Shown here piece after piece: positions 1 through 64,000 of a stretch of DNA of 64,000 nucleotides (position 1 is the first letter of the stretch; every line of letters starts with the position of its first letter). Both the position numbers and the translations under genes were made by a program. The notes below the pieces were generated by a model. It made no database searches and was not told the origin of the DNA. It saw only the letters and a list, made by a program, of their open reading frames with translations. Source of the stretch: Escherichia phage SmurfNell; the sequence record OR896824.1; one strand, given 5' to 3'.

Positions 1-181
1 AAACCATGAAGATACCCCAACAATCATTATTGGGGATGGCTTAAGAAAGTTCTGAAAAGCCTGGAGTAATGGCTTGTAAACCCAATCACCACCAAAGAAT
101 AGCTTCTCACTATCTGGAGCATGATGGTGAGAGATGCTCGAATTGAGCACCCCATCAATATCCAGGAAAATCACAGGAGTA

Positions 182-370
182 TTACTTATTTCCACCAGTA
201 GCATCCCACGTCCAGACTTTAACTTCATCAGTAAAAGGAACTGGAACCTTCAATTCACCTTTACCCCACATAACAGATAGGAACAGAGAATAAATGGTAA
301 TCATACCGATTAGGTTGACAAACCATACTAGACCTTTCCAGATACCCTTAAAAATCTTCTTCACCATATT
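182..370 (-). CDS. small membrane protein (hypothetical)
   Basis: ATG preceded by AGGAGG RBS on minus strand; hydrophobic core LVWFVNLIGMITIYSLFLSV; the longer track ORF 182..490 probably starts here. Confidence 0.45.
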   Translation of the reverse strand, partial: NMVKKIFKGIWKGLVWFVNLIGMITIYSLFLSVMWGKGELKVPVPFTDEVKVWTWDATGGNK

Positions 371-507
371 CTCCCTCCTTAATAAGGAACTCTTTCCATT
401 CTGCTGTATCCTCATAGATAACGCAGAAATCATCACTCTTCCATGAGAAGTCATCAGTAGCAAATTCGAAACGGTAGCACCAACTACCATCTGGCCATAC
501 TAAAAGA

Positions 508-1359
508 TCACACATGCTTTTCTGGGACATAAATATTTCCCTCCATAAAAGCTTCAACTTGATCAATAAAGTGTTTATTACCAAAAACTTCGGCAGCTCC
601 AGCACGCCATACAGTAACACCACGTTTCTCATACTCAAGCTGTTCGTCATAACGAACTTGTGGGTTAACAACCATCATCTTAGTTCCACGACATACAGCA
701 GGAAATAATTCCCAGTTGAAGTTGATAACTTGGTTACTACAACCCACCACAATAACCATGTCATTGCTAGTAAGAGTATCAAACAGGTTGATTTGACCCA
801 TGTACCACGGAGCTGTCTCACCAAAGAACACCACGTTTGGTTTTACCCATTCGTAATCTTCAGGGGCAATCGCAGTATACCCAACATCTTCGATGATTTG
901 ATTGCGACCCTGATGATAGATCACCTCTTTCAAGTACCCGTGAGCGTGAATGATTTCATCACGAGGGATACCAGCACGTTCCAGAAGGTCATCAACGTTA
1001 GTAGTGAAGTTCTTCACGCTACCCGCATCATAACGCTGGAACCATTCTGCAATTCGCAGATGGGCAATGTTAGGCTCAACAGTCTGTAGTTCCTGACGAC
1101 GCATGTTGTAGAACTCATGAGTCTTGAGATACAGATCGTTACCATCTTCATCAATGCCAGGGAAACGAGCGCTGAAGTAGTTAGGATCATCTTCACCACA
1201 GAAGCGACGGAAGCCAGCTTCAAAGTTAGGCAAGCTACATACTTCCTCTAGATCGTACTCATCCCACAAAGATTTTCCACTAGCAGTATCAGTACGGAAA
1301 GCACGAACACCACTATCTACACTCAAACCTGCACCACTAACAACAATTAGTCTACGCAT
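508..1359 (-). CDS. SIR2-family NAD-dependent deacylase-like protein
   Basis: 283 aa ORF; N-terminal GAGLSVDSGVRAFR resembles the Sir2 GAGIS..SGIP.FR motif; HG dipeptide in IIHAHGY. Confidence 0.55.
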   Translation of the reverse strand: MRRLIVVSGAGLSVDSGVRAFRTDTASGKSLWDEYDLEEVCSLPNFEAGFRRFCGEDDPNYFSARFPGIDEDGNDLYLKTHEFYNMRRQELQTVEPNIAHLRIAEWFQRYDAGSVKNFTTNVDDLLERAGIPRDEIIHAHGYLKEVIYHQGRNQIIEDVGYTAIAPEDYEWVKPNVVFFGETAPWYMGQINLFDTLTSNDMVIVVGCSNQVINFNWELFPAVCRGTKMMVVNPQVRYDEQLEYEKRGVTVWRAGAAEVFGNKHFIDQVEAFMEGNIYVPEKHV

Positions 1360-1553
1360 TATACGATTCCTTGCTTGAATCCTTCGATGATATTTTGGAG
1401 CAGAATTGCTTCTTCTGGGCGAACCTTCTCTTGCTTAATAAGCATATCCAAACCAGCAATACAGGTAGCTACTCCAGCATTATACCCAGCATTCCACTGC
1501 TCCATAAGCATATTTTCTAAATTACTTTTTAGATTCTGATTCAAGAAGTCCAT
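1359..1553 (-). CDS. hypothetical protein
   Basis: Internal Met of track ORF 1359..1637; its stop overlaps the SIR2-like start codon. Confidence 0.3.
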   Translation of the reverse strand: MDFLNQNLKSNLENMLMEQWNAGYNAGVATCIAGLDMLIKQEKVRPEEAILLQNIIEGFKQGIV

Positions 1554-1725
1554 AAAGTTTTTCCTCCAATTCCATAATACGATTTTCGTAAGAAGCACGC
1601 AGCTTCTCGATGGACAAAGCACGAACTGTAACTTCATCTGAATTGATCGCTAGCTGAGCTAGATCTTCTGTTTCCATACGTCCGTTGTAAATTAAGCGAT
1701 ATTTAAGATGTTTTACGTTTTTCAT
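1522..1725 (-). CDS. hypothetical protein
   Basis: 67 aa ORF downstream of the nrdD operon, charged and helical. Confidence 0.35.
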   Translation of the reverse strand: MKNVKHLKYRLIYNGRMETEDLAQLAINSDEVTVRALSIEKLRASYENRIMELEEKLYGLLESESKK

Positions 1726-1734
1726 TCTTGTTCC

Positions 1735-2016
1735 TTAGTTCTGTACTGTAAATTCATTCTTATCACAGTGAGCATAATAATATCCATACATACGATAAAT
1801 TTTCACAGCCTTAGTAGACCCCTTCGATTCTTCATAATCAATCCAGAGCCACTTGTCTTTACCTACATAATGTACCCGAAACTTCTTAACTTTCTTATCA
1901 TTCCATGTTGCAACAACACGACGATAATCAAATCCGCCCAACCAATCTAGAGCCTTACGTTCTTCACTAGGCTCTCCAAGATAGGAAACATCTACTTTCG
2001 GAAGCAATTCGCTCAT
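1735..2016 (-). CDS. hypothetical protein
   Basis: 93 aa ORF immediately downstream of nrdD on the same strand. Confidence 0.45.
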   Translation of the reverse strand: MSELLPKVDVSYLGEPSEERKALDWLGGFDYRRVVATWNDKKVKKFRVHYVGKDKWLWIDYEESKGSTKAVKIYRMYGYYYAHCDKNEFTVQN

Positions 2017-2114
2017 AGCTTTCTCCTCTCAAATTTATAAATCAATTATACATAAGTTTTAGCTCGAAAGCAAATAAAATAAAAGCCAGGTCGACTAGCA
2101 ACCTGGCTGATTCA

Positions 2115-3989
2115 TTATTTAGCGCGAATGTCCTGATGTTTCACTCGACCCATAACCTCATGTTGTTTACCTGGGTTAAATGGACGAGCACCTGGATTTC
2201 CGAGATATCCACAAACTCGACGAGTTACCTCAAGAGTCTCAGGATCATGGTTGCCACAAATTGGGCATTTGAAACCATCCTCAGAAGCTATAGTTTCACC
2301 CAAGAACCCACATTCCCCACAAGAGTCTACTGGAGTATTAATACCAAAGTAATGAACTTTACTTGCGGCATAGTTAATAACCCATTCCAGTGCATCTGGG
2401 AATCGTTTCATATCCGGCAATTCCACATAGGAAATGCATCCACCAGAAGCAATTGGAGTAAAGTTAGACTCATAATCGAACTTCACGTTTGGAGCAACCT
2501 TACGTTCTACATCAAGGTGATGGGAATTAGTGTAATATCCTTTAGCCAGAATATCTTCATGCTCTGGAAAATACTCACGGTCTAGGCGACAGAAGCGATC
2601 ACATAGAGATTCAGATGGTGTAGCATATAGACTATACCCTAATTGAGTCTCTTCCTTCTTCTGATCAGCACGATCACGCATGTATTGTAGCACACGTTGA
2701 ACGAACTTGACACAAGACTCAGACATTGTATCTACATCTTTACCAAACATGAACTGCAACATTTCGTGGCAGCCTATATATCCTAGAGATACAGAAGCAC
2801 GCTTGTAGAAATGATCAAACACATATTCATCTGGCCCCAGACGTAATCCAAAGGCTCCTGACATATAGAGGATGGGTGCAGCTTTAGCTTGGATGTATTT
2901 TAAGCGATCAACCCTCCACTCCAATGCTTTTAACGCGGTATCCACACGCAGCTCAAGTAGATCGAAGAATAGATCAATATTTCCTTCCGCTTCGATAGCG
3001 ATTCGAGGAAGGTTTACGGAAACAACACCTAAGTTATTACGGCCAGAAGTTTCACCATCTTCCGCAGCAGCTAGGAATGATCGACAGCCCATAGAGACTT
3101 TGTAGTCTCCCGTAACTTCTACAACCTTATCATAACTGATGTAGTCAGGATACATACGTTCAGCAGTACATTTCATAGCTAACTTCTTGATATCATAGTT
3201 AACATCACCAGGTTTCATATTTACGCCATCACGCAAAACAAATACCAGTTTAGGGAAGATAGCTGTACGTTTATTGATACCCAAACCATCCATACGCACT
3301 TCTAAGATTGCTTTCTGTACAAGACGTGCTTCCCAGGAAGTTCCTAGACCAAAACCAAAGGTAATAAATGGACTCTGACCATTAGAGTTGAACATCGTAT
3401 TGATTTCATACTCTAGACCTTGACAGGCATCGTAAACTTCTTTCTCAGTCATTTCCGTAGCCATTACAGATGCTTTGGCTTCATCCTTAGTCCAACGCTT
3501 TGCAAACGCATGATTCTTATCATAAGACTTACGAACATAAGGAGCCAGTACTTCATCTAATCGGTCTACAGAAGTACCACCATATTGATGGGAGCTAACC
3601 TGAGTAATAATCTGAGCTGTAATAGCAGCCGCAGTAGTAATGGAGTTTGGCGTACTGATTTCAGCATTACCAACCTTCATACCGTTTTTCAACATATCTT
3701 CCAAAGCAACCAGGCAACAGTTAGTCATACCTAACACAGCGTAATCAGCATCATGGAAGTGAATATCACCAATCATGTGAGCATTTCGAATCTGGATTGG
3801 CATTTCTTCCAGAATCAGATATTTACTCAATTCCCCTGCAAGCATGTCCCTTTGTGTAGGGAAACGTTCTGAGGGCTTATTGGCATTATTAAACAGCAGC
3901 TCTTCATCTGCTGACCCTTCGATAATCTCTTTGCAGTTTCTAATTAACGCCTGCATTTCTTTATACTTTAGTTCTTCATTGCGATTCAT
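2115..3989 (-). CDS. nrdD: anaerobic ribonucleoside-triphosphate reductase (class III RNR)
   Basis: 624 aa; C-terminal glycyl radical motif RVCGYLG preceded by a CGECGF...CPICG zinc ribbon. Confidence 0.85.
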   Translation of the reverse strand: MNRNEELKYKEMQALIRNCKEIIEGSADEELLFNNANKPSERFPTQRDMLAGELSKYLILEEMPIQIRNAHMIGDIHFHDADYAVLGMTNCCLVALEDMLKNGMKVGNAEISTPNSITTAAAITAQIITQVSSHQYGGTSVDRLDEVLAPYVRKSYDKNHAFAKRWTKDEAKASVMATEMTEKEVYDACQGLEYEINTMFNSNGQSPFITFGFGLGTSWEARLVQKAILEVRMDGLGINKRTAIFPKLVFVLRDGVNMKPGDVNYDIKKLAMKCTAERMYPDYISYDKVVEVTGDYKVSMGCRSFLAAAEDGETSGRNNLGVVSVNLPRIAIEAEGNIDLFFDLLELRVDTALKALEWRVDRLKYIQAKAAPILYMSGAFGLRLGPDEYVFDHFYKRASVSLGYIGCHEMLQFMFGKDVDTMSESCVKFVQRVLQYMRDRADQKKEETQLGYSLYATPSESLCDRFCRLDREYFPEHEDILAKGYYTNSHHLDVERKVAPNVKFDYESNFTPIASGGCISYVELPDMKRFPDALEWVINYAASKVHYFGINTPVDSCGECGFLGETIASEDGFKCPICGNHDPETLEVTRRVCGYLGNPGARPFNPGKQHEVMGRVKHQDIRAK

Positions 3990-4182
3990 TATACTCTCCT
4001 TCTCTAACTAAGACTACTATTATAACTCATTCGAGGGCGGATGTCAATATAATTTTTCTCTTAGACATTGTATTTTGATCTGTGCTAAGAAAATTGATCA
4101 GAATGTCAAAATTTTATTGACACCACCATAACTTTTGTATAAGATATACACATAACTTAAAAATTTTGACAAGGAAATAAAA

Positions 4183-4674
4183 ATGAATACTGAAATAACA
4201 CAAGACCTACTAAGAACCTACTTTGACTATAAAGATGGAGAATTGTTTTACAAACCAACCTATAAAACCCCTGCGGGAAGAATATCCAAAAAAGCAGGTA
4301 AATCTGCCAGACTAACTCCGTGTAACGGGTACTATCGTATAAATGTACCAAGAATAGGTGTACAGAAAGAACATAGGATGATTTTCCTATATCATGAAGG
4401 ATACCTACCAGAAGTAGTAGATCATATTGATAGGGATAAAGAAAATAATAGGATAGAGAACCTTAGGGCATCTAATCTTCAGGATAACGCTATTAATCGC
4501 TCCATAAGTAAGAGTAATACCTCTGGTATTGTGGGTGTACATTATGATGAATCATATGGTAAGTGGGTTGTAACGTATAGGGGTAAGTACTTTGGAAGAT
4601 TCGATACTAAAGAAGAAGCTGCCGAAGTTAATGCTAATGTTCGTGCCCTTGATCAAACCCGTATAAATAGTTGA
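4183..4674 (+). CDS. HNH homing endonuclease with AP2-like DNA-binding domain
   Basis: HRMIFLYHEGYLPEVVDHIDRDKENNRIENLR HNH motif; C-terminal GIVGVHYDESYGKWVVTYRGKYFGRF AP2-like repeat. Confidence 0.75.
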   Translation: MNTEITQDLLRTYFDYKDGELFYKPTYKTPAGRISKKAGKSARLTPCNGYYRINVPRIGVQKEHRMIFLYHEGYLPEVVDHIDRDKENNRIENLRASNLQDNAINRSISKSNTSGIVGVHYDESYGKWVVTYRGKYFGRFDTKEEAAEVNANVRALDQTRINS

Positions 4675-4757
4675 GTATCTAGTACCACACATCTCCCAAT
4701 AAAAGCAAGCAAATTTTTTATTTAAAAGCAATATCATAGGCTTATTTAAAATTGTAG

Positions 4758-4786
4758 TTGCTTTCTCCCGTATATATTGGTATAAT
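4758..4786 (+). promoter_or_regulatory. sigma70-type early promoter (TTGCTT-17-TATAAT)
   Basis: -35 TTGCTT and extended -10 TGGTATAAT with 17 bp spacer upstream of phoH. Confidence 0.6.
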
Positions 4787-4859
4787 ATATTTGTAAGTTG
4801 ATAAACAAGATCTTTTTGTTGATCCTCTGTTAGCGAAGTACACTATAGGAGTGTTATTT

Positions 4860-5612
4860 ATGGGAAAAGCACGTCAAAAAAGAGAGAACCGCAATGGTTC
4901 AAGAAAGCGTGGCAACAAGTACGAGAGCAACGTAATTCAAGCAGATTTCTCTGGTGATTACGCCAATCCAGTTGCTAAACCCCTAGTTGGTAAAAACCGT
5001 GAGCAAAAATCATATATCAATATGATCAAGAACAACACAGTGACTGTGGGTATTGGTGAACCAGGTACTGGTAAAACCTTTATTCCATCCGTTCTTGCAG
5101 CTCAGGAACTCGTAGACATTCACTCAGATATTGAGCAAGTGATCCTCGTGCGTCCGAACGAACCTCTAGGTAAATCTCTTGGTATGCTCCCAGGTGATCT
5201 GGCAGAAAAGCTAGAGCCTTGGTTAGAGCCAATAGCTGATGGCATGAAATGGGCAATCGGTGATCACGCCTACAAAGGATATGTCGAACGTCAGAAAATT
5301 AAATTCCTGGCTATCGAACATGCCCGTGGCCGAACTTTCAACAACTCCTATGTAATTGTCGATGAAGCTCAGAATATCTCCGTTGAAGCAATGATCTGTC
5401 TCCTGACTCGTGTAGGACAAGATTGTCGTTTAATTATCTGTGGGGATATAGCGCAGAAAGACATCAAGGGTGATTCAGGTCTAGCACTTCTTATGGAAGT
5501 CTATGAGAAGTATGAAAACTCTCCTTTCTCTATGATCGAACTGATCGACAACGTTCGCTCACCAGAGTCTAAAGCATTCTACGATATCTTTAAGGATATG
5601 GGGAAGGTGTAA
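4860..5612 (+). CDS. phoH: PhoH-like ATPase
   Basis: Walker A GIGEPGTGKTF; ATG at 4860 with AGGAG RBS (track start 4851 is GTG). Confidence 0.8.
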   Translation: MGKARQKRENRNGSRKRGNKYESNVIQADFSGDYANPVAKPLVGKNREQKSYINMIKNNTVTVGIGEPGTGKTFIPSVLAAQELVDIHSDIEQVILVRPNEPLGKSLGMLPGDLAEKLEPWLEPIADGMKWAIGDHAYKGYVERQKIKFLAIEHARGRTFNNSYVIVDEAQNISVEAMICLLTRVGQDCRLIICGDIAQKDIKGDSGLALLMEVYEKYENSPFSMIELIDNVRSPESKAFYDIFKDMGKV

Positions 5613-5613
5613 T

Positions 5614-5856
5614 ATGGGAAACGTCGTACATCTGCACCGCAAAACTAAGATCCACCGTACTTCACTGAGTGCTGCTAATATGATTACACGTAAGGAAGGG
5701 GAAGAAAGTCCTAAGACTACCCTAGCGTGGAAAATTGTAGCCTCTAATCCAAATCGGCCTTTTAATTATAATGAACTTTCAACATCAGTAGATATTCTTC
5801 TGAGGGCGAATGCGAAAGCAAAAGTAATTAATCAAGCCGAAAAACTAGACTGGTAA
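5614..5856 (+). CDS. hypothetical protein
   Basis: 80 aa ORF, start overlaps the phoH stop. Confidence 0.4.
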   Translation: MGNVVHLHRKTKIHRTSLSAANMITRKEGEESPKTTLAWKIVASNPNRPFNYNELSTSVDILLRANAKAKVINQAEKLDW

Positions 5857-5911
5857 TATAGAAGGCCTGGGTATGAAAATATCCGGGCTCTTTTTATCTG
5901 TAAAATTGTAC

Positions 5912-5940
5912 TTGCAAAATGACCCAAAACAAAGTAGAAT
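5912..5940 (+). promoter_or_regulatory. sigma70-type promoter (TTGCAA-17-TAGAAT)
   Basis: -35/-10 hexamers with 17 bp spacer upstream of nrdA; implies the real nrdA start is the ATG at 5979. Confidence 0.45.
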
Positions 5941-5978
5941 ATTTCCTAAATCCTGATAACTACAAAAAGGAAAGCCAA

Positions 5979-8309
5979 ATGAGCCATCGCATAGAAAAAG
6001 TAATTAAACGTGACGGTACTGTAGAAGACTTTGCTCCTGAAAAACTCAATGGTTGGGCAGTGTATGGCTGCAAAACAGTTGATGTAAGCTGGTCATCCAT
6101 CACTATGGCTGCTCAAAAAACTCTACCTAAAGGTGTTGTAGACTCCGACACCCTAATGGATGCGTTAATTAAAGCCGCTGAAGGTCTTATCAAAGATAAC
6201 CCAGCATATGACGTGCCGGCTAAGGAATTACGTCTTGCGCAGATGCGTAAACGTCTATATGATTCCTTCGAGCCTCCTTCTCTGCGTTTCTTCCACGATC
6301 ATATGGTTAGTGTTGGAGCTTGGGAAGACATGAGTGCATGGATTACTGATGAACAATTTGAAGCTCTGAATCAAGTTATCGACCATGATCGTGATCGTTT
6401 ATTCACCAGTGGTGGACTGAAACAGTTCTTCGACAAGTATTCCCGTCGTAATATTGCAACTGGTGAAATTTATGAAACTCCGCAGTTTGCCTACATGGGT
6501 ATGGCAATGGCGATGCTATCTCAACCTAACTGGACAATTCTAGATGCAATCGACCTCTACAATGCAATGTCGCTCCACAAAATCAACGTTCCTACGCCGC
6601 CACTGGTTGGCCTGCGCTCTAGTGACCGTGGATTTGCTAGTTGCTGCCTCGTGGATTCCACTGACACGCTGGATTCAATCGACACAGCCGAGCACATCGT
6701 CTTCAAAATGGTCGCAGCCAGAGCGGGAATCGGGTATCATCTTGAAAGCCGATCAATTGCTGATCCGGTGCGAAATGGGGCATTCCCGCATTCCGGAAAA
6801 CTGCCATATTATAGACACATTGACCGATCAGTAAAAGCTAACACTCAGCAAACCCGTGGTGGTTCTGCTACTGTGTCTTACCCATACTTCGATCCTGAAA
6901 TCATTCAGTTGATGCAGGTTAAACAGCAACGTGCTACAGACGAGAATAAAATCGATAAGATGGATTACTCTCTGAGCTTTAACAACCTTCTGTTAAAACG
7001 TTACCTGAAAAACGAAGATATTACGCTAATGTCCTACTTCTACGCACCAGAAGTTCATAAAGCGTTTTATGGTGAAGATGAGGCTAAGTTTGAAGAAATC
7101 TACGTGGCAGCGGAGAAACGTGTGGCATCTCTTACAAAGATCGACCACGAAGGAAAAACAATTCCAGCAGCTCCTAGAATCTCTGCAAAAGAAATCCTAG
7201 ATACTTGGTTACGTATCCGTATGGAAACAGGGCGTATGTATGCTCATCACATTGGTGAATCTAACCGTCATGGTAACTTCCTTGACCCGATTCGTATGAC
7301 CAACCTTTGTGTTGAAATTACTCAGCCAACCCGTCCATTCCATCACATTACGGAACTGTATAAGACCCAAGATCAGTTAGACGATATGCGTCCAGAAGAT
7401 ATTGGTGAAGTATCTTTGTGTAACTTAGGTGGTGTTGTACTAGGTCGCATGGAATCTCTAGCTGAATGGGAGAAAACTTGCTACATCCTTCTGAAATTCG
7501 TTGATACAATCATCGAGATTCAGGACTACCCATTCCCAACCATGGAATACACGGCTAAGAAACGTCGTAACGTTGGTATTGGTCTGATGAACGCGGCAGG
7601 TGCAATGGCAGCAGAAGGTTTGGCTTACGAAGGTGTTGAAGCCCGTAACTGGATTCACCGTGAAGCTGAAAAGCTGTCCTACTTCCTGCACAAAGCCTCT
7701 GTACGTCTGGCTAAAGAACAAGGTGCATGTGACTGGTTTAATCGTACTAAACCATCCAAAGGAACTCTGGTAATCGACACGTACAAGAAAACTGTTGATG
7801 AACTGGTAACTGTAGGTCTAGAAATGGATTGGGAATCTCTGCGTGCAGATATTCTGAAATATGGTATGCGCAACTCTGTTCTGACTGCTCAGATGCCGGG
7901 AGAAAGTTCCTCTGTACTGCTAGGTGTTACTAACTCTATCGAGCCGCCTCGTAAGATTGTATCTATCAAGGGTAGTGCAGTGAATAAAGTAATTGCAATT
8001 GCTCCAGGTGCAACCGATTGGGATACATTAATGAGTTATAAACTGGCTTATGATGTAGATCGTATCGAGTGGATCAAATGGGTAGCAACCATGCAGAAAT
8101 TCTTCAGTCAGTCTATCAGTACGAATATGTACTATGACTACACCAAGTTTGAGAATGAAATCATTCCTGGTCCAGTAGTAGTTCGTGATTTCATGACTGC
8201 TGTTAAGTACGGCTGGAAAACTTGGTACTACGCTAACTTCAACACTGAAAATGGTGGTGGAGCTGGTGAAGAAGCAGCAGGTTGTGCATCAGGTGGTTGT
8301 ACTATTTAA
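5979..8309 (+). CDS. nrdA: ribonucleoside-diphosphate reductase alpha subunit (class Ia)
   Basis: ATP-cone-like N-terminus VIKRDGTVEDF; active-site NLCVEI motif; start set at second ATG with AAAGGA RBS (track ORF begins 5919). Confidence 0.85.
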   Translation: MSHRIEKVIKRDGTVEDFAPEKLNGWAVYGCKTVDVSWSSITMAAQKTLPKGVVDSDTLMDALIKAAEGLIKDNPAYDVPAKELRLAQMRKRLYDSFEPPSLRFFHDHMVSVGAWEDMSAWITDEQFEALNQVIDHDRDRLFTSGGLKQFFDKYSRRNIATGEIYETPQFAYMGMAMAMLSQPNWTILDAIDLYNAMSLHKINVPTPPLVGLRSSDRGFASCCLVDSTDTLDSIDTAEHIVFKMVAARAGIGYHLESRSIADPVRNGAFPHSGKLPYYRHIDRSVKANTQQTRGGSATVSYPYFDPEIIQLMQVKQQRATDENKIDKMDYSLSFNNLLLKRYLKNEDITLMSYFYAPEVHKAFYGEDEAKFEEIYVAAEKRVASLTKIDHEGKTIPAAPRISAKEILDTWLRIRMETGRMYAHHIGESNRHGNFLDPIRMTNLCVEITQPTRPFHHITELYKTQDQLDDMRPEDIGEVSLCNLGGVVLGRMESLAEWEKTCYILLKFVDTIIEIQDYPFPTMEYTAKKRRNVGIGLMNAAGAMAAEGLAYEGVEARNWIHREAEKLSYFLHKASVRLAKEQGACDWFNRTKPSKGTLVIDTYKKTVDELVTVGLEMDWESLRADILKYGMRNSVLTAQMPGESSSVLLGVTNSIEPPRKIVSIKGSAVNKVIAIAPGATDWDTLMSYKLAYDVDRIEWIKWVATMQKFFSQSISTNMYYDYTKFENEIIPGPVVVRDFMTAVKYGWKTWYYANFNTENGGGAGEEAAGCASGGCTI

Positions 8310-8317
8310 TAAAAACA

Positions 8318-8345
8318 AGGAGATCTTCGGGTCTCCTTTTTCTTT
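8318..8345 (+). terminator. rho-independent terminator
   Basis: 8 bp stem AGGAGATC/GGTCTCCT with TTCG loop followed by a T-run. Confidence 0.6.
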
Positions 8346-8355
8346 GAAATTTTAC

Positions 8356-8385
8356 TTGCTAATCGCTACCAGATTTGCTATAATA
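8356..8385 (+). promoter_or_regulatory. sigma70-type promoter ending 5 nt before the HNH start codon
   Basis: TTGCTA-18-TATAAT; ATG at 8391 lies 5 nt downstream of the -10, implying a leaderless transcript. Confidence 0.45.
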
Positions 8386-8390
8386 TCTAT

Positions 8391-8888
8391 ATGAAATTAA
8401 CACAGAGTAGATTAAAAGAGCTAATCTCCTATGACCCTGAAACTGGCGAATTTACCTGGCTCCCAAGAAAAACTTTAGCAAAGCATTTATGGAACGCTAA
8501 AGCAGGAACCTATGATAAATTAGGGTATCTTCGTATAAAAGTTGAAGGAGTTCAATATTTAGCTCATCGCCTAGCCTTCTTGTATATGACTGGAGAAATA
8601 CCAGAAGGAAAAATTGACCATAAAGATACTAATCCGTCTAATTGCGCCTGGGATAATCTCCGTGAAGCCACGAGTTCTCAAAATTCTATGAACTCGTGTG
8701 CAAGATCGGATAACCAGCTTGGAATGAAAAATATTCGTGTAAAAGGCACTTCATTTCAGGTTAGGATAGGCAAAGACGGCAAATCTTATACAAAAACTTT
8801 TAAAACCCTAGAAGAAGCTATAGAATGGAGAGACACCAAACTACTAGAACTTCATGGGGACTTTGCAAACAACGGAGAAGCTAAATGA
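8391..8888 (+). CDS. HNH homing endonuclease (free-standing, between nrdA and nrdB)
   Basis: EGKIDHKDTNPSNCAWDNLREAT HNH motif; C-terminal AP2-like repeat; stop overlaps the nrdB start. Confidence 0.75.
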   Translation: MKLTQSRLKELISYDPETGEFTWLPRKTLAKHLWNAKAGTYDKLGYLRIKVEGVQYLAHRLAFLYMTGEIPEGKIDHKDTNPSNCAWDNLREATSSQNSMNSCARSDNQLGMKNIRVKGTSFQVRIGKDGKSYTKTFKTLEEAIEWRDTKLLELHGDFANNGEAK

Positions 8889-10030
8889 CTACTTTACTTA
8901 ACTTAGAATGGGAACATACTAACGCTGATCTTTTCCTCGGTGATTCTTTGGGTATCGCAGATTATGTGCGTGTGGCACACCCCGAACTAGAGCGATTAGC
9001 TCTGTTGCAGCGTTCCCAGTTCTGGACTGAAACTGAAATTAGTCTTGAAGCTGATAAAAAGCAGTGGGGTAATCTCCCGCGTGATATTCAGGAAATTACT
9101 CTCCTGAACTTAGCATGGCAAACCCAAACAGATTCTTTCATTAGTCGTGCTCCTGAAGCAGCTATTATGCCACTTGTAAGCCGTCCTGAACTGGAAGGTA
9201 TGCTCAAGCAGTGGAGCTACTTCGAAGATCTGCACAGCCGTGCGTATAGTAATATTATTCGTAACGTTCTGACTGATCCAGCAGAATTTATTGATTCTGT
9301 AACTAAAAACCAAGAAGCATTTGCACGTATCGCAGATTCTGTTGAACTGTTTGATGAATTGTATCTGTTAGGTCAGTATTTCCTTGCAGTACGTGATCAT
9401 CGTGGTGATAATACTTATCCAGAAACTGAGTTCCCTGAAGTTAAACGTGAAACTCAGGCTAAGCTGTTAGATGCTTACTTTGCAATCTACGGTCTGGAAG
9501 CAATGCAGTTCTACGCATCCTTTGCATGTACCTTTGCTCTAGCAGAGAACGATATTCTGCAAGGTATTGCCAAGAACCTGCAACTAATTGCTAAAGATGA
9601 AGCTCTGCACACTCAAATGTCTAAAGCTATCATCCAGATTATGTTTCAGCAATTTGATAAAGATCTGGTAGATGAAGCATTAGCTAAAGCACCAGCACAA
9701 CTCCTAAAAACTCTGAAAACTGAGATTGAATGGGGTCACTTTATCTTTAAAGGCCGTAGTCTGATTGGTTTGAACGCAGAACTGCTTGAAGAATATCTTT
9801 ACTTTGTAGGACGTAACGCATTTATGCACATTGGTGTAGAATGGCCAAGCCACTTACCTGTAATTACTAAGAACCCTATTCCGTGGATTATGAACTGGTT
9901 GGATACTACATCTTTACAACCTGCTCCGCAAGAGATTCAGATTGGTGCAGCATATCGTGTAGGTCAGGTAACTGAAACCTCTGCTGATACTCTGAAAGAT
10001 CTTGGCAACGAATTTGAGGGTATGTTCTAA
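8885..10030 (+). CDS. nrdB: ribonucleoside-diphosphate reductase beta subunit
   Basis: 381 aa, size and position typical of NrdB directly downstream of nrdA. Confidence 0.75.
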   Translation: MTTLLNLEWEHTNADLFLGDSLGIADYVRVAHPELERLALLQRSQFWTETEISLEADKKQWGNLPRDIQEITLLNLAWQTQTDSFISRAPEAAIMPLVSRPELEGMLKQWSYFEDLHSRAYSNIIRNVLTDPAEFIDSVTKNQEAFARIADSVELFDELYLLGQYFLAVRDHRGDNTYPETEFPEVKRETQAKLLDAYFAIYGLEAMQFYASFACTFALAENDILQGIAKNLQLIAKDEALHTQMSKAIIQIMFQQFDKDLVDEALAKAPAQLLKTLKTEIEWGHFIFKGRSLIGLNAELLEEYLYFVGRNAFMHIGVEWPSHLPVITKNPIPWIMNWLDTTSLQPAPQEIQIGAAYRVGQVTETSADTLKDLGNEFEGMF

Positions 10031-10560
10031 TGATAGCAGCAATCTATGCAACTGGGCCGAATGGGGAGTTCGGCCTCAATGGTAAACTCCCTTGGGGTTC
10101 TTTCAAAGAAGAACTAGATATCTTCTATGCTACTTTGGATTCTCTAGCACCTGACAATATTATTGTAGGAGCAGGAACTTGGTTAGCATTCCCTGAGACT
10201 CTGCAAAAAAGAATACTAGGAGATTCTGACCTATTTATTTATGCAAATAGACCACTACCTAACTCTGTAGGATCAGCCACACGCATAAGTAACATTGGAT
10301 ACAGTCTACCTGATTTCCTCAAGGAAGAAGTAACTGTAGTATTAGGGGGAGCAACTCTGCTTCTTGAAATGTATGTCAAAAATCATCTAGATATGGCGTA
10401 TATCTCTACTATTACTTCAGCTACACCATTATCTGCTGATGTACATCTGCATCATCACATTACTTTAACTAATTCAATGGCAACTAGAATGGACTATGTG
10501 GCAGGACAGAATGCAGATAAAACGCTTTCATTCTTACAAGAATTGGTGATATTTAAATGA
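10030..10560 (+). CDS. dihydrofolate reductase
   Basis: N-terminal [22 protein letters not shown] matches the DHFR signature; start overlaps nrdB stop. Confidence 0.75.
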
Positions 10561-11411
10561 AGCAATATATTGAAACTGGAAAACGTATTCTTGAAGAGGG
10601 TGTATGGGTAACGAATCCTAGAACAGGGGTTCGTTGCCTAACCATTATTGATGCAGACTTTACCTTTAACGTAGGAGCAGGAGAACTGCCGCTAGTAACT
10701 ACTCGTAAAGCATTTGCTAAACAAGCAATAATGGAAATGATCGGATATCTCCGTGGGTACGACTCAGCAGCACAATTCCGCGCTATTGGTGTTAATACAT
10801 GGAATGCTAATGCAAATGAAAATATTGCCTGGCTAGGTAATCCATTCCGTAAAGGCGAGGATGATATGGGACGAGTCTATGGTGTTCAAGGACGTCATTG
10901 GACTAATTCTGATGGTATGGTATTTGATCAGTTAGCCAAAGTCTATCATAATTTGAAAAGAGGGATTGACGATCGTGGAGAAATTTTAACTTTTTGGAAC
11001 CCTGGGGAATTTCGTAGAGGATGCCTACGTCCGTGTATGCATACCCATCAATTCTCTATTTTAGGTGATACACTATACCTAAACTCTTTCCAGAGGTCTA
11101 ATGATTTCTTGCTGGGCCAAGTATTTAATATGGTGCAATGCTATGCACTTCTAGCTATTATGGCACAGATTACAGGTCTTAAGCCAGGTATTGCTCGTCA
11201 AAAGATTATTAATCTTCATATCTATGAAGATCAGTATAATGTTCTGATGGAGCACAAGCAATTCGATCGTGAACCTTTTGCACCTCCTACTTTAGAAATC
11301 AATCCAAATATTAGAACTTTGGATGATGTATTAACGTGGGTAAGTAAGGATGATTTTACTGTTCGTGGCTATGAACACCATCCTGCTATTGCATACCCAT
11401 TCACAGTCTAA
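10557..11411 (+). CDS. thyA: thymidylate synthase
   Basis: 284 aa; RPCMHTHQF active-site Cys region and RSNDF...GQVFN motif; translationally coupled to the DHFR gene. Confidence 0.7.
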
Positions 11412-11415
11412 TTCA

Positions 11416-11441
11416 AATAGCCCTTCGGGGCTATTATATTT
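11416..11441 (+). terminator. rho-independent terminator
   Basis: TAGCCC-TTCG-GGGCTA hairpin followed by T-rich tract after thyA. Confidence 0.55.
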
Positions 11442-11450
11442 AAATTTCAT

Positions 11451-11479
11451 TTGCTTACTGAGTGAAATTCAAATATAAT
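11451..11479 (+). promoter_or_regulatory. early promoter (TTGCTT-17-TATAAT)
   Basis: consensus hexamers with 17 bp spacer. Confidence 0.6.
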
Positions 11480-11509
11480 ATACTTCTAATTTGACAGAAG
11501 GATTTAATA

Positions 11510-12088
11510 ATGACAGCCATAGTAGCATTTAAATATAAAGATAAAGTATACTTAGCTGGTGATCGTATGGGTTCTAATGGCTATACGAAACTGCTGGTTA
11601 AAAATCCGAAAGTATTCAAAATCTCTGATGATTTGTACTTCGGATACACTAGTTCCTTCTACATGGGACAATTACTAGAGCATAGCTTTACTGTACCACC
11701 ACGTTTAGCAGATATTTCCGATGATAAATATTTATATACGGAAATAGTACCTAAATTACGTGATATGTTTAACCAGAAAGACTTTGGCGAAAAGAAAAAT
11801 GAAAAATATGCTGAACCTAATCTGGGACAATTTATTATGCTCTACAAAGGAAGAATCTTTATTTTCCAATCTAATGCTTCTATTCTAGAAGTTGAATATG
11901 CCGGTGTAGGCTGTGGAGGAGAAGATGTACTTTCCAGTATTCGTACAGGTTTAGCTATTGCGGATTGTCGAGCCACAGATTTAGATGTAGATGATATATT
12001 TGAAATCATTGATCTGGCTTTTACGCATTGTGCAGATTATATGTGTGGTGTATCTTCCCAACATGATGTTTTAGTAATTGGAGAATAA
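11510..12088 (+). CDS. Ntn-hydrolase / HslV-like (proteasome beta-type) peptidase
   Basis: N-terminus MTAIVAFKYKDKVYLAGD parallels the HslV TTIV...AGD start with Thr2 as likely nucleophile. Confidence 0.5.
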   Translation: MTAIVAFKYKDKVYLAGDRMGSNGYTKLLVKNPKVFKISDDLYFGYTSSFYMGQLLEHSFTVPPRLADISDDKYLYTEIVPKLRDMFNQKDFGEKKNEKYAEPNLGQFIMLYKGRIFIFQSNASILEVEYAGVGCGGEDVLSSIRTGLAIADCRATDLDVDDIFEIIDLAFTHCADYMCGVSSQHDVLVIGE

Positions 12089-12090
12089 AT

Positions 12091-12360
12091 ATGTCTATTC
12101 TTTTATCTGCTTTAGAAGCAAAACAAAATACTATTGCTAGTATTAAAAAGGAAGTAATTGACTTAGAGTCACTTATTGCCGTAGAGATTGACAAAGCCAT
12201 CAAAGATAAAGAATTTAATTGCCACATCCAGGGACTGACTGAATACTCAGAAAACGCTAGAAATAGCGTTATGCAAAAACTTAGCAAACTAGGTTATGTT
12301 GTGGAAGCTAAGTATGAACAGCGTGAAGGTTTTTGGCTTGAAATTGATTGGAGCAAATAA
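12091..12360 (+). CDS. hypothetical protein
   Basis: 89 aa ORF, stop overlaps the RNase H start. Confidence 0.45.
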   Translation: MSILLSALEAKQNTIASIKKEVIDLESLIAVEIDKAIKDKEFNCHIQGLTEYSENARNSVMQKLSKLGYVVEAKYEQREGFWLEIDWSK

Positions 12361-12836
12361 TGTCGGTTTTCCACATATATACAGATGGTGCATGTAAAGG
12401 CAATCCTGGTTTAGGTGCGTGGGGATTCGTTGTCTATAATGATAATGATGATCGTATTGGCTCTAAATCTGGCTTCAGCCCTAAAACTACTAATAACGAA
12501 ATGGAACTTACTGCAATTGTAGAAGTTCTTCGTTGGTCTACTAAGAAAGATAATCGTCCAGTAATTATCTACACTGATTCTGCTTACTGCAAAAATGGTA
12601 TGGAAAGCTGGATGTGGTCTTGGCAGAAGAAAGGCTGGAAGAAGGGAGATGGTGAAACTCCTCTTAATCTAGAACTCTGGCAAGAAGCATTTAAACTAAC
12701 TCAACAGTATATTAACTTCCATGATACCAATCCAACCTTTGTTAAGGTTAAAGGTCACTCAGGTATTCGTGGTAATGAAGAAGTTGATGCTCTATGCAAT
12801 ACTGTAATTACTGAGCAAGAACTTGCTGAGATGTAA
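12360..12836 (+). CDS. ribonuclease H
   Basis: YTDGACKGNPGLGAWG matches the RNase HI DGSC.GNPG motif; ATG at 12360 (track start 12348 is TTG). Confidence 0.8.
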   Translation: MSVFHIYTDGACKGNPGLGAWGFVVYNDNDDRIGSKSGFSPKTTNNEMELTAIVEVLRWSTKKDNRPVIIYTDSAYCKNGMESWMWSWQKKGWKKGDGETPLNLELWQEAFKLTQQYINFHDTNPTFVKVKGHSGIRGNEEVDALCNTVITEQELAEM

Positions 12837-12856
12837 TAAATAATTTAAAAATTCAC

Positions 12857-12885
12857 TTACTTAAAGCCCTCGAATTTAGTATAAT
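12857..12885 (+). promoter_or_regulatory. early promoter with embedded inverted repeat
   Basis: TTACTT-17-TATAAT; AAAGCCCTC (12863-12871) in the spacer is complementary to GAGGGCTTT (12904-12912) covering the RBS. Confidence 0.5.
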
Positions 12886-12912
12886 ATTCGTATTGAAAGT
12901 GAGGAGGGCTTT

Positions 12913-13191
12913 ATGCGAATTTACAACTCAAATTCATTAGGATTTAAACCTTTGAGAAAACGCGCACAATCTCCGCGTCAGATCAGAAAGGCAAATATTG
13001 GTGAGCCAGAAACTAGGCTTCCACCACCTCCGGAGCAGCGTCTAGTTTATCTAGATGAAGAATTAGCCGAAAGGGAACGCAAAGCTCAAGAAGAAATTGA
13101 GCGTAAGAAACTGTGTACTGCTCCTGCATATAACAAGGGTGGTTATCAGTACGTTTCCAGTGAGGAACAAGCTAAGATGATCGGCAGATAA
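12913..13191 (+). CDS. hypothetical protein
   Basis: 92 aa ORF with GAGGAGG RBS. Confidence 0.5.
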   Translation: MRIYNSNSLGFKPLRKRAQSPRQIRKANIGEPETRLPPPPEQRLVYLDEELAERERKAQEEIERKKLCTAPAYNKGGYQYVSSEEQAKMIGR

Positions 13192-13207
13192 TTTTTAAAA
13201 AATTCAT

Positions 13208-13236
13208 TTGCTAAACGCTTCAAAATTTCGTATAAT
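13208..13236 (+). promoter_or_regulatory. early promoter (TTGCTA-17-TATAAT)
   Basis: consensus hexamers followed by conserved ATAAATTGA box. Confidence 0.6.
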
Positions 13237-13274
13237 ATATCTCATAAATTGATCAACAAAAAGGAAAACAAATA

Positions 13275-13790
13275 ATGGCTAAGCAGAAAAACGCAAAAAC
13301 TCAGGCAGCTCCGGCAGTTAAAACTTTCGCTCAGACCGAAGCCAATCGTAAGGCTCGTCTGGAACGTCATCTGCGTAAGCATCCTACTGATGCTCAGGCT
13401 CAGACTGCCCTGAAGTCTGCGGCTCCGGTTCGCCAGAAGCCGAAGGCCAAGAACTCTACTCGCGCAACTGCTAAGCAGGTTGTGTTCATCAAGGGTGAAG
13501 GTCATAAGTCTGTACCGGTAACTCTGAGCTTTAACGGCGGTGCTGAGATGTTCGCCCGCAACGGTATGGCTCTGAAAGACTACGAAAAAGCAGTCAATCA
13601 GAAGCGTAAGCCAATGGCTGACGTAATGCGTGAATCCCGTGGACAGTTTGGCTCCGTTAAACCGAATATTTTCGGTGTAGAGTATAGCCGTGACAACGTT
13701 CGCGCTCTGTGCTACGGTATCGGTATTAAGTTTACTGGTGCTTCTGATCGTAAATCCGCTAAACCTACTCGTAAGCGTAAAGCGAAGTAA
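13275..13790 (+). CDS. basic hypothetical protein
   Basis: 171 aa, K/R/A-rich, codon usage suggests high expression. Confidence 0.55.
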   Translation: MAKQKNAKTQAAPAVKTFAQTEANRKARLERHLRKHPTDAQAQTALKSAAPVRQKPKAKNSTRATAKQVVFIKGEGHKSVPVTLSFNGGAEMFARNGMALKDYEKAVNQKRKPMADVMRESRGQFGSVKPNIFGVEYSRDNVRALCYGIGIKFTGASDRKSAKPTRKRKAK

Positions 13791-13851
13791 TGATTGATGG
13801 GGCGAAAGCCCCATATACTAACTCTTTCTCTGACTAATTAAGGATATTTTT

Positions 13852-14067
13852 ATGTTCTCTAAGAAACCACGTTCCGTTACTGAAATCGTTGCTTCCTTTA
13901 CCACTATTACTGATGAACTTCAAGCTCGTATTGAAGCTGACCAGAAAACTGCTGCTGATATTCAGAAACAGCAGGAAGAACTCGCTCTGAAACTGGCTGA
14001 AACCAATAAGAGTGAAAAATCTGCTCAAACTATTAAGGAAAATATCCTTAAACTGCTGGGCAAGTAA
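13852..14067 (+). CDS. hypothetical protein
   Basis: 71 aa helical ORF with RBS. Confidence 0.45.
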   Translation: MFSKKPRSVTEIVASFTTITDELQARIEADQKTAADIQKQQEELALKLAETNKSEKSAQTIKENILKLLGK

Positions 14068-14073
14068 TTTAAA

Positions 14074-14099
14074 TCAGGGGGCGAAAGCCCCTCTTATTT
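14074..14099 (+). terminator. rho-independent terminator
   Basis: AGGGGC-GAAA-GCCCCT hairpin followed by T-rich tract. Confidence 0.5.
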
Positions 14100-14108
14100 G
14101 GAGAAACT

Positions 14109-14321
14109 ATGCGTAACTTCGTTGCAAAGAATGATTTTAACCGTGCTAGCACTCACAAGTCTGCTAGAGACTACACTCGTCTTTCTAAACATGAGCTTCT
14201 AGAAGAAATCATGGAAGAAAACTGGGATGTTAGTGAAAATGGAACAGACCTGTTTGAAGAAGAGGAACTTCCTCTGAAAGACCCCAAACAGTGGGAGTCT
14301 ATTAAAGAGACAGCTCTTTAA
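14109..14321 (+). CDS. acidic hypothetical protein
   Basis: 70 aa ORF. Confidence 0.4.
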   Translation: MRNFVAKNDFNRASTHKSARDYTRLSKHELLEEIMEENWDVSENGTDLFEEEELPLKDPKQWESIKETAL

Positions 14322-14351
14322 TAGTTTTCTACAACAATAAAGGACATAATT

Positions 14352-15053
14352 ATGAAATTCAAGCCCTTTGGTATGCTGGACATTGAATCTCTAGGTACTC
14401 CAGGAAATTGCGGTACTACTCATATTGCAATGCCTTCTTTCGCTTTTGTAGCGATGCACGGAATTGATAAAGATCCTGATCTGGTATTCGTTACTCTAGA
14501 CGTTCAAGATCAGCTTAATGCGGGTGCTAAGGTAACTGCCTCTACTATTGCATTCTGGATGGATCAAGCTAAAAACAGTCCATCTGCGCTCCATATTATG
14601 GAGGCTCTAAATGGTCGTAATCCTAAGCTGATTGCCTTCCGTGATGGTAAGCATCACTGCACTAATGACGTAGGCTCTAATTATGCTGCCTTCTCTATGG
14701 CTCAGAACATTATGGAATTGTCTCTAGGAGATAATGCTCTGTATTACGGCAATGGCCCAGAGTTTGATATGACAATCTACTCTGCAAATACGTTCCATGC
14801 CGGAACCCATGAAGAAATAGTTCCGTGGAAATTCTGGAACTTAGGTAACGTTCGATCTTTCCGTAATCAGTGGATGCAAGCTGGTTATAGCTATAAAGAT
14901 CTAGAAGCCGAAGGTGCTAGCTGGGCAAAAGCTAAAATGGAAAAGATGGACACCATTCGTTATGGAATCTATCCTGTGAAGCATGATCCAGCATTCGATG
15001 CTTTAGTTGAAAGTTATTGTGTAGCCGTCATGATCGAAAAAATCAAAATTTGA
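14352..15053 (+). CDS. DEDD-type 3'-5' exonuclease-like protein
   Basis: LDIESLG (Exo I-like), YGNGPEFDM (Exo II-like) and HDPAFDA (Exo III-like H-x4-D) motifs. Confidence 0.45.
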   Translation: MKFKPFGMLDIESLGTPGNCGTTHIAMPSFAFVAMHGIDKDPDLVFVTLDVQDQLNAGAKVTASTIAFWMDQAKNSPSALHIMEALNGRNPKLIAFRDGKHHCTNDVGSNYAAFSMAQNIMELSLGDNALYYGNGPEFDMTIYSANTFHAGTHEEIVPWKFWNLGNVRSFRNQWMQAGYSYKDLEAEGASWAKAKMEKMDTIRYGIYPVKHDPAFDALVESYCVAVMIEKIKI

Positions 15054-15054
15054 T

Positions 15055-15083
15055 TTGCTTTCAGCTCCAAAATTCTGTATAAT
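15055..15083 (+). promoter_or_regulatory. early promoter (TTGCTT-17-TATAAT)
   Basis: consensus hexamers plus ATAAATTTGAGAGAAC box. Confidence 0.6.
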
Positions 15084-15123
15084 ATATTCATAAATTTGAG
15101 AGAACAACAAAAGGAAAATAATT

Positions 15124-15306
15124 ATGCCAGTATCTAAAAACGTCCGTAAAAATGGTAAAGTAGCAAAACGTAACCTGGGTCTGCGTCGTATGGCTGAGCG
15201 TCAGTCCGGCATCCAGAAAATCTTTAATGTACTGAATCGCGCCAACCCGAATATTGATAACAGTTCTGATACTGTTCTGCGCACTCTGCTGGCAATCGGT
15301 CTGTAA
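15124..15306 (+). CDS. small basic protein
   Basis: 60 aa, K/R-rich. Confidence 0.4.
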   Translation: MPVSKNVRKNGKVAKRNLGLRRMAERQSGIQKIFNVLNRANPNIDNSSDTVLRTLLAIGL

Positions 15307-15360
15307 TAGGCCGTTTTTAAAACAAATTCAAATCTCAAACTTCATATAAGGAAGCAAATA

Positions 15361-15999
15361 ATGACTACTCGTATCTCTAAAACTCGTGCTCTGGCAACTA
15401 TCAAGTCTCTGGAAGCTAAAATCCGTAAAGCTACTGAACAACAGCTTTTGATCGCTGTTGGTGAAGGTAAGGACAAGAACCAAGTTGTCGTTGGCGCTGC
15501 AATCGAAGTAGATGCTCTGTCTACTCGTATTAAGACTGATTTCCAGTCTCTGCTGGATATGATGTCCCAGCGTGATCAGCTGAAAGCTGCGCTGATCAAG
15601 AGCAATGCTGAAACTGTTGTAGAGATCGGTTCTCGCTCTATGACTGTTGCGGAAGCAATCGAAGCTAAGCGTTCTATGGAACTCAAAGCTCAGTTGCTGG
15701 CTAACATGCGTAAGCAGTTCCATGCTGCTACTGTTAAGTTTAACACTCAGAAGGCTCAGTTTGACGCCAAGTATGAGCGTCTGCAGGATACCATGGCTAC
15801 CCGCGACAAGAAGACTTCCGAGGATGAAGTTAAGATGCAGCTTAACCTGCTGGAACTCAAGAACACTCCGTTCCTGATCGATCCGCTGGAGCTAGAAAAG
15901 CTGATCAAGCAACACGACGAAGAATACCAGGACTTTGCAACTAACGTTGACTTTGTTCTGTCTGAGTCCAACGCCTCTACTTTCATCGAAGTAGAGTAA
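15361..15999 (+). CDS. hypothetical protein
   Basis: 212 aa helical ORF with AAGGAAG RBS. Confidence 0.55.
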   Translation: MTTRISKTRALATIKSLEAKIRKATEQQLLIAVGEGKDKNQVVVGAAIEVDALSTRIKTDFQSLLDMMSQRDQLKAALIKSNAETVVEIGSRSMTVAEAIEAKRSMELKAQLLANMRKQFHAATVKFNTQKAQFDAKYERLQDTMATRDKKTSEDEVKMQLNLLELKNTPFLIDPLELEKLIKQHDEEYQDFATNVDFVLSESNASTFIEVE

Positions 16000-16378
16000 T
16001 AATTTAAAAGACTAGTAAATCGGTAGACGAAAGCCCAAGCATCTTACCTCGCAGCAGCGGTTGAAATACGAGGTTAAATAAGACCGCTGACCATACTATA
16101 AAGTATAATCTATTGGAGATTATGTTTATTACACCAGCCTCTTAAGCTGAACTGTAAAAACGGTCGTTGGTAGTACCAACACAACTTCAAAGATCAACGC
16201 TCAAGTATGAAAGCTGAAAAGTTAAAAGAACTCAAACTTCTAACCTTCTAAAGCTAAAAGATGCAAAGTATTCGTTGATGATTCAAACCCTAGATCAAAG
16301 GTACATGGCTCATAAGATATGGCCTGTGGCGCCTCTAGGCTGTTTATCGGTTCACTAGTCTCTCAATTTAAAAATGTA

Positions 16379-16408
16379 TTTGCTAATTAGTTTAGTTTTC
16401 TATATAAT
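16379..16408 (+). promoter_or_regulatory. early promoter (TTGCTA-18-TATAAT)
   Basis: consensus hexamers plus AAATTGATGAGACGAGG box. Confidence 0.55.
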
Positions 16409-16438
16409 ATATTTTTAAATTGATGAGACGAGGCTATT

Positions 16439-16756
16439 ATGATTTTTCATATTCTGATTGATGATGTTCGTGACCTGCATGGGATGGATATTATCATTCG
16501 AACCCCCGAAGCCGCTATTGAGTTTCTGAATACAACCGATACCACCGGACATTTCGTTTATATGGATAATGATCTGGCTGTAGATGGTATGGAAGGTTAT
16601 CAAATTCTTCGTTTACTCCTAGAATTTGGACAGAGACCCAAGAAAGTGGTACTAGTAACCTCGAACCCTGTAGCTAAGCAGAACATGCGTAATGATTTGC
16701 TTGACGAAGGGTATCAAGAAAGCCCTAATCGTATTGAGTACGATTGGCCGGAGTAA
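16439..16756 (+). CDS. hypothetical protein
   Basis: 105 aa ORF. Confidence 0.5.
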   Translation: MIFHILIDDVRDLHGMDIIIRTPEAAIEFLNTTDTTGHFVYMDNDLAVDGMEGYQILRLLLEFGQRPKKVVLVTSNPVAKQNMRNDLLDEGYQESPNRIEYDWPE

Positions 16757-16761
16757 ATAAA

Positions 16762-17211
16762 ATGAAGGCAGCTTTGCTTCTAATAGCTGCCCTAACCTAT
16801 AGCTTCAATAGTCATGCTACCTACGACTCAAAGCAGATTGATTGCATTGCAAAAAATATCTACTTCGAAGCACGAGGTGATGGCACAAAGGGAATGATTG
16901 CAGTTGCACAGGTTACTAAAAACCGTGTAAACTCCGGTAAATTCCCTGATTCTTACTGTAAAGTAGTATATCAGTCTAACCAATTCAGCTGGACAGCTAA
17001 AAAACCTAGGGTTGATAAAACAGATGAGACTTGGCAAGTTGCTAAGAACTTAGCTAGAGTGATATACTACGTTGATTTACCACAAGATCCAACACAGGGG
17101 GCGTTATACTTCCATAGCGGTAAAGATAAACCGTACTGGACAAAGAAGTTTAAGAAAACAACGAAGATTCAAGGCCATACGTTCTACAAGCCTGTGGTTA
17201 AGAAAACTTAA
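16762..17211 (+). CDS. secreted cell wall hydrolase (SleB-like)
   Basis: Signal peptide MKAALLLIAALTYSFNSHA; IAKNIYFEARGD...AVAQVTKNRV...QFSW pattern of the cell wall hydrolase family; ATG at 16762. Confidence 0.55.
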   Translation: MKAALLLIAALTYSFNSHATYDSKQIDCIAKNIYFEARGDGTKGMIAVAQVTKNRVNSGKFPDSYCKVVYQSNQFSWTAKKPRVDKTDETWQVAKNLARVIYYVDLPQDPTQGALYFHSGKDKPYWTKKFKKTTKIQGHTFYKPVVKKT

Positions 17212-17219
17212 AAATTCGA

Positions 17220-17248
17220 TTGCTTAAAGACTTAAATTTCTGTATAAT
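17220..17248 (+). promoter_or_regulatory. early promoter (TTGCTT-17-TATAAT)
   Basis: consensus hexamers plus ATAAATTAATGAGAGG box. Confidence 0.6.
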
Positions 17249-17279
17249 ACTTTCATAAATTAATGAGAGGAAGCGAAAT

Positions 17280-17450
17280 ATGAAATCAGTTGTAATTATT
17301 GGTGTTAATACCCGTGGTATCCGTACTACGAAAACAGTTAAAACTACTAACGTTGCTGAAATTACTACAAACCCTAAGAAGTTTGATTTCGCCAAAGTCT
17401 CGGCAGTTATGACAGAACAATCTTTTAACCAAGCACTGGGAATTAAATAA
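17280..17450 (+). CDS. small hypothetical protein (56 aa)
   Basis: ORF below the track cutoff, found by reading downstream of the promoter; stop overlaps the next start. Confidence 0.4.
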   Translation: MKSVVIIGVNTRGIRTTKTVKTTNVAEITTNPKKFDFAKVSAVMTEQSFNQALGIK

Positions 17451-17893
17451 TGGAAGAAAATATTCTAAATGTTTTGCGTAGGGCTTTGCAGGAATCTAAG
17501 ATTGATGGCTCTGATAAAGAGGTAGCTAAAAGCTACCAGACCATAATCGAAGATCTTCAGCGTGTTGATAAAGACTTCATTACTTCTGAACAGTTTGTGT
17601 CTTATCTCAAAGCTCAGCTGAAAAGCATTAATCAGACGAAAGCTAAACTTCATGGTCAAGACCTTGATAATTATAGCTTGCAGTCTGCTCAGTATGAATA
17701 TATACTGAACAAATGGCTACAACAGTATCTGCCGCCTCAGCTTTCTGATTCTGAGATTCGCAAATACTTTGCAGAATTAGTTAAGTTGAACCCTGGGATT
17801 ACGAAGAGTATGCTGATGAAAGCGATTAAGGAAGAATTCCCTGGTCGTTATGACGGTGGCATCGCTGCTCAGGTTGCTGGCGAATTTAACTAA
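17450..17893 (+). CDS. hypothetical protein
   Basis: 147 aa ORF. Confidence 0.5.
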   Translation: MEENILNVLRRALQESKIDGSDKEVAKSYQTIIEDLQRVDKDFITSEQFVSYLKAQLKSINQTKAKLHGQDLDNYSLQSAQYEYILNKWLQQYLPPQLSDSEIRKYFAELVKLNPGITKSMLMKAIKEEFPGRYDGGIAAQVAGEFN

Positions 17894-17901
17894 AAATTGA
17901 T

Positions 17902-17930
17902 TTGCTAAACGCTTCAAAATTCTGTATAAT
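17902..17930 (+). promoter_or_regulatory. early promoter driving a non-coding region
   Basis: TTGCTA-17-TATAAT; no ORF of 60 aa or more follows for about 850 nt. Confidence 0.6.
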
Positions 17931-17936
17931 AGATTC

Positions 17937-18789
17937 ATAAATTAGAGAACAGCGAGCCGATTACGCTGAGTGAGTTTAGTGATTCCTACTAGGATAGCTA
18001 CTCCACTGAATAGAGTCGGTGAGTTGGAGACTAGTAAGTACTCTGAGAGAGGCTACGAGCTAACGCTTATTGCTATTGATAGGGAACTGAAAATCTGCGG
18101 AAAACTCGGGAGCTGTCCCGAAATCTCGTAAACTCTTCTCTAGTTTATGTTAGTGGGGTGTCGAACTGACTTATGTGATAACACTGCCGTCCTAGTATAA
18201 ACGGTAATATCAAACCGTAACTGGTGGAAGATGCAGGTTCGAATCCTGCGGTCGGAAAGAATCAGATAACTCGGGCTTATACCGGATAAGCATTCGCTGC
18301 TGTAGTACATACTATGACGGTTCAGGAGGTACGCCTCCTGATCAGTATTAGGTTAGAATCGAAACAGCTAAACCACGAGGAAACCTGACGGCCTCAACCA
18401 AACTCGGAACTCGGGATCACTGCCTAGTGTGTACCCCGTTTAACCTGAGACTAGGCATCCAGCTTCGCATCGAAAATCGGAGGTGCGATTCTAACAGACC
18501 GCGTGAATATGAGAGTGGGAAACGCTGACATGAGAGATGTCACTAATGGTGCCCAATAGTACAGGTAATTCGCGATAATTCCTGTTGAGCGGCAGCAGTA
18601 GGCTGGGAGTCATGACCTAAGCCTAACCGAGTTCTTCACATACGGAGAACATAACCACAAAGTCACCCTGACTTAAACTGGAAGATATTGTCTGACGGAA
18701 GGGCTGCAGAGCTTAATCTGAGGGGGCTGACCCTACCTACCGTCGGGTATCTTTAAGAGCTTTTATAAGAGTTCTTAAAAATACCTAAA
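17937..18789 (+). ncRNA. promoter-driven structured non-coding region (candidate RNA gene or tRNA precursor leader)
   Basis: No ORF of 60 aa or more on either strand; many GC-rich hairpins; tRNA-like T-arm GCAGGTTCGAATCCTGC at 18233-18249 without a matching acceptor stem. Confidence 0.3.
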
Positions 18790-18864
18790 CGGGGTGTAGT
18801 CTAAGGGATAGGCAGGAGTCTTCTAAATTCCTTTATGCAGGTTCGAATCCTGTCACCTCGGCCA
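18790..18864 (+). tRNA. tRNA-Arg (anticodon UCU)
   Basis: Hand-folded cloverleaf: acceptor CGGGGTG/CACCTCG, anticodon loop CTTCTAA, T-loop TTCGAAT, encoded CCA. Confidence 0.65.
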
Positions 18865-18890
18865 ATTTTATTAACTGCTAGGAAAATAAA

Positions 18891-19091
18891 GTGAAAACAC
18901 GATATATAGTAAAAGTAGTAGGTGAACATTCACAAGTAAATACCACCGATGTTACAGCGCTAGCATTTGAAGTAGTCTCCGGTATAGTCATATTTCATAA
19001 CGGAGATATCAAAGCTCCTGAATTTGCTGTGGATGCTAGCCTGTTTATTTCTGCAACTAAAGTAACTGTAGTAGCTAACCCTTCTAAATAA
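18891..19091 (+). CDS. hypothetical protein
   Basis: 66 aa ORF with GTG start directly upstream of the SPFH gene. Confidence 0.3.
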   Translation: MKTRYIVKVVGEHSQVNTTDVTALAFEVVSGIVIFHNGDIKAPEFAVDASLFISATKVTVVANPSK

Positions 19092-19102
19092 TAAGGAAAT
19101 AT

Positions 19103-20047
19103 ATGTTTACTAAAAACACTAAAGAACTGACTTCCGATCAAAAAGTAATTCGTACTATTAAACGTTGGGGCGTTGGTGCTGTAGTTGGTCTTGGCGCTCT
19201 TATTCTGGCTCTCAATTCCTATACAGTTGTTCAGGACGGTACGGTTAAAACTCAGACTTTCCTGGGTAAAGTTAGTCCTAATCCTGTATTGCCGGGGTTC
19301 CATATTGTCAACCCATTCGCCTCTTTTGATACTTTTAGTACGAAAGATATTTCTATGAAACTGGATAAACTTCAGGTTCCTAGCCAGGATAAGTTTAAGT
19401 CCACTGTTGACATTACCGTTATGTTGCAGTTTGATGGTGCTAAAGCTCCTATGAACCGTGTTAACGCAGGTACTCAGGATCAAGCTCTGAACAAGTACGT
19501 TGAAGAGAAGATGCTATCTACGATTCGTGAGTTTGGTAAGTCTGTACCAAAAGCACAAGATCTGTTCGACGCTAAGATTCAGGCTCAACTGCAAACTGCT
19601 ATTCAGCAAGAAGTAGAAGAGTACGCGCGTCCTTATGGTTACACGGTTAAGCAAGTATTCCTTCAGGATATTACTCTGCCACCTGTAATCATGGAACAGG
19701 TACAAAACACAAAAGTTCGTGAAGAACAAGTTAACGCCGCTAAAGCTGAATTGGCTCGTGTTGAACAAGAAGCACAGCAGAAAGTTAAGCAAGCTGAAGC
19801 TGATCGTTCTGCTCGTGAAAACATGGCAGTAGCTAACGAACGTGACGCAGATGCTAAACTGTACGCAGCTAAGAAAGAAGCTGAAGCTAACGCCGCGCTG
19901 CAACGTACCATTACTCCTGAAATGATTCGTTGGAAGCAGCTGGAAGTTGAAATGCTTCGTGCTGAAAAATACCAAGGTGGTGTACCGCAGACTATTGTTG
20001 GTACTGGCTACGATGGTCAAATGATCATGGATATGCGTAACAAGTAA
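19103..20047 (+). CDS. SPFH/band-7 (prohibitin/HflK-like) membrane protein
   Basis: N-terminal TM helix WGVGAVVGLGALILAL, central SPFH-like region, C-terminal Ala/Glu/Lys-rich coiled coil. Confidence 0.55.
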   Translation: MFTKNTKELTSDQKVIRTIKRWGVGAVVGLGALILALNSYTVVQDGTVKTQTFLGKVSPNPVLPGFHIVNPFASFDTFSTKDISMKLDKLQVPSQDKFKSTVDITVMLQFDGAKAPMNRVNAGTQDQALNKYVEEKMLSTIREFGKSVPKAQDLFDAKIQAQLQTAIQQEVEEYARPYGYTVKQVFLQDITLPPVIMEQVQNTKVREEQVNAAKAELARVEQEAQQKVKQAEADRSARENMAVANERDADAKLYAAKKEAEANAALQRTITPEMIRWKQLEVEMLRAEKYQGGVPQTIVGTGYDGQMIMDMRNK

Positions 20048-20069
20048 TAGTTACACGTAATCTTCGAAC

Positions 20070-20106
20070 CAAGCCCGCGTTTCCTCCGAGAGCGCGGGCT
20101 TTTCTG
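20070..20106 (+). terminator. rho-independent terminator
   Basis: AAGCCCGCG...CGCGGGCTT hairpin followed by TTTCTG. Confidence 0.55.
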
Positions 20107-20259
20107 TATTTAAGGCAAAAGAAAAGCCCATAAGTTATTCAACTAAGGTCTTTAGTATTTAATTCTTTAATTCTTTAGAATCATATACTATTATTGTAGC
20201 AACAACGTGCTACCACTAAATGCCTTGAGATTTTTCCACTAAAAAGTTTAAAAATTCGA

Positions 20260-20288
20260 TTGCTTGAACGCTAAATTCTCTGTATAAT
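20260..20288 (+). promoter_or_regulatory. early promoter (TTGCTT-17-TATAAT)
   Basis: consensus hexamers plus ATAAATTTGAGAGAGG box. Confidence 0.6.
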
Positions 20289-20318
20289 ATATTTATAAAT
20301 TTGAGAGAGGAATCAAAT

Positions 20319-21374
20319 ATGATTAAGACTGGTCTAGTAATTGGTAAGTTCGCGCCATTAACGCGTGGTCATATTAACCTAATAAACACAGCAGCAACTA
20401 TGTGTGAACGAGTTATTGTTGTAGTTAGTCATGATAATCGTTGGCTGGATAAGCAGAACACACGTGATCAGGAAGTATTACAGTTAAAGAATCGACTTCG
20501 TTGGTTAGAACAAACTTACGCGGATATTGAGCACATTTCGGTAGAGTACATTATTGAAGATGATATTCCTGAATATCCGAATGGTTGGCCGGAATATGCT
20601 AGAATCCTTAATGAAAATTACGGACATTTGCCTGAGATCACCGTTTTCTCTAGCGAACTAGACTATGATGCAGAATATAAGAAATATCTGCCGAAGTTTG
20701 GTCATTATATTGTAGATTCTGATCGGACTCGTGTTCCAATCTCAGCTACAATGATTCGTAATGATCTTATGAAGTATTGGGAGTTTCTTCCTAGCGTAGT
20801 TCGTAAAGATTACGTGCGTAAGGTTGTAATCATTGGGACTGAAAGCTCGGGAAAGACTACTTTAACAAAATACCTTGCGAAGCTATACAACACTTCGTGG
20901 GTAGAAGAATATGGCCGAACGTATTGTGAAGTTGATCTAGTTGGTAACGAAAATCTACTTATCAGTGAAGATTACAGTAAAATTGCGTTCAGACACAAAG
21001 AGCTAGAGTTTGAGGCAGAACGTACTGCAAATAAGATCATGTTTGTAGACACAAATGCTTTTATTACTGAGTTCTACCACAGACTTTATGAACATCGTAA
21101 GAATCCTGTGGTTACAGCAATTGCAAAAGAAGAACATTACGATTTAGTAATTGTTCTAGCGCCTACTGTTAAGTGGGTAGATGATGGTTTACGTATTAAC
21201 TCCGATCGTTCAATTACTTCTGAACTGTTCGAGCAGATGAAGAAAGAATTTCCAAATCAGTTCCCTGAAGGGCGTACTGTTTACATCGACTCCCCGGACT
21301 ACAAAGTTCGTATGGACGAAGCAGTAAACGCAGTAGACTGGCTGATTCATCACTTTAACGTTGGAGAGTTTTAA
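20319..21374 (+). CDS. nadR: NadR-like bifunctional NMN adenylyltransferase / ribosylnicotinamide kinase
   Basis: N-terminal GKFAPLTRGHINLI (nucleotidyltransferase HxGH-type motif) and central Walker A IIGTESSGKTT; ATG at 20319. Confidence 0.65.
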   Translation: MIKTGLVIGKFAPLTRGHINLINTAATMCERVIVVVSHDNRWLDKQNTRDQEVLQLKNRLRWLEQTYADIEHISVEYIIEDDIPEYPNGWPEYARILNENYGHLPEITVFSSELDYDAEYKKYLPKFGHYIVDSDRTRVPISATMIRNDLMKYWEFLPSVVRKDYVRKVVIIGTESSGKTTLTKYLAKLYNTSWVEEYGRTYCEVDLVGNENLLISEDYSKIAFRHKELEFEAERTANKIMFVDTNAFITEFYHRLYEHRKNPVVTAIAKEEHYDLVIVLAPTVKWVDDGLRINSDRSITSELFEQMKKEFPNQFPEGRTVYIDSPDYKVRMDEAVNAVDWLIHHFNVGEF

Positions 21375-21375
21375 T

Positions 21376-22053
21376 ATGACTAACTATCTTGTAAATGACT
21401 TTAAAAACTGGAAACCTTTGGAATATCTGTGGCTGTTTATAGCAGTCGCCTTTATTAGTTTAGCAAACTATAATGGTACAGCTCTAGATTGGGCTACTGC
21501 AATAACCAATGTGGTTTGTGTTATTCTGGTTGCAAAAGGACGTGTTTCCAACTATATTTGGGGCTTAGTGGGTGTTCTTACATATGGTATTACAGCTTTA
21601 AACGCAGATCTTTATGGTAACGCTGCACTAAACCTGCTATACTACGTTCCTATGCAGTTTTATGGAATGTACTTATGGCATAAAAATAAGCCAAGTAATC
21701 TGCCAGATGTTCCAACTAAGTTTCTGACTAAAGCCCAAGCTCTGCTGACTCTAGGGATTCTAGCAGTAGCCACGTTAGGGTATGGTAGTTTCTTAGCTAC
21801 TACAGCTGATCCATTCCCAATGCTCGATGCATTTACTGCGGTTGGTAGTGTGATCGCTATGTGGCTTATGGTTAAGCAGTATGCCGAGCAGTGGCTGATC
21901 TGGATTGCTATTAACATTGGTACTGTGTACATTTGGCTTGTAACTGCTCAATCTACAGGTGCATCTTATGCAATCCTAGCAATGTGGCTAGTATTCTTAG
22001 GTAACTCTATTATGGGAGCCTATAAAGGATACTTTGTACGCGTTAACAAATAA
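21376..22053 (+). CDS. pnuC: nicotinamide riboside transporter PnuC-like
   Basis: About 225 aa polytopic membrane protein rich in Trp/Tyr, translationally coupled to the NadR-like gene. Confidence 0.55.
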   Translation: MTNYLVNDFKNWKPLEYLWLFIAVAFISLANYNGTALDWATAITNVVCVILVAKGRVSNYIWGLVGVLTYGITALNADLYGNAALNLLYYVPMQFYGMYLWHKNKPSNLPDVPTKFLTKAQALLTLGILAVATLGYGSFLATTADPFPMLDAFTAVGSVIAMWLMVKQYAEQWLIWIAINIGTVYIWLVTAQSTGASYAILAMWLVFLGNSIMGAYKGYFVRVNK

Positions 22054-22100
22054 AGTAGTTATAGCCCTCGCTTAGAGGGCTATTATACAGAAATTTTCAC

Positions 22101-22129
22101 TTGCTTAATATAGAAAATTTCTGTATAAT
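22101..22129 (+). promoter_or_regulatory. early promoter (TTGCTT-17-TATAAT)
   Basis: consensus hexamers plus ATAAATTCGAGAGAGG box. Confidence 0.6.
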
Positions 22130-22159
22130 ATATTTATAAATTCGAGAGAGGAATCAAAC

Positions 22160-22456
22160 ATGAAACGCATTGTACTTGCATTGACTCTAGTATCTACTTC
22201 TGTATTTGCTGCTCCGCAACAGGAACTTTGTCAAGTTCAGGTTTGTAATAAGCTAGAACGATTTACTCTAAACATTTGGTCCCATATTAAAGATAATATG
22301 GGTGAACAGTGTTTTGATATTGTTCTGCCAAAAGAACAGGCTATTCCTGGTGCTGTTCTTAGCTCAGAATCACGTTGGTGGCAGGGTTCTTCTATCAATC
22401 CAACTAAGAAGTCAGTGACACGTATCAAACAAGTATATCAGTGCAAGGTTCAGTAA
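22160..22456 (+). CDS. secreted/periplasmic hypothetical protein
   Basis: Signal peptide MKRIVLALTLVSTSVFA; several Cys. Confidence 0.5.
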   Translation: MKRIVLALTLVSTSVFAAPQQELCQVQVCNKLERFTLNIWSHIKDNMGEQCFDIVLPKEQAIPGAVLSSESRWWQGSSINPTKKSVTRIKQVYQCKVQ

Positions 22457-22464
22457 AATTTCAC

Positions 22465-22493
22465 TTGCTTAATGTCGAAATTTTCTGTATAAT
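22465..22493 (+). promoter_or_regulatory. early promoter driving a tRNA operon
   Basis: TTGCTT-17-TATAAT, 15 nt upstream of tRNA-Ser. Confidence 0.6.
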
Positions 22494-22507
22494 ATATTCA
22501 TAAATTC

Positions 22508-22601
22508 GGAAGATTAACCCTAATGGTAAGGGAGCTGTTTGCTAAACAGCCAGTAGCTGTGGAGACACGGTGTGCCAGTTCGAATCTGGCATCTTCCTCC
22601 A
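22508..22601 (+). tRNA. tRNA-Ser (anticodon GCU), class II
   Basis: Acceptor GGAAGAT/ATCTTCC, anticodon loop TTGCTAA, long variable arm, T-loop TTCGAAT, CCA. Confidence 0.7.
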
Positions 22602-22606
22602 GATTT

Positions 22607-22684
22607 GGTTCTCAAGCTCATTTGGTATGAGCCGTCGCCTCATAAGCGAAAGGTAGGTAGGTTCGAATCCTCCGGGAGCCACCA
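22607..22684 (+). tRNA. tRNA with CAU anticodon (Met, fMet or Ile2)
   Basis: Acceptor GGTTCTC/GGGAGCC, anticodon loop CTCATAA, T-loop TTCGAAT, CCA. Confidence 0.7.
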
Positions 22685-22701
22685 ATTAATTAGGAGACTA
22701 T

Positions 22702-22887
22702 ATGTCACGCTTTCGAGAAATTGCTCAAGAGCTAGAAGAATGTGCCTGCCCAAAATGCTTCGGAGCAGGTGAATGGAACGATGCTGAACCTGGTGATACA
22801 TGGTATAATACATACGTTTGTACACATTGTAATAGTTCTGGTATTAATCCTGAATGCGGTATTTCTCTAGATATTGAGCGAGGCTAA
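22702..22887 (+). CDS. zinc-ribbon small protein
   Basis: CACPKC...CTHCNSSG double Cys pairs. Confidence 0.45.
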   Translation: MSRFREIAQELEECACPKCFGAGEWNDAEPGDTWYNTYVCTHCNSSGINPECGISLDIERG

Positions 22888-23221
22888 GATGGATATCTAC
22901 ACTACACCAGCAGTAAACCTGATTGGCTCTTGCCTTGTGCATTTCCGCTTCTTCCAAACGGATGATAGCAAAGAGGAGTATACCTATCCTCTGATGGATT
23001 TTCAGATTGAGGACTTCTTCCGTGAAGTGCGTAATATCTCTGAGAACTTCTATTATGGCATGGATAAGGAAGACTTTGACATTAAGTTCCCTATAATCTC
23101 TCGTTATTTCCTAGAGCAGTCCGATGCTCGGTTTGAGAAGATTGAACACATGGAAGTAGCCTGGGCTATCCAGTTCGAAATTACTGGCTTTGCTCGATAC
23201 ATTCAAGGTTACGAACTATGA
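22874..23221 (+). CDS. hypothetical protein
   Basis: 115 aa ORF. Confidence 0.45.
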   Translation: MSEAKMDIYTTPAVNLIGSCLVHFRFFQTDDSKEEYTYPLMDFQIEDFFREVRNISENFYYGMDKEDFDIKFPIISRYFLEQSDARFEKIEHMEVAWAIQFEITGFARYIQGYEL

Positions 23222-23313
23222 AATTAAAAGATTATTATATTGGTTGGTTTGTAGGACTAATAGTAGGATTTTCACTGGGCTACAACTTGTATCAACTGAT
23301 AAACTGATTACAT

Positions 23314-23390
23314 GGGGGTGTAATCGAATTGGCATAGGTACTGGACTTAAAATTCAGGTTTTGTGGGTTCGAATCCCACCACCCCTACCA
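23314..23390 (+). tRNA. tRNA with UAA anticodon (Leu-type), class I architecture
   Basis: Acceptor GGGGGTG/CACCCCT (G1-U72), anticodon loop CTTAAAA, 5 nt variable loop, T-loop TTCGAAT, A73, CCA. Confidence 0.55.
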
Positions 23391-23542
23391 AATTAAGGAA
23401 ATAAAAATGAAAGCTATTAAGAAAGCACTACGTAAATTTATGTACTGTCGTTTTCATAGCATCAAGTCTTCGACTAATGGTACGACTTATGATCGCTATG
23501 ATCCTAAGTTTGGCTTACATTCTAAATAACTGGAGAAAACAA

Positions 23543-23749
23543 ATGGCTAATCCTGAAATTACAGCACAACGCTTTATGCTGAAAGGAATTATTGCTGAAG
23601 CAGGCATGACAGAAGAAGTTGCAGATTTTCAAAAGCAATTCCTCAATATTCTCACTCAAGCCAAAGAGCTAGGAGAGAAAGAACATGACGCAGCTGTTAT
23701 GGCAATCACGTTGGTTGGGCTTGATCTGGCAGAAGAATCAGGAGTTTAA
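23543..23749 (+). CDS. hypothetical protein
   Basis: ATG at 23543 with GGAGAAAA RBS, inside track ORF 23477..23749. Confidence 0.45.
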   Translation: MANPEITAQRFMLKGIIAEAGMTEEVADFQKQFLNILTQAKELGEKEHDAAVMAITLVGLDLAEESGV

Positions 23750-23779
23750 CTCCTCCAAGCAGAAATTTTAAAAATGTAC

Positions 23780-23809
23780 TTGCTTTTTACTTAAGATTTC
23801 TGCTATAAT
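23780..23809 (+). promoter_or_regulatory. early promoter (TTGCTT-18-TATAAT)
   Basis: consensus hexamers plus ATAAATTGATGAAGGAG box. Confidence 0.55.
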
Positions 23810-23839
23810 AGTTATATAAATTGATGAAGGAGTTAACGA

Positions 23840-24115
23840 ATGTCAAAACGTGTTACTGCAACTGGTGTTGAAAGTGCTGTTTGTAAATCCTGGGGTGGCT
23901 GGGAAGGTGAGATTGAATGGCTTTATTTCTACGACGTAGAACTTCTGCCGGAAGTCAAAGCTAAATGTGTGGAAGCCGGTATGGCTCCTGATGCAAAGGC
24001 TGATATCGAAATCACCATGCCTAAGCTAGAAGGTCGTGTAATTACGCTCAATGATGATTATGAAGAAGTGTTCGAGCTTCCCTTCAAACTGAGTGTCACT
24101 CCTAGCTTCGAGTAA
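23840..24115 (+). CDS. hypothetical protein
   Basis: 91 aa ORF. Confidence 0.5.
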   Translation: MSKRVTATGVESAVCKSWGGWEGEIEWLYFYDVELLPEVKAKCVEAGMAPDAKADIEITMPKLEGRVITLNDDYEEVFELPFKLSVTPSFE

Positions 24116-24151
24116 CTGATATAGCACTGAGCAAGTTCTTTAAAATTTGAC

Positions 24152-24180
24152 TTGCTCAGTCCTTCAAATCTTGATATAAT
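24152..24180 (+). promoter_or_regulatory. early promoter driving a tRNA operon
   Basis: TTGCTC-17-TATAAT upstream of tRNA-Tyr. Confidence 0.55.
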
Positions 24181-24243
24181 AGTTATCTAATTTGGAAACA
24201 TATTTAAAAGTGTTTAAACTAGTATTTGAATATTTCTAAATAT

Positions 24244-24334
24244 GTTGGATTAGTATCGTAGAGGTAGCGAAGCAGACTGTAAATCTGCCGACTCGGAAGG
24301 GTCTCGGGTGGTTCGACTCCATCATCCAACACCA
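24244..24334 (+). tRNA. tRNA-Tyr (anticodon GUA), class II
   Basis: Acceptor GTTGGAT/ATCCAAC, anticodon loop CTGTAAA, long variable arm, T-loop TTCGACT, CCA. Confidence 0.7.
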
Positions 24335-24341
24335 AATTTAA

Positions 24342-24418
24342 GTCCTGTTAGACAAACTGGTAAAGTCACTACCCTTTCAAGGTAGGATTTGCGGGTTCGA
24401 TCCCCGCACAGGACGCCA
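24342..24418 (+). tRNA. tRNA-Glu (anticodon UUC)
   Basis: Acceptor GTCCTGT/ACAGGAC, anticodon loop CTTTCAA, T-loop TTCGATC, CCA. Confidence 0.75.
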
Positions 24419-24425
24419 ATTTCTG

Positions 24426-24503
24426 CATTCCTAGAGTGTTACTGGACAGCATGTCGGTCTCCAAAACCGTACGGTCTAGGTTCGAGTCCTAGTAGGTTTG
24501 CCA
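24426..24503 (+). tRNA. tRNA-like element, possible tRNA-Trp (anticodon CCA); acceptor stem unresolved
   Basis: T-arm CTAGG-TTCGAGT-CCTAG and encoded CCA at 24501-24503; candidate anticodon loop CTCCAAA; no canonical 5' acceptor strand found by eye. Confidence 0.3.
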
Positions 24504-24509
24504 ATATTT

Positions 24510-24584
24510 GCGACTTTAGCTGAGATGGATTAGCGTCTCCCTGAAAAGGAGAAGAGGTACGATCGTTACGTACAGGTTGCACCA
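24510..24584 (+). tRNA. tRNA-Phe (anticodon GAA) with atypical T-loop
   Basis: Acceptor GCGACTT/AGGTTGC, anticodon loop CTGAAAA, T-arm GTACG-ATCGTTA-CGTAC, CCA. Confidence 0.6.
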
Positions 24585-24595
24585 ATTTGAAGGAG

Positions 24596-24874
24596 ATGCT
24601 GATGCATCCTGAAAACTTCTTTATTTACTGTGCGGATAAGTCATTAAAACGCAGAATTAACAAAGTCTACCATTATCGTGCTAGTCAACAGCCTTATGTT
24701 TATGCTTTTGATGGAGAAACCATTCCACTAAAGCAGTTGGCATGTGATTACATGGTCTTGAAGAACTTTGATGAGACAAAGATCTCAAGCGTTCATAATC
24801 GACAGAATCCATTAACGTGGAAGTATAAGAAGAAAAAGAAAGGCATCAAATTTCTGAAAAATGTAGTTGCTTAA
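24596..24874 (+). CDS. hypothetical protein
   Basis: ATG at 24596 after GAAGGAG RBS, 12 nt after the tRNA-Phe CCA. Confidence 0.5.
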   Translation: MLMHPENFFIYCADKSLKRRINKVYHYRASQQPYVYAFDGETIPLKQLACDYMVLKNFDETKISSVHNRQNPLTWKYKKKKKGIKFLKNVVA

Positions 24875-24895
24875 ATCCTTAAAGTTCTGTATAAT
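24867..24895 (+). promoter_or_regulatory. early promoter (TTGCTT-17-TATAAT)
   Basis: consensus hexamers plus ATAAATTGAACTGGAGAAG box. Confidence 0.55.
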
Positions 24896-24924
24896 TATTA
24901 CATAAATTGAACTGGAGAAGCAAC

Positions 24925-25149
24925 ATGACAGAACAAGAATTAAAAGAACGTAAGCTGGTAATGCTTCGCTTACTAAACATTTTCTCTGGTATGGATGGTG
25001 GTATTGACTTCGTTCAACTACGCACTTTTGTAGAAGAAGCTGAAGGCGAATCTATTACTAAAATCCTTAAACATATGGGTTTATTACTAGACGCTGCTAA
25101 TGTAGCTACTGAATATAAATTAGAAGATCTACCGGAGCGTGTTTCATGA
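24925..25149 (+). CDS. hypothetical protein
   Basis: ATG at 24925 (track start 24907 is TTG). Confidence 0.45.
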   Translation: MTEQELKERKLVMLRLLNIFSGMDGGIDFVQLRTFVEEAEGESITKILKHMGLLLDAANVATEYKLEDLPERVS

Positions 25150-25337
25150 AAATGTTAGTTAAATTTAAGTGTTGTGGTTCTGAACATATTTTCACTCGTT
25201 ATAGAGAGTTTAAGATGTGTGAGTGTGGTAAGTCAGGCTATGATGCTGGAGATGGCTATTATGCTAGATCTATAGGACATTCTAAAGATCTAGAGTTTAC
25301 TAATCTCGAAAAGCAAGATAAATCGACCGTTGGCTGA
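25146..25337 (+). CDS. zinc-ribbon small protein
   Basis: CCGSEH...CECGKSGYD Cys pairs; 3' end overlaps the tRNA-Cys 5' end. Confidence 0.4.
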   Translation: MKMLVKFKCCGSEHIFTRYREFKMCECGKSGYDAGDGYYARSIGHSKDLEFTNLEKQDKSTVG

Positions 25338-25399
25338 ATGGCTTAGGCGGAGGCCTGCAAAACCTCCTTATGTGAGTTCGAATCTCATGCGGTCGTCCA
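25324..25399 (+). tRNA. tRNA-Cys (anticodon GCA)
   Basis: Acceptor CGACCGT/GCGGTCG, anticodon loop CTGCAAA, U73, T-loop TTCGAAT, CCA. Confidence 0.6.
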
Positions 25400-25406
25400 A
25401 ATTTTA

Positions 25407-25489
25407 GGGTCGTTAGCCAAGCGGTTTGGCGGTGGACTGTTAATCCATGTCGAAAGACAACGTAGGTTCGAATCCTACACGGCCCGCCA
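25407..25489 (+). tRNA. class II-type tRNA carrying a GUU (Asn-type) anticodon
   Basis: Acceptor GGGTCGT/ACGGCCC, anticodon arm GTGGA-CTGTTAA-TCCAT, 13 nt variable arm, G73, T-loop TTCGAAT, CCA. Confidence 0.55.
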
Positions 25490-25591
25490 TATTCTGTGTA
25501 GAGTTAAGTAAACCGGTAGCCAACCAGCTATCATTACTGATATTGAATTCAGTCACAGATACCATTTTCATTAATAACTGAGGAAATAGAT

Positions 25592-25777
25592 ATGACAACT
25601 CGTGCAATTGCTCGACTAGAAGCTGATCGTGATAGTCTGATTAATAATATTAAGGTTTGGGATCAAGAAATTGAAAACCAAAAACTGACATTAATTCAAG
25701 ATATGCAGCAACAGAATGCCCGTCGTGAAGCTCTAAAAGAGGTTGAGGAAGCTATCGAAAAACTCAAAACTGAGTAA
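25592..25777 (+). CDS. hypothetical coiled-coil protein
   Basis: 61 aa ORF with GAGGAAA RBS. Confidence 0.45.
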   Translation: MTTRAIARLEADRDSLINNIKVWDQEIENQKLTLIQDMQQQNARREALKEVEEAIEKLKTE

Positions 25778-25786
25778 ATAAATTAT

Positions 25787-25863
25787 GCGATCGGGGCTGG
25801 CTTGGTAATGGTACTCCCCTGTCACGGGAGAAAATGTGGGTTCGAATCCCATCGGTCGCGCCA
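25787..25863 (+). tRNA. tRNA-Asp (anticodon GUC)
   Basis: Acceptor GCGATCG/CGGTCGC, anticodon loop CTGTCAC, T-loop TTCGAAT, CCA. Confidence 0.75.
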
Positions 25864-25939
25864 ATTTTTGCAGGACGCTGGTATAGATAACCACCGCGTG
25901 GGAAGTGTCTATATTTAGAGCACTGCAAAACATAATAAT

Positions 25940-26015
25940 ACATCCATAGCTCAATGGTTAGAGCTACCGCCTCTTAAGCGGAGGGTTCTAGGTTCAAGTC
26001 CTAGTGGGTGTACCA
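25940..26015 (+). tRNA. tRNA-Lys (anticodon CUU)
   Basis: Acceptor ACATCCA/TGGGTGT, D-arm GCTC..GAGC, anticodon loop CTCTTAA, T-loop TTCAAGT, CCA. Confidence 0.6.
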
Positions 26016-26228
26016 AACATCAGAGTAGCGTGATGTACTGCAAAGACCCAAAGTCCGGGGTGGACTTCTTGATTCAAAGGAGCAGGCATTAATTATCATT
26101 CTAGCGTGGTGGAGAGGGGACACCAGCTTGCCGAGGGTAGAAGCTCGTTCGATTCGAGTGAAAGAATGGTTCTCGTAAATCCGCACAAGTGATAGCAGGT
26201 TCAAGTCCTGCCTAGATTGACTTATTAT

Positions 26229-26302
26229 GCGTTCGTAGTTAAAAGGTATAATTTTTGGTTGCCAACCAGAAGTTGAGGGTTCGATTCCCTCCGACCGCAC
26301 CA
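26229..26302 (+). tRNA. tRNA-Gly (anticodon GCC)
   Basis: Acceptor GCGTTCG/CGACCGC (one mismatch), anticodon loop TTGCCAA, T-loop TTCGATT, CCA. Confidence 0.65.
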
Positions 26303-26550
26303 AATTTAGGTTTCTGCTTCCTAGAGAACTGACGCCTAGATAAACAAGGCGATGAGTTTCCGGCCGGTTCTAGTCGCTGAAAATCCTCCCGACCAGGTAG
26401 GTGTAAGTAAACGAAAGTTTACTTATTAAGTAAGTCCGACACATCGGCGGGTGTGTTCTAGTACTTAAAGAAGGTCTCGCAAACTTTCTCGCTAGCATGA
26501 GTTGATAGCTCGGTGACTTACCTAATAAGTAAATTTATTAAAAAATGTAG

Positions 26551-26579
26551 TTGCTATTTAGCTTAATTCTCTGTATAAT
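26551..26579 (+). promoter_or_regulatory. early promoter driving a tRNA operon
   Basis: TTGCTA-17-TATAAT upstream of tRNA-Pro. Confidence 0.55.
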
Positions 26580-26611
26580 ATATTTTATAAAGTGAGTTAA
26601 CAAAGAATATT

Positions 26612-26689
26612 CTCCGTGTAGCTCAGTTTGGCCAGAGCGTTTCGTTTGGGGCGATAGGGTCGGGGGTTCAAATCCTCCCACGGAGACCA
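26612..26689 (+). tRNA. tRNA-Pro (anticodon UGG)
   Basis: Acceptor CTCCGTG/CACGGAG, D-arm GCTC..GAGC, anticodon loop TTTGGGG, T-loop TTCAAAT, CCA. Confidence 0.75.
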
Positions 26690-26695
26690 AACAAT

Positions 26696-26773
26696 TGCGG
26701 GTTAGATCTCTGGTAGAGATCGCTAGTCTCATAAGCTAGAAAGAGGTAGGTTCGATTCCTGCACCCGCTTCCA
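26696..26773 (+). tRNA. tRNA with CAU anticodon (second copy; initiator-like 1-72 mismatch)
   Basis: Acceptor TGCGGGT/ACCCGCT with U1xU72 mismatch, anticodon loop CTCATAA, T-loop TTCGATT, CCA. Confidence 0.65.
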
Positions 26774-26794
26774 ATTTAATAGAAGGATTTCTAA

Positions 26795-26959
26795 ATGAAA
26801 TTGTTTCGTTTAAAAGTAAGTGATATACGTTCTAGTAAAGATCGTAAGAAGTATCCACTAGCTCACTACGGTAAAGATGAAAACGAAGTGATGGCGGAAT
26901 TTGGTATTAATCATCCTTACTTGAAAATATACTCTATCAAAGAAGTATACATGTATTAA
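26795..26959 (+). CDS. small hypothetical protein (54 aa)
   Basis: ORF with AAGGA RBS between two tRNAs, below the track cutoff. Confidence 0.35.
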   Translation: MKLFRLKVSDIRSSKDRKKYPLAHYGKDENEVMAEFGINHPYLKIYSIKEVYMY

Positions 26960-26961
26960 AT

Positions 26962-27040
26962 AGATCGCTAGCTCAATTGGTTTAGCAGCACCCGGCTTTT
27001 AACCGGAAGGTTCTGGGTTCGAGTCCCAGGCGGTCTACCA
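26962..27040 (+). tRNA. tRNA-Lys (anticodon UUU)
   Basis: Acceptor AGATCGC/GCGGTCT, anticodon arm CCGG-CTTTTAA-CCGG, T-loop TTCGAGT, CCA. Confidence 0.75.
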
Positions 27041-27057
27041 ATTTAAAGGAATTTGTT

Positions 27058-27375
27058 ATGAATATTAACAAAGTTCTAGAAACAATATCAGAAATGTCTG
27101 GTAGAGCTGGAAAACGCTTTACTGAACTATGTATTAAAAATCAAAAAATACCAGAACATCAATGTCATTATTGTCGAGACTGTGAACAATACCATGAAAT
27201 GTGTGTGGTTGAAGATTGGATCTGGGATCAGATAAGAAAAGAACAATCCAAAGATATTGTTCTATGTTTTACTTGTATGGAACGACGTTTAGGACGTAAA
27301 ATTACTCTTAAAGATCTTAAACATGTTCCCTGTAACGCTCCTTACTTCATTGGTTTTAGAATGGAGAGATTTTGA
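27058..27375 (+). CDS. Cys-rich zinc-binding protein
   Basis: CHYCRDCEQYHEMC and CFTC motifs. Confidence 0.5.
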   Translation: MNINKVLETISEMSGRAGKRFTELCIKNQKIPEHQCHYCRDCEQYHEMCVVEDWIWDQIRKEQSKDIVLCFTCMERRLGRKITLKDLKHVPCNAPYFIGFRMERF

Positions 27376-27518
27376 TGATAATCTGGTTTTACTTAATGAA
27401 ACAAAAAGTCAAGCAGTACAACGTATTTTCTGCTGATTTTACTATTGGAATGTTCTTAGCAGGATTATGTGAGTTTCTGTTTGAAGCATTCTTAATCGGA
27501 AGTCTTTTGCTCGGTTAG
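27375..27518 (+). CDS. small membrane peptide (47 aa)
   Basis: Hydrophobic ORF overlapping the previous stop, below the track cutoff. Confidence 0.3.
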   Translation: MIIWFYLMKQKVKQYNVFSADFTIGMFLAGLCEFLFEAFLIGSLLLG

Positions 27519-27582
27519 TTTAATGGGAGAACCCCGTCTTTACACGGCGGTTGCGATAGTTCGATTCTATCACCGAGTACCA
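27509..27582 (+). tRNA. tRNA-Val (anticodon UAC)
   Basis: Acceptor GCTCGGT/ACCGAGT, anticodon arm CCGTC-TTTACAC-GGCGG, T-loop TTCGATT, CCA. Confidence 0.65.
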
Positions 27583-27601
27583 ATTAACTCAAAATAAGGA
27601 A

Positions 27602-27961
27602 TTGCAAATGCAATTATCAAGCAAGGTTCAAGGCTACTTCGGTCATGTAACAATGGAGTTCGCTATCTCTAAAGGTTGGGACTTCGAACAAGATTTAGCT
27701 GAGTTCTACAAAGATATTGATCTGAACGTACCGTACATGGGACTCTCTACTGGTCAGGAAATCACAGAAGCCGATGTATTCAAGGCAAGTCAAGGTGAGA
27801 TAACACCTAGTTTTGCCGAGTTCTGGTTAGGAATTACTCTGAAAGATGATGCACCGGATGGTGGTGTGGTTATGCAGAGTATGCACTCTGGAAGCTCTGA
27901 TTACCTTTTCGTTAGCGACGTTAAGGAAATACAAGAAATCTGCAAAAATGTACTTGCTTGA
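27602..27961 (+). CDS. hypothetical protein
   Basis: 119 aa acidic ORF. Confidence 0.5.
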   Translation: MQMQLSSKVQGYFGHVTMEFAISKGWDFEQDLAEFYKDIDLNVPYMGLSTGQEITEADVFKASQGEITPSFAEFWLGITLKDDAPDGGVVMQSMHSGSSDYLFVSDVKEIQEICKNVLA

Positions 27962-27982
27962 TACTTAATTTCTTGTTATAAT
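27954..27982 (+). promoter_or_regulatory. early promoter driving a structured leader and tRNA operon
   Basis: TTGCTT-17-TATAAT; transcript would start with the TTGATGAGGAGAAATCCTCATCAA hairpin. Confidence 0.55.
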
Positions 27983-28018
27983 ATTTATATAAATTGATGA
28001 GGAGAAATCCTCATCAAA

Positions 28019-28244
28019 GTTCACTAAGGTATTAGCTCGACCTAGGACTGGCTGCCAAAAAGCACGGTTGCAATTAGACCCCTAATGGCGGGGGATACTT
28101 TGCAAGAAGTTCTAGATTAGTCCACTAGATTCAGCGGCAACTGAATAGTGTATCGGGTTTGTGAAGAGCGGTTATCCTCTACTGGCTAATGTCTGAGGGT
28201 AATACGCACGCCGAGCTAATAGCCTTAGTAAACTTAAAGATTTT
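28019..28244 (+). other. non-coding leader between promoter and tRNA-Ala (possible small RNA)
   Basis: About 225 nt without an ORF, GC-balanced unlike the AT-rich spacers. Confidence 0.25.
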
Positions 28245-28318
28245 GGGGATATAGTTTAATGGTAGAACATCTGCTTTGCACGCAGAAGACGAGGGTTCAA
28301 CTCCCCCTTTCTCCACCA
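28245..28318 (+). tRNA. tRNA-Ala (anticodon UGC)
   Basis: Acceptor GGGGATA/TTTCTCC with G3-U70, anticodon arm TCTGC-TTTGCAC-GCAGA, T-loop TTCAACT, CCA. Confidence 0.6.
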
Positions 28319-28324
28319 AAATTT

Positions 28325-28400
28325 GGGGTCATAGGTTATTTGGTTAAACTTACTGCCTTGCAAGCAGTGGAACTCAGTTCAATTCTGAGTGACTCCACCA
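28325..28400 (+). tRNA. tRNA-Ala-like second copy (anticodon UGC)
   Basis: Acceptor GGGGTCA/TGACTCC with G3-U70, anticodon arm ACTGC-CTTGCAA-GCAGT, T-loop TTCAATT, CCA. Confidence 0.5.
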
Positions 28401-28413
28401 AATTAGAGGAAGC

Positions 28414-28875
28414 ATGGCTAGAACAGATATATTGGAAAGAAAGGATGAAATTCTTCTCTGGATAGAAGAAAATCAACCCAAAGCTGAAATTGCTAGAAGA
28501 TTACGCTGCAAAGTTGATACACTGAATACTTATCTGAAAAAGATGGGAATACAATATTCAGGTAACTCTGCTAGAAAAGGTTTTATACGTTCTGAGATAC
28601 AGGATGGGTATATTCCGGCAGTGAATTACTTTTACAAAAATAGCCCAATATCTTCTAGTCAGCTTAGAATAAAGATACTACGTGATGGCTTAAAACCTCA
28701 CAAATGTGAAAATTGTAATTTATCTGAATGGATGGGAGTTCCAATCCCCTTAGAGTTAGAGCATAAAGATGGTGATCATTATAATAATGAGTGGGATAAT
28801 TTAGCTTTATTATGTCCCAACTGTCATACACTAACAGATACACATTCAGGTAAGAATAAAGGAACATACGCGTGA
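28414..28875 (+). CDS. HNH endonuclease with N-terminal HTH, inserted in the tRNA island
   Basis: C-terminal HKCENCN...EHKDGDHYNNEWDNLALLCPNCH HNH motif. Confidence 0.75.
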   Translation: MARTDILERKDEILLWIEENQPKAEIARRLRCKVDTLNTYLKKMGIQYSGNSARKGFIRSEIQDGYIPAVNYFYKNSPISSSQLRIKILRDGLKPHKCENCNLSEWMGVPIPLELEHKDGDHYNNEWDNLALLCPNCHTLTDTHSGKNKGTYA

Positions 28876-28946
28876 TTGATGGAATTGGCATACATACCGT
28901 CCTTAGAAGTCGGGTTTTGAGGGTTCGAATCCCTTGTCACGCACCA
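28870..28946 (+). tRNA. tRNA with UAG anticodon (Leu-type), class I architecture
   Basis: Acceptor GCGTGAT/GTCACGC, anticodon loop CTTAGAA, 5 nt variable loop, A73, CCA; scaffold resembles the tRNA at 23314; 5' end overlaps the HNH stop. Confidence 0.5.
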
Positions 28947-28963
28947 ATTTTGTAGTAAACAAC

Positions 28964-29063
28964 GGAAGAGCAAATCGATAGGTGACGAAAACCGCTTGGA
29001 AAGTGGCTGACTTGTGAAAGCAGGCTTGAGAGTTCGAATCTCTCTTCTTCCGCCAAACAATAG
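28964..29063 (+). tRNA. tRNA-like element, about 100 nt, fold unresolved
   Basis: Complementary termini GGAAGAG/TTCTTCC, T-arm GAGAG-TTCGAAT-CTCTC, G73, CCA; too long for a standard tRNA. Confidence 0.3.
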
Positions 29064-29069
29064 AAGATA

Positions 29070-29151
29070 GGACGTAGTGGTACGTAACCGGTCTTGAAAA
29101 CCGGCCCGCTGTAGTGATACGGTGATGGTTCGACTCCATTATCTTCTGCCA
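29070..29151 (+). tRNA. tRNA-Ser (anticodon UGA), class II
   Basis: Acceptor AGAAGAT/ATCTTCT, anticodon arm CCGGT-CTTGAAA-ACCGG, long variable arm, G73, CCA. Confidence 0.7.
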
Positions 29152-29466
29152 AATCTTGAAGTATGCCGGAATCGGTAGACGGGGCTTCCTAAAGGGCGTA
29201 AGAGGAACATCCACTCCTCATAAGATACCCGAAAACGAGGCTGAGATAAATGGTCTATCTCGTGAAGGTTCAAGTCCTTCTGCTTCTTGATATTCAATGG
29301 CTCAAAGAGTAACGGTGCACCTTTCTAGAGAATTTTCTGGGCGAGAATCCAGAAGTAATCAACTAGTTGTTAGTGTGATGAGTTTCGGAGAGCCGCCACA
29401 ATTGAAGTCTTTAGAATGGGTATCGCCCTTTAGCCCCTCCGAAAGGGATAACTAGAGATTTCAATT

Positions 29467-29543
29467 GTGGCTATATCATAATTGGTTAATGATCCTGATT
29501 GTGAATCAGGCCTATGTGGATTCGAATTCCACTAGCCACCCCA
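29467..29543 (+). tRNA. tRNA-His (anticodon GUG)
   Basis: Acceptor GTGGCTA/TAGCCAC, anticodon arm CCTGA-TTGTGAA-TCAGG, C73, CCA. Confidence 0.75.
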
Positions 29544-29549
29544 AATATT

Positions 29550-29624
29550 GCGTCCTTATTTCAATGGAAAGAATGTAAAGCTACGAACTTTACGATCGGG
29601 GTTCGATTCCCTGAGGATGCACCA
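29550..29624 (+). tRNA. tRNA-Arg (anticodon ACG)
   Basis: Acceptor GCGTCCT/AGGATGC, anticodon arm GTAAAG-CTACGAA-CTTTAC, A73, CCA. Confidence 0.75.
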
Positions 29625-29648
29625 ATTAACTTATATAGGAAATAAAAT

Positions 29649-29849
29649 ATGGCTGATTTCTGCAAAGAATGCTCTATCGATATGTGGGGCAAAGATACTG
29701 GTGATCTTTCTGGTCTGATTACAGAAGCCGAAGTTAAAGAAGGCTATGGTGCTGTTGTAATCTGTGAAGGTTGTGGTATTATTCGTGTTGATCATAATGG
29801 TAAACGTCTAGAAGAACCAGATCCAATTGCCACGGTTCCTGTAGAATAA
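29649..29849 (+). CDS. zinc-ribbon small protein
   Basis: CKEC...CEGCG motifs. Confidence 0.45.
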   Translation: MADFCKECSIDMWGKDTGDLSGLITEAEVKEGYGAVVICEGCGIIRVDHNGKRLEEPDPIATVPVE

Positions 29850-29856
29850 AAATTAT

Positions 29857-29932
29857 TGGGATGTAGATCAATTGGCAGATCGTCGGCCTCTGACTCCGAA
29901 GGTTCCACGTTCGATCCGTGGCATCCCAGCCA
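29857..29932 (+). tRNA. tRNA-Gln (anticodon CUG)
   Basis: Acceptor TGGGATG/CATCCCA with U1-A72 and G73, anticodon loop CTCTGAC, CCA. Confidence 0.65.
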
Positions 29933-29938
29933 AATACT

Positions 29939-30014
29939 TGGAGAGTAGTGTAACGGTTAGCACAACGGCCTTTGACTCCGTTAATGGTAGGTTCGATTCC
30001 TCCTTCTCCAGCCA
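29939..30014 (+). tRNA. tRNA-Gln (anticodon UUG)
   Basis: Acceptor TGGAGAG/TTCTCCA with U1-A72 and G73, anticodon loop CTTTGAC, CCA. Confidence 0.65.
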
Positions 30015-30020
30015 ATTTAT

Positions 30021-30095
30021 GCGTGATTAGTTCAGTGGCTAGAATAACTGGCTTCCAACCAGTAGACACGAGTTCGACTCTCGTATCCCGCACCA
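30021..30095 (+). tRNA. tRNA-Gly (anticodon UCC)
   Basis: Acceptor GCGTGAT/ATCCCGC, anticodon arm CTGG-CTTCCAA-CCAG, T-loop TTCGACT, CCA. Confidence 0.7.
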
Positions 30096-30111
30096 AATAT
30101 AAGAAAACGTT

Positions 30112-30333
30112 ATGGACGTTTTTGAGTTTCGTAATAAAAACCCTAGTAGACGAGTTTTAATTATTGGTGAAACATATCGAGCTTATGAGCAAGAAGATGG
30201 TTCGGTTTTATTAAATGATGAAAAGCAAGGCTATAGTTTTCATCCAGAAGAAACATATGAGGAATTTCGTACTAAGTTTCTTTTACCAGACTGGCTAGCA
30301 ATAGCTGAGCAAAGAGAACCCGAAGATGGCTGA
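30112..30333 (+). CDS. hypothetical protein
   Basis: 73 aa ORF. Confidence 0.45.
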   Translation: MDVFEFRNKNPSRRVLIIGETYRAYEQEDGSVLLNDEKQGYSFHPEETYEEFRTKFLLPDWLAIAEQREPEDG

Positions 30334-30488
30334 TAATCTAAAGCTAAAGGTAGATAAACAAATGAAGTGCGTTGAGGTTGAGTTGGGTGAAGAACGTTTA
30401 AAACTCTCCTTCGAATTCTTACAACAGTTGGCTATGACAGTAATGTCTGATAAGTCTCCTGTATTTGAAAAAGAAATTCCGTTGAAAT
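30321..30488 (+). CDS. small hypothetical protein (55 aa)
   Basis: ORF overlapping the previous stop, below the track cutoff. Confidence 0.3.
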
Positions 30489-30500
30489 AACGGGTTTATT

Positions 30501-30575
30501 GCTCCTAAAGCATTGCTGGCGATGCAGTTGCCTTGTAAGCATCTGAACCGGGTTCGATTCCTGGTGGGAGCACCA
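30501..30575 (+). tRNA. tRNA-Thr (anticodon UGU)
   Basis: Acceptor GCTCCTA/TGGGAGC, D-arm GCAT..ATGC, anticodon loop CTTGTAA, T-loop TTCGATT, CCA. Confidence 0.7.
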
Positions 30576-30590
30576 AATTTAAAAATTCAT

Positions 30591-30620
30591 TTGCCTTCTC
30601 TCTTATTTCTTGTTATAATA
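30591..30620 (+). promoter_or_regulatory. early promoter (TTGCCT-18-TATAAT)
   Basis: consensus hexamers plus ATAAATTAATGAGAGGG box. Confidence 0.55.
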
Positions 30621-30649
30621 TTTATATAAATTAATGAGAGGGAAACCAA

Positions 30650-30943
30650 ATGAAACGTTATCTTTCTGTCGTGTTCCAAACTGGTGGTCAACGCTACACT
30701 TATGAATTTCCTGAGTCCTGGAAAATTAAAGAAGGTGATCAAGTTGTTGTATTAACACCTCGTGAAGGCTTCAAAGTAGTAACGGTTAAACAAGTATTTC
30801 CAAAAGATCACGAACCATCTAAGTCTATTCAGTACAAGATGATTCATGGTCTAGTTCGTAAAGTACCACGAACTGAGGTAGAAGTAGATAAGACTGGTGA
30901 AGCTAAATACCAGTATACTTCTTACTTAGATGAAATGATGTAA
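30650..30943 (+). CDS. hypothetical protein
   Basis: 97 aa ORF. Confidence 0.5.
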   Translation: MKRYLSVVFQTGGQRYTYEFPESWKIKEGDQVVVLTPREGFKVVTVKQVFPKDHEPSKSIQYKMIHGLVRKVPRTEVEVDKTGEAKYQYTSYLDEMM

Positions 30944-30944
30944 T

Positions 30945-31020
30945 GCTCTGATAGTTCAACAGGTTAGAACAGGCGACCGATAATCGTCAAATCTTGGTTC
31001 GATCCCAAGTCGGAGTACCA
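30945..31020 (+). tRNA. tRNA-Ile (anticodon GAU)
   Basis: Acceptor GCTCTGA/TCGGAGT, D-arm GTTC..GAAC, anticodon arm GGCGA-CCGATAA-TCGTC, T-loop TTCGATC, CCA. Confidence 0.65.
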
Positions 31021-31026
31021 AATTAT

Positions 31027-31099
31027 AGTTAGTTGGCAGAGCGGTTATGCACCTCCTTCATACGGAGCGACTACAGTGGTTCAAATCCACTACTAACTA
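31027..31099 (+). tRNA. tRNA with CAU anticodon (third copy), no encoded CCA
   Basis: Perfect acceptor AGTTAGT/ACTAACT, anticodon loop TTCATAC, T-arm AGTGG-TTCAAAT-CCACT; followed by ACTA rather than CCA. Confidence 0.45.
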
Positions 31100-31470
31100 C
31101 TAAACAGAGGATCAGGTAATTGTACCAGATCCTGCTGAGAAGAGAGTCCACATTCTATAAATGGCCGGGCGTGACAGCAGGAAGTAGACTGCAACTCCAT
31201 GCTATCCAGGAGTATAAATGTAGAAGCTAAGACTTTAGATAGCCATTGTCTTAGCGTGAGCAATCACGTAGTTGCAACAGACCTGGAAGATCGCAACGTT
31301 AAAATCAAAGTTCCAGTGCTTATTTATCTAATCGAGACCATCAATCTCACCGGAATGCTAGCACCCCAACAGTAGCTAGTGATTAGATAATAAGCAAGCC
31401 TGCCTTCCAGTTTTTATCTTGCTTCTGGGTTAACAAAAAGCTGAGCCAAATTCTAACATCAGGGAGATCT
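31100..31470 (+). other. structured non-coding region downstream of the tRNA island
   Basis: 370 nt without an ORF of 60 aa or more; higher GC than flanks; hairpins such as GGATCAGG...CCAGATCC. Confidence 0.25.
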
Positions 31471-31471
31471 A

Positions 31472-31840
31472 ATGAAAGCATATCAAAGTCTTAAGTCTGG
31501 CGTAATTAACATTGTTCATAACAATCAGATCATTCAACTATACTCTAAAGATGGTGAACTTAAACAGAAAGTTCTAGTTGAAGATCTAGAAGGTATCACA
31601 CCTCACTTTGACCCTGAGGCCTTTCGCATTGTAGATGTGGAAGTGGTTCCCCAAGTCGAGGGTGGTCAGCACCTAAATGTCAATGTGTTAAGCCGTGATC
31701 AGCTTTTGGATGCGCAGAAACATCCTGAAAAATATCCTCAGTTGACCATCCGTGTCTCTGGCTATGCTGTTCGATTTAACGCATTGACGCGTGAACAACA
31801 GAACGACGTTATTAGTCGTACATTTACTCAGGCGATATAA
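31472..31840 (+). CDS. grcA: autonomous glycyl radical cofactor (GrcA/YfiD-like)
   Basis: C-terminal [12 protein letters not shown]...[21 protein letters not shown] is nearly identical in pattern to the E. coli GrcA glycyl-radical domain (from memory). Confidence 0.8.
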
Positions 31841-31921
31841 TGGGGTTTGGATACGATTTCTCCCAGCTACGCAAGGTAGTCGAGCAAACTCCATTTATCT
31901 CCCAAGTTTTAGGAGAAATGT

Positions 31922-32215
31922 GTGGATCGAGCATTAAGACGCCATCACTGGCAACGTGTGAAAAACAACCGAAAGAAGTATTGGACAGTATTCCCTCATG
32001 AAGAAAGTCCTAAGCGGTTAGGCATTATTACTACCACGCCTTGCATCTGTTCTTGTTGGATGTGTGGGAATCCTCGCAAATACTATAAGAATAGTAAAGC
32101 AGGTATGAAAATCTCGGAGATTAAAAAGATGGATGCAATGATCTTAGGTATCGGATACGGCGAAGGTATTTCAAATGATGAATTTGATGGCTTCGTAGGT
32201 TTCGGTGAAGGTTAA
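31922..32215 (+). CDS. hypothetical protein
   Basis: 97 aa ORF, basic N-terminus, Cys cluster CICSCWMC. Confidence 0.4.
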   Translation: MDRALRRHHWQRVKNNRKKYWTVFPHEESPKRLGIITTTPCICSCWMCGNPRKYYKNSKAGMKISEIKKMDAMILGIGYGEGISNDEFDGFVGFGEG

Positions 32216-32223
32216 TTAATAAT

Positions 32224-32262
32224 AAACCCCGGCTATTGAATAAGTAGTCTGGGGTTTTCTTG
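32224..32262 (+). terminator. rho-independent terminator
   Basis: AACCCCGG...CTGGGGTT hairpin followed by TTCTT. Confidence 0.55.
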
Positions 32263-32279
32263 TATATAGGATTTTCGAA

Positions 32280-32465
32280 ATGAAAATTTTTAAAGTGAAC
32301 TATAGCGGCCTGTGGTTAGGTGGTACAGCTATTGTTGTTGCGGAAACTGCAGAAGAAGCAATCGAACTGGCTAGAAATCATAGAAGTTCTATAGAATTCG
32401 AGAATGTGACAGTAGAAGAACTCCCTAGCAGTGGGGTAGTATACAACGACAACGGAGATTACTAA
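32280..32465 (+). CDS. hypothetical protein
   Basis: 61 aa ORF. Confidence 0.4.
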   Translation: MKIFKVNYSGLWLGGTAIVVAETAEEAIELARNHRSSIEFENVTVEELPSSGVVYNDNGDY

Positions 32466-32523
32466 TGTTATATTTTGAAGTTCGTCCACATTAAGTTAAT
32501 TTAAAAGACTTAATGGAGGTAAT

Positions 32524-32919
32524 ATGAGCCGTACATATCGTAAACAATCTGGTGATCGTCACTGGCGTGATGCACATCGTTCTACTTATAATTTTCATAG
32601 CACTAATATCCGTATTCCGTATATCTACACGGATAGGGATGGTAAGCAGTGGAAATATTATCAAGTTCGATCCAATGAAGCATGGGCTAAAACTTGGGAT
32701 GAAATTGAGAAGGAGATTCAGGAAAATATCATTCGTAACGAGAAGAAAGATGGGCACTGGTGGGATTCTATTAGTAGAAGTGTTAAGTGGCATTCTAACA
32801 AAATGGTTCGTCAGGGAAACCGTCGTGAACTTCACCGTGTGATGAAAGATCCAGAAAATTACGACTATAATCGTGATCATGACCTGCGTAAGCGTGGGTT
32901 ATGGTGGGTTTACGACTAA
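32524..32919 (+). CDS. hypothetical protein (Trp/His/Arg-rich)
   Basis: 131 aa ORF with GGAGG RBS. Confidence 0.5.
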   Translation: MSRTYRKQSGDRHWRDAHRSTYNFHSTNIRIPYIYTDRDGKQWKYYQVRSNEAWAKTWDEIEKEIQENIIRNEKKDGHWWDSISRSVKWHSNKMVRQGNRRELHRVMKDPENYDYNRDHDLRKRGLWWVYD

Positions 32920-32936
32920 TTTCATAAATAATTCAT

Positions 32937-32965
32937 TTGCTAAAACCCTCTCCTTTTGATATAAT
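32937..32965 (+). promoter_or_regulatory. early promoter with embedded inverted repeat
   Basis: TTGCTA-17-TATAAT; CCCTCTCC in the spacer is complementary to GAGAGGG at the RBS. Confidence 0.5.
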
Positions 32966-32995
32966 ATTTATATAAATTGATGAGAGGGCTTTGAA

Positions 32996-33268
32996 ATGAA
33001 AGAAGCAGAAATTAATGAAATGGCTAGAATATTCATCGTTTCCTATATGCAAGGCAGTTGCAATAGTTTATTCGAGTCTGCTATAGTATTTCAGGAAATG
33101 TTAGCCGAGAAAGGCGTACATATGGAAGATACTGAAATTGAAGATCTTCTAATGGAAACTTGTAGTAGTGCTGAAGTCTTCCAGTGTGGTAACTGTAATT
33201 GGTGGTGTCCAGAGCATGATCGTTCTGAAGAAGGTTCCTACTGTTCCGATTGTGAAGGAGAAGAATAA
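32996..33268 (+). CDS. acidic Cys-rich protein
   Basis: CGNCNWWC...CSDC motifs. Confidence 0.45.
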   Translation: MKEAEINEMARIFIVSYMQGSCNSLFESAIVFQEMLAEKGVHMEDTEIEDLLMETCSSAEVFQCGNCNWWCPEHDRSEEGSYCSDCEGEE

Positions 33269-33567
33269 TGAATAAGTTTATTATTGCTCTAGTAATTTCA
33301 GCAGTTAGTTTCGGTTCTCTGGCATCTACCAAAGTTTCTATGAAAAATGGTAATGTTAAAGTTCAGCAGAATGGCATTACCACCGAATATGGTAAAGTAC
33401 GTGATGTAAAAGAACGTAATGGCAAAGTAGAAATATATACTAATAAAAACTTCTCTACTCCGGCTGTTACTGTTAGTAAACGTGGTGAAATCACTACTCA
33501 ACGTACTAATAGTTCTGATTCTTTTACTTGCCGTTATGACTGCGGCTTTGAAGGTGAAGATGAGTAA
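33268..33567 (+). CDS. secreted hypothetical protein
   Basis: Signal peptide MNKFIIALVISAVSFGSLAS. Confidence 0.5.
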   Translation: MNKFIIALVISAVSFGSLASTKVSMKNGNVKVQQNGITTEYGKVRDVKERNGKVEIYTNKNFSTPAVTVSKRGEITTQRTNSSDSFTCRYDCGFEGEDE

Positions 33568-33979
33568 TTTAGACCCTAGAATTAAACATGCAGTTGAAGA
33601 AATCCAAGATCAAATCGATGAGGATTTCACTGTTTGGTCAAGATTTGGTAATGGTGAAGGTTGTCAGCTTTATAGCATGAAAATGGGTATCTCGATTGAA
33701 CTTAGTATCAATCCCGAGGGTAACGTAGAAGCCCAACCCATGTTCAGTGTTCCAGGCTTCTCTGGATTTGTTATGGGCATGAAACTATGTCTACCAAATA
33801 AACATCTTTACCGTGTTATCTGTCAGCTAGAAACAATTAAACATTTCTTGCCAGAAGATAACATTAATGACTACTATCATGAAGTTGTAGCAGCTTACAT
33901 GATGAAAGAACGCAAACGTCGGAGAGCAGAACGTGAAAGAGCTAAATCTCAACAGTCTAGTACAGATTCCAGCAACTGA
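33566..33979 (+). CDS. hypothetical protein
   Basis: Internal ATG at 33566 of track ORF 33482..33979, chosen to avoid long overlap with the previous gene. Confidence 0.4.
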   Translation, partial: NLDPRIKHAVEEIQDQIDEDFTVWSRFGNGEGCQLYSMKMGISIELSINPEGNVEAQPMFSVPGFSGFVMGMKLCLPNKHLYRVICQLETIKHFLPEDNINDYYHEVVAAYMMKERKRRRAERERAKSQQSSTDSSN

Positions 33980-34229
33980 TGCTGTACTAGACTTCCTCAA
34001 GCAGGAACATATTAAGTTCTGGACTAACTATGCAGAACAGTACGAAGAAACTTCTAGTGCAATAACATTCGCGGATAAACGAATAGCTGAGTATACAGAT
34101 CCTAGAGTTAAAAATGGTATGATTACCTTACCACTTTGGGATGTAATGGAAAAGTTTGGTAAAGATTTGTGCCCAGGTTGTATACCATTGTTTGTTACTA
34201 TTCTAATTGACGAAAAGGATCTTAAATGA
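33933..34229 (+). CDS. hypothetical protein
   Basis: 98 aa ORF. Confidence 0.4.
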   Translation: MKELNLNSLVQIPATDAVLDFLKQEHIKFWTNYAEQYEETSSAITFADKRIAEYTDPRVKNGMITLPLWDVMEKFGKDLCPGCIPLFVTILIDEKDLK

Positions 34230-34510
34230 TTATCTCTCCATTTGCTTTGTGGTTTGTTATTGGTGCAGTTGTCGCGATTTACAGTCTGATTGATGATCTG
34301 TATATCTCTAAAAATAAAGATGTTATTCTTTATGTTATAAACAAATATCGTCCGCCAGAATTAGCAGAATTTGACGATGAAAAGATGTTCAAATTCATTA
34401 TGTCAGGTATGCTTATTATGGACACCTTGTTCGGGCCAGTAGCTACTTACTTCTTCTTCCGTAAAACTCGTAAGATGAAAAAGTTTCGCGCTGAAATGCA
34501 GAGCAAGTAA
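34226..34510 (+). CDS. small membrane protein
   Basis: Two predicted TM helices. Confidence 0.45.
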   Translation: MIISPFALWFVIGAVVAIYSLIDDLYISKNKDVILYVINKYRPPELAEFDDEKMFKFIMSGMLIMDTLFGPVATYFFFRKTRKMKKFRAEMQSK

Positions 34511-34626
34511 AGAACTCGCGTAGGACCGAGTTGCGTCACCTGCAACTGTTACGGATAAGGGAGTCGTGCCCCTTAGTGCGGTAAGTGGTGAGTTGGTCGC
34601 TGACCTCAACTTTAACTGGAGATATC

Positions 34627-34977
34627 ATGAGCTTTATTTTATTCATTGTAGCAGCATGGTTTATTATTGGTTTAGGCTATGCTATTGCAGTTATTCGTCA
34701 TCTGGATGAATATTCTGCTGAATGGTTTATTAAGTACCTACGTTTAGACGATCAAGAACACGAGTTCGACAGTGCTGAGGAAAGACAGGCTGTCCAGTCA
34801 ATGACTCCCAAAGAATGCTTGCTATACATGCGTGTTATTGGCTTCTTTGGTTTACTGGTTCTAGGGCCGATCGGTTCCACCATCGCCCCATACAAAGAAA
34901 CAGTTGCCGACATTAAATTATGGAGAACTGCCGGGTCGCTACGTCGTGCTAGAGAATTGAGTACCAAAGAAGATTGA
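34627..34977 (+). CDS. small membrane protein
   Basis: ATG at 34627; TM helices FILFIVAAWFIIGLGYAIAVI and GFFGLLVLGPIG. Confidence 0.45.
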   Translation: MSFILFIVAAWFIIGLGYAIAVIRHLDEYSAEWFIKYLRLDDQEHEFDSAEERQAVQSMTPKECLLYMRVIGFFGLLVLGPIGSTIAPYKETVADIKLWRTAGSLRRARELSTKED

Positions 34978-35063
34978 CATCAAGTCAACTTACTAGCAAA
35001 ATAATAATGACAAAGCCCAGCCTGCACTTTTGCGACTGGGCTATTTTTGTAATAAAATTTTAG

Positions 35064-35092
35064 TTGCATAGATGCCCAAACTTTTGTATAAT
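35064..35092 (+). promoter_or_regulatory. early promoter (TTGCAT-17-TATAAT)
   Basis: consensus-like hexamers. Confidence 0.5.
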
Positions 35093-35123
35093 ATGTTTAT
35101 AGATTGAGGCAAGAGGATTAAAT

Positions 35124-35822
35124 ATGAGAATCATTTCTAAATTCGCCGATGTGTATGACTTGCAGAACAGTTTATTCGACCCCGATCGTGTGTGGGAGCG
35201 TAAAACTGAAGAGTTACTGGTAAAAGTAACTGATGATGCAGAAAAGAACATTGTGCATAATCGCCAAGTATTTCGTGATGGTTCACTATCTTTCCGTGGC
35301 GACTTCGAATACTTTGTAAACCCACTGTTTGTTGCAGGTGAAGTTTACTGGTTACATGAGCTATACTGCTGGCATCCAGCATTTAGTTTCAAAACGTTCA
35401 ACCTCGACGCTATGTTCGATAAAATGGAAGAGATGGGATTACATGCTCGCTCTTACCTACTGGATAAGAGTCGTGTGGATGTTCGTGAAACAATGCGTGA
35501 TTTGCTTGTTGAAGCAAAACCTAAAGCAGAACGTATCTTGTCCGAGCTGCGTGTACCGATTGCATATGTGAAAGGTATTAAGAAGAACGATAACGACGAT
35601 GTTCGTAACTTCGTGATTCAGACTAACATTCGTTTCCATCAGTCCGGTATTCCGTGGCAGGAAATTGAAAGTAACTTATACCGTTTACACCAAGTTCTCG
35701 AACAGTATATCTTCGGTGTACTAGGAACTGGTGAGCCTGATATGATTAAAGTATCAGATAAAGACAGGTTAGCAGCACATGGATTTGATACAAAAACTTC
35801 TTTCAGGAATATGGCAAGGTAA
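35124..35822 (+). CDS. hypothetical protein
   Basis: 232 aa ORF. Confidence 0.55.
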   Translation: MRIISKFADVYDLQNSLFDPDRVWERKTEELLVKVTDDAEKNIVHNRQVFRDGSLSFRGDFEYFVNPLFVAGEVYWLHELYCWHPAFSFKTFNLDAMFDKMEEMGLHARSYLLDKSRVDVRETMRDLLVEAKPKAERILSELRVPIAYVKGIKKNDNDDVRNFVIQTNIRFHQSGIPWQEIESNLYRLHQVLEQYIFGVLGTGEPDMIKVSDKDRLAAHGFDTKTSFRNMAR

Positions 35823-36228
35823 GTGGTATATCCTGGGAGCAGGTATAGCGATAGGCATCGGATTCGGTGCTTATCACTTAGTAAATAAGGTAGAAACTCT
35901 AGCAGGTGATCTTGCAGTAGCTACTAAAAAGATCTCTTCTCTAGAGACTTCTCTTAATAATGTGAAAGCTGAGAGCGAACTTCGTGAGACTCGTATGAAT
36001 CAGTATTTCACAATGAATAATGTTTCCCAAGCAGATCTAGACAAGAAAATTAGTCAGCTTGATAAAGCGCTTAGTCGTCAAGACATTATAGCTGCAAAGC
36101 CTGGATTGGTTACATTAATTGCTAAAAAGCAGAGTAAGGAGTTCGAGGAAAGATTAGCATGTTTAACTGGAAACTTGGAGTACTGCTCGCAGCCGCAATC
36201 ACAATCACAGGCTGTGCAGAAGAAATAA
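35779..36228 (+). CDS. i-spanin-like (Rz-like) membrane protein
   Basis: N-terminal TM helix WYILGAGIAIGIGFGAY followed by a coiled-coil periplasmic domain; 3' end overlaps the lipoprotein gene in another frame. Confidence 0.45.
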   Translation: MDLIQKLLSGIWQGKWYILGAGIAIGIGFGAYHLVNKVETLAGDLAVATKKISSLETSLNNVKAESELRETRMNQYFTMNNVSQADLDKKISQLDKALSRQDIIAAKPGLVTLIAKKQSKEFEERLACLTGNLEYCSQPQSQSQAVQKK

Positions 36229-36512
36229 AACCAGAGCCTTCACATGAGTTAAAGCAAGCTCATGTTGACTGGCCCAAAGGACTTCAGCCGTGTAGCTTTG
36301 ATTTCAAATTCGAAAAGAAATTAGCTACAAATGGTGAAGATGGCGTAGTAGTTGTTGTACCATACAAAGATTGGAATGCAAAAGCAAAATGCGAGGAAGC
36401 AGTTTACTCTTACATTTCACGGCTGACTAGTATGGTTTGCTTCTACCGCCAAGATTTACAAGAAAAACGTTGCTTAGTTTACTATCCACCCATTACAAAT
36501 AGGAAAGATTAA
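36159..36512 (+). CDS. o-spanin-like (Rz1-like) lipoprotein
   Basis: Signal peptide with lipobox LLAAAITITGC; start embedded in the preceding gene. Confidence 0.45.
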   Translation: MFNWKLGVLLAAAITITGCAEEIKPEPSHELKQAHVDWPKGLQPCSFDFKFEKKLATNGEDGVVVVVPYKDWNAKAKCEEAVYSYISRLTSMVCFYRQDLQEKRCLVYYPPITNRKD

Positions 36513-37261
36513 TGTCAGTATTAGTCGGTTTACATGGTGAGGCTGGTGCAGGGAAAGATACCGTTGCAAAATTAATGATTGACTGGTGCAATGACACGTA
36601 TCCAACGTGTTTATCCCGTCGTTACAGTTTTGCTAAACCCGTTTACGAACTTGCATCCGTAATCCTCGGGGTAACTCCAGAGTTTCTGGGAGAGCGCAGG
36701 GGAAAAGAGATTAGTCAATGGTTTACAGTGACTCAATCTCAATTGGAGCGAGCTAGAGACGTATGGTTTAAGTACGGTATTGATAAGTTTGAGGACTTCT
36801 CGTACATTTGGCCGATTTTTGAAGGAAAATACCTTGATCCTCAGCAATTGATTGGACAAGAAGATGATGCACTCTATAGTGTGTTTATCTCCCCAAGAAA
36901 GATGCTACAGCTTGTAGGTACTGAGTTAGGAAGGCAGCTGGTGCATGAACGCATTTGGCTCATAATTCTGGAGCAATCCATCGCTAAAGACGACCCAGAC
37001 GTCGCAATAGTTACAGATGTGAGATTCCCTAATGAAGGAGAGTTAATCCGAGAAACCAATCATCTAGATATGGATTCTTTGTTGATAAATGTAGTACCAG
37101 CAGAGCAGGAATACACTATTAAGACAGATCATCCGTCTGAAAAAGGTATCCCAGCTAAATACATAATCCATGAACTGGTGAATCCGTTCATCGGTATGGA
37201 TAACCTTAAACTAGAAGTGTATAACTTCTGTGACTTAGAGCTAGAACCACTAGTTGGATAA
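36512..37261 (+). CDS. deoxynucleoside monophosphate kinase
   Basis: N-terminal P-loop VGLHGEAGAGKDT resembling the T4 gp1-type dNMP kinase motif. Confidence 0.55.
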   Translation: MSVLVGLHGEAGAGKDTVAKLMIDWCNDTYPTCLSRRYSFAKPVYELASVILGVTPEFLGERRGKEISQWFTVTQSQLERARDVWFKYGIDKFEDFSYIWPIFEGKYLDPQQLIGQEDDALYSVFISPRKMLQLVGTELGRQLVHERIWLIILEQSIAKDDPDVAIVTDVRFPNEGELIRETNHLDMDSLLINVVPAEQEYTIKTDHPSEKGIPAKYIIHELVNPFIGMDNLKLEVYNFCDLELEPLVG

Positions 37262-37273
37262 TTAAGGATCACT

Positions 37274-37873
37274 ATGACTAATAAGAAAGAAGAAAAGACT
37301 AACCTGTTCCACTCCGTTCACCAATCTAACGAGTATACTTTTTTCTTTGACGAGGAACTCGGGCCAGCAGATGAGTATCGTGACTTATCTATGATCCTGG
37401 TGCAGGCTAATGAAGGAGATGTCATTAATCTGATGATTAATGGGCCTGGTGGTTATGTTGATACTGCTGCACAGCTATCTAACCTGATCGCTAACTGTCG
37501 TGGAACGGTTATTGGACACCTGCTCGGTCCTAGTGCTTCTGCTTACTGCACAATCTTCCTGTCTTGCCACGGTTGGGTTGTTCATCCACACTCTACGCTT
37601 ATGGGACATACGTTCTCTGGCGGATTCTGTGAGAAGGGTCAAGAAATCAAGAAAGCCTATGAATCTTACAATCAGTTTGTAGAAGATATGATGCTCGATA
37701 TCTACTTCCCGTTCTTCTCCATCGAAGAAATTGAGGATATGGTAAAAGAGAACAAGAATATCTATCTCAACAGCAAGGAAATCAATAAGCGTATTGAGAA
37801 ATTGGCAGCATACCGCGAGGAGCAATTCAGCAAAGCTCAATGTCCTCACCCTGAGGAACATGGAGAAGTGTAA
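37274..37873 (+). CDS. ClpP-like serine protease
   Basis: INGPGG, GPSASAYC (Ser) and MGHTFSGG (His) align with the ClpP INSPGG...QAASMG...MIHQPLGG pattern. Confidence 0.55.
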   Translation: MTNKKEEKTNLFHSVHQSNEYTFFFDEELGPADEYRDLSMILVQANEGDVINLMINGPGGYVDTAAQLSNLIANCRGTVIGHLLGPSASAYCTIFLSCHGWVVHPHSTLMGHTFSGGFCEKGQEIKKAYESYNQFVEDMMLDIYFPFFSIEEIEDMVKENKNIYLNSKEINKRIEKLAAYREEQFSKAQCPHPEEHGEV

Positions 37874-37881
37874 GTAGTTTT

Positions 37882-37912
37882 AAGCCAGAGTTTAACGACT
37901 CTGGCTTTTCTT
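37882..37912 (+). terminator. rho-independent terminator
   Basis: AAGCCAGAG...CTCTGGCTT hairpin followed by TTCTTTTG. Confidence 0.6.
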
Positions 37913-37976
37913 TTGCCTAAAATTCTTCTTGACAACGACAAAATTTTGTGCTCCAGAAGTGATCTTTAAAAACACG

Positions 37977-38005
37977 TTGTAATTTTCCTCTAGAATTAGT
38001 ATAAT
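37977..38005 (+). promoter_or_regulatory. promoter with embedded inverted repeat
   Basis: TTGTAA-17-TATAAT; CCTCTAGA in the spacer is complementary to TTAGAGGAGG at the RBS of the holin gene. Confidence 0.45.
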
Positions 38006-38029
38006 GGTAATGGTTAGAGGAGGTTACAA

Positions 38030-38686
38030 GTGGAAAAGTTTCTACAACTATTAACGGTACTGCTCCAAGAAGCGAAAGATCCAGCATCGCTTCTTAAACG
38101 TCTGCTAACTATCTTAGTTGCTGTCATTATTTTCTTATTTGTTAGTAATACTAGCGAGGTGATGTCGTTCTTAAAGACTTTCTCCACGTCTGCGGTTTTA
38201 CAGGATGTTCAAACCCAAAGGATAGATAACTTTCCTAATATAGCGAGAGAAAAGAGCATGGTTCTTTTCTCCCAGACGGGTGCGGATGCTGTTTTTGTAG
38301 TCAAGTATAAACCCGATGCTATCAATGATTATTCCAACATTATTGCATGGGAAAGCAATGCGCAATTAGATAGGGCTGACTTGGCCGATAAAGCAGTAAA
38401 TAAGACGTCTGAGATGTATAGACGTCACCTAGAAGGTTTTAACTACGCTTCGGATTTAACTGTAAAGATTAATAAATACATGGGGGCAAATATCCCTTCG
38501 TTTAAAAACGTAACATTTAATTATATTTACACGTGTCCGTACTTCAACCTAAACAACATCTATGCTGGATATATTGGTGTTGCTTGGAAGGATAAACCCG
38601 TAGATAATGCCGACTCGGAACAATTTAACGAGTACTTAACAAAGCTCTGTTCACCACAGCAGAGATCATTAGGTAGATCAATATGA
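38030..38686 (+). CDS. holin-like membrane protein
   Basis: GTG start after GAGGAGG RBS; N-terminal TM helix LLTILVAVIIFLFV; stop overlaps the endolysin start. Confidence 0.45.
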   Translation: MEKFLQLLTVLLQEAKDPASLLKRLLTILVAVIIFLFVSNTSEVMSFLKTFSTSAVLQDVQTQRIDNFPNIAREKSMVLFSQTGADAVFVVKYKPDAINDYSNIIAWESNAQLDRADLADKAVNKTSEMYRRHLEGFNYASDLTVKINKYMGANIPSFKNVTFNYIYTCPYFNLNNIYAGYIGVAWKDKPVDNADSEQFNEYLTKLCSPQQRSLGRSI

Positions 38687-39096
38687 GTTTTAAATTTGGT
38701 AAAAATAGTGAAAAACAATTAGCTACTGTTAAGCCTGAGCTACAAAAAGTAGCTCGTAGGGCTTTAGAACTATCTCCGTATGACTTCACAATCGTACAAG
38801 GTATTCGTACAGTAGCACAAAGTGCCCAAAACATTGCTAACGGTACTTCATTCTTGAAAGACCCTAGCAAGAGTAAGCATGTGACTGGAAATGCCCTCGA
38901 TTTCGCACCATATATTAATGGTAAGATTGACTGGAAAGATCTAGAAGCATTTTGGGCAGTTAAGAAGGCTTTTGAACAAGCTGGAAAAGAACTTGGTATC
39001 AAACTTCGTTTTGGTGCTGACTGGAATGCCTCAGGGGATTATCATGACGAAATCGATCGTGGTACCTATGACGGCGGTCATGTAGAATTGGTTTAA
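38683..39096 (+). CDS. endolysin, L-alanyl-D-glutamate peptidase (M15-like)
   Basis: 137 aa; zinc-ligand pattern HVTGNALDF...DGGH typical of M15C peptidases. Confidence 0.75.
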   Translation: MSFKFGKNSEKQLATVKPELQKVARRALELSPYDFTIVQGIRTVAQSAQNIANGTSFLKDPSKSKHVTGNALDFAPYINGKIDWKDLEAFWAVKKAFEQAGKELGIKLRFGADWNASGDYHDEIDRGTYDGGHVELV

Positions 39097-39107
39097 ATAG
39101 TAAGTTA

Positions 39108-39135
39108 AGGCGGGCTTGTCCCGCCTTTTAAAGCA
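39108..39135 (+). terminator. rho-independent terminator
   Basis: AGGCGGG-CTTGT-CCCGCCT hairpin followed by TTTTAAAG. Confidence 0.6.
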
Positions 39136-39171
39136 AAGGGGGCTTTAAAAACTTAATGATAGGAGAAAGCC

Positions 39172-39588
39172 ATGTTTGCAGAACTATTCACCATGATATT
39201 ACTAGGAGTATGGAAAATAAGCCTAGTAGTTTTCATCTTAATGATAATTCTCACTGTTGTCGCACTAGTTACCCAAAATGATACATTAAAGAAAGTCGTT
39301 CATGGGCTAGAGTATATAATTATGGGCACATTCGGCGTTTGCAAATGCAACTGCCAGAGGAATACGAAATATTGTTGGCTTTGGATGGAGTTAGAGAACT
39401 GCATCACAGTAGCCCTGGCTGTCTCATTCGGTATGATTCTTATGGCCCTTACTCTAGCATTGATACCACTAATGTTAGCTGGGGGAGTCACGGCTTATTT
39501 CACCCTTTTCTCCCCTATACTTATGTATTCAATATATCCAATAACTATGTACTTAGTTAGGAAGAGATTCCCACATCAAGCACACTAA
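39172..39588 (+). CDS. polytopic membrane protein
   Basis: 138 aa with three to four predicted TM helices. Confidence 0.5.
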   Translation: MFAELFTMILLGVWKISLVVFILMIILTVVALVTQNDTLKKVVHGLEYIIMGTFGVCKCNCQRNTKYCWLWMELENCITVALAVSFGMILMALTLALIPLMLAGGVTAYFTLFSPILMYSIYPITMYLVRKRFPHQAH

Positions 39589-39602
39589 TATAAAAAAGTA
39601 GT

Positions 39603-39631
39603 TGACTTTCCACTGAAATTTTTATATAATA
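39603..39631 (+). promoter_or_regulatory. early promoter (TTGACT-17-TATAAT)
   Basis: near-consensus sigma70 hexamers. Confidence 0.6.
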
Positions 39632-39663
39632 TTTGTATAAATTGAATCAGAGGAGTTTCACAA

Positions 39664-40074
39664 ATGTCAGATCGTTACTATACTCAGATGGCTAACCATT
39701 ACAATATGGCTCCGTATGAATTGAACATCGCATTACGTGACCTCGATTCACCAGAGCGTGCAAAACTTGAGAAAAAGGCGGGAATTCGTATGTCTAGCAA
39801 GGGCAAGAAACTTACTCGTATTGACTTAAATACCATGCTAATGGAAGAGCTTGGCGTGAATATTGAAGGTCAGAAGTTGCCTCTCAATGTTCTTGAAACG
39901 ATGCTGGATAAAGTCAAAAAGAAAACCTATAAGAAAGTACAAGTACCGGAAGGCAGGCTAAAAGCCCCTTATCAGGCTGCTGTATCTGAGTGCTTAGGTG
40001 CTACCTTAGATCTTAGCACTGCAACTGTTAAAGTGATGAAGGCATTTTTGGAGGCCATTAATAAACATGAGTAA
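39664..40074 (+). CDS. hypothetical protein
   Basis: 136 aa ORF with GAGGAG RBS. Confidence 0.5.
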   Translation: MSDRYYTQMANHYNMAPYELNIALRDLDSPERAKLEKKAGIRMSSKGKKLTRIDLNTMLMEELGVNIEGQKLPLNVLETMLDKVKKKTYKKVQVPEGRLKAPYQAAVSECLGATLDLSTATVKVMKAFLEAINKHE

Positions 40075-40357
40075 ATTAGTATATCTACTGAAGGGATCTA
40101 CCTGCAATCCTTGTAAACTTTTCGAGCCTGTATTCGATAAAGTAGTACAGGACTACAGTCTAGAAGTTCATAAAGAGACTGATAACACAGAACTTATGCA
40201 GAAATTTGGCGTTCGTCAGGTTCCTGTAGTAGTTCTAGCAGATCGTCTCCCTAATGGTCGTGTGGAAGCCAACCACATTCTGATTGGTCGTCAACTTCGT
40301 AAAGAAACTATGCATGACGCAATAAAAAACTTCCTGGAAGATAATCCAGAAGATTAA
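40067..40357 (+). CDS. thioredoxin/glutaredoxin-like protein
   Basis: CNPC redox motif near the N-terminus and VPVVVL beta-strand. Confidence 0.55.
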   Translation: MSKLVYLLKGSTCNPCKLFEPVFDKVVQDYSLEVHKETDNTELMQKFGVRQVPVVVLADRLPNGRVEANHILIGRQLRKETMHDAIKNFLEDNPED

Positions 40358-40364
40358 TAAATCT

Positions 40365-40397
40365 AACCCAGATCTTAGCTGATCTGGGTTTTTTATT
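40365..40397 (+). terminator. rho-independent terminator
   Basis: ACCCAGATC...GATCTGGGT hairpin followed by TTTTTATT. Confidence 0.65.
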
Positions 40398-40399
40398 AC

Positions 40400-40428
40400 T
40401 TGCTTTCTGCTAAAAATTTTGATATAAT
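40400..40428 (+). promoter_or_regulatory. early promoter (TTGCTT-17-TATAAT)
   Basis: consensus hexamers plus ATAAATTGATGAGAGGAG box. Confidence 0.6.
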
Positions 40429-40459
40429 ATATGTATAAATTGATGAGAGGAGTATCACA

Positions 40460-40840
40460 TTGAATTACGCATATCTTATAATACATAACAACGTGGTCTG
40501 TGGTACTCGTGCTGTAGAGATGGGAATCACAGAAGAAAAGTATAACTCTTTGTCTAAATCGGAGCAAGAATACTATGTTGAACAGGCTGCTTGGGAATAT
40601 GCTGAGGCTTATCCCGAAGAACGTGAAGGCCGTGTTACTATTGTTGTTACTTTGGGGCTGGTGGGCTGTGATACCGAAGTTGATACAGATCTAGAAACAC
40701 TTGAAGAATGGGAAGAATTGGATATTGCAGAACAAAATGCTATCATCCGTCAATCTTTCTGGGAAGCAGTAGACTGTCACGTTGTCTTTGAGCCAAATGA
40801 TACAGAAGCTGAAAAACACACTAATTGGATGACTCGATAA
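40460..40840 (+). CDS. acidic hypothetical protein
   Basis: 126 aa ORF with probable TTG start. Confidence 0.4.
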   Translation: MNYAYLIIHNNVVCGTRAVEMGITEEKYNSLSKSEQEYYVEQAAWEYAEAYPEEREGRVTIVVTLGLVGCDTEVDTDLETLEEWEELDIAEQNAIIRQSFWEAVDCHVVFEPNDTEAEKHTNWMTR

Positions 40841-41703
40841 TGAAAAAAGAATTTAACCTGCACGAAATGTTAGTAGTACCAGACGATGTTAACCTGTTCT
40901 TCGTAGGAGATATTCACGGCTGTAATGATATGCTGGAAGATGCTCTTAAACTAGCAGGATATAAAGAAAAGCGTGACTATGTTGTCTGTGTTGGCGACTT
41001 AATTGACCGTGGCCCGCAGAACTTACAGGTTCTAGCCAAATTCTTATATAACCCACGCTTCCGCAGCGTTCGTGGCAACCATGATCAGTTTATGATTGCT
41101 GGTGACTACGCCAACTGGATGTATAATGGTGGAATGTGGGCAATGAATGATCTGGATACCGATACAATTAAAGGTATCGCAGAAGATATGGCAGTTAAAA
41201 TGCCAGTATTCATGACTGTACTCCATCGTGGCAAGAAATACGGTGTTGTTCATGGTGGAATACCATTCCAATATAAAGATGCGGGATTCGATGTACATAC
41301 ACCTAATTGGGACGATATTATTGATCATATCGCTGCAAGTGAAAATGATCATAATGATCATCCTAGTTATTACATTGAGCCATATCTATGGGATCGTGAT
41401 GTAATTCAGGAAATTGGTTTTCATCTGTCTAAGCAAGGTGCAGAGCACCCCTATTTCCAGCGTTATGCAGGATTTAAAGATGAACTGACTGTGGAAGTGC
41501 CAGAAGTTGAAAGTGTAGATTTCGTATTCCATGGTCACACTGGTGTTCCTTACCCAATTCTGTACAAGAACCGTGTTTATCTCGATACTGGCGGTGTTTT
41601 CAACGGGCAGTTGACGGTTGCGCAAGTTAATGATGAAGCCGGTAAAATCATGACATTTACCACAGATAAAAATGATAGCTGTGGTGTACAGAGGATTCTA
41701 TAA
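40840..41703 (+). CDS. serine/threonine protein phosphatase (metallophosphoesterase)
   Basis: GDIHGC, GDLIDRG and GNHD motifs. Confidence 0.8.
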   Translation: MKKEFNLHEMLVVPDDVNLFFVGDIHGCNDMLEDALKLAGYKEKRDYVVCVGDLIDRGPQNLQVLAKFLYNPRFRSVRGNHDQFMIAGDYANWMYNGGMWAMNDLDTDTIKGIAEDMAVKMPVFMTVLHRGKKYGVVHGGIPFQYKDAGFDVHTPNWDDIIDHIAASENDHNDHPSYYIEPYLWDRDVIQEIGFHLSKQGAEHPYFQRYAGFKDELTVEVPEVESVDFVFHGHTGVPYPILYKNRVYLDTGGVFNGQLTVAQVNDEAGKIMTFTTDKNDSCGVQRIL

Positions 41704-42071
41704 TGGAACGTGAAGAACGTTATGTAGTTATAAAGCTATCTGATATTGAGAAAGCCATAGAATTAGGGCATATCACTCAAAGTAACTTTACTACTTTGGA
41801 GCATATCTTGTCCAAACTATGGTATAGTCGAGCACAACGTGGTAAAGAGGATCTTAAAACAGTCGTAGTAGAGCATGATTGGCCAGAGTACGAAGAAGTC
41901 TGGAAGATGCTAGAGAATCGTGTTGAATTTGAACAAGCACGACAGGAAGAGGTTGACAAAGGCTACCAAGAAGCGAAAGAGCACCATGAGGTTTATGATG
42001 AAATATTCAAACTTCGTGGTATTAGTAGTTATTGTCAGGGTTGGAATAAATATGCGGAGGAAGTTCTGTAA
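41703..42071 (+). CDS. hypothetical protein
   Basis: 122 aa ORF. Confidence 0.45.
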   Translation: MEREERYVVIKLSDIEKAIELGHITQSNFTTLEHILSKLWYSRAQRGKEDLKTVVVEHDWPEYEEVWKMLENRVEFEQARQEEVDKGYQEAKEHHEVYDEIFKLRGISSYCQGWNKYAEEVL

Positions 42072-42277
42072 TGAAGAGATTACTACTATTATCAGTACTA
42101 ATACTAGCTGGATGTGATTCCTACGACGATAATATGAGATTTACTGCAGAAGATACAAAACACTTATGTGATGTAGCTGGAGGTGAGCTAGATTATTCCA
42201 GTATTCAAATTGGACTCACAAAAGGTATATTCTACGATAGTTATACTATTACATCCACATGTGTAAGGAATAAATAA
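42071..42277 (+). CDS. small lipoprotein
   Basis: Signal peptide with lipobox LILAGC. Confidence 0.5.
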   Translation: MKRLLLLSVLILAGCDSYDDNMRFTAEDTKHLCDVAGGELDYSSIQIGLTKGIFYDSYTITSTCVRNK

Positions 42278-42861
42278 TGAAAGTTAAATTCTGGAGTGAA
42301 CTCCACTTAGACCACCCAGGGATTCTTCGTTTTCGCCCCTGGTTTAAGAACATGAAAGAGCACGATGAGTATATCCTAGATACTTTGTCCAAGCACATTG
42401 GCAAGCGTACAAAACTTGTGCTGCTAGGAGATAGTGCCGTGGGGCGAGAAGGGTTGGCCAAGTTGAAGTCGGTTATCCACAACGTGCCTAACCAACTAAT
42501 TATGGGAAACCACGATGCTGAGCGTCAGGGTCTGCATATTAAAGATCTTGTAGACGTTTATGATGATATTCAGGCTCTAGGTAAGCAAACAGGTGGTGGC
42601 AAGAAGTTTTGGCTGTCACATTGTCCATTGCACGAAGCAGAACTTCGTGGTAGGCTAAACATTCACGGACATGTGCACACCAATTCTGTACGTGACCAAC
42701 GCTATATCAACGTCTCCTTTGAAATGAGTAAGACACCTATTTCCTTGGAAGATATCGTATCTGGCAAGTTTCAGACGTGGAACAAGATTGTTGATCCAGT
42801 AACTGGTGTTGTATCTGAAATTGATGCTGGCGATTTGGCGATGGGAGTATACGATGTTTGA
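42277..42861 (+). CDS. calcineurin-like metallophosphoesterase
   Basis: LVLLGDS, MGNHD and GHVH motifs. Confidence 0.55.
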   Translation: MKVKFWSELHLDHPGILRFRPWFKNMKEHDEYILDTLSKHIGKRTKLVLLGDSAVGREGLAKLKSVIHNVPNQLIMGNHDAERQGLHIKDLVDVYDDIQALGKQTGGGKKFWLSHCPLHEAELRGRLNIHGHVHTNSVRDQRYINVSFEMSKTPISLEDIVSGKFQTWNKIVDPVTGVVSEIDAGDLAMGVYDV

Positions 42862-42963
42862 TTTTGATGGAATGACTCGTGATATAGTTGTAGCAGCAGC
42901 AATAATTGTTGTTGTTTCTTTCTTACTTGGCGTAGGAATAGGTATTTTATTATAAAAATTCAG

Positions 42964-42992
42964 TTGCTAAAATACCTTAATTTCTGTATAAT
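42964..42992 (+). promoter_or_regulatory. early promoter (TTGCTA-17-TATAAT)
   Basis: consensus hexamers plus ATAAATTGATGAGAAGGAA box. Confidence 0.6.
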
Positions 42993-43022
42993 TACTTTAT
43001 AAATTGATGAGAAGGAATCAAA

Positions 43023-43454
43023 ATGCAAAAGATTGATAAAGCACTTTTAATCGCAACAGCAGATAAGTTTGAGCAAGTTAAAGCTACTTTTAAGGCAGTC
43101 TTTCAGTCCTATGTTCAAGACAAATCTAACCCTATTTCTGAGCGTTTGATGATGTGGGAATGTTTTGCTTGCAATGCTCTGCTAATTTCCGATTATAATG
43201 GAGAAGTATCTGAGGAATTGCATGAGATCTTTATTAATGAGGATACTCCACGCTATCAGTTAGTGAACTTCCAAGATCTAGCTGAGCAAGTTATTCCTGA
43301 TGATCTTTGGGACAAGTATTACGGTGATCCTGAAGAAGATGGTATGGAACCTGAGAAGTGCATCGAACTGATCTGTAAGGATCACATTGAAATTGCTGAG
43401 AAATTTGAGCTAGTATTTGCTTCTGAGTTCTCAGGTTTCGTTAACGATTGGTAA
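43023..43454 (+). CDS. hypothetical protein
   Basis: 143 aa ORF. Confidence 0.5.
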   Translation: MQKIDKALLIATADKFEQVKATFKAVFQSYVQDKSNPISERLMMWECFACNALLISDYNGEVSEELHEIFINEDTPRYQLVNFQDLAEQVIPDDLWDKYYGDPEEDGMEPEKCIELICKDHIEIAEKFELVFASEFSGFVNDW

Positions 43455-43471
43455 GTAAATAAAAAATTCAG

Positions 43472-43500
43472 TTGCTTCTAGCTTTAAAATTCTGTATAAT
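43472..43500 (+). promoter_or_regulatory. early promoter (TTGCTT-17-TATAAT)
   Basis: consensus hexamers plus ATAAATTAATGAGAGAGG box. Confidence 0.6.
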
Positions 43501-43532
43501 AAGTTCATAAATTAATGAGAGAGGAAATTCTA

Positions 43533-43784
43533 ATGGAAAACATGACTAAAACTGAAATGGCTAACGTTCTGGCAATTCTCCTCGATATGCAGGGTTTTGA
43601 AGGTCAGCTCATGAAGATGTCTATTCCGGCAATGAAAAAGATGTATGATTCTCTGAACAAGAATGCTATGGCATTCAACCTTGCGAAACAAGAAGCACGT
43701 TTTGCGAAAGAGCATCAGGCAACTGCCGAACGTCGTGCAGCATCTTTTGAGCGTGAAGTTAAGCAACTGAAAGGTAAGAAATAA
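43533..43784 (+). CDS. hypothetical protein
   Basis: ATG at 43533 (track ORF begins 43515). Confidence 0.45.
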   Translation: MENMTKTEMANVLAILLDMQGFEGQLMKMSIPAMKKMYDSLNKNAMAFNLAKQEARFAKEHQATAERRAASFEREVKQLKGKK

Positions 43785-44182
43785 TGACTAACGGAAAATT
43801 CTTACTTGTACTAGGGCTGAATGCCCTAGTCTCCCTAGCTATCACACTCGGTGTTAGTGACTTTATGCTTAATCAGCATGAGAAGAAAGAAGCTCTTGAA
43901 CAAGTATACATTAGCCCGGAAGTCAAAGAACAAGCAAAACGTAATAAAATGCTCGCAGAAGCAAACCTTGTGCTTAATCAAGCAGAGTTTGATATAGCTC
44001 TCTCAAAATATTCCGGTGCTAAAGTAAAAGATGCACACGTTATGAAAGACTTGGAAGAAATAAAGCATCAAATTGAAGAGGCCAAAAGATTTTGTAAATC
44101 AATTGACCAATCTTTAGAAAAAATCACGTTTTATAGAACTATAAGCCCATATATTGAATGTGGCAACGGAGTATTTAAATGA
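43784..44182 (+). CDS. membrane-anchored hypothetical protein
   Basis: N-terminal TM helix FLLVLGLNALVSLAITLGV. Confidence 0.45.
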   Translation: MTNGKFLLVLGLNALVSLAITLGVSDFMLNQHEKKEALEQVYISPEVKEQAKRNKMLAEANLVLNQAEFDIALSKYSGAKVKDAHVMKDLEEIKHQIEEAKRFCKSIDQSLEKITFYRTISPYIECGNGVFK

Positions 44183-44460
44183 TTACAGAAATTTTAATTG
44201 GATTGCTGGTTCTCACGACTTTAGCAGCAATTGGTGGAATCATTGGCATTCTTAATGCTAATAAAAATATGGAGAGGATGCGCCTCACCAATGATGGGCT
44301 AGTTAAACGCCTTGTCGAACAGGAAGAAGATATCGAATTAGCCCAAAGACGTTCAGATCTCCTTAAAGAAAAGCTAATGAATATTGAAACTCTTGTTGGT
44401 AACACTAAACTTCCTATTAAAGTCCTGCGCGCTCAGGTAATCACGGAGATTAAGAAATGA
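44179..44460 (+). CDS. membrane-anchored hypothetical protein
   Basis: N-terminal TM helix followed by coiled coil. Confidence 0.45.
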   Translation: MITEILIGLLVLTTLAAIGGIIGILNANKNMERMRLTNDGLVKRLVEQEEDIELAQRRSDLLKEKLMNIETLVGNTKLPIKVLRAQVITEIKK

Positions 44461-44702
44461 TGTTAATTATCTTAGCTTTTTATCTGGTTATTGTTGGTGT
44501 TCTGGTTACTAAGTATCATACCTGGACCCCGAAGAACGTTGGTAAAGTAGCACTGTTTGTTCTGCCAGTTCCTATCATCATCGTTGCAATGCTGTTCACG
44601 ATGTTGGCTGGTAAAGTGACAAAAACTGACGTTAAACGCATTGTAGACGAACTACAGCAATCTTCTGACATGATCGAGGATATTCTGAAAGATGAAGCTT
44701 AA
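44457..44702 (+). CDS. small membrane protein
   Basis: Two TM helices. Confidence 0.45.
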   Translation: MMLIILAFYLVIVGVLVTKYHTWTPKNVGKVALFVLPVPIIIVAMLFTMLAGKVTKTDVKRIVDELQQSSDMIEDILKDEA

Positions 44703-45024
44703 TTTTAGTGAATTAACCCTGCTGGACGAGTTTCTAGGTTTTGTTACTGAACGTGGGTTTATTAATGTAGATCCTCAGACACTAGAAGTCTTGCAATCCA
44801 TCCAGAATAAAACTAAAACAGATCTGGAAGACTTATGGCGACCACTTTCTGAGCTAACTCCTCTTAATATGAAAGTGATTGTTAAAAATATTGAAACTGG
44901 TGAAGAACGTGAGATGGTTCGTAAAGAACTGGCTAATAGTTATTCTCCAGAGTCCCTAGTGATGCATCATGACGATGAACCAGAAACACTTTGGACAGCC
45001 CATTATATGTGGCGTCTGCCTTGA
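44692..45024 (+). CDS. hypothetical protein
   Basis: 110 aa ORF. Confidence 0.45.
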   Translation: MKLNFSELTLLDEFLGFVTERGFINVDPQTLEVLQSIQNKTKTDLEDLWRPLSELTPLNMKVIVKNIETGEEREMVRKELANSYSPESLVMHHDDEPETLWTAHYMWRLP

Positions 45025-45124
45025 TTGATTTAACAACTGTTACGGCAATCCTAATCTTCGGTTTAGTGGTTGCCGTTTTCATAATCGTTGAGCAGGCCAA
45101 AGTAATACGGAGACTTAAAAATAG

Positions 45125-45325
45125 ATGATTAATTTTTATAACCCTAACTTGCAGAAAGCAACGTGGGATTACTTTATAATTCTACCAGCTTTTATGTTAA
45201 GTTGTGCAATCATTAACATTATGTATCAAGAAGCTGGTTGGACAGTCCAAGATTTCCACATTTCACAAGTTCTTCCTTTCATGTATGAAGGCGTTATCGC
45301 AGCAATAAATGGAGTTCGTAAATGA
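45125..45325 (+). CDS. small membrane protein
   Basis: 66 aa with central hydrophobic segment. Confidence 0.35.
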   Translation: MINFYNPNLQKATWDYFIILPAFMLSCAIINIMYQEAGWTVQDFHISQVLPFMYEGVIAAINGVRK

Positions 45326-45789
45326 CAGCACTGCAAAGATTACAGAATTACTGGTTTGATGGCCAATTTAATGATTTATTCATCCAGTTGTTTGTCGAAA
45401 CGAACGGACGTTTTAATTACCGCTTCTTTAATACTTTCCATGAAACGAAGTTCTCGCATACAGAGATTAACGCAGCGATTCAAGATCTCACTGGTTCTAA
45501 GGTAATTCCTTATCGTGATGTAGATTTTGCACCTGACTGTTTTGGTTTTGAACTGTTTAAGAAAGCATATAAGTTCGGTAAGTTCGAAGATGCACGACAT
45601 TGGGTTCATGACTTCTGGTATAATACCGATATCGTCCCTAGCCGTGTACTGATCCTCAACTGGATTGCTAAACAACATCCGCCGAAGGCACAATCGGCAT
45701 TCCTTCCAACTGATACAGGAAATCTTTACCATGACACAAAAGAAAAATCCAGTGCTAGAGCAGATGAAGCAGTTGGAGAAGCAGATTGA
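45322..45789 (+). CDS. hypothetical protein
   Basis: 155 aa ORF. Confidence 0.45.
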   Translation: MTALQRLQNYWFDGQFNDLFIQLFVETNGRFNYRFFNTFHETKFSHTEINAAIQDLTGSKVIPYRDVDFAPDCFGFELFKKAYKFGKFEDARHWVHDFWYNTDIVPSRVLILNWIAKQHPPKAQSAFLPTDTGNLYHDTKEKSSARADEAVGEAD

Positions 45790-46114
45790 GGAAGGAAGCG
45801 TTGATGGACAGTCAATTGTCAATCATGCTTTTGATCTTACAGTAGGATGTGCTAATCCGCTGGTGGCAGGTGAAACAGCAGATATTCTTGGGCTTTTAAT
45901 GGCAGTTGGCCAGTTAATCGAGATTACCCAAGAAGAGCTAGACAATGATGAAGAAGTAACTGTTCATGATGTTCTTGGTGCTCTAGATCTGATTGTTAAT
46001 GCTTATGCCTATAAACGCCGCCACTCAATTGATGAATATCTAGTTTCTCGTGAGATTACCGAATCTCTTCTGGAAACTGCTGATATGGCCTTAAACGGCA
46101 AGCAACTTCACTAA
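45731..46114 (+). CDS. acidic hypothetical protein
   Basis: Internal ATG of track ORF 45665..46114. Confidence 0.35.
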   Translation: MTQKKNPVLEQMKQLEKQIEEGSVDGQSIVNHAFDLTVGCANPLVAGETADILGLLMAVGQLIEITQEELDNDEEVTVHDVLGALDLIVNAYAYKRRHSIDEYLVSREITESLLETADMALNGKQLH

Positions 46115-46158
46115 TCCTAGAGGCCAGGACTTAATTGTTCTGGCCTTTCGTGTATACT

Positions 46159-46677
46159 ATGAGAGATAAAATAAACGAATTACTTTATGAGGAAGCATTA
46201 CAGTTTCCCATAAATAGATTCACTAAATCAGATGGATCTATTAATAGAATTAAACTCAAACAACTTCATCCAGACTTCCAGCAAGATGCACTTAATCTAA
46301 TCTTTATCAGGAGAGCTGTAGAAGCACATGGTAAGTTCTTTGGATATGAAAGAGTTAAGTATAGAACTATGCAACAGCAGGTTGAGATCTATTGCCCAGA
46401 TCACGATGGTTACTTCTTACAAACTGCACGGTCTCACTTAGAAGGACATGGTTGCCGATTATGTGCTCATAAAGTTGTAACACGCTTAACAGAATATGGA
46501 GTGTATACCGTACCAGCACCTTTCCACAAATTTGTAGTTGACGGTGAGCACATAATTTGGTATAATAAAGATCAAAAGTTAAAACAGGAGTTAAAGAAAG
46601 ATGGAGTACGTAGTCTGGTCAAACCCCTTAGCTCTACTCTCCCACAAACTGTTCAAGACGACGTGGGGAAGGAATGA
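46159..46677 (+). CDS. hypothetical protein with Cys/His cluster
   Basis: CPDHDGYF...HGCRLCAH; ATG at 46159. Confidence 0.4.
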   Translation: MRDKINELLYEEALQFPINRFTKSDGSINRIKLKQLHPDFQQDALNLIFIRRAVEAHGKFFGYERVKYRTMQQQVEIYCPDHDGYFLQTARSHLEGHGCRLCAHKVVTRLTEYGVYTVPAPFHKFVVDGEHIIWYNKDQKLKQELKKDGVRSLVKPLSSTLPQTVQDDVGKE

Positions 46678-46887
46678 GATAATTGTTAACGAGAGTCCTC
46701 TTAATCATCAACATCCTTTAGTTCCAGCTCTCTACAAGATTATTATAAATGGTACAGGATACCTAGTAGATGATTTCGGTAAAGAGTTTGTACAAAAAGC
46801 CATAGACAACAATAACATTTCTATGGGCGAATTAATTAATAGAGCATCTAACTTTGATAAGAGTTGGATGTTAATTTGGAGTAACTA

Positions 46888-47121
46888 ATGGAATATGTAT
46901 TAATTATCTTAGCAATTGCATTAGTATTTGCTATTAACACTGCTGTGCATAAGACTCGTGAAGCCAATCAGGTTATTGACGATAACGTGAAGTTGCGTAG
47001 CAAAGTTACTAATCTCAAACAACAGCGTGAAGCTCTGAAGTTATTCGTGGCTCAAGGTAGCCTAGAGCATGCACCGGAAGACTTCATTGTTTATCTTAAA
47101 CGTTACATGGGAATCAAATAA
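46888..47121 (+). CDS. membrane-anchored hypothetical protein
   Basis: N-terminal TM helix VLIILAIALVFAI. Confidence 0.4.
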   Translation: MEYVLIILAIALVFAINTAVHKTREANQVIDDNVKLRSKVTNLKQQREALKLFVAQGSLEHAPEDFIVYLKRYMGIK

Positions 47122-47306
47122 TGGAAACATTACTTCTTATATTACTGGGCGGTTCACTCTTAACCATTCTAGGCTTGATAATTGTATGTAGTCGCCTCAA
47201 TGTTAAGAATCTAGAATTAGATAGTGAGAATCAGATTCTTAACCGAGAAATTAAACAACATAATATCGCAGCTCGTAAGCTGTTAGATAAACTGGAGAAT
47301 AGATAA
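47121..47306 (+). CDS. membrane-anchored hypothetical protein
   Basis: N-terminal TM helix LLLILLGGSLLTILGLIIV. Confidence 0.4.
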   Translation: METLLLILLGGSLLTILGLIIVCSRLNVKNLELDSENQILNREIKQHNIAARKLLDKLENR

Positions 47307-47917
47307 TGTTTACACAACAAACCATTAAAGTAGTTGCAGATCATGAACTCGACACATGGGATTACAGCTTTAAAGATCTGACTGCTACAGTACAGTTTAA
47401 ATCTATGCAACTGTCGTTTTTGCACATTGATCTTCAGGCTTGCAAAGAGTTTCAGGCTAAGCTCATGAATGCTCGTAAGATCTTTGGCACGGCTCGCATC
47501 CCGGCTGATAATCTGATTAATGCACTAATCGATGCTGGATACAAACTCGTGAAGACTGAGGTGAACCGCCCGAGTACTCCAGTAACTATTCGAGATCCGT
47601 GGCAGTCAGGGCCAATCGCAATGCTGAATAATTCTGATAAAAGATTAATGTCGGATTTGCACAATGTTCCGTGTGGTGGCGTGGTAAGTAATACGCAATC
47701 ATATAAGTTTGGGGAAGCATCTAGTGTAGACGAGTGGAATAAAGCTGGAGTTGCAATGATGAGTTTCGCAAAGGATCGCGGAGCACAGGAAGACTCCGGA
47801 GTTTCTAGGAATTCGTACACAATTCGTTTAAGCAATCCTAGCAAAGAAGGTGAGCTTGAAGAAATGTTAACGAAAGTATTCGAAGCTATTGATGCAGATA
47901 AGGCTAGAGGTCGTTAA
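47306..47917 (+). CDS. hypothetical protein
   Basis: 203 aa ORF. Confidence 0.5.
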   Translation: MFTQQTIKVVADHELDTWDYSFKDLTATVQFKSMQLSFLHIDLQACKEFQAKLMNARKIFGTARIPADNLINALIDAGYKLVKTEVNRPSTPVTIRDPWQSGPIAMLNNSDKRLMSDLHNVPCGGVVSNTQSYKFGEASSVDEWNKAGVAMMSFAKDRGAQEDSGVSRNSYTIRLSNPSKEGELEEMLTKVFEAIDADKARGR

Positions 47918-48648
47918 TGAAAGATTTGGCAGTAAAATTTAAGAATATTCTAGCCCTCGCTAAGGGGGCTGATCATCGCTGTTTCTCTGATCTAACCGCT
48001 GGGGAGAAACATGCAGTAATGTTTGTTTGTGAGATGTTCCCTGCTAGATGGGAAGGTGGTAAGATTAAGTATGATAACAAAGCTGCAAAAGCTGACCTTG
48101 CTTACTCTTACGTTGATATGAATAAACTTCTCAAGTCTTTAGACCCAACTGCTAAAGGCCACATGGGAAACTATATTCACGTTATTATTGATGAACCTCT
48201 CCCAGCTTATAGAGAAACATCCGCTAGAGAAGCATTAGAAGCATATCCAGAACAATTATACATTCCACCTAAGAAATGTAAGTTCGATCATCTTCCAACA
48301 TTAGCATTTGAAACTAGCATCACATTTGAAGATATTTATAGAACGATTGGAGCTGTAGTAGCACGGATTGCAGTGGCACATTATCGTGATATAGAACTTA
48401 CTACAGCGGAAGATTATATTCTATATGCTATTCATGATGAAAAGGATTCTTTCAAACGTTTAATGGATGCCCTAGGATTAGGTAGTCTCACTGCGCTTGT
48501 GCTTAACCAGGCTCCTAGAACCAAGCGTTATGCAAAAGGATCTATTACTCTCGAAGAAACAGGATCTACATCTTCATTCCTTGCTACATATATTTATCTA
48601 GCATCTAAAGGAATCTATCTAAAGGCTAGAAAGAATGTCACTATATAA
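47917..48648 (+). CDS. hypothetical protein
   Basis: 243 aa ORF. Confidence 0.5.
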   Translation: MKDLAVKFKNILALAKGADHRCFSDLTAGEKHAVMFVCEMFPARWEGGKIKYDNKAAKADLAYSYVDMNKLLKSLDPTAKGHMGNYIHVIIDEPLPAYRETSAREALEAYPEQLYIPPKKCKFDHLPTLAFETSITFEDIYRTIGAVVARIAVAHYRDIELTTAEDYILYAIHDEKDSFKRLMDALGLGSLTALVLNQAPRTKRYAKGSITLEETGSTSSFLATYIYLASKGIYLKARKNVTI

Positions 48649-48991
48649 AGTATATATTCTTGCAAATAGGGATCTGACGAAGATCCCTAAGAGAACAAAG
48701 ATCGGTATTAGTATGAATCCACATAATAGGATTCAAACACTAAACTTAGATAAGATAGTTTATCGAGGTTTTGACGATCTATATGTGTATGGAATCTATG
48801 AAACCCACAATCCTAGAGATCTAGAAGCCGCTGCACATATCTACTTTAAGAAATACCGCTGTAACTTAAAAGGATTCGAAGGATGCACAGAGTTCTTTGA
48901 TATTCACCCACAACTTGCAGAACGATTCCTATTAAATACAGGAGCCAAGAAGATTTACGAACCCAATATCAATCTCGAAGAGGATGTATAA
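48635..48991 (+). CDS. GIY-YIG-related (T5orf172-type) domain protein
   Basis: N-terminal YKVYILAN...KIGISMNPHNR resembles the GIY-YIG-like T5orf172 signature. Confidence 0.35.
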   Translation: MSLYKVYILANRDLTKIPKRTKIGISMNPHNRIQTLNLDKIVYRGFDDLYVYGIYETHNPRDLEAAAHIYFKKYRCNLKGFEGCTEFFDIHPQLAERFLLNTGAKKIYEPNINLEEDV

Positions 48992-49008
48992 ACGTTAACA
49001 AAATCTTC

Positions 49009-49038
49009 TTGACAACTCATTGTGGCACATGTTATAAT
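49009..49038 (+). promoter_or_regulatory. sigma70-type promoter (TTGACA-18-TATAAT) facing the repeat region
   Basis: Perfect hexamers; no ORF follows. Confidence 0.5.
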
Positions 49039-49078
49039 AATCTCATAGATTAAAAACAACTCTTGTTTTGAACTCTAG

Positions 49079-49190
49079 GGGCGATGATTATTACACTTAG
49101 TATTACGTCTATACGTTGCGACAGCACGAGTATAGATCTAATTACTAAGTCTTCCGTAATACTCACGCGCCCCACGGGTAAGCTCTCATG
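49079..49190 (+). other. large imperfect hairpin, candidate small RNA or processing/terminator structure
   Basis: Nested inverted repeats GGGGCG...AGTATTACG / CGTAATACT...CGCCCC and CTATAC/GTATAG, followed by T-rich tract. Confidence 0.3.
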
Positions 49191-49316
49191 AAATGGGGGC
49201 TACTTTACTTTTTATTTATATGAATATATTTAAAGGCAATATTAACGTTCAAGATGATACACCTGTTGCCGCTCATCTGCTAGGATGGCTCAACACTTTC
49301 TTCTAGACTCCTAAGT

Positions 49317-49420
49317 TTCTAGGAAAACTCTCGCCAACTCAGGCGGTTTTCATGTTCCTAGAAACTCCAGCAATAGGTGGTTTAATACAGGGCGGTTATA
49401 GGGAGGGCGGTTATTTCTAG
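49317..49420. repeat. short direct repeats (GGCGGTT-type and TTCTAGRAA-type)
   Basis: GGCGGTT at about 49333, 49390 and 49405; TTCTAGGA/TTCTAGAA at about 49317, 49356, 49415 and 49477. Confidence 0.45.
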
Positions 49421-49456
49421 GAGACATTTTTTGAAAACACATTTCTGGAAATTACT

Positions 49457-50059
49457 GTCGGATTTGCACACTGTGTTTCTAGAAATTTATGGTCGGATTT
49501 GCACATTGATAGGAGTCTCCAAAGTTTTTAGGAACACTGAAAATAGCAGCATTATTTCGGGCCGAAGGCCCATGTTTGCCTGAGTTTTTTAGAGTCCCAG
49601 GAATTTTCACTTGTCAAGCTATTTTGCCCCATTTTGCTAATAAAATTTCGCAGAATCTCCACTTATCTCAATTCTATCCAAAACATCCCACATTATCCCC
49701 AAAAACGCAGCAAACCGGTGCTGAAGCACCACTACAGCTGCACCCTCCATAGTTCCTCCCAAAAACCTCGTCGGATTCGCACTTCTCCCCAAACCCACAC
49801 AATCACACACCCTCTCATCGAAGTCACAAAAATATTCCTGAAACCATAAATCTGTCTCCTAGCAAACTCATGTCGTATTTGCACATATACGGCTGGATTT
49901 GTGCGCAGCACGAGTCTGCCCGAGTTTTTAGGAAAATTCATTGTCGGATTCGCACACTATAAAAATATTTGCCATCGGATTTGCACACTACCAAAAATTG
50001 TCGGATTCGCACATACACGCTGGCACGTAATCCGTGGGGGCAAATGTCGGATTTGCACA
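49457..50059 (+). repeat. iteron-like array: nine direct copies of 14 bp motif GTCGGATT(T/C)GCACA
   Basis: Copies near 49457, 49492, 49770, 49872, 49893 (degenerate), 49943, 49974, 50000 and 50046, all in the same orientation. Confidence 0.7.
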
Positions 50060-50095
50060 AAAGCGCAGGGCAAATAGAAAATGCCCTGCCTGCCG

Positions 50096-50258
50096 AAATG
50101 CAAATGATAATGAGATTGATTCGCATTTGAGAAGTTGAATGCGAATGCGAATGAGAATAGTTATCATTTGACTACCGGAATACGAATGAGAATGATTCGC
50201 ATTTAGGAAGGGAAACGCGAATGATAATGAGAATGATTCGCATTTAGGAAGCGAAGTG
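50096..50258 (+). repeat. three direct repeats of about 27 bp, GA(A/T)TGAGAATGATTCGCATTTAGGAAG-like
   Basis: Copies near 50108, 50184 and 50228; each contains inverted GCGAAT/ATTCGC arms. Confidence 0.6.
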
Positions 50259-50277
50259 AGAAACACTGTTATTTAAG

Positions 50278-50286
50278 TTATCCACA
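50278..50286 (+). promoter_or_regulatory. DnaA box (TTATCCACA)
   Basis: Exact match to the consensus DnaA box. Confidence 0.5.
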
Positions 50287-50368
50287 GGTTTATTAACAGC
50301 ACGATTTGACTTGACAAAATCCTAGCGATTTTGAGGCGTTTTCAACAGACTTATCAACAGGTTATTCT

Positions 50369-50386
50369 ACTGTATATTTATACAGT
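50369..50386. repeat. 18 bp palindrome ACTGTATATTTATACAGT (copy 1)
   Basis: Perfect dyad symmetry; core repeated at 54387. Confidence 0.6.
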
Positions 50387-50418
50387 ATTTCTGTGTAGTG
50401 AATAACTCTAATATAGCT

Positions 50419-50448
50419 CTAAAACGCTCTGTAACGCATTCTAACGCG
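50419..50448 (+). repeat. 30 bp direct repeat CTAAAACGCTCTGTAACGCATTCTAACGCG (copy 1)
   Basis: Near-identical copy at 54811-54842. Confidence 0.6.
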
Positions 50449-50533
50449 TTTATTTTTGGAGGAGGTATTTTAATAAGGGGAAATTTGTTTGCAGGCAGAA
50501 AAGGCGGGGCCAGATAGTTGCGCCCCGTTATTA

Positions 50534-50728
50534 TTAGTCTGGTAGTCGATGTGTGATCTTTTCGCTTTCGCCGTAGGAGTCTACCAAATGTTGATAGTAA
50601 CCATCGTTATCATAAATCACTTTATCATAATCGCCACGCTCCACCACTTGCCGATTTTCCCGCGTATCAGGCACAAAGAAAGTATCAACGGTAACAGTAG
50701 TTTTAGTTACAACAATTTTATCACTCAT
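50534..50728 (-). CDS. hypothetical protein
   Basis: 64 aa ORF, first gene of the minus-strand cassette. Confidence 0.4.
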   Translation of the reverse strand: MSDKIVVTKTTVTVDTFFVPDTRENRQVVERGDYDKVIYDNDGYYQHLVDSYGESEKITHRLPD

Positions 50729-50858
50729 AACGCCATCGCTCCTAGAATGAGAATGATTATCAATATCATTGTAAAGCCATTACCAAATCGTAAACGCTGG
50801 GAATGTTTCCCAGCGGTATTATTAGATTTATGGCTTTGTGTTTTTCGCCACCAGCTAT

Positions 50859-51071
50859 TCACGGTTTTAAATTCTCTATAGTTAATTTTGCGCGGATAGT
50901 AATTCCGTATAATTCGCCTCCCTTGTTTCTTACATCAGGTAGCCAGTCCCACAATTCAGGGTATCCGCTTAAAATTCCTAGCGATGCAAGATTAGCAATA
51001 AAACCGGCTATAGTAACCGCTTCCAGTGAAATAGTTACACGATTATTAATAACTAAAGTAAACTTTTTCAT
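50859..51071 (-). CDS. hypothetical protein
   Basis: 70 aa ORF. Confidence 0.4.
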   Translation of the reverse strand: MKKFTLVINNRVTISLEAVTIAGFIANLASLGILSGYPELWDWLPDVRNKGGELYGITIRAKLTIENLKP

Positions 51072-51412
51072 TGCGCCACCTTTCGAAACGCTGTTTCGAT
51101 ACTTTCAGCGGTTGATTGAATATACGCGCCTTTCATAATCAGGCGCTCCGTACATACTTTGCGGAAAATGTCAATAAATTCATTTTCATTTTCCGCTATT
51201 AACGCTTCCCCCATAACCTGAATATCGCATGAGTTAAAAGTAAGAAACTGAAAGGCAAGCTCGCGAGCGACAACGGCAGAAACTTTATAATGTGCTTTGC
51301 CTTCATAGATATTAACCACGCCTTTATAAACTGGTGAAAGCTGATTTAAATAGTTTGCTAACAATGCCGGACGGCAATTAGCAACAAAACGATTGCCCTC
51401 ATAAATAACCAT
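51068..51412 (-). CDS. hypothetical protein
   Basis: 114 aa ORF, translationally coupled to the downstream gene. Confidence 0.5.
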   Translation of the reverse strand: MVIYEGNRFVANCRPALLANYLNQLSPVYKGVVNIYEGKAHYKVSAVVARELAFQFLTFNSCDIQVMGEALIAENENEFIDIFRKVCTERLIMKGAYIQSTAESIETAFRKVAQ

Positions 51413-51521
51413 TTGTCAACCTCCTAAAGCTGGGAAAATATCATGTACATTTTTAAAACAAATGCGGCGACGGAACATACAACGCCAACGGTAGCAAACG
51501 CTAGAGCAATATATAAGGATC

Positions 51522-51734
51522 TCATAATACCCCACGAAACGCAGCGTAAAAAGTAGCAAAGTGTTTAACCGTTTCGGCTATCAAATTGCCACGCTTGTCA
51601 AATTTCTTTTCTGTAACACGGAAAGCGTTTTTGTTGCGTGCTACATATTCGATTTTACAATCTGGACGCTCGAACGTGTTAACATCCACCAGCTTAAAAC
51701 CTTTGTAACGGGCAAGGGAAACATTCTTTAACAT
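51522..51734 (-). CDS. hypothetical protein
   Basis: 70 aa basic ORF. Confidence 0.45.
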   Translation of the reverse strand: MLKNVSLARYKGFKLVDVNTFERPDCKIEYVARNKNAFRVTEKKFDKRGNLIAETVKHFATFYAAFRGVL

Positions 51735-51736
51735 TT

Positions 51737-51886
51737 TTATTCCCCTTTACCAGTCATACAGCCTAACAAGTAAGAAAACCCCGCGATACCTGCTCCAATA
51801 ATAACCACGTTAACGCCGAAAGCTATTACAAACAGTGATAAAATAGCGCCCAAGATACTAGCTAGAATAGATCGAAAAATAACCAT
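51737..51886 (-). CDS. small membrane peptide
   Basis: Hydrophobic ORF below the track cutoff, read from the minus strand. Confidence 0.3.
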   Translation of the reverse strand: MVIFRSILASILGAILSLFVIAFGVNVVIIGAGIAGFSYLLGCMTGKGE

Positions 51887-51932
51887 TTTATTAGCTCCTA
51901 GAAATTAGGGGATAATATACCCCCTTTATTAA

Positions 51933-52160
51933 TTACATTAAAACAATTTTTGCCGCTTGCTTTTTAGTGCAATGGTTAGCTTTCAATTCATCCAGCAAAA
52001 ATCCGGCGGTTTGCTGGTCAATCTTGTCATTGTCGTAAAGCCCCTGAATGGTAACATAAGTTTTACCTATGCCGAACTCAGAAACCATAACGCTGACAAT
52101 AGCGGGAACGGATACCCATTCCATACCGTTAAAAATTGCAGAAGATGATGAATGTACCAT
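51933..52160 (-). CDS. hypothetical protein
   Basis: 75 aa ORF. Confidence 0.4.
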   Translation of the reverse strand: MVHSSSSAIFNGMEWVSVPAIVSVMVSEFGIGKTYVTIQGLYDNDKIDQQTAGFLLDELKANHCTKKQAAKIVLM

Positions 52161-52209
52161 TTTAACGCCTCCTAGAAATCAGGGAAAATTTTCAACCCAC
52201 CGTTTCGGT

Positions 52210-52245
52210 GTAAAGGCATTATAACAAAAAAGGTCGCCATAATAG
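52210..52245 (-). terminator. rho-independent terminator (minus strand)
   Basis: AGGTCGCC...GGCGACCT hairpin with a T-run on the minus strand. Confidence 0.5.
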
Positions 52246-52267
52246 GCGACCTTTACAAAACTTTACA

Positions 52268-52762
52268 TTAGACTATTTCTAATGCTTCAACATTAAAACA
52301 GCGTTTTAGTTCTTTCTGTAAAACGGCATATTCATCCCAACGGGAATTATCAGGAATATAAACAAGCTGTTTTAATCGGTTTGCGTATAATAACGCCTTG
52401 TTACCAATTATTTCCGCGCCACCGTGTTTAATAATTAGTTTCATAACGGTATTAATAGGATCGCCACCATTTACATAAGTACCGGACTTACTCAATTGAT
52501 AATGATAAAGACTCGCATATACATTATCATTTTCAATCCATTCCCCTGTTTCTTCATCTTCTTCCCCATCGCTACCGAAACGAGAAGCATTATCATATGC
52601 GTGTTCGTTCGCGAAAGCGTCCAGATCACAGCCAGTGGGAACAAAATGTTCCTCCGTCCAGCCTTCCCCACAATAGCCAGTGTGACAATCAACTAAAACG
52701 ATCATATCGTGTTTAGCTTCACTCACACTTTCTAGCGAAAAGCCATATTTTTCTTCTGACAT
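52268..52762 (-). CDS. acidic hypothetical protein
   Basis: 164 aa, Asp/Glu-rich. Confidence 0.5.
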   Translation of the reverse strand: MSEEKYGFSLESVSEAKHDMIVLVDCHTGYCGEGWTEEHFVPTGCDLDAFANEHAYDNASRFGSDGEEDEETGEWIENDNVYASLYHYQLSKSGTYVNGGDPINTVMKLIIKHGGAEIIGNKALLYANRLKQLVYIPDNSRWDEYAVLQKELKRCFNVEALEIV

Positions 52763-52775
52763 AATTAGTCTCCTA

Positions 52776-53084
52776 TTAATTAGCAGGGAAATAAAGAGAA
52801 TTTGCTACACCGTAAAACCCTTTATTCAAGAAAATTACGTCATCACGGACTATTTCATCCACTCCATAATCCAGCAAAGTTTCACCTGCAAAAATACATA
52901 GCCAGCCATAACCACGATCAAAGAAAGCATGATAATTATTAGCGCTTTCTACATGTTCCCATAAAAAGGGACGCCCTTGCTTTTCCCATACAGGAATATT
53001 GATTTTATCATCTGAATAATTAACGTGGGGGCTATTCGGCATTTTTTCGGCTAATTGCGTCAACATGATTTGATTCAGTTGCAT
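52776..53084 (-). CDS. hypothetical protein
   Basis: 102 aa ORF. Confidence 0.5.
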   Translation of the reverse strand: MQLNQIMLTQLAEKMPNSPHVNYSDDKINIPVWEKQGRPFLWEHVESANNYHAFFDRGYGWLCIFAGETLLDYGVDEIVRDDVIFLNKGFYGVANSLYFPAN

Positions 53085-53135
53085 AATAAGTAGTCTCCTA
53101 ACAATTAACAGGGAAATAATCCCCGCTAGTAATTA

Positions 53136-54137
53136 TTATTCTGTTTCGGTGTTAGTGGTAAAGGTAGAAATATCGATACCTTTTACCATTTCGTCGATCA
53201 TTTCCGCAATATTGAAACTCTGTACCATTTCCAACATTGCCGCTTCCATTGCCGCGCCTGCTACCGCTTTCGCTTTCTGATTAGTCGGGGCGTACTGGTC
53301 AACCGCTACGCTTAACAGGTTAGTGATCACTACGCGACCAATCGGAGTATCAATATAACCTTTAATCATAAACGGCGCTTTTTTAGCCGCTACTTTTGTG
53401 ATTTGAGTCAATGCAATTTTACCCGCTTCCAGTTTAGCAGCGTTTACAACGGCAGATTTGTTAGCAGCAACGATAGAAGATACTTTAGACATAATATTTC
53501 CTTTATTTTCAGTAGTTTGCGCATTTGCGCTTGAAGTTTGAGAGTTTACAGCCTGTTTTGCTACGTTGTCAAGCGGTAAAAGTGTAAATCCAGCATTTGC
53601 AACGTTTGATTCATTCCCATACTCTAAATAATCGTTAGGGATCAACATGTTACCGCTAGCGCGTTCAAAGCACAATACGCCAGTTGTTTCGATTGCGTCA
53701 CTATCAGCACCTTTATAACTGGATGATAATTCACGCCAGATACTATTTAATAACGATCCGACACTATCCAATCTGATATTATTTATTTTTGTTGCTGTTA
53801 CCTGCTCCTTTTCTTGCACGTTATATAATCGCGCAATGTAACCACTATGAGACTCACTATAACCAACAATGATAAAATCAATATCAGTTCCCCGACTATT
53901 ACGGAAAATGTGATAATCACGGTTGAAAATTACTAGCGCCCTTGTCTGGTCTAGTAATAGCGTGAAATCATCGACTGAATAATGAGTATCATTATTATCT
54001 AAAATATCCTCGTGAATTTTTTCAACCATTGCGGCGGTGTGCTGAATACTTGCCGCACTACTACCATCTAGCAGGTTGCGCAAACTACCTTTAACAATAG
54101 TTGCGTTTGCTGGTACTGCAATTCTTACAGTAGACAT
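53136..54137 (-). CDS. hypothetical protein
   Basis: 333 aa ORF, first gene of the leftward unit. Confidence 0.55.
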   Translation of the reverse strand: MSTVRIAVPANATIVKGSLRNLLDGSSAASIQHTAAMVEKIHEDILDNNDTHYSVDDFTLLLDQTRALVIFNRDYHIFRNSRGTDIDFIIVGYSESHSGYIARLYNVQEKEQVTATKINNIRLDSVGSLLNSIWRELSSSYKGADSDAIETTGVLCFERASGNMLIPNDYLEYGNESNVANAGFTLLPLDNVAKQAVNSQTSSANAQTTENKGNIMSKVSSIVAANKSAVVNAAKLEAGKIALTQITKVAAKKAPFMIKGYIDTPIGRVVITNLLSVAVDQYAPTNQKAKAVAGAAMEAAMLEMVQSFNIAEMIDEMVKGIDISTFTTNTETE

Positions 54138-54386
54138 TTCTTTGTCTCCATCATTAATCGGTGAGTGAATGATATAGATAATTGTTCGCTAGGGGCAAGA
54201 AAAAAGAAAAGGTTTTTTATTCCTTGCCTAACGCTTGTTTTTATGCTAATCGCGCGTTTTCTATTTCTAGCTATCTGTAAGCGTACACAAGGCTTTATTA
54301 TAATAAGGGTAGCAGTGAGAAAACGCCGTGTAGCGTGTTCTAGGCCGCTTAAATTTGATTGCGGTTGTTACTGCTACCATTCTACC

Positions 54387-54402
54387 CTGTATATTTATAC
54401 AG
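54387..54402. repeat. palindrome CTGTATATTTATACAG (copy 2)
   Basis: Same dyad core as 50369-50386. Confidence 0.6.
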
Positions 54403-54424
54403 TAGGATAACCTGTATATAAGTC

Positions 54425-54433
54425 TGTGGATAA
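54425..54433 (-). promoter_or_regulatory. DnaA box (TGTGGATAA)
   Basis: Exact reverse complement of TTATCCACA. Confidence 0.5.
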
Positions 54434-54473
54434 GTCGCCAAATCGTCGCCTATTGCGTCAAGTTATTTTGTGC

Positions 54474-54482
54474 TGTGGATAA
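54474..54482 (-). promoter_or_regulatory. DnaA box (TGTGGATAA)
   Basis: Second exact copy 49 bp from the first; one-mismatch copy AGTGGATAA near 54758. Confidence 0.5.
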
Positions 54483-54810
54483 CTTTGTGAATAACCTAAA
54501 TGATAGTGGTTCTCACTTAGCCGATAGTTTCTTATAGTTATTATTTCTCTTTAATTTATATGTATATTATATAATATAAAATAGTTAGTTGGCTAATAGG
54601 TTTTTAGAGTATTAATAGTCTGCTAACTGTTTCGGCTGTTACAATCCACCAGCGTGATCATCATCCTAGCGATTATTAGTCTGCTAATGATCTGATACAC
54701 GTCCAGACTTATTTGTCAATGCAAAATAATAGCAGAAAATACTTTTTTGAAAAATCAAGTGGATAACTCATTAAATTTCATTTTTGCTTTTTGTATAAGT
54801 TATTAACAGC

Positions 54811-54842
54811 CCCTAAAACGCTCTGTAAGCGATTCTAAGCGC
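54811..54842 (+). repeat. 30 bp direct repeat (copy 2)
   Basis: CCTAAAACGCTCTGTAAGCGATTCTAAGCGCC, near-identical to 50419-50448. Confidence 0.6.
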
Positions 54843-55244
54843 CTCAAAGGAAAAGATAAGCAATCATAAGGGGTACACCGAGAAAACCTCACCACGAGGA
54901 TTTTAGATTTTGTCAAGTAGGCAAGAGCAGATATAAATGAAAAAATTACTTGCTAAAATGGTTGTTTTAGTGTTATTCGCGCGCTCGTTTCATTAAATTT
55001 AGTGCGCCGCTGGATGTTTGCGGAGACTGGTTTTCTTTACGTTTCTTTACAAAAATAAGGTTGCGCCCTTCTCGGTATTCTCCTATTATTTATCACGTAG
55101 GGCGGCAATGACGAACTACACGGCGGGGATAACAGCGATTGACAGTCTGTTTGACCTTTCAAAACCCTGCCATGCTCTTTAAAAATTAGGGAACATCTTA
55201 AAGCCTATCGGCGGTAAACTTAGATATTATAAGGAATCGACGAT

Positions 55245-55454
55245 ATGAAACAAACGCTTTTGATCACTGGCAAGCCTATCAAGTCACTTGATAGCAGAAC
55301 AAAAAATTTGTTGACAGTAGCGCAAAGATCGGTAAAATACCGATTCAAGCAATACAAGAAAGGTAAGCAGCAAGGTCTGGAAATGGTGTGGCGTAATATA
55401 ATGATTGATTTATATAACTCACATCAAATCGAAAAAAGTTTAAAAAACGCTTGA
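55245..55454 (+). CDS. hypothetical protein
   Basis: 69 aa basic ORF with AAGGAA RBS. Confidence 0.4.
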   Translation: MKQTLLITGKPIKSLDSRTKNLLTVAQRSVKYRFKQYKKGKQQGLEMVWRNIMIDLYNSHQIEKSLKNA

Positions 55455-55620
55455 CACGCTAGCCGATAGGTTTTAAGATGTTCCCCGTAGTAACTGCTCT
55501 TTAACAATTTGGAAAAACGGTAATGTTTAGGCTAACTCCTAGCGGATTATAATCTAATAGCGTTTCAAAGTATCGAGGCGCTATTGTGGAATAATCCCCC
55601 AATAAACCGGAGTATTAAAA

Positions 55621-55872
55621 ATGCAAAACGTTATTACCGCGCCGAAAGTAGGTCAATCTGTATTCATTCCTTTTGTTACTAAAACGGATGAATTAACCGG
55701 AAAAGTCGAACGTATTAAAGGTGCGGCGCTTGATCCTTTCGATAAAATCGAAGCGGTCTACGCGGAAACGGAACGTAGCAACAACGGCAAGCCTATTTAT
55801 AATGTTCGCGTTAAATCTGGCGACGTTGTAAAGATCATTCAGAAGGATGATAAATGGCAAGCCATAGCATAA
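55621..55872 (+). CDS. hypothetical protein
   Basis: 83 aa ORF. Confidence 0.45.
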   Translation: MQNVITAPKVGQSVFIPFVTKTDELTGKVERIKGAALDPFDKIEAVYAETERSNNGKPIYNVRVKSGDVVKIIQKDDKWQAIA

Positions 55873-55972
55873 ATTAGTGTTACTTTTATATTCCCCTGAA
55901 ATATGGGGAATATATGGATTAACATTAGTTAATCATAATCCCTTAATTAATAATTGAATGGAGTATTAAATT

Positions 55973-56389
55973 ATGTCTAACGTTAAAACCGAAAAAACCG
56001 CAAAATTCTCTTGGAGCGAAGAAAACACCGAAAAAGCTGTTTCTATGTATTCTGAAATGGTTGCTAAAAGCGGCATTGAATTTGCTAACAGTGACGGCCT
56101 AAAAGAAATTGCCGCCGCCGTTGGCGCTGCTAGTCCGGTGTCTGTACGTTCTAAACTGACAAGCGCAAAAGCGTACCAGAAAAGTGATAAACCGCGTAAA
56201 GTTGGCGGCGGGTCTAGTGTCCGTAAAGCTCACTATGTGCGCGTCATTGCTAAACATGCCATTGATAGCGGCATTGTAAAAGACGCTGACGATCTGGCAA
56301 GTCTTGAAAGTGCAAAACTGGAAACGCTGGACGCCGTAGCGCAATTGTTAGGCGTAGCGGAGGAAGTAAAACAGGCCGCAGGTGAATAA
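55973..56389 (+). CDS. hypothetical protein
   Basis: 138 aa ORF. Confidence 0.5.
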   Translation: MSNVKTEKTAKFSWSEENTEKAVSMYSEMVAKSGIEFANSDGLKEIAAAVGAASPVSVRSKLTSAKAYQKSDKPRKVGGGSSVRKAHYVRVIAKHAIDSGIVKDADDLASLESAKLETLDAVAQLLGVAEEVKQAAGE

Positions 56390-56429
56390 ATTTTAATTAG
56401 CGGGGAATATTCCCCGCTATAATTTCCCT

Positions 56430-56675
56430 TTGACCGGAGTTATTAAAATGATTTTCTTTCCTAGTGAAGCGTTTATTTTAGGTTTATTTATAGTTGCCGC
56501 TATATTTATATTTAATTACGGCAAATATATAATCTCTATTATCGGCATTAATTCAGCTTATGCCGCTGATATGTTTAAACGTCAAGCTAATAAACAAAAA
56601 TATCTGGCGATTATATTTTTAACGCTGGCTATTAGTTGCGGGTTTAGTTCTAGTCTTATGCCAATTCTAGAATAA
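56430..56675 (+). CDS. small membrane protein
   Basis: Two TM helices. Confidence 0.45.
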   Translation: MTGVIKMIFFPSEAFILGLFIVAAIFIFNYGKYIISIIGINSAYAADMFKRQANKQKYLAIIFLTLAISCGFSSSLMPILE

Positions 56676-56783
56676 TATTGCAAATTATAACGCCTTTTAA
56701 ATTGTCCTCACTTCAGGCAAGGCGTTATATTTGGCAATATTGCCAGTATTAATATTTATCCCTTTATAGGAGTTGATTTAGTT

Positions 56784-58448
56784 ATGAATATTTCCGCAGA
56801 AAAACAAGCTCAAATTCTGAAAATGGCCGCAGATTTTAACTTCTACGGTAAGCGTTTACGCGCTACTAAATTGGAAGTTTGCGACGATATTTCAAAAGCT
56901 GTTTATGATACGCCGAAACATTCGACCGCAATTTGTGACTGGCTGGAAGCAAATAAGCCAGCGAAACCTAAAGCGGCAAAAGCTGAAAAGGCGATTAAAA
57001 ATGATGATCGCCCCGAAGCGGCGGGAATTGTTTCTAGTACCGTTGAACAATGGGAAGTTAAATCCGGTCGCCGTTTTATTCTAACGTCGATTCAAAATAA
57101 TACTTTCCCGCATAAAAACTTTTTAGCAAGTCTGGAAAAATTCGCTGAATATTGCGGCGCTGAATTGCTGATTAGTAAATTCATTTATAATAAAAATGGA
57201 TTCCAGAACGGGGAAGGGGCAAACGGTATTAAATACGATCCCGCATTTGATAAATATGTTTGTGATAAAAACGTATTTTTAAATAACCGCCGCTTTGCTT
57301 TCATGGCTGAAATTAACGTTTTACCAACGGCAGATTATCCGCTTTCAGGATTCGCAGAAACCGCCACGGCTTTAAATATCGAAGGTCTGGCAATTGGTCA
57401 CGCAAAAATTACCGCTGAAAGTGTTCCCGCGCTTAAAGGTGAAGTAGTGCGCCGTATGTATTCAACCGGAACGGCTACGCTTAAAAACTACATTCAGCAG
57501 AAAGCAGGTCAAAAAGCTGAGGCTTTACATAATTACGGCGCTTTGCTGGTGGAGTTCGACGACGACGGAGAATTTTATTGCCGCCAGCTTGAAACAATGG
57601 ATGAAAGCGGAATGTTCTATGATTTGAATGTTTGCGCTATGCCTACCGGATGTTTTGAAACGTCCGATCATGTTCTAGGCTTGCAATATGGCGATATTCA
57701 CGCCGAAAAACTAGATGATGATTGCGCCGTCGCTTCATGGGCTAGTGAAAACAGCTTGCTTGATATTCTTAAACCGAAATATCAATTTATTCATGATGTG
57801 CATGATTTTACATCGCGTAACCATCACAACCGCGCTAGTGGTGTATTCCTTGCGAAACAATACGCCGCCGGACGTGATAAAGTTATTGATGATCTTATTG
57901 ATACGGGTCGCGTATTAGAGTCTATGGAGCGTGATTTCTCTCAAACAATCATTGTGGAATCTAACCATGATTTAGCTCTTTCACGCTGGCTTGATGATCG
58001 TAACGCTAACATTAAAGATGATCCCGCAAACGCGGAATTGTATCACCGTCTAAACGCTGCGATTTACGCCGCTATTGCTGAAAAAGATGATACCTTTAAC
58101 GTGCTAGATTACGCCTTGCGTAGTGTCGCAGGTTGCGAATTTAACGCTATTTTCCTGACTACTGACCAGTCATTTAAAATCGCTGGCATTGAATGCGGCG
58201 TACACGGTCACAATGGCATTAACGGCAGTCGGGGCAATCCTAAGCAGTTTAAAAAGTTGGGACGCCTTAACACTGGTCACACTCACACGGCTAGCATTTA
58301 CGGCGGCGTTTATACCGCTGGCGTGGCGGGGTCGCTTGATATGGGCTACAACGTGGGCGCGTCAAGCTGGACGCAAACGCATTTAATTACCTATGCAAAC
58401 GGGCAACGTACTTTGATTGATTTCAAAAACGGTAAATTCTTTGCATAA
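56784..58448 (+). CDS. A1-like pre-early protein with metallophosphoesterase motifs
   Basis: 554 aa; GDIH, SNHD and GHTH motifs; size and context resemble T5 A1 (recalled as about 556 aa). Confidence 0.5.
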   Translation: MNISAEKQAQILKMAADFNFYGKRLRATKLEVCDDISKAVYDTPKHSTAICDWLEANKPAKPKAAKAEKAIKNDDRPEAAGIVSSTVEQWEVKSGRRFILTSIQNNTFPHKNFLASLEKFAEYCGAELLISKFIYNKNGFQNGEGANGIKYDPAFDKYVCDKNVFLNNRRFAFMAEINVLPTADYPLSGFAETATALNIEGLAIGHAKITAESVPALKGEVVRRMYSTGTATLKNYIQQKAGQKAEALHNYGALLVEFDDDGEFYCRQLETMDESGMFYDLNVCAMPTGCFETSDHVLGLQYGDIHAEKLDDDCAVASWASENSLLDILKPKYQFIHDVHDFTSRNHHNRASGVFLAKQYAAGRDKVIDDLIDTGRVLESMERDFSQTIIVESNHDLALSRWLDDRNANIKDDPANAELYHRLNAAIYAAIAEKDDTFNVLDYALRSVAGCEFNAIFLTTDQSFKIAGIECGVHGHNGINGSRGNPKQFKKLGRLNTGHTHTASIYGGVYTAGVAGSLDMGYNVGASSWTQTHLITYANGQRTLIDFKNGKFFA

Positions 58449-58500
58449 TTAAATTTAATCGGCGGTTGAAATATACCGCCATTAATAAAAGGTTTATTAA

Positions 58501-58758
58501 ATGAATATTGTATTACCTAAAACACTGGATAAAAAGCAGTATATAACGCCGGATGATATGGAATGCGGCAAGGTATACCAATTCGATTATATGTTGGCTA
58601 GTCCGACGAATACAGGTTGTATTATTGCAGTTGATACCCGTGATAATGACGTATTAACGTTTAATGATTATTCTGACTTTATGGAATGGTTAGATGATCA
58701 AAGTATTACTAATAACGGCGAATTAACGCCGTATCAATTAACAATTGCAATTAAATAA
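58501..58758 (+). CDS. hypothetical protein
   Basis: 85 aa ORF. Confidence 0.45.
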   Translation: MNIVLPKTLDKKQYITPDDMECGKVYQFDYMLASPTNTGCIIAVDTRDNDVLTFNDYSDFMEWLDDQSITNNGELTPYQLTIAIK

Positions 58759-58794
58759 GTTAATCCCGTAATTAAATAATCTGGAGTCATAAAC

Positions 58795-59187
58795 ATGAAA
58801 AACCAAAACATTCCTTTTGATCGTGCTACTTCTTCCATCGTTCTAGTTTATTCTAATGGCGAACGTTATCACGTCGAGGCGGGGCAAGTTAATTTCGATT
58901 TGCTGAATTATAACGACGCTTTGCAGGTTACTACCTTTGCTTATGATACCGGCAAAGTGGCAAGCCATACAAAAGCAAAAGGCGTTTACGCTGATACTTT
59001 GACAGTGCAAACAATTATTATTGATGCGCTTAAATCCGGTCTAGCGTTTGCAGTTGTTAAGCCGTGTCCGGTCTGCAATCCCGAAGCTAGCGCGATGGTT
59101 TACACTTGCGCGGGGATTCGCTCTAGCGTACATGGTGAAGATCTTAGCTTTATCGCCGATGCTCTCGCTTTTGGTCTGGCGTTCTAA
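58795..59187 (+). CDS. hypothetical pre-early protein
   Basis: 130 aa ORF between the A1-like and HAD phosphatase genes. Confidence 0.45.
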   Translation: MKNQNIPFDRATSSIVLVYSNGERYHVEAGQVNFDLLNYNDALQVTTFAYDTGKVASHTKAKGVYADTLTVQTIIIDALKSGLAFAVVKPCPVCNPEASAMVYTCAGIRSSVHGEDLSFIADALAFGLAF

Positions 59188-59274
59188 TAGTTAATTGAAC
59201 ATTGCCAGCTAATCTAATATAATTAGCTGGCAAGATTGAATTAACCTAAATCCCTTAAATGGAGAATGTAACAA

Positions 59275-60009
59275 ATGAATCAAGTCAATATGAATATTAC
59301 CCGCACTTTCCCGCATATTTCCCGCGTTATGATTTGGGATTTAGACGGTACAATCATTAACTCAATGCACCGTGTCGGGCCTTGTTTTGATGATAATGGG
59401 AATTTAGATTTAAATAAATATTCCCGCGAAGCCTGCAAGCATGATTTAATTATGCAGGATTCTTTATTGCCATTGGTTGAATATATGCGCCAATGTATGA
59501 ATGATCCCAATACCTTAAACCTTATTTGTACCGCTCGCTTAATGGGTAAATCTGATTATTATTTCTTGCGTAAACAAAGTCTAAGAGGGCGCGGAAATAG
59601 TAATATTCGCGTATTTTCCCGCGATACATTACATAAATACTTTGAAGCTGGTAAGGTTAGCGAAATATATCACAGCAAAGACGCTGTATATAAGTCTTAT
59701 TACTTTGAACTGTTTAAACAGCTATATCCTAACGCTGATTTTACGATGATTGATGATCATAAAGGTGTATTATCAGCGGCGGCAAGTGCTGGATTTAAAA
59801 CGCTGGACGCTCAAGCCGTTAACGATATCCTATCAATCGGCGTAACATTGATCGGTGAAACCTTTATTGATGAATCGCTTGATGATGATAACGATTATCA
59901 ATTCCTAGCCGAACGTTTAAAAATGTGTTGGGAAGGTATGACCGAGGAAGAACGCGAGGAATATAGTACCACACCTCAACAATTCATTGATAAATTAAAA
60001 GTTGCCTAA
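59275..60009 (+). CDS. HAD-superfamily 5'-deoxynucleotidase-like (Dmp-like)
   Basis: HAD motif I IWDLDGTII near the N-terminus; 244 aa. Confidence 0.5.
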   Translation: MNQVNMNITRTFPHISRVMIWDLDGTIINSMHRVGPCFDDNGNLDLNKYSREACKHDLIMQDSLLPLVEYMRQCMNDPNTLNLICTARLMGKSDYYFLRKQSLRGRGNSNIRVFSRDTLHKYFEAGKVSEIYHSKDAVYKSYYFELFKQLYPNADFTMIDDHKGVLSAAASAGFKTLDAQAVNDILSIGVTLIGETFIDESLDDDNDYQFLAERLKMCWEGMTEEEREEYSTTPQQFIDKLKVA

Positions 60010-60166
60010 CAATTAAAAATAAAATAGTCACACTGTGTAATGATAACATGGTGTGACTATTAGCTTGCTAAGTAAGGGGCGGTAATGAGACTCATTCTCA
60101 TCTAGGGAACCTCTGGGCACACCTTCATGTGTAATCTTATGAGATTTGGCAAAAGTCAAATTAGCG

Positions 60167-60463
60167 CTATTTACGGACTGACTGCTTGAGAATAGACTGC
60201 CATAGAGGGTCAGTCTTAACAAGATTATTGATGTACTCAATAGCTTCATCAAATCTCATAAATCCTTCTGGAATTTCCGAAGACTTAGGAAAAACTTGTA
60301 ACATCTCTTGGGTGATACCCATCTTTTCAAGTTCTTCTTGAGTTATCTCAAACTTACCGAAAAACCGCCCGAATTCTTTCATGAGCTTCTCCTGTCTACC
60401 GGCTTGTCTCCTGATTCTGACATACGAAATCTCCTCCGCGATGCCCGAGATCCATCCGACCAC
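60167..60463 (-). CDS. hypothetical protein
   Basis: 98 aa ORF in a GC-rich patch. Confidence 0.35.
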   Translation of the reverse strand: MVGWISGIAEEISYVRIRRQAGRQEKLMKEFGRFFGKFEITQEELEKMGITQEMLQVFPKSSEIPEGFMRFDEAIEYINNLVKTDPLWQSILKQSVRK

Positions 60464-60616
60464 TCTCGCTCAAACTCCTCCCGTTTCTCCGCAAACCTCC
60501 GCTCCCTTTCCGAAAGCTCCCGCGATACTCCCGCAACATATTCACGATGCTTGTTAATAGCCCCGAGTGTTCCGAAGATTCCCGCAAGTACCCCGATAAT
60601 GAAGATAGCTACAAAG

Positions 60617-60811
60617 CTAAACATCTAATTCCCTCTCAAGTTGGTGAATACGTGCCCGATCATTACATTGGGAGTCCAGTAACTTATCCATATTAATATT
60701 AAGCTGGGTGACTTTATCCTCTAGCCGCTGTATACGGTTGCGATGTGAAGTCATATATCCAACAATCCAGACAAGCCATACTACAAGTGTAATAAATCCT
60801 AACCAATCCAT
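60617..60811 (-). CDS. small membrane protein
   Basis: N-terminal TM helix WLGFITLVVWLVWIVGY. Confidence 0.4.
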   Translation of the reverse strand: MDWLGFITLVVWLVWIVGYMTSHRNRIQRLEDKVTQLNINMDKLLDSQCNDRARIHQLERELDV

Positions 60812-60987
60812 TATTTGTCTCCCCGCAGCTTACGTTCTATACGGGCTAAGTGGTTATCTAGAATGCACTGCCCGATAATTACCACAACTAGTAAAGCAAT
60901 AATCACTACTTCCATTATAACCACCCCGCCATAGCTGCTAACCAAAAGAGTACAAAGATAAAGAATAACACAGTCCCGAATCCGAAA

Positions 60988-61302
60988 CTATTTATCCAAC
61001 TTTCGTACACTTCCCCGCGTCTGTTCTTTCTTCTGTTGTCGTCTGACATCTCTTTGCTTCTCCTGTAGTCCTGGTATTTGGAATATCCTAGCAATTGCAC
61101 GAACCATTATGACCGTCCCGATAAGATCCATTACTTCATCGAAGCCGGATTCTTCTAGTAAGAAGGATGTTCCCATCACATCTTCCATTGTATCTTCTAT
61201 GACGTCTTGAATGATTTCGTTAATTGCATCATGTATTGCTTTAGTCCTGGGATCTATTTCAAAGTTAACAGGTTCCTGAAAGGACTTTTCTTCATCTTGC
61301 AT
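60988..61302 (-). CDS. acidic hypothetical protein
   Basis: 104 aa ORF. Confidence 0.4.
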   Translation of the reverse strand: MQDEEKSFQEPVNFEIDPRTKAIHDAINEIIQDVIEDTMEDVMGTSFLLEESGFDEVMDLIGTVIMVRAIARIFQIPGLQEKQRDVRRQQKKEQTRGSVRKLDK

Positions 61303-61376
61303 TGTGTTTGCTACCTGTACCTCATCCCAGAAATAAAAATTTTTGTTTACTTCGAGATCTTTTTACTTTATACTAA

Positions 61377-61643
61377 TTACAAGTGACCAGATTGTTCTAG
61401 TTTAAATTTGCAATCGCCATATTTGAGATCAAACTGTGACAAATCCCACCACCCAAACTTAGTGCGTAACTGAGTTTTAGGGAATCGGTAGCCCACAGTA
61501 CGTGCTTCTCGAATATCTAAAGCATAGTGTTCTTCACCAACATGACCATAAGACTTCACATATGCCTTACAAAATGGCTCGGGAGCTGGCACACAACCCG
61601 TCAACACTACTGCTGCAACTACGATGGCTAGTAACTTTTTCAT
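61377..61643 (-). CDS. Llp-like lipoprotein (candidate receptor-blocking superinfection-exclusion protein)
   Basis: Signal peptide with lipobox AVVLTGC; divergently transcribed from the adjacent large tail-protein gene. Confidence 0.5.
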   Translation of the reverse strand: MKKLLAIVVAAVVLTGCVPAPEPFCKAYVKSYGHVGEEHYALDIREARTVGYRFPKTQLRTKFGWWDLSQFDLKYGDCKFKLEQSGHL

Positions 61644-61726
61644 AATCGTTCCTCTGTTTAATTTATAAATATATTATAGCAAAATAGAGGGATCTAAGCA
61701 AATACATTTTTAAAGAAGGAGATTGT

Positions 61727-63508
61727 ATGAGTTTTTTCGCAGGAAAATTTAGTGATGGTAAAACTGTATTATCTCTAAACGCTGCTAATGGTGGTGATAT
61801 AAATCAGCACTACTCTCCAAATACTAATAGTATCTTCCACTCAGATATGCCATTTGTCCTAGTTGATGGGACTTACGAGGCTGCTCTAGGTGATGCAGGT
61901 AATGGGTATTTTGTTACTCAGATGCCTTGGGATATTATAAACATTAAATCCAATGATCCTGGTAGAGTTATACTAACTGCTATTGAGATAAACGGTACTC
62001 ATAGAGGATTCCTCAATGGTACTCAATCTCAGGTTGGCCAGATGCTAAACTTTTTTGAAGATCAACCACGTGCTGGCGCTGAGTTAGCTCTAACTTCTGC
62101 TTTTGCAATCGGTGATAGTCTAGCTCATGGTACTTATACGTATAATGGTAGTCTTGGTCATGAGGAATCTATTGCTCGGCAAGGAACTGGAGGTACTTTA
62201 CTACAGTCTTCCGGTTTCCAGATCTATAGACCTGGTGGTGTTTCTGCTGGTGAAGCCATTGCCAGAGCCTGGGCTCTTATTGGGTTTCCTTCAGGAGTTT
62301 CAGTACCTCCACTAGATGCAGCAAATACAGATTATTGGGATCCTAACTGGCAGGCGCCTATTGGATCTGCTGGCAGAGGGCATGATCATTTTTATGTATG
62401 TAACTCTAATATACGTGGATTTGTAGGTAAAAAAGGGGAGATACCTTCTAATGTAAACATTAACTACCAATCCCCCTCCTTTCCTACTAAAGTATATGTT
62501 TGTAGGGGTTCTACGACTAATATGGCTGCGCAAGCCACTAGAAAGGTATATGTACAGGACTGGTATAACGTTACTCCTACTAAGGTTATTTGGTATGTGC
62601 TAAATCTGCGCTATTCTAATGGTAATATGGGAGTTTCTGGTAATCCATTTACTGGTTCTGATATCCTTATTTCTCCCTCTAATTTTACTATTAAAGGGGT
62701 TAGTTTACCAAATACAGGATATAAATTCATTAACCAGAATGCCTTTGGAAACTTAGGCTATCGCCCTGATATGGAGTATGTTGGTAATAATGCTGCATAT
62801 ACTGGAGTTTTTGGTGATAATACTGCACGATGTGAATTTATAGGCTCCAGTAATGGTGGATTGTGGTCACCCATTAACTATGGAGGTGCAGCTTCCCAAA
62901 TTAGCCTTTATAAATTTGGTGTAGGTAAACAATGGTATGTAGATACTAATACTAACTCCATTGGTAATGAACATGGACCTGTATGGAGTCCTAGTACAGT
63001 ACCTTTAAGGTTATTCCCTAGCAATGTTGTCAGTACTTATGTTGGGGATGACCTCAATCCATCTTATCCTGCAGCAGGTGATTACTACCAGCCTTTAGCA
63101 ACAGTCTGGTTAGGACTGCCTAACACCAACTCTACTATCATATTAACTACCGAAGTTATTATGGGCAACATTAACACTGCGGGACAACGTGTTAGTACAT
63201 ACAGTGGGCAGGCCTGGCGTGTACAAGGTAGACGCCAACAGAGTTACACTGCGGGGGATGGTATATTTCACCAAATCCTTACCCTACCACCTGGCTATCT
63301 AGTACCATATCACAGTACAACTTCCTATAGTTACACACAAACTTGGGCTAGTAGACCTAATGAGATGGCTTTTCGTAGAAATGGGTATATTTATACAGTA
63401 AAAAACCTTGGTAACGGTAACGTTGAATTAGGAGTTATTATCCATGCTGCCGAAGCAGCTGCTATCTTCTTACCAAGACTACGTGTAACAGTTCAACGCC
63501 TAACCTAA
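61727..63508 (+). CDS. putative receptor-binding tail protein (pb5/Oad-like by position)
   Basis: 593 aa Gly/Asn/Ser/Thr/Tyr-rich protein; assignment rests on synteny with the lipoprotein gene. Confidence 0.4.
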
Positions 63509-63519
63509 AGGAGGATATA

Positions 63520-64000
63520 TGGCAAATGATGTATTAGTTCCCGATCTCATGTCTCCCGAAGGCATGGATGTTATTGAAGCCTACTTACAGTGTGGTAGTG
63601 ATATTCCTGCCGCTGCTCGTAGTCTTGGGATGTCCGAGATTGCATTTCGTGATATAATGAATCGTGGAGAAGTTAAAAACTATCTCAACGATATATTTAT
63701 GGAAAGTGGCTTCCGTAATCGTGACCGTTTATTCGGAGTTCTTGACGAAGTTATCAAGCGTAAGCTGGAAGAACTTGAAGAAACTGGCATGGGTTCTGAC
63801 CAGGATATCATGGATATTCTCTGGAAGGCGCACAAGATGAAGATGGAAGAAATGAAAATGATGGTAGAACTGGAGAAAGTGAAGGCAGCAGCCCGTACTC
63901 CGGCTAACCAGACTAATATTCAGAATAATATTATTGCTGGAAGTGGTGACGAAAACTATATGAATCTTATTACCGCTCTAGCAGGAGGAGGTAAGAGATA
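63520..64000 (+). CDS. hypothetical protein, 3' partial (possible HTH DNA-binding or small terminase-like)
   Basis: Strong AAGGAGG RBS; runs off the window end. Confidence 0.3.

What the first reader, a model, noticed from the sequence alone, without database searches (positions are those of the whole stretch)
49000..60650. Compositionally distinct block with pre-early-type genes: probable terminal-repeat/first-step-transfer region joined to late genes
From about 50.3 to 60.6 kb codon usage shifts to CpG-rich codons, gene orientation changes, and the genes resemble T5 pre-early functions (A1-like phosphoesterase 56784..58448, HAD deoxynucleotidase-like 59275..60009, as I recall them). The block is flanked by early lysis genes on one side and an Llp-like lipoprotein plus receptor-binding-type protein on the other. 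In a linear T5-type genome that adjacency is expected only if the window spans a collapsed terminal repeat or a circularised assembly junction.
Basis: partly seen in the sequence, partly recalled or inferred. Interest (0 to 1): 0.5.

Follow-up and report, generated by a model that had tools for sequence, protein, structure and literature searches.

The report
Collapsed T5-type terminal repeat block
This block is the single assembled copy of the roughly 10.5-kb terminal repeat of a T5-like phage, the first DNA injected and the carrier of the host-takeover genes; that is ordinary for this family, but its CpG-rich, partly host-like sequence signature and an unannotated structured RNA beside it deserve a closer look.

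Summary
The window comes from a T5-like phage (Demerecviridae, Epseptimavirus-like), about 94-95% identical to its nearest public relatives, and it runs opposite to the T5 map. [quoted passage not shown] It holds dmp, A1 and A2, two divergent pre-early operons and the repeat-rich injection-stop region. Its inner edge maps onto the terminal-repeat (TR) ends of T5 and Stitch, and its outer edge onto their left terminus. Unique early DNA lies on one side. The right-end unique DNA (small ORFs, a Cor/Llp-type lipoprotein, a receptor-binding protein) lies on the other.

The composition claim is real but concerns dinucleotides, not GC. CpG o/e is 1.38 inside versus 0.69-0.82 outside; GpC is 1.51 versus 0.97-1.10. 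The same step occurs at the repeat edge in four other genera. It is not classical translational optimisation, and its cause is unresolved. The lysis cassette lies about 10.5 kb away, not at the flank.

Side findings:
- CCWGG is purged from the repeat.
- Chi sites are enriched in the repeat.
- A conserved consensus-promoter-driven structured RNA candidate lies at 49045-49215.

The parts
48635..48991 (+). Last ORF of the early-gene block: a homing/HNH-endonuclease-like ORF, absent at this spot in Stitch, Seabear and SuperGirl. This is the left flank, outside the repeat.
   Evidence: PHROG phrog_18411, E=1.9e-48. The three relatives show an alignment gap here.
49009..49038 (+). Perfect extended -10 sigma-70 consensus promoter (TTGACA, 18-nt spacer that ends in TGT, TATAAT), reading towards the repeat.
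   Evidence: 12/12 consensus match with TG. Conserved in Stitch, Seabear, SuperGirl, T5, Klebsiella Roth50, Proteus Stubb and IMG/VR contigs.
49045..49215 (+). Candidate structured small RNA in unique DNA about 375-545 bp outside the repeat. It has a 5' hairpin, a long irregular central hairpin and a terminator-like 3' hairpin followed by a T-run.
   Evidence: MFE -58 vs -33.6+-3.6 kcal/mol, z=-6.7. The same architecture appears in 20 distinct relatives, z -3.6 to -7.7, and the sense strand is more stable in 20/20. Seven pairs show compensatory changes. No Rfam hit.
49590..60118 (.). Single copy of the T5-type long direct terminal repeat (about 10.5 kb), i.e. the first-step-transfer / pre-early region. 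It is also the CpG/GpC-rich compositional island.
   Evidence: Boundaries by homology to the T5 and Stitch repeats. Composition. Single copy in the window.
49456..50059 (+). Seven copies of TGTCGGATTYGCACA (Davison's DRD-type repeats), straddling the inner repeat boundary. Part of the injection-stop (iss) repeat region.
   Evidence: the repeat finder family D2. Conserved in relatives. Matches the description of T5 Repeat Region 3.
50062..50063 (+). Homologue of the T5 major single-strand interruption (AAAA^GCGC).
   Evidence: The nick annotated in T5 at 9748/9749 lies in the same conserved sequence. Seabear's PhageTerm 'repeat end' maps exactly here.
50101..50385 (.). iss core. It holds palindromic and direct AATGAGAATGATTCGCATT repeats, the DnaA-box pair TTATCCACAggtTTATTAACA (from 50278), and one arm (50330-50385) of a 4-kb-spaced inverted repeat (IRD'-spacer-IRC').
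   Evidence: Repeat families D1, I4, I1 and I10. DnaA-box matches. Davison 2020 description.
50534..54137 (-). Right-arm pre-early operon, about 9-10 small ORFs of unknown function (T5.011-T5.017 homologues, including DUF7566 at 53136-54137).
   Evidence: ORF list. Annotation of relatives. Pfam and PHROG hits.
54138..55244 (.). Central non-coding region between the two divergent pre-early operons. It holds the second inverted-repeat arm (54387-54442) and DnaA boxes at 54425, 54474 and 54486.
55245..60009 (+). Left-arm pre-early operon: DUF7416 (55245-55454), DUF7177 (55621-55872), A2 DNA-binding protein (55973-56389), small membrane protein (56448-56675), A1 (56784-58448), two unknown ORFs, and dmp (59275-60009).
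   Evidence: A1 is 90% and Dmp 88% identical to the T5 proteins. PHROG and Pfam hits. Annotation of relatives.
60119..61302 (-). Unique right-end DNA: small ORFs homologous to T5.159-T5.162, plus about 280 bp absent from T5.
   Evidence: Alignment to T5 110.8-111.5 kb. SuperGirl annotation. PHROGs of unknown function.
61377..61643 (-). Lipoprotein-type superinfection-exclusion protein (Cor-like, a functional counterpart of T5 Llp).
   Evidence: phrog_1119, E=1.2e-23. Weak lipoprotein attachment-site hit. The syntenic SuperGirl gene is annotated 'superinfection exclusion protein'.
61727..63508 (+). Receptor-binding tail protein (pb5 position).
   Evidence: phrog_4815, E=4e-278. SuperGirl and EH2 annotations.

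Best explanation
Window ~49590-60118 is the one assembled copy of the long direct terminal repeat of a T5-like (Epseptimavirus-type) phage.

How it works (established T5 biology; inferred for this phage):
- In the virion this ~10.5-kb segment sits at both ends of a linear genome.
- The left copy enters the cell first (first-step transfer). Entry halts at the repeat-rich injection-stop region (window ~49.5-50.4 kb).
- Unmodified host RNA polymerase then transcribes two divergent pre-early operons.
- Their products include A1 and A2, needed to bring in the rest of the DNA; A1 is also needed for host DNA degradation and shut-off. They also include Dmp, a 5'-deoxynucleotidase.

Why the flanks look odd (shown by homology):
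- The two copies were merged by assembly, or the molecule sequenced was a concatemer. The repeat is therefore flanked by the leftmost unique early genes on one side and the rightmost unique genes (small ORFs, Cor/Llp-type lipoprotein, receptor-binding protein) on the other.

Composition (observation shown; cause inferred, my confidence in the cause about 0.4):
- The block is a dinucleotide island at unchanged GC: CpG, GpC and AA/TT are up; AG/CT and GA/TC are down.
- Most likely this is the only phage DNA and mRNA that must work and survive in an uncompromised host. It therefore evolves under its own selection: a purge of defence sites such as CCWGG, and an oligonucleotide and synonymous-codon usage closer to that of host genes.
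For: - Family assignment: 548 phage records match the block, the best at 94-95% identity, all Demerecviridae.
- Boundaries: window 60118 aligns to Stitch position 1 and window 49587 to Stitch 9982, its annotated repeat end. Window 49592 aligns to the last base of the T5 record, and ~60119 to the start of the T5 right repeat. The T5 and Stitch flanks continue on both sides as predicted.
- Gene content and order match T5: dmp, A1 (90% aa) and A2 on one arm, T5.011-017 homologues on the other.
- iss anatomy matches Davison's description: DRD repeats, paired DnaA boxes 3 bp apart, IRD'/IRC' versus IRC/IRD, and the nick-site homologue.
- Many public T5-like records show the same collapsed layout. 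In 151 records one place covers at least 80% of the query, and SuperGirl and SB10 align across the whole of it, both junctions included.
- Composition: Karlin delta* between the repeat and the early region is 0.186. 10.5-kb chunks within the early region differ from it by only 0.014-0.047.
- CpG excess appears in all three codon contexts and more weakly in non-coding DNA.
- The same step occurs at the repeat edge in T5, Klebsiella Roth50, Proteus Stubb and Vibrio AG74.
- About one third of CpGs in A1, A2 and dmp have turned over between T5 and this phage while the totals stay equal, 194 vs 197.
- The repeat's RSCU correlates with E. coli genes at r=0.53, against 0.22 for early genes.
- CCWGG is 1 observed vs 8-12 expected in the repeat. 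It is similarly purged in all five genera, while in four of them non-repeat DNA is near expectation; Stubb's is also low.
Against: - No reads are available, so duplication at both ends (twofold depth) and the physical termini are inferred from homologues only.
- One relative's PhageTerm-predicted repeat end (Seabear, 8522) maps 470 bp inside my inner boundary. It coincides with the conserved nick site, so I take it as a nick pile-up.
- On the cause of the composition: CAI with highly-expressed-gene weights (0.297 vs 0.299) and tAI with host tRNA gene copies (0.300 vs 0.301) do not differ between repeat and early genes. CTG is not enriched. Translation efficiency therefore does not explain it.
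- CpG and GpC overshoot E. coli values (1.38/1.51 vs 1.11/1.27), so simple host mimicry is incomplete.
- Site avoidance does not by itself predict CpG gain.
Confidence: 0.9

Rival explanations
1. The CpG-rich codon shift reflects translational adaptation. Pre-early genes are translated before the phage's own ~30 tRNAs are made, so they use codons served by host tRNAs. Early and late genes lean on phage tRNAs.
For: - Codons matched by phage tRNAs and rare in E. coli are less used in the repeat: AGA 0.09 vs 0.19, CTA 0.14 vs 0.20, GGA 0.16 vs 0.26, AAG 0.20 vs 0.37, CCA 0.16 vs 0.36.
- The fraction of codons Watson-Crick-cognate to phage tRNAs is lower than in early genes (0.437 vs 0.486, p=0.003).
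- RSCU is closer to E. coli (r 0.53 vs 0.22).
Against: - CAI (Sharp-Li weights, from memory) and tAI (host tRNA copy numbers, from memory) are equal for repeat and early genes.
- The other non-repeat gene set has the same phage-tRNA-cognate fraction as the repeat (0.444).
- TTA, CAA and TCA move the wrong way, and CTG is not enriched.
- CpG is also raised at codon 3-1 junctions and, more weakly, in non-coding DNA.
Confidence: 0.2
2. The block is a horizontally acquired island of foreign origin, and its odd composition is a relic of the donor.
For: Sharp compositional edges and a large signature distance from the rest of the genome (delta* 0.186).
Against: - The block carries family-core genes (dmp, A1, A2).
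- The same compositional step is found in five genera whose A1 proteins have diverged to 31-42% identity.
- CpGs turn over between T5 and this phage at constant totals. The signature is therefore actively maintained, not a decaying relic.
Confidence: 0.04
3. The adjacency is genuine in the packaged DNA. On this reading the phage has no fixed long terminal repeat (for example headful packaging with permutation), and the window shows the true gene order.
For: The sequence alone cannot exclude it. Many public records are deposited in this layout.
Against: - T5, Stitch and EscoHU1 are deposited with both repeat copies. Seabear, Sepoy and Stubb carry PhageTerm-predicted repeats at the homologous place.
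- All cis elements of two-step transfer are conserved here.
Confidence: 0.03
4. The distinct dinucleotide signature comes from a mutation or repair regime peculiar to the repeat, such as frequent recombination and heteroduplex repair between the two copies, rather than from selection.
For: - The signature is strongest at synonymous positions, where both mutation bias and weak selection show.
- It is confined to the duplicated segment in five genera.
- Non-coding DNA is also shifted.
Against: - GC content and GC3 are unchanged (0.36 vs 0.34), unlike GC-biased conversion.
- The CpG rise starts ~200-300 bp inside the repeat boundary rather than at it. The 49401-50000 window, which lies mostly inside the repeat, is still at 0.78.
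- No known enterobacterial or T5 process makes CpG and GpC at the expense of AG/GA.
Confidence: 0.15

Closest known systems
Bacteriophage T5 left/right terminal repeat (FST DNA, pre-early region, iss); AY543070 positions 1-10219 and 111532-121750
   Same: - Same gene set and order: dmp, A1, A2 on one arm and T5.011-017 homologues on the other.
- Same divergent operons.
- Same iss repeat architecture with paired DnaA boxes and a nick site.
- Same flanks: T5.018-type early genes on one side; T5.159-162, then the lipoprotein and RBP, on the other.
- Same CpG/GpC step (1.35/1.57 vs 0.70/1.13).
   Different: - About 75-80% nucleotide identity only.
- No hegG HNH gene in the central region.
- An extra HNH-like ORF at the early flank, and about 280 bp extra at the right-end flank.
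- The lipoprotein and RBP have no nucleotide similarity to T5 llp/oad.
- Four Chi sites rather than two.
- A different apical sequence in the candidate sRNA.
Epseptimavirus terminal repeats: Salmonella phage Stitch (KM236244, repeat 1-9982), EH2-EH5, SuperGirl, SB13
   Same: - 92-96% identity over the block, collinear.
- Identical A1 protein in Stitch (tblastn), and 99.9% nucleotide identity of A1 to EH2-EH5.
- The boundaries map base-for-base at the outer end.
   Different: - Indels in the right arm: extra ORFs at 50859-51071 and 52776-53084 relative to Stitch.
- A different variable segment at 49040-49250.
- No public record above ~95% identity over 24 kb, so this is a distinct genome.
Collapsed long direct terminal repeats in short-read phage assemblies (PhageTerm 'DTR long' class)
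   Same: One repeat copy joined to both unique ends, as in most 108-115-kb T5-like GenBank records.
   Different: Nothing distinguishable from the sequence. Depth and read-start data are needed.
Chi clustering near the terminal redundancy of phage P1 (Subramaniam and Smith)
   Same: Chi octamers are concentrated in the terminally repeated DNA and oriented towards the DNA ends. This would favour RecBCD-RecA recombination between the repeats, or attenuate end degradation.
   Different: - Only 4 sites here against 50 in P1.
- T5 is reported to neutralise RecBCD through pre-early functions.
- The enrichment is not repeat-specific in the Klebsiella relative and is absent in the Vibrio relative.

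Membership tests
T5-type long direct terminal repeat / first-step-transfer region | Carries dmp, A1 and A2 homologues in the T5 order, transcribed towards the left terminus | tested here: met
   Dmp 88%, A1 90% aa identity to T5. A2 matches phrog_1725 and is annotated A2 in relatives. Order is as in T5.
T5-type long direct terminal repeat / first-step-transfer region | Two divergent pre-early operons separated by a non-coding repeat region | tested here: met
   ORFs on - at 50534-54137 and on + at 55245-60009, with 1.1 kb of non-coding DNA between them.
T5-type long direct terminal repeat / first-step-transfer region | Injection-stop region: DRD repeats, IRD'-spacer-IRC' paired with IRC-spacer-IRD, DnaA boxes in pairs 3 bp apart, major nick site | tested here: met
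   compared with Davison 2020 and the T5 annotation.
T5-type long direct terminal repeat / first-step-transfer region | Edges coincide with the termini and repeat ends of relatives deposited with both repeat copies | tested here: met
   Window 60118 = Stitch position 1. Window 49587 and 49592 = the Stitch and T5 repeat ends.
T5-type long direct terminal repeat / first-step-transfer region | Physically present at both ends of the virion DNA (twofold depth, fixed ends) | not testable with these tools
   No reads are available. The window holds a single copy.
T5-type long direct terminal repeat / first-step-transfer region | Two-step DNA transfer that halts at about 8% of the genome | not testable with these tools
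   Needs a blender-shear or time-resolved injection experiment.
A1 protein (proposed metallophosphoesterase) | Full-length homology to T5 A1 | tested here: met
   500/556 identical residues. phrog_1745, E=6.7e-244.
A1 protein (proposed metallophosphoesterase) | Recognisable calcineurin-like phosphoesterase domain | tested here: inconclusive
   No Pfam hit at E<=0.01. Motifs GDIHAE, ESNHD, GHNG and GHTH are visible in the alignment. One relative is annotated as a metallophosphoesterase. No structure was predicted.
Dmp 5'-deoxynucleotidase (HAD-like) | Full-length homology to T5 Dmp | tested here: met
   215/244 identical residues.
Dmp 5'-deoxynucleotidase (HAD-like) | HAD-superfamily domain | tested here: inconclusive
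   No Pfam hit at E<=0.01. The DxDxT-type motif DLDGT is present at residues 22-26. PHROG places the protein in a family labelled 'polynucleotide kinase'.
T5 Llp lytic-conversion lipoprotein | Sequence homology to T5 Llp | tested here: not met
   No nucleotide alignment to T5 llp. The ORF instead matches Cor superinfection-exclusion phrog_1119. It shares Llp's position, size class and lipoprotein signal, so it is a positional and functional counterpart rather than a family member.
pb5-type receptor-binding tail protein | Homology to the phage receptor-binding tail protein family, and synteny next to the lipoprotein gene and terminase | tested here: met
   phrog_4815, E=4e-278. Synteny with EH2 oad and the SuperGirl RBP. 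No nucleotide similarity to T5 oad itself.
Any Rfam RNA family (for the candidate sRNA at 49045-49215) | Covariance-model match | tested here: not met
   The only hit in 48800-61800 at E<=1 is an unrelated sub-threshold STnc320 match at 52211-52263.

The most novel reading that the evidence does not exclude
Three linked readings remain open.
1. The first-step-transfer DNA of all T5-like phages is a selectively maintained 'signature island'. It is CpG/GpC-rich, partly host-like in oligonucleotide use, purged of CCWGG and other defence sites, and carries end-facing Chi sites. The reason would be that it is the only part of the genome that meets an intact host.
2. This has not been described before.
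3. The unique DNA that enters next encodes a previously unannotated, family-wide small RNA. It is driven by a consensus promoter, highly structured, and has a hypervariable central hairpin.
Probability: 0.45. Interest if true: 0.55.

Novelty: new member of a known kind. Interest (0 to 1): 0.3.

Why it matters
For annotation, the point is practical. The window comes from an assembly with the terminal repeat collapsed. The true genome is therefore about 10.5 kb longer than the contig. Its physical left end lies near window 60118. The odd 'late genes next to pre-early genes' adjacency is not a rearrangement.

For biology, the T5 first-step-transfer region is where several old questions sit:
- how injection stops and restarts;
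- how the phage spares its own DNA while destroying the host's;
- why only this segment is vulnerable to restriction and CRISPR.

A family-wide compositional regime confined to this segment would give concrete handles on those questions through recoding experiments. So would a specific CCWGG purge and end-facing Chi sites, through tests on EcoRII and RecBCD hosts. The candidate sRNA at the leading edge of the second-step DNA can be tested by sRNA deletion. None of these side findings is established here beyond sequence statistics.

Tried and rejected
1. GC content as the discriminator: rejected. GC is the same inside and outside.
2. Classical translational optimisation: rejected. CAI and tAI are equal for repeat and early genes.
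3. A single repeated binding motif behind the CpG excess: rejected. No 5-8-mer stands out beyond lower-order composition, with z<=4.4.
4. Foreign-origin island: rejected on family-wide conservation and CpG turnover.
5. Type I-E PAM (AAG) avoidance as the driver: only 25% depletion, which is too weak.
6. Pfam domain support for the 'phosphoesterase' and 'HAD' labels: none at E<=0.01.
7. Seabear's PhageTerm boundary as the true inner repeat end: rejected, because it falls on the conserved nick site.
8. 'Lysis genes flank the block': not so. The cassette lies at 35.8-39.1 kb.
9. Literature: no mention of a compositional shift, Chi sites or an RNA gene at this locus in Davison 2020, the BF23 paper, the 2026 T5 pre-early preprint or two T5-like genome papers. 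Davison 2015 and Wang 2005 are not held, so prior description cannot be excluded.
10. A short ORF (MIIT...) inside the candidate sRNA: it is not conserved across sequence types, so a coding role is unlikely.
11. My 'late' gene class is mislabelled. Window 1-4000 holds NrdD and Sir2-like nucleotide-metabolism genes on the minus strand. Treat that class only as 'other non-repeat genes'.

Full report
**Identity of the window**

A megablast of 49000-60650 finds 548 phage records. The best are at 94-95% identity: Salmonella phages SB13 and KKP 3953, and Escherichia phage SuperGirl. The records retrieved for inspection are Demerecviridae. No record exceeds about 95% identity over 30000-54000, so this is a distinct Epseptimavirus-like genome.

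The window runs opposite to the T5 map. A block of + strand early genes carries a cluster of 30 tRNA genes at 18.8-31.1 kb and ends at 48991. The finding's block follows. Beyond it lie small - strand ORFs, a lipoprotein gene and a receptor-binding protein gene.

**What the block is**

T5 (AY543070) is annotated as follows:
- left repeat at 1-10219 and right repeat at 111532-121750;
- dmp, A1 and A2 transcribed towards the left end;
- a rightward operon, T5.011-017;
- an injection-stop signal at 9140-10149;
- a major nick at 9748/9749.

Stitch carries an annotated repeat at 1-9982. Pairwise BLAST gives these correspondences:

| Reference position | Window position |
|---|---|
| Stitch position 1 (left terminus) | 60118 |
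| Stitch 9982 (repeat end) | 49587 |
| Last base of the T5 record (end of right repeat) | 49592 |
| First base of the T5 right repeat | ~60119 |

The T5 left-repeat alignment continues into unique early DNA down to window 49241. The T5 right-end unique DNA (T5.159-162) aligns at 60424-61099. The repeat therefore spans about 49590-60118 (10,529 bp). It occurs once in the window.

It is flanked on one side by what follows the left repeat in T5, and on the other by what precedes the right repeat. A linear virion genome cannot hold that order. A collapsed or circularised assembly, or a replicative concatemer, does. Many public T5-like records are deposited the same way: one place covers at least 80% of the query in 151 records, and SuperGirl and SB10 align across both junctions. 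Depth and physical ends remain untested.

**Anatomy of the repeat**

- Left arm (+): DUF7416, DUF7177, A2 (55973-56389), a small membrane protein, A1 (56784-58448), two unknown ORFs, and Dmp (59275-60009). A1 is 90% and Dmp 88% identical in protein to T5.
- Right arm (-): nine or ten small ORFs at 50534-54137, including DUF7566.
- Domain support: Pfam finds no phosphoesterase or HAD domain in A1 or Dmp at E<=0.01. Only motifs visible in the alignments support those labels: GDIHAE, ESNHD and GHTH in A1, and DLDGT in Dmp.
- Non-coding DNA at 49.45-50.4 kb reproduces Davison's Repeat Region 3. It holds:
  - seven TGTCGGATTYGCACA repeats;
  - palindromic AATGAGAATGATTCGCATT units;
  - a DnaA-box pair, TTATCCACAggtTTATTAACA;
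  - a 56-nt arm (50330-50385) inverted with respect to 54387-54442;
  - the homologue of the T5 nick (AAAA^GCGC at 50062/50063).
- Seabear's PhageTerm 'repeat end' maps exactly onto that nick, so it is probably a nick signal rather than the repeat end.

**Flanks**

The ORFs next to the inner edge are early genes of unknown function plus an HNH-type ORF (48635-48991). That ORF is absent at this spot in the three relatives aligned. The lysis genes are not at the flank, so that part of the finding is imprecise:
- holin at 38030-38686;
- endolysin at 38683-39096;
- spanin at 35779-36228.

On the other side, the 88-aa lipoprotein-type ORF (61377-61643) belongs to the Cor superinfection-exclusion PHROG. 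It has no similarity to T5 llp, so it is a counterpart rather than a homologue. The 593-aa ORF is a receptor-binding tail protein.

**The compositional claim**

GC is flat, but dinucleotides are not:

| Measure | Repeat | Early region | Other flanks |
|---|---|---|---|
| CpG o/e | 1.38 | 0.82 | 0.69 |
| GpC o/e | 1.51 | 1.10 | 0.97 |
| AA/TT | 1.19 | 1.04 | 0.96 |
| AG/CT | 0.81 | 1.11 | 1.08 |
| GA/TC | 0.82 | 1.04 | 1.03 |

- The Karlin distance between the repeat and the early region is 0.186. 10.5-kb chunks of the early region differ from it by only 0.014-0.047.
- The 2-kb windows inside and outside the block do not overlap in CpG o/e.
- The CpG excess appears at codon positions 2-3 (1.35 vs 0.54), 3-1 (1.50 vs 0.77) and 1-2 (1.53 vs 1.25). 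It is weaker in non-coding DNA (1.15-1.24 vs 0.87).
- CGC, GCG, CCG, ACG and GGC codons rise 2-3 fold.

The same step sits at the repeat edge in four other genera:

| Phage | CpG o/e in repeat | CpG o/e outside |
|---|---|---|
| T5 | 1.35 | 0.70 |
| Klebsiella phage Roth50 | 1.1-1.46 | 0.76-1.08 |
| Proteus phage Stubb | 1.0-1.25 | 0.5-0.84 |
| Vibrio phage AG74 | 1.0-1.16 | 0.4-0.98 |

The A1 proteins of Stubb and AG74 are only 42% and 31% identical to this one. Between T5 and this phage, a third of the CpGs in A1, A2 and dmp have moved while the totals stay equal, 194 vs 197. The signature is therefore maintained by an ongoing process. It is not a relic of a recent transfer.

**What causes it**

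- Measured against 50 kb of E. coli K-12, the repeat is nearer the host than the rest of the phage. Delta* is 0.114 versus 0.142 and 0.175. RSCU correlates at r=0.53 versus 0.22.
- It is not classical translational optimisation. CAI with highly-expressed-gene weights is 0.297 vs 0.299, and tAI with host tRNA gene copies is 0.300 vs 0.301. Both are equal for repeat and early genes, and CTG is not enriched. Both weight tables came from my memory.
- No long motif accounts for it.
- My best reading is selection peculiar to the only DNA and mRNA that must function in an unmodified host. My confidence in that is about 0.4. A repeat-specific mutation or repair regime and a tRNA-timing effect remain as rivals.

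**Defence-site content**

- CCWGG occurs once in the repeat, against 8-12 expected from the repeat's own Markov models. Outside, 61 are observed against 71-78 expected.
- The same purge holds in all five genera. In four of them non-repeat DNA is near expectation; Stubb's non-repeat DNA is also low, at 8 against ~20 expected.
- GAATTC and EcoKI sites are absent from the repeat, and CAGAG is 3-18 fold rarer than outside.
- This fits published work showing that only sites in the FST region expose T5-like phages to restriction, and that their DNA escapes Dcm methylation.

**Chi**

- GCTGGTGG occurs four times in the repeat, against 0.10-0.23 expected. None of 3000 simulations at each Markov order reached four.
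- The other 53 kb hold two copies, against 0.6-2.0 expected.
- The copy 2.6 kb from the left terminus is oriented for RecBCD entering at that end.
- The three copies at 1.3, 2.1 and 5.1 kb from the inner edge are oriented for RecBCD entering there. In the right repeat copy, that edge is the right terminus.
- T5 has two Chi sites in the repeat, and Stitch and EH2 have four. In the Klebsiella relative the density is no higher in the repeat than outside, and the Vibrio relative has none in the repeat.
- P1 offers a precedent for Chi clustering at terminal redundancy.

**A candidate RNA gene**

- Directly after the last early ORF lies a perfect extended -10 promoter (49009-49038, +).
- The next ~170 nt fold far better than shuffles (z=-6.7). 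The best of 80 control windows across the window reaches only z=-4.6.
- The fold has a 5' hairpin, a ~100-nt central hairpin and a terminator-like hairpin with a T-run.
- T5, Stitch, SuperGirl and IMG/VR T5-like contigs give 20 distinct sequences of at least six sequence types. The apical hairpin sequences cannot be aligned between types, yet all fold strongly (z -3.6 to -7.7).
- The sense strand is the more stable in 20/20 sequences, with 4-9 G.U pairs each.
- Seven consensus pairs show compensatory changes.
- The same promoter and position recur in Klebsiella Roth50 and Proteus Stubb.
- Rfam has no match. No inspected record annotates an RNA or promoter here, although some call small hypothetical ORFs in the interval. 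The site lies beyond Davison's Repeat Region 3.
- Function is unknown. The locus lies on the first DNA to enter in the second transfer step and is transcribed towards the repeat.

**Verdict**

The finding is real and correctly interpreted, and the thing itself is ordinary: the terminal repeat and pre-early region of a T5-like phage, collapsed in assembly. Three things are worth carrying forward. The first is the family-wide dinucleotide island, whose cause is open. The second is the CCWGG purge and Chi placement. The third is the candidate sRNA.

Noticed in passing
window 49009-49215 (+): A perfect extended -10 sigma-70 promoter is followed by a ~170-nt strongly structured RNA candidate (z=-6.7) with a terminator-like 3' hairpin. 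The same architecture and position occur in T5, Stitch, SuperGirl, IMG/VR T5-like contigs, Klebsiella Roth50 and Proteus Stubb, with a hypervariable central hairpin. There is no Rfam match and no RNA or promoter annotation in the public records inspected.
   Followed up: partly
window 50848(-), 51686(-), 54646(-), 57545(+): Four Chi octamers (GCTGGTGG) lie in the 10.5-kb repeat, against 0.1-0.23 expected. Each is oriented to be recognised by RecBCD entering from the nearer physical genome end. T5 has 2, and Stitch and EH2 have 4. In the Klebsiella relative the density is no higher in the repeat than outside, and the Vibrio relative has none there.
   Followed up: partly
window 49590-60118, and the repeats of L005, L009, L010 and L012: CCWGG (the Dcm/EcoRII site) is purged from the terminal repeat beyond what its own composition predicts: 1 vs 8-12 expected here, and 0-3 vs 3-15 in four other genera. 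In four of the five genera, non-repeat DNA is near expectation. GAATTC and EcoKI sites are absent, and CAGAG is strongly depleted.
   Followed up: partly
window 50062/50063 (+); L008 (Seabear) 8522: The homologue of the T5 major nick (AAAA^GCGC) is conserved here. Seabear's PhageTerm-predicted 'repeat end' falls exactly on it, so that deposited repeat length (8522 bp) is probably about 0.5 kb too short.
   Followed up: partly
window 48635-48991 (+): A homing/HNH-endonuclease-like ORF sits between the last early gene and the candidate sRNA promoter. It is absent at this position in Stitch, Seabear and SuperGirl.
   Followed up: partly
window 60028-60252 (-): A 74-aa TTG-start ORF spans the outer repeat boundary at 60118. 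SuperGirl annotates a 'putative homing endonuclease' at the corresponding place. It could be intact only at the right-repeat junction or in concatemers. It has no PHROG or Pfam hit, and about 280 bp here are absent from T5.
   Followed up: partly
window 50101-50286, 50747-50765, 59885-59902, 60083-60101: The iss palindromic units (AATGAGAATGATTCGCATT) resemble the Fur-box consensus by eye: 14/19 matches to GATAATGATAATCATTATC at 50104-50122. Related copies lie near the left terminus. This was not tested statistically.
   Followed up: no
window 18790-31100 (+): A cluster of 30 tRNA genes covers all 20 amino acids. It includes Arg-TCT, Leu-TAG, Gly-TCC and Lys-CTT, which read codons that are rare in E. 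coli.
   Followed up: partly
window 32801-33000 (+): This is the most structured of 80 control 200-nt windows (z=-4.6), just downstream of the tRNA cluster. It may be another structured RNA.
   Followed up: no
window 508-3989 (-): Sir2-like and NrdD-like genes lie on the minus strand at the start of the window. My 'late' gene class in the codon analyses is therefore a mix of non-repeat genes, not true late genes.
   Followed up: yes

What the first reader, a model, noticed from the sequence alone, without database searches (positions are those of the whole stretch)
49009..49230. Consensus promoter followed by a 110 nt nested hairpin and T-run: candidate small RNA at the edge of the repeat region
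A perfect TTGACA-18-TATAAT promoter is followed by no ORF but by a large imperfect stem-loop (49079-49190) with an inner hairpin and a T-rich tail, an arrangement expected for a small structured RNA or an attenuator.
Basis: seen in the sequence. Interest (0 to 1): 0.45.

Follow-up and report, generated by a model that had tools for sequence, protein, structure and literature searches.

The report
Conserved hairpin RNA of T5-like phages
Just outside the terminal repeat of this T5-like phage, a near-perfect bacterial promoter is followed by a ~100-base hairpin, and every T5 relative examined keeps the same unit with a rewritten but still pairing stem, so it is most likely an undescribed small non-coding RNA gene of unknown function.

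Summary
TTGACA-18-TG-n-TATAAT lies at 49009-49038. It is followed by a 7-bp hairpin (49053-49069), a 96-nt unbranched hairpin (49078-49173) and a G-run hairpin with a U-rich tail (49181-49220). The long hairpin is the most stable 110-nt stretch on either strand of the 64-kb window (z about -6.5).

The window is a T5-like phage. The unit sits between the last early gene and the inner end of the left terminal repeat, about 0.4 kb from the repeat boundary. It corresponds to about 10,645-10,879 on the minus strand of T5, where nothing is annotated.

Promoter, leader and hairpin architecture recur in Tequintavirus, Epseptimavirus, Sugarlandvirus and Pantoea phage AAS21. The hairpin sequence occurs in at least 13 mutually unalignable versions, and all fold into one long hairpin (z -3.6 to -8.8). 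Closely related versions show compensatory and G·U-preserving changes.

There is no Rfam or tRNA match, no conserved ORF, no antisense target and no paper describing it. I conclude it is an undescribed phage small-RNA family.

Three points stay open. The terminator is not conserved across the family. The strand (G·U) test is weak. Function is unknown, and expression is untested.

The parts
49009..49038 (+). Sigma-70 promoter of the extended -10 class: TTGACA (49009-49014), 18-nt spacer with TG at 49030-49031, TATAAT (49033-49038). The predicted start site is A at 49045.
   Evidence: It scores 12/12. There are 2 such sites in the window against 0.18 expected. The -35, TG and -10 are kept while the spacer varies in all T5-like loci fetched, including Klebsiella and Pantoea phages. 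The start site is inferred from spacing only.
49038..49052 (.). Perfect palindrome TAATCT-cat-AGATTA spanning the -10 end and the predicted start site. It could be an operator, or a conserved initial transcribed sequence.
   Evidence: It is invariant from Klebsiella to Salmonella phages. In T5 it reads TAACTC-tat-GAGTTA, with both arms changed and the symmetry kept. Related sites are not significantly enriched elsewhere in the window. Function is inferred.
49053..49069 (+). P1: small hairpin with 7 bp and a 3-nt loop (AAAACAA-CUC-UUGUUUU).
   Evidence: Three P1 pairs show changes on both sides with pairing kept within the A family. Other versions form a hairpin here from different sequence.
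49078..49173 (+). P2: 96-nt unbranched imperfect hairpin with 37 pairs. The base is GGGGCG/CGCCCC. A conserved GATTAT sits at 49086-49091. A 3'-side bulge CTTCC sits at 49151-49155. The apical loop is GACA at 49120-49123.
   Evidence: -39.1 kcal/mol, z -6.5. It is the top-ranked window of 12,778. Thirteen sequence-unrelated versions all form one long hairpin. Compensatory and G·U-compatible substitutions occur within versions.
49181..49201 (+). P3: 9-bp hairpin AGCUCUCAU-GAA-AUGGGGGCU that contains the family-wide G-run.
   Evidence: Flagged as terminator-like. The GGGG(G) run is invariant in the alignment. The pairing around it is not conserved: it has A·G mismatches in version A3 and the G-run lies in a loop in T5 and version C.
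49202..49220 (+). U-rich tail (ACUUUACUUUUUAUUUAUA). It is the probable 3' end of the RNA in this phage, giving an RNA of about 49045-49215, roughly 170 nt.
   Evidence: A terminator by the same criteria is found only in versions A1, A4 and B1 among 14 representatives. The 3' end is inferred, not shown.

Best explanation
This is a gene for a small, highly structured non-coding RNA, about 170 nt here and 155-200 nt in relatives. All T5-like phages examined carry one copy, in the unique DNA just inside the left terminal repeat.

Host sigma-70 RNA polymerase would transcribe it from a consensus extended -10 promoter once the second-step-transfer DNA enters the cell. The RNA consists of a short 5' hairpin, one long rod-like hairpin and a G-run element.

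Selection keeps three things: the promoter, the rod shape, and a few short motifs. The motifs are GAUUAU near the base of the 5' arm, a pyrimidine-rich bulge (CUYACG-like) on the 3' arm, and the 3' G-run. The rest of the stem is free to be rewritten.

The mechanism I think most likely is a stable RNA that works by being bound by a phage or host protein at those motifs, as a scaffold or decoy, rather than by base-pairing to a target.

Shown: the sequence features, their conservation and covariation, and the absence from known families. Inferred: transcription, the RNA ends, stability, and the protein-binding mode of action.
For: Promoter:
- It is perfect here.
- Its -35, TG and -10 are conserved while the spacer varies.
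- It stays at a fixed distance from P1 and P2 in Tequintavirus, Epseptimavirus, Sugarlandvirus and Pantoea phage AAS21.

Distribution:
- The window version hits 315 phage records and the T5 version hits 200, almost always one place per record.

Structure:
- Thirteen P2 versions that cannot be aligned with one another each fold into a single unbranched hairpin, z -3.6 to -8.8.
- The window's P2 is the most stable 110-nt segment of the window.

Substitution pattern within versions:
- T5 version: 3 pairs changed on both sides and kept, 1 changed to U·G, 1 broken, and the rest in loops.
- Versions A1 and A3: three one-sided changes in P2, all U-A to U·G on the + strand.
- Version B1: variation in P2 falls on six unpaired positions, including the whole apical loop, against one paired position.
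- P1 has three compensatory pairs.
- The four one-sided U·G changes would be A·C mismatches on the minus strand.

Other points:
- The + strand folds better than the minus strand in 9 of 13 versions.
- No conserved ORF.
- No antisense target in the window and no similarity in 5,426 E. coli genomes. This argues against base-pairing as the mode of action.
Against: - No expression data were found or could be generated.
- A terminator by the scan's criteria follows the hairpin in only 4 of 14 representatives, so a discrete RNA is not guaranteed family-wide.
- G·U pairs are rare in P2 (30 of about 530 pairs). The minus strand has a similar number in its own fold (35), and in 4 of 13 versions it folds as well or better. 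An arm-to-arm count gives only G·U 33 against A·C 16, from non-independent sequences.
- The conserved motifs I list were read off alignments of few lineages and are not universal. T5 has GAGTTG instead of GATTAT.
- P2 length varies from 93 to 149 nt, which is awkward for a fixed-geometry scaffold.
- No partner protein is identified. The adjacent hypervariable protein p243 tracks the hairpin versions. However, it has no recognisable fold, it is replaced by an unrelated protein in T5, and the whole neighbourhood is mosaic.
Confidence: 0.45

Rival explanations
1. The element acts in cis on a transcript that reads on toward the terminal repeat. The promoter fires toward the repeat boundary 0.4 kb away. 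The structured 5' domain and G-run would act on the polymerase or on the template. Possible modes are processive antitermination or attenuation of antisense transcription into the pre-early region, or formation of an R-loop at the G-run and AT-rich tract that primes DNA synthesis or marks the packaging site.
For: - The terminator is not conserved.
- The invariant G-run is followed in all versions by a very AT-rich tract and then, in Markadamsvirinae, by a ~65-nt non-coding box conserved better than the RNA itself.
- No ORF is conserved downstream.
- The unit always lies 0.4-0.6 kb from the annotated repeat boundary: T5 at 10219, Sepoy at 10295, and also Stitch, SPC35 and Kenya-K18.
- The promoter points at that boundary.
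Against: - In this window and in versions A4 and B1, a 7-12-bp stem plus U-tract follows directly.
- No alternative terminator/antiterminator pairing was identified.
- No co-oriented gene needs the read-through.
- According to Davison's preprint, replication origins of T5 were mapped near the genome centre.
- All mechanistic steps are conjecture.
Confidence: 0.2
2. The feature is at the DNA level. The conserved property would be an imperfect inverted repeat (a cruciform or a single-strand hairpin) used in replication, nicking or terminase action next to the terminal repeat. The promoter would be regulatory or incidental.
For: - P2 is almost purely Watson-Crick, with about 6% G·U.
- It folds nearly as well on the minus strand in several versions.
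- It sits in a region dense with DNA repeats and palindromes described as the injection-stop / repeat region 3.
- A DNA palindrome overlaps the start site.
Against: - The promoter is the best conserved part and keeps a fixed distance to the hairpin.
- The four one-sided stem substitutions that keep pairing give G·U on the + strand only.
- The + strand is more stable in 9 of 13 versions.
- Conserved bulges and loops are asymmetric, with extra bases always on the 3' arm.
- Terminase and replication proteins are conserved in these phages, whereas the repeat's sequence is not.
Confidence: 0.15
3. The element is a terminator and insulator. The hairpins would end the leftward early operon, protect its mRNA 3' ends, and keep early transcription out of the terminal repeat. 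The RNA made from the promoter would be a by-product.
For: The unit lies exactly where the early genes (+ strand here) converge with the pre-early genes (- strand). P3 plus the U-tract is terminator-like.
Against: - A dedicated consensus promoter is conserved between the operon's stop codon and the hairpin in every lineage.
- A 93-149-nt rod far exceeds what termination needs.
- The U-tract is the least conserved part.
- The large hairpin P2 is not followed by a U-run.
Confidence: 0.1
4. The short ORFs overlapping the hairpin encode a small protein. Here these are 49084-49191 on the + strand and 49050-49175 on the - strand. Several GenBank records annotate such ORFs as hypothetical proteins.
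For: The ORFs exist. Sepoy, JLBYU40, VSe12, EPS7, PMBT31 and SB13 carry such annotations.
Against: Across the hairpin versions the overlapping ORFs change strand, frame, length and sequence, or disappear. Substitutions follow base-pairing, not codons.
Confidence: 0.02

Closest known systems
phi29-family packaging RNA (pRNA)
   Same: Both are phage-encoded RNAs of 120-174 nt made from a strong early host-type promoter close to a genome end. In both, secondary structure is conserved among relatives while sequence diverges (established knowledge).
   Different: pRNA has a three-way junction and interlocking loops, and it is a proven part of the packaging motor. Here P2 is unbranched. The Rfam library gave no hit; I recall that it contains a pRNA model. 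Nothing links this RNA to packaging except its position near the repeat boundary.
Bacterial rod-shaped RNAs: 6S RNA and 4.5S/SRP RNA
   Same: These are single long imperfect hairpins of 110-185 nt that act by binding a protein (RNA polymerase or Ffh) at a few conserved internal loops, with variable helices between them.
   Different: There is no large central bubble as in 6S, no domain IV motif, and no Rfam match at E up to 10. No similarity to any E. coli genome was found.
HK022 put RNA and other promoter-proximal cis-acting leader RNAs
   Same: These are structured RNAs immediately downstream of a strong phage promoter. The structure matters more than the sequence.
   Different: put consists of two short stem-loops that act on operons of downstream genes. 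Here there is one 93-149-nt rod and no downstream co-oriented gene.
R-loop primer origins (ColE1 RNA II, T4 oriF/oriG) and the T7 promoters flanking the terminal repeat (phiOL/phiOR with the concatemer junction)
   Same: Each has a promoter, a structured or G-rich RNA segment and an AT-rich tract. In T7, conserved promoters abut the terminal repeat and transcription is implicated in concatemer processing (established knowledge, recalled).
   Different: There is no evidence here for hybrid formation, priming or a role in processing. T5 uses host polymerase. The resemblance is positional only.
Stable small RNAs of T4 and T5 encoded in the tRNA clusters
   Same: These are phage-encoded, abundant, non-coding RNAs of unknown function (recalled from the older literature).
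   Different: Those lie within the tRNA region, which here is 18.8-31.1 kb. This unit is 18 kb away at the terminal-repeat border and is not tRNA-like.

Membership tests
Any described RNA family (Rfam 15, 4227 models) | Covariance-model score at or above the family's gathering threshold | tested here: not met
   The whole window at gathering threshold gave only tRNAs. The 48900-49700 stretch at E up to 10 gave only sub-threshold noise. Ten loci carrying other hairpin versions at E up to 1 gave nothing on the element.
tRNA / tmRNA / tRNA-like | Cloverleaf or tmRNA architecture detectable by ARAGORN or the Rfam tRNA model | tested here: not met
   Thirty tRNAs were found at 18.8-31.1 kb and none at 49 kb.
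Sigma-70 promoter, extended -10 class | -35 TTGACA, -10 TATAAT, 16-18 nt spacing, TG one base upstream of the -10 | tested here: met
   12/12 plus TG. Rare in the window. Conserved in relatives.
Sigma-70 promoter, extended -10 class | Initiates transcription in vivo | not testable with these tools
   No RNA data are available. No paper found mentions this promoter.
Intrinsic (rho-independent) terminator | G+C-rich stem directly followed by a U-tract, conserved among relatives | tested here: inconclusive
   Met in this window: 9-bp stem with 4 G-C pairs, then ACUUUACUUUUU. By the same rule it is present in 4 of 14 representative versions.
Transcription attenuator / riboswitch-type leader | A co-oriented gene downstream whose expression depends on read-through | tested here: not met
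   No conserved + strand ORF lies downstream. The repeat region and opposite-strand pre-early genes follow.
phi29-type pRNA | Three-way junction with two interlocking loops, and a match to the pRNA model | tested here: not met
   P2 is a single unbranched hairpin in all 13 versions. No Rfam hit.
phi29-type pRNA | Required for DNA packaging | not testable with these tools
   This needs genetics or in vitro packaging assays.
6S RNA | Large central bubble mimicking an open promoter, between a closing stem and a terminal stem | tested here: not met
   Internal loops and bulges in the window's P2 are no longer than 5 nt. No Rfam hit.
Base-pairing (antisense) small RNA | Extended complementarity to a target in the phage or host genome | tested here: not met
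   The best match in the 64-kb window is 12 nt, E 0.5. There is no match in the E. coli genome collection for either the window or the T5 version. The rest of the phage genome and Salmonella genomes were not searched.
Structured functional RNA (generic) | Secondary structure conserved through compensatory change | tested here: met
   P1 has 3 compensatory pairs. P2 has 13 unalignable versions that all form one rod, z -3.6 to -8.8. Within versions there are 3 double changes kept, 4 changes to G·U, 2 broken pairs, and most variation in loops. No formal R-scape-type test was run.

The most novel reading that the evidence does not exclude
The RNA, or the act of making it, is part of how T5-like phages process their 10-kb terminal repeat. 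A conserved host-polymerase promoter fires from unique DNA toward the repeat boundary 0.4 kb away. The invariant G-run followed by an AT-rich tract would nucleate an R-loop, or a stalled complex, that primes repeat duplication or marks the terminase cut site. The rod-like 5' domain would serve as a handle for a phage protein. That would make an RNA-dependent step in end formation of a classical long-terminal-repeat phage.
Probability: 0.08. Interest if true: 0.85.

Novelty: new member of a known kind. Interest (0 to 1): 0.6.

Why it matters
T5 is one of the founding model phages, and T5-like phages are widely used for Salmonella and E. coli biocontrol. Even so, the 0.7 kb between the left terminal repeat and the first early gene carries no annotated feature in the T5 reference record.

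A promoter-driven structured RNA kept by every member of the group, while its stem sequence is repeatedly rewritten, is likely to have a core role. It is also cheap to test: a Northern blot, a deletion, and compensatory stem mutants.

Its position makes it a candidate player in several unsolved T5 problems. It is the first promoter to enter at second-step transfer, it points at the repeat boundary, and it adjoins the injection-stop and repeat region. The open problems are the pre-early to early switch, protection of second-step DNA, and formation of the long terminal repeats.

At minimum it defines a new RNA family that should be annotated. It should replace the spurious 'hypothetical protein' ORFs now called across it.

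Tried and rejected
1. Known RNA families and tRNA-like genes: no match.
2. Antisense target: blastn-short of the RNA against the rest of the window gave only chance-level matches. Neither the window nor the T5 version matches any complete E. coli genome.
3. A terminal 5'/3' helix (AUAGAU with AUCUAU after the G-run): it looked attractive in Klebsiella phages. It is no better than shuffles in 14 of 15 versions, so I rejected it.
4. A regulon for the start-site palindrome: related sites are not significantly enriched in the window.
5. The neighbouring protein p243 as the RNA's partner:
   - Its sequence classes track the hairpin versions.
   - It has no Pfam family and its PHROG is of unknown function.
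   - T5 has an unrelated protein in that place, and the whole neighbourhood is mosaic.
   - I kept this as a lead only.
6. Strand test for RNA against DNA: G·U counts and plus/minus folding energies are only weakly asymmetric, so it is not decisive.
7. Cross-version covariation on one alignment: MAFFT cannot align the apical regions. Even with the apex cut out, the helix registers differ between versions. I therefore relied on per-version folding statistics and within-version substitutions, and built no covariance model.
8. Wider sampling: IMG/VR and metagenome pattern scans added few new versions. The genome-collection scan with a 17-mer returned only chance AT-rich matches in unrelated bacteria.
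9. Literature: six full-text searches and six papers read mention no RNA, promoter or hairpin at this position. Gentz & Bujard 1985 is not held.
10. Another very stable window at 21801-21910 turned out not to be unusual, z -1.2.

Full report
WHAT THE WINDOW IS. The window carries 30 tRNA genes at 18.8-31.1 kb. It is 95% identical over the locus to Salmonella phages Sds2, Sepoy and S113, and it matches 466 T5-like phage records. It is therefore a T5-like phage (Demerecviridae, Markadamsvirinae), read in the orientation opposite to the standard T5 map.

The finding lies between the last early gene on this strand and the inner end of the left terminal repeat. That last gene is a GIY-YIG/T5orf172 homing endonuclease at 48635-48991. 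By homology to Sepoy (PhageTerm repeat 1-10295) and T5 (repeat to 10219), the repeat boundary falls near window position 49595, about 0.4 kb downstream of the element.

In the T5 reference record, nothing is annotated between 10219 and 10936. The T5 counterpart of the element occupies about 10,645-10,879 on the minus strand. Davison's analysis of the repeat region stops at 10409.

THE OBSERVATION. The promoter is exactly as described: TTGACA at 49009-49014, an 18-nt spacer, and TATAAT at 49033-49038. It also has a TG one base upstream of the -10, which places it in the extended -10 class. Only two perfect TTGACA-N16-18-TATAAT sites exist in the 64 kb on both strands, against 0.18 expected. From the spacing, the start site should be the A at 49045.

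- P1 (49053-49069), 7 bp.
- P2 (49078-49173), a 96-nt unbranched imperfect hairpin.
- P3 (49181-49201), followed by a U-rich tail.

The 181-nt region folds at -58 kcal/mol (z -6.7), and P2 alone has z -6.5. In a sliding 110-nt fold of both strands, the P2 window is the most stable of 12,778 windows: -44.1 against a mean of -21.0 and sd of 5.8. Another high-ranking window at 21801-21910 has a z of only -1.2 when tested. This is not chance.

CONSERVATION. The promoter and the first ~35 transcribed bases are conserved in every T5-like locus fetched. These include Tequintavirus, Epseptimavirus, the Klebsiella Sugarlandvirus phages and Pantoea phage AAS21. In AAS21 the promoter is TTGACG-17-TAAGAT.

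BLAST with the window's 241 nt finds 315 records. In many of them only the first ~90 nt and the last part align. T5's own version finds 200 records. Matches are almost always one per record, so the element is outside the repeat and single-copy.

The centre of the element, P2, exists in at least 13 versions that cannot be aligned with each other. I call them A1-A4, B1, B2, C, D, E1-E3, T5 and F, and they range from 93 to 149 nt. Each folds into one unbranched hairpin with z between -3.6 and -8.8.

A few short features recur:
- A palindrome over the start site: TAATCT-cat-AGATTA. In T5 it is TAACTC-tat-GAGTTA, with both arms changed.
- (A/G)GATTAT near the 5' base of P2.
- Extra, often CUYACG-like, bases bulged on the 3' arm.
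- A GGGG(G) run after P2.

IS THE STRUCTURE SELECTED, AND ON WHICH MOLECULE? Closely related members of one version give the cleanest test.
- T5 version, compared with two ~91% identical phages. P2 shows three pairs changed on both sides and still paired (U-A to C-G, A-U to U-A, A-U to G-C). One pair changes from U-A to U·G and one is broken. The remaining differences are at unpaired positions.
- Versions A1 and A3. The three one-sided changes in P2 are all U-A to U·G.
- Version B1, 11 distinct sequences. Variable positions in P2 are six unpaired ones, including all four bases of the apical loop, against one paired position.
- P1 has three compensatory pairs within the A family.

The four changes to U·G would be A·C mismatches in a minus-strand or cruciform hairpin. 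The + strand folds better than the minus strand in 9 of 13 versions. Both points favour an RNA read from the + strand.

The asymmetry is weak, however. G·U pairs make up only about 6% of P2 pairs, and the minus strand's own fold has as many. An arm-to-arm comparison gives G·U 33 against A·C 16 from non-independent sequences. I therefore treat 'RNA, + strand' as the better-supported reading, not a settled one. The strongest argument for RNA remains the conserved promoter at a fixed distance.

WHAT IT IS NOT.
- No Rfam family matches the window or ten loci with other versions.
- It is not a tRNA or tmRNA.
- ORFs overlapping the hairpin are annotated as hypothetical proteins in several records. 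They differ in strand, frame and sequence between versions.
- No antisense target exists in the window, and there is no similarity in the E. coli genome collection.
- It is not an attenuator of a downstream gene, because none exists on this strand.
- A 5'/3' closing helix was tested and rejected.

THE 3' END. In this window P3 plus the U-tract is a reasonable terminator, giving an RNA of about 170 nt. By the same criteria, only 4 of 14 representative versions have one. The pairing around the G-run also differs between versions.

Downstream lie an AT-rich tract and a ~65-nt non-coding box that is nearly invariant in Markadamsvirinae (49245-49310). The ORF the box sits in here has no start codon in T5. 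After it come the GGGCGGTTAT and TCGGATTTGCAC repeats of the injection-stop / repeat region. Transcription may therefore continue toward the repeat boundary in many lineages. This keeps a cis-acting role alive, whether antitermination, antisense control of the pre-early genes, or R-loop formation near the packaging cut.

SURROUNDINGS. The upstream protein p243 (47917-48645, PHROG 8993, function unknown) is unusually variable, at 98% down to 22% identity. Its classes map one-to-one onto the hairpin versions. The next gene upstream does not track them.

That could mean co-evolution or merely co-inheritance. A confident model of p243 has no structural neighbour, and T5 carries an unrelated protein there. 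The homing endonuclease is inserted between p243 and the promoter in only some phages.

HOW IT MOST LIKELY WORKS. I commit to a discrete, promoter-driven, rod-shaped non-coding RNA. It would act by being bound by a phage or host protein at a few conserved motifs, with the rest of the stem free to drift or diversify (confidence 0.45).

Rivals:
- A cis-acting or read-through element directed at the terminal repeat (0.2).
- A DNA-level inverted repeat (0.15).
- A terminator/insulator for the early operon (0.1).
- A small ORF (0.02).

Conservation and structure are shown. Transcription, RNA ends and mode of action are inferred.

COMPARISON AND NOVELTY. In form it resembles phi29 pRNA and the bacterial rod RNAs (6S, 4.5S). 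In position it recalls promoter-proximal leader RNAs and the promoters flanking the T7 terminal repeat. It fails the defining features of each family that could be tested (see the membership table).

Six full-text searches and the T5 papers read mention nothing at this locus. It is best filed as a new family within a known kind, phage-encoded small structured RNAs. It is of above-average interest because it is universal in a classical model phage group, hypervariable yet structurally constant, and placed at the border of the terminal repeat.

Noticed in passing
window 49245-49310: A ~65-nt non-coding box (TTCAAGATGATACACCTGTTGCCGCTCATCTGCTAGGATGGCTCAACACTTTCTTCTAGA) is almost invariant across Markadamsvirinae, including T5, while both flanks vary. 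The 37-aa ORF it sits in here (49193-49306) has no start codon in T5, so its conservation is not explained by coding.
   Followed up: partly
window 49390-50060; repeat boundary near 49595: Same-strand short repeats occur here: GGGCGGTTAT twice (49390, 49405), and TCGGATTTGCAC at 49458, 49493, 49975 and 50047 (plus 47651). They straddle the inferred inner end of the terminal repeat. They belong to the injection-stop / repeat region 3 described for T5, and could equally be terminase or initiator binding sites.
   Followed up: partly
window 48635-48991 (+): A GIY-YIG / T5orf172-type homing endonuclease gene lies between the hypervariable gene p243 and the RNA promoter. It is present in only some relatives (Sepoy, JLBYU40, HMD-P2, K7PH164C4) and absent in others (T5, S133, Stitch). 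This suggests a free-standing homing element next to a conserved RNA gene.
   Followed up: partly
[not shown]
   Followed up: yes
window 4019-4047 (-): This is the only other perfect consensus promoter in the window: TTGACA-17-TATAAT, also preceded by a T-G. I did not examine what it drives.
   Followed up: no
window 18186-18257 (+): The Rfam tRNA model scores 29.3 bits here, just at its threshold of 29, but ARAGORN does not call a tRNA. It may be a degenerate or unusual tRNA-like gene at the edge of the tRNA cluster.
   Followed up: no
window 49319-49433 (+) and L068 652-765: The PhrS covariance model gives sub-threshold hits (15 and 21 bits against a gathering score of 37) at the same homologous stretch of the repeat region in two phages. 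This is probably chance similarity carried by conserved sequence.
   Followed up: no
window 26415-26536, 16960-17073, 29395-29471 (+): Well-paired inverted repeats (20-24-nt arms, 83-91% complementary, 37-78 nt apart) lie inside or near the tRNA cluster. They may correspond to the additional stable small RNAs reported for T5 in the older literature.
   Followed up: no
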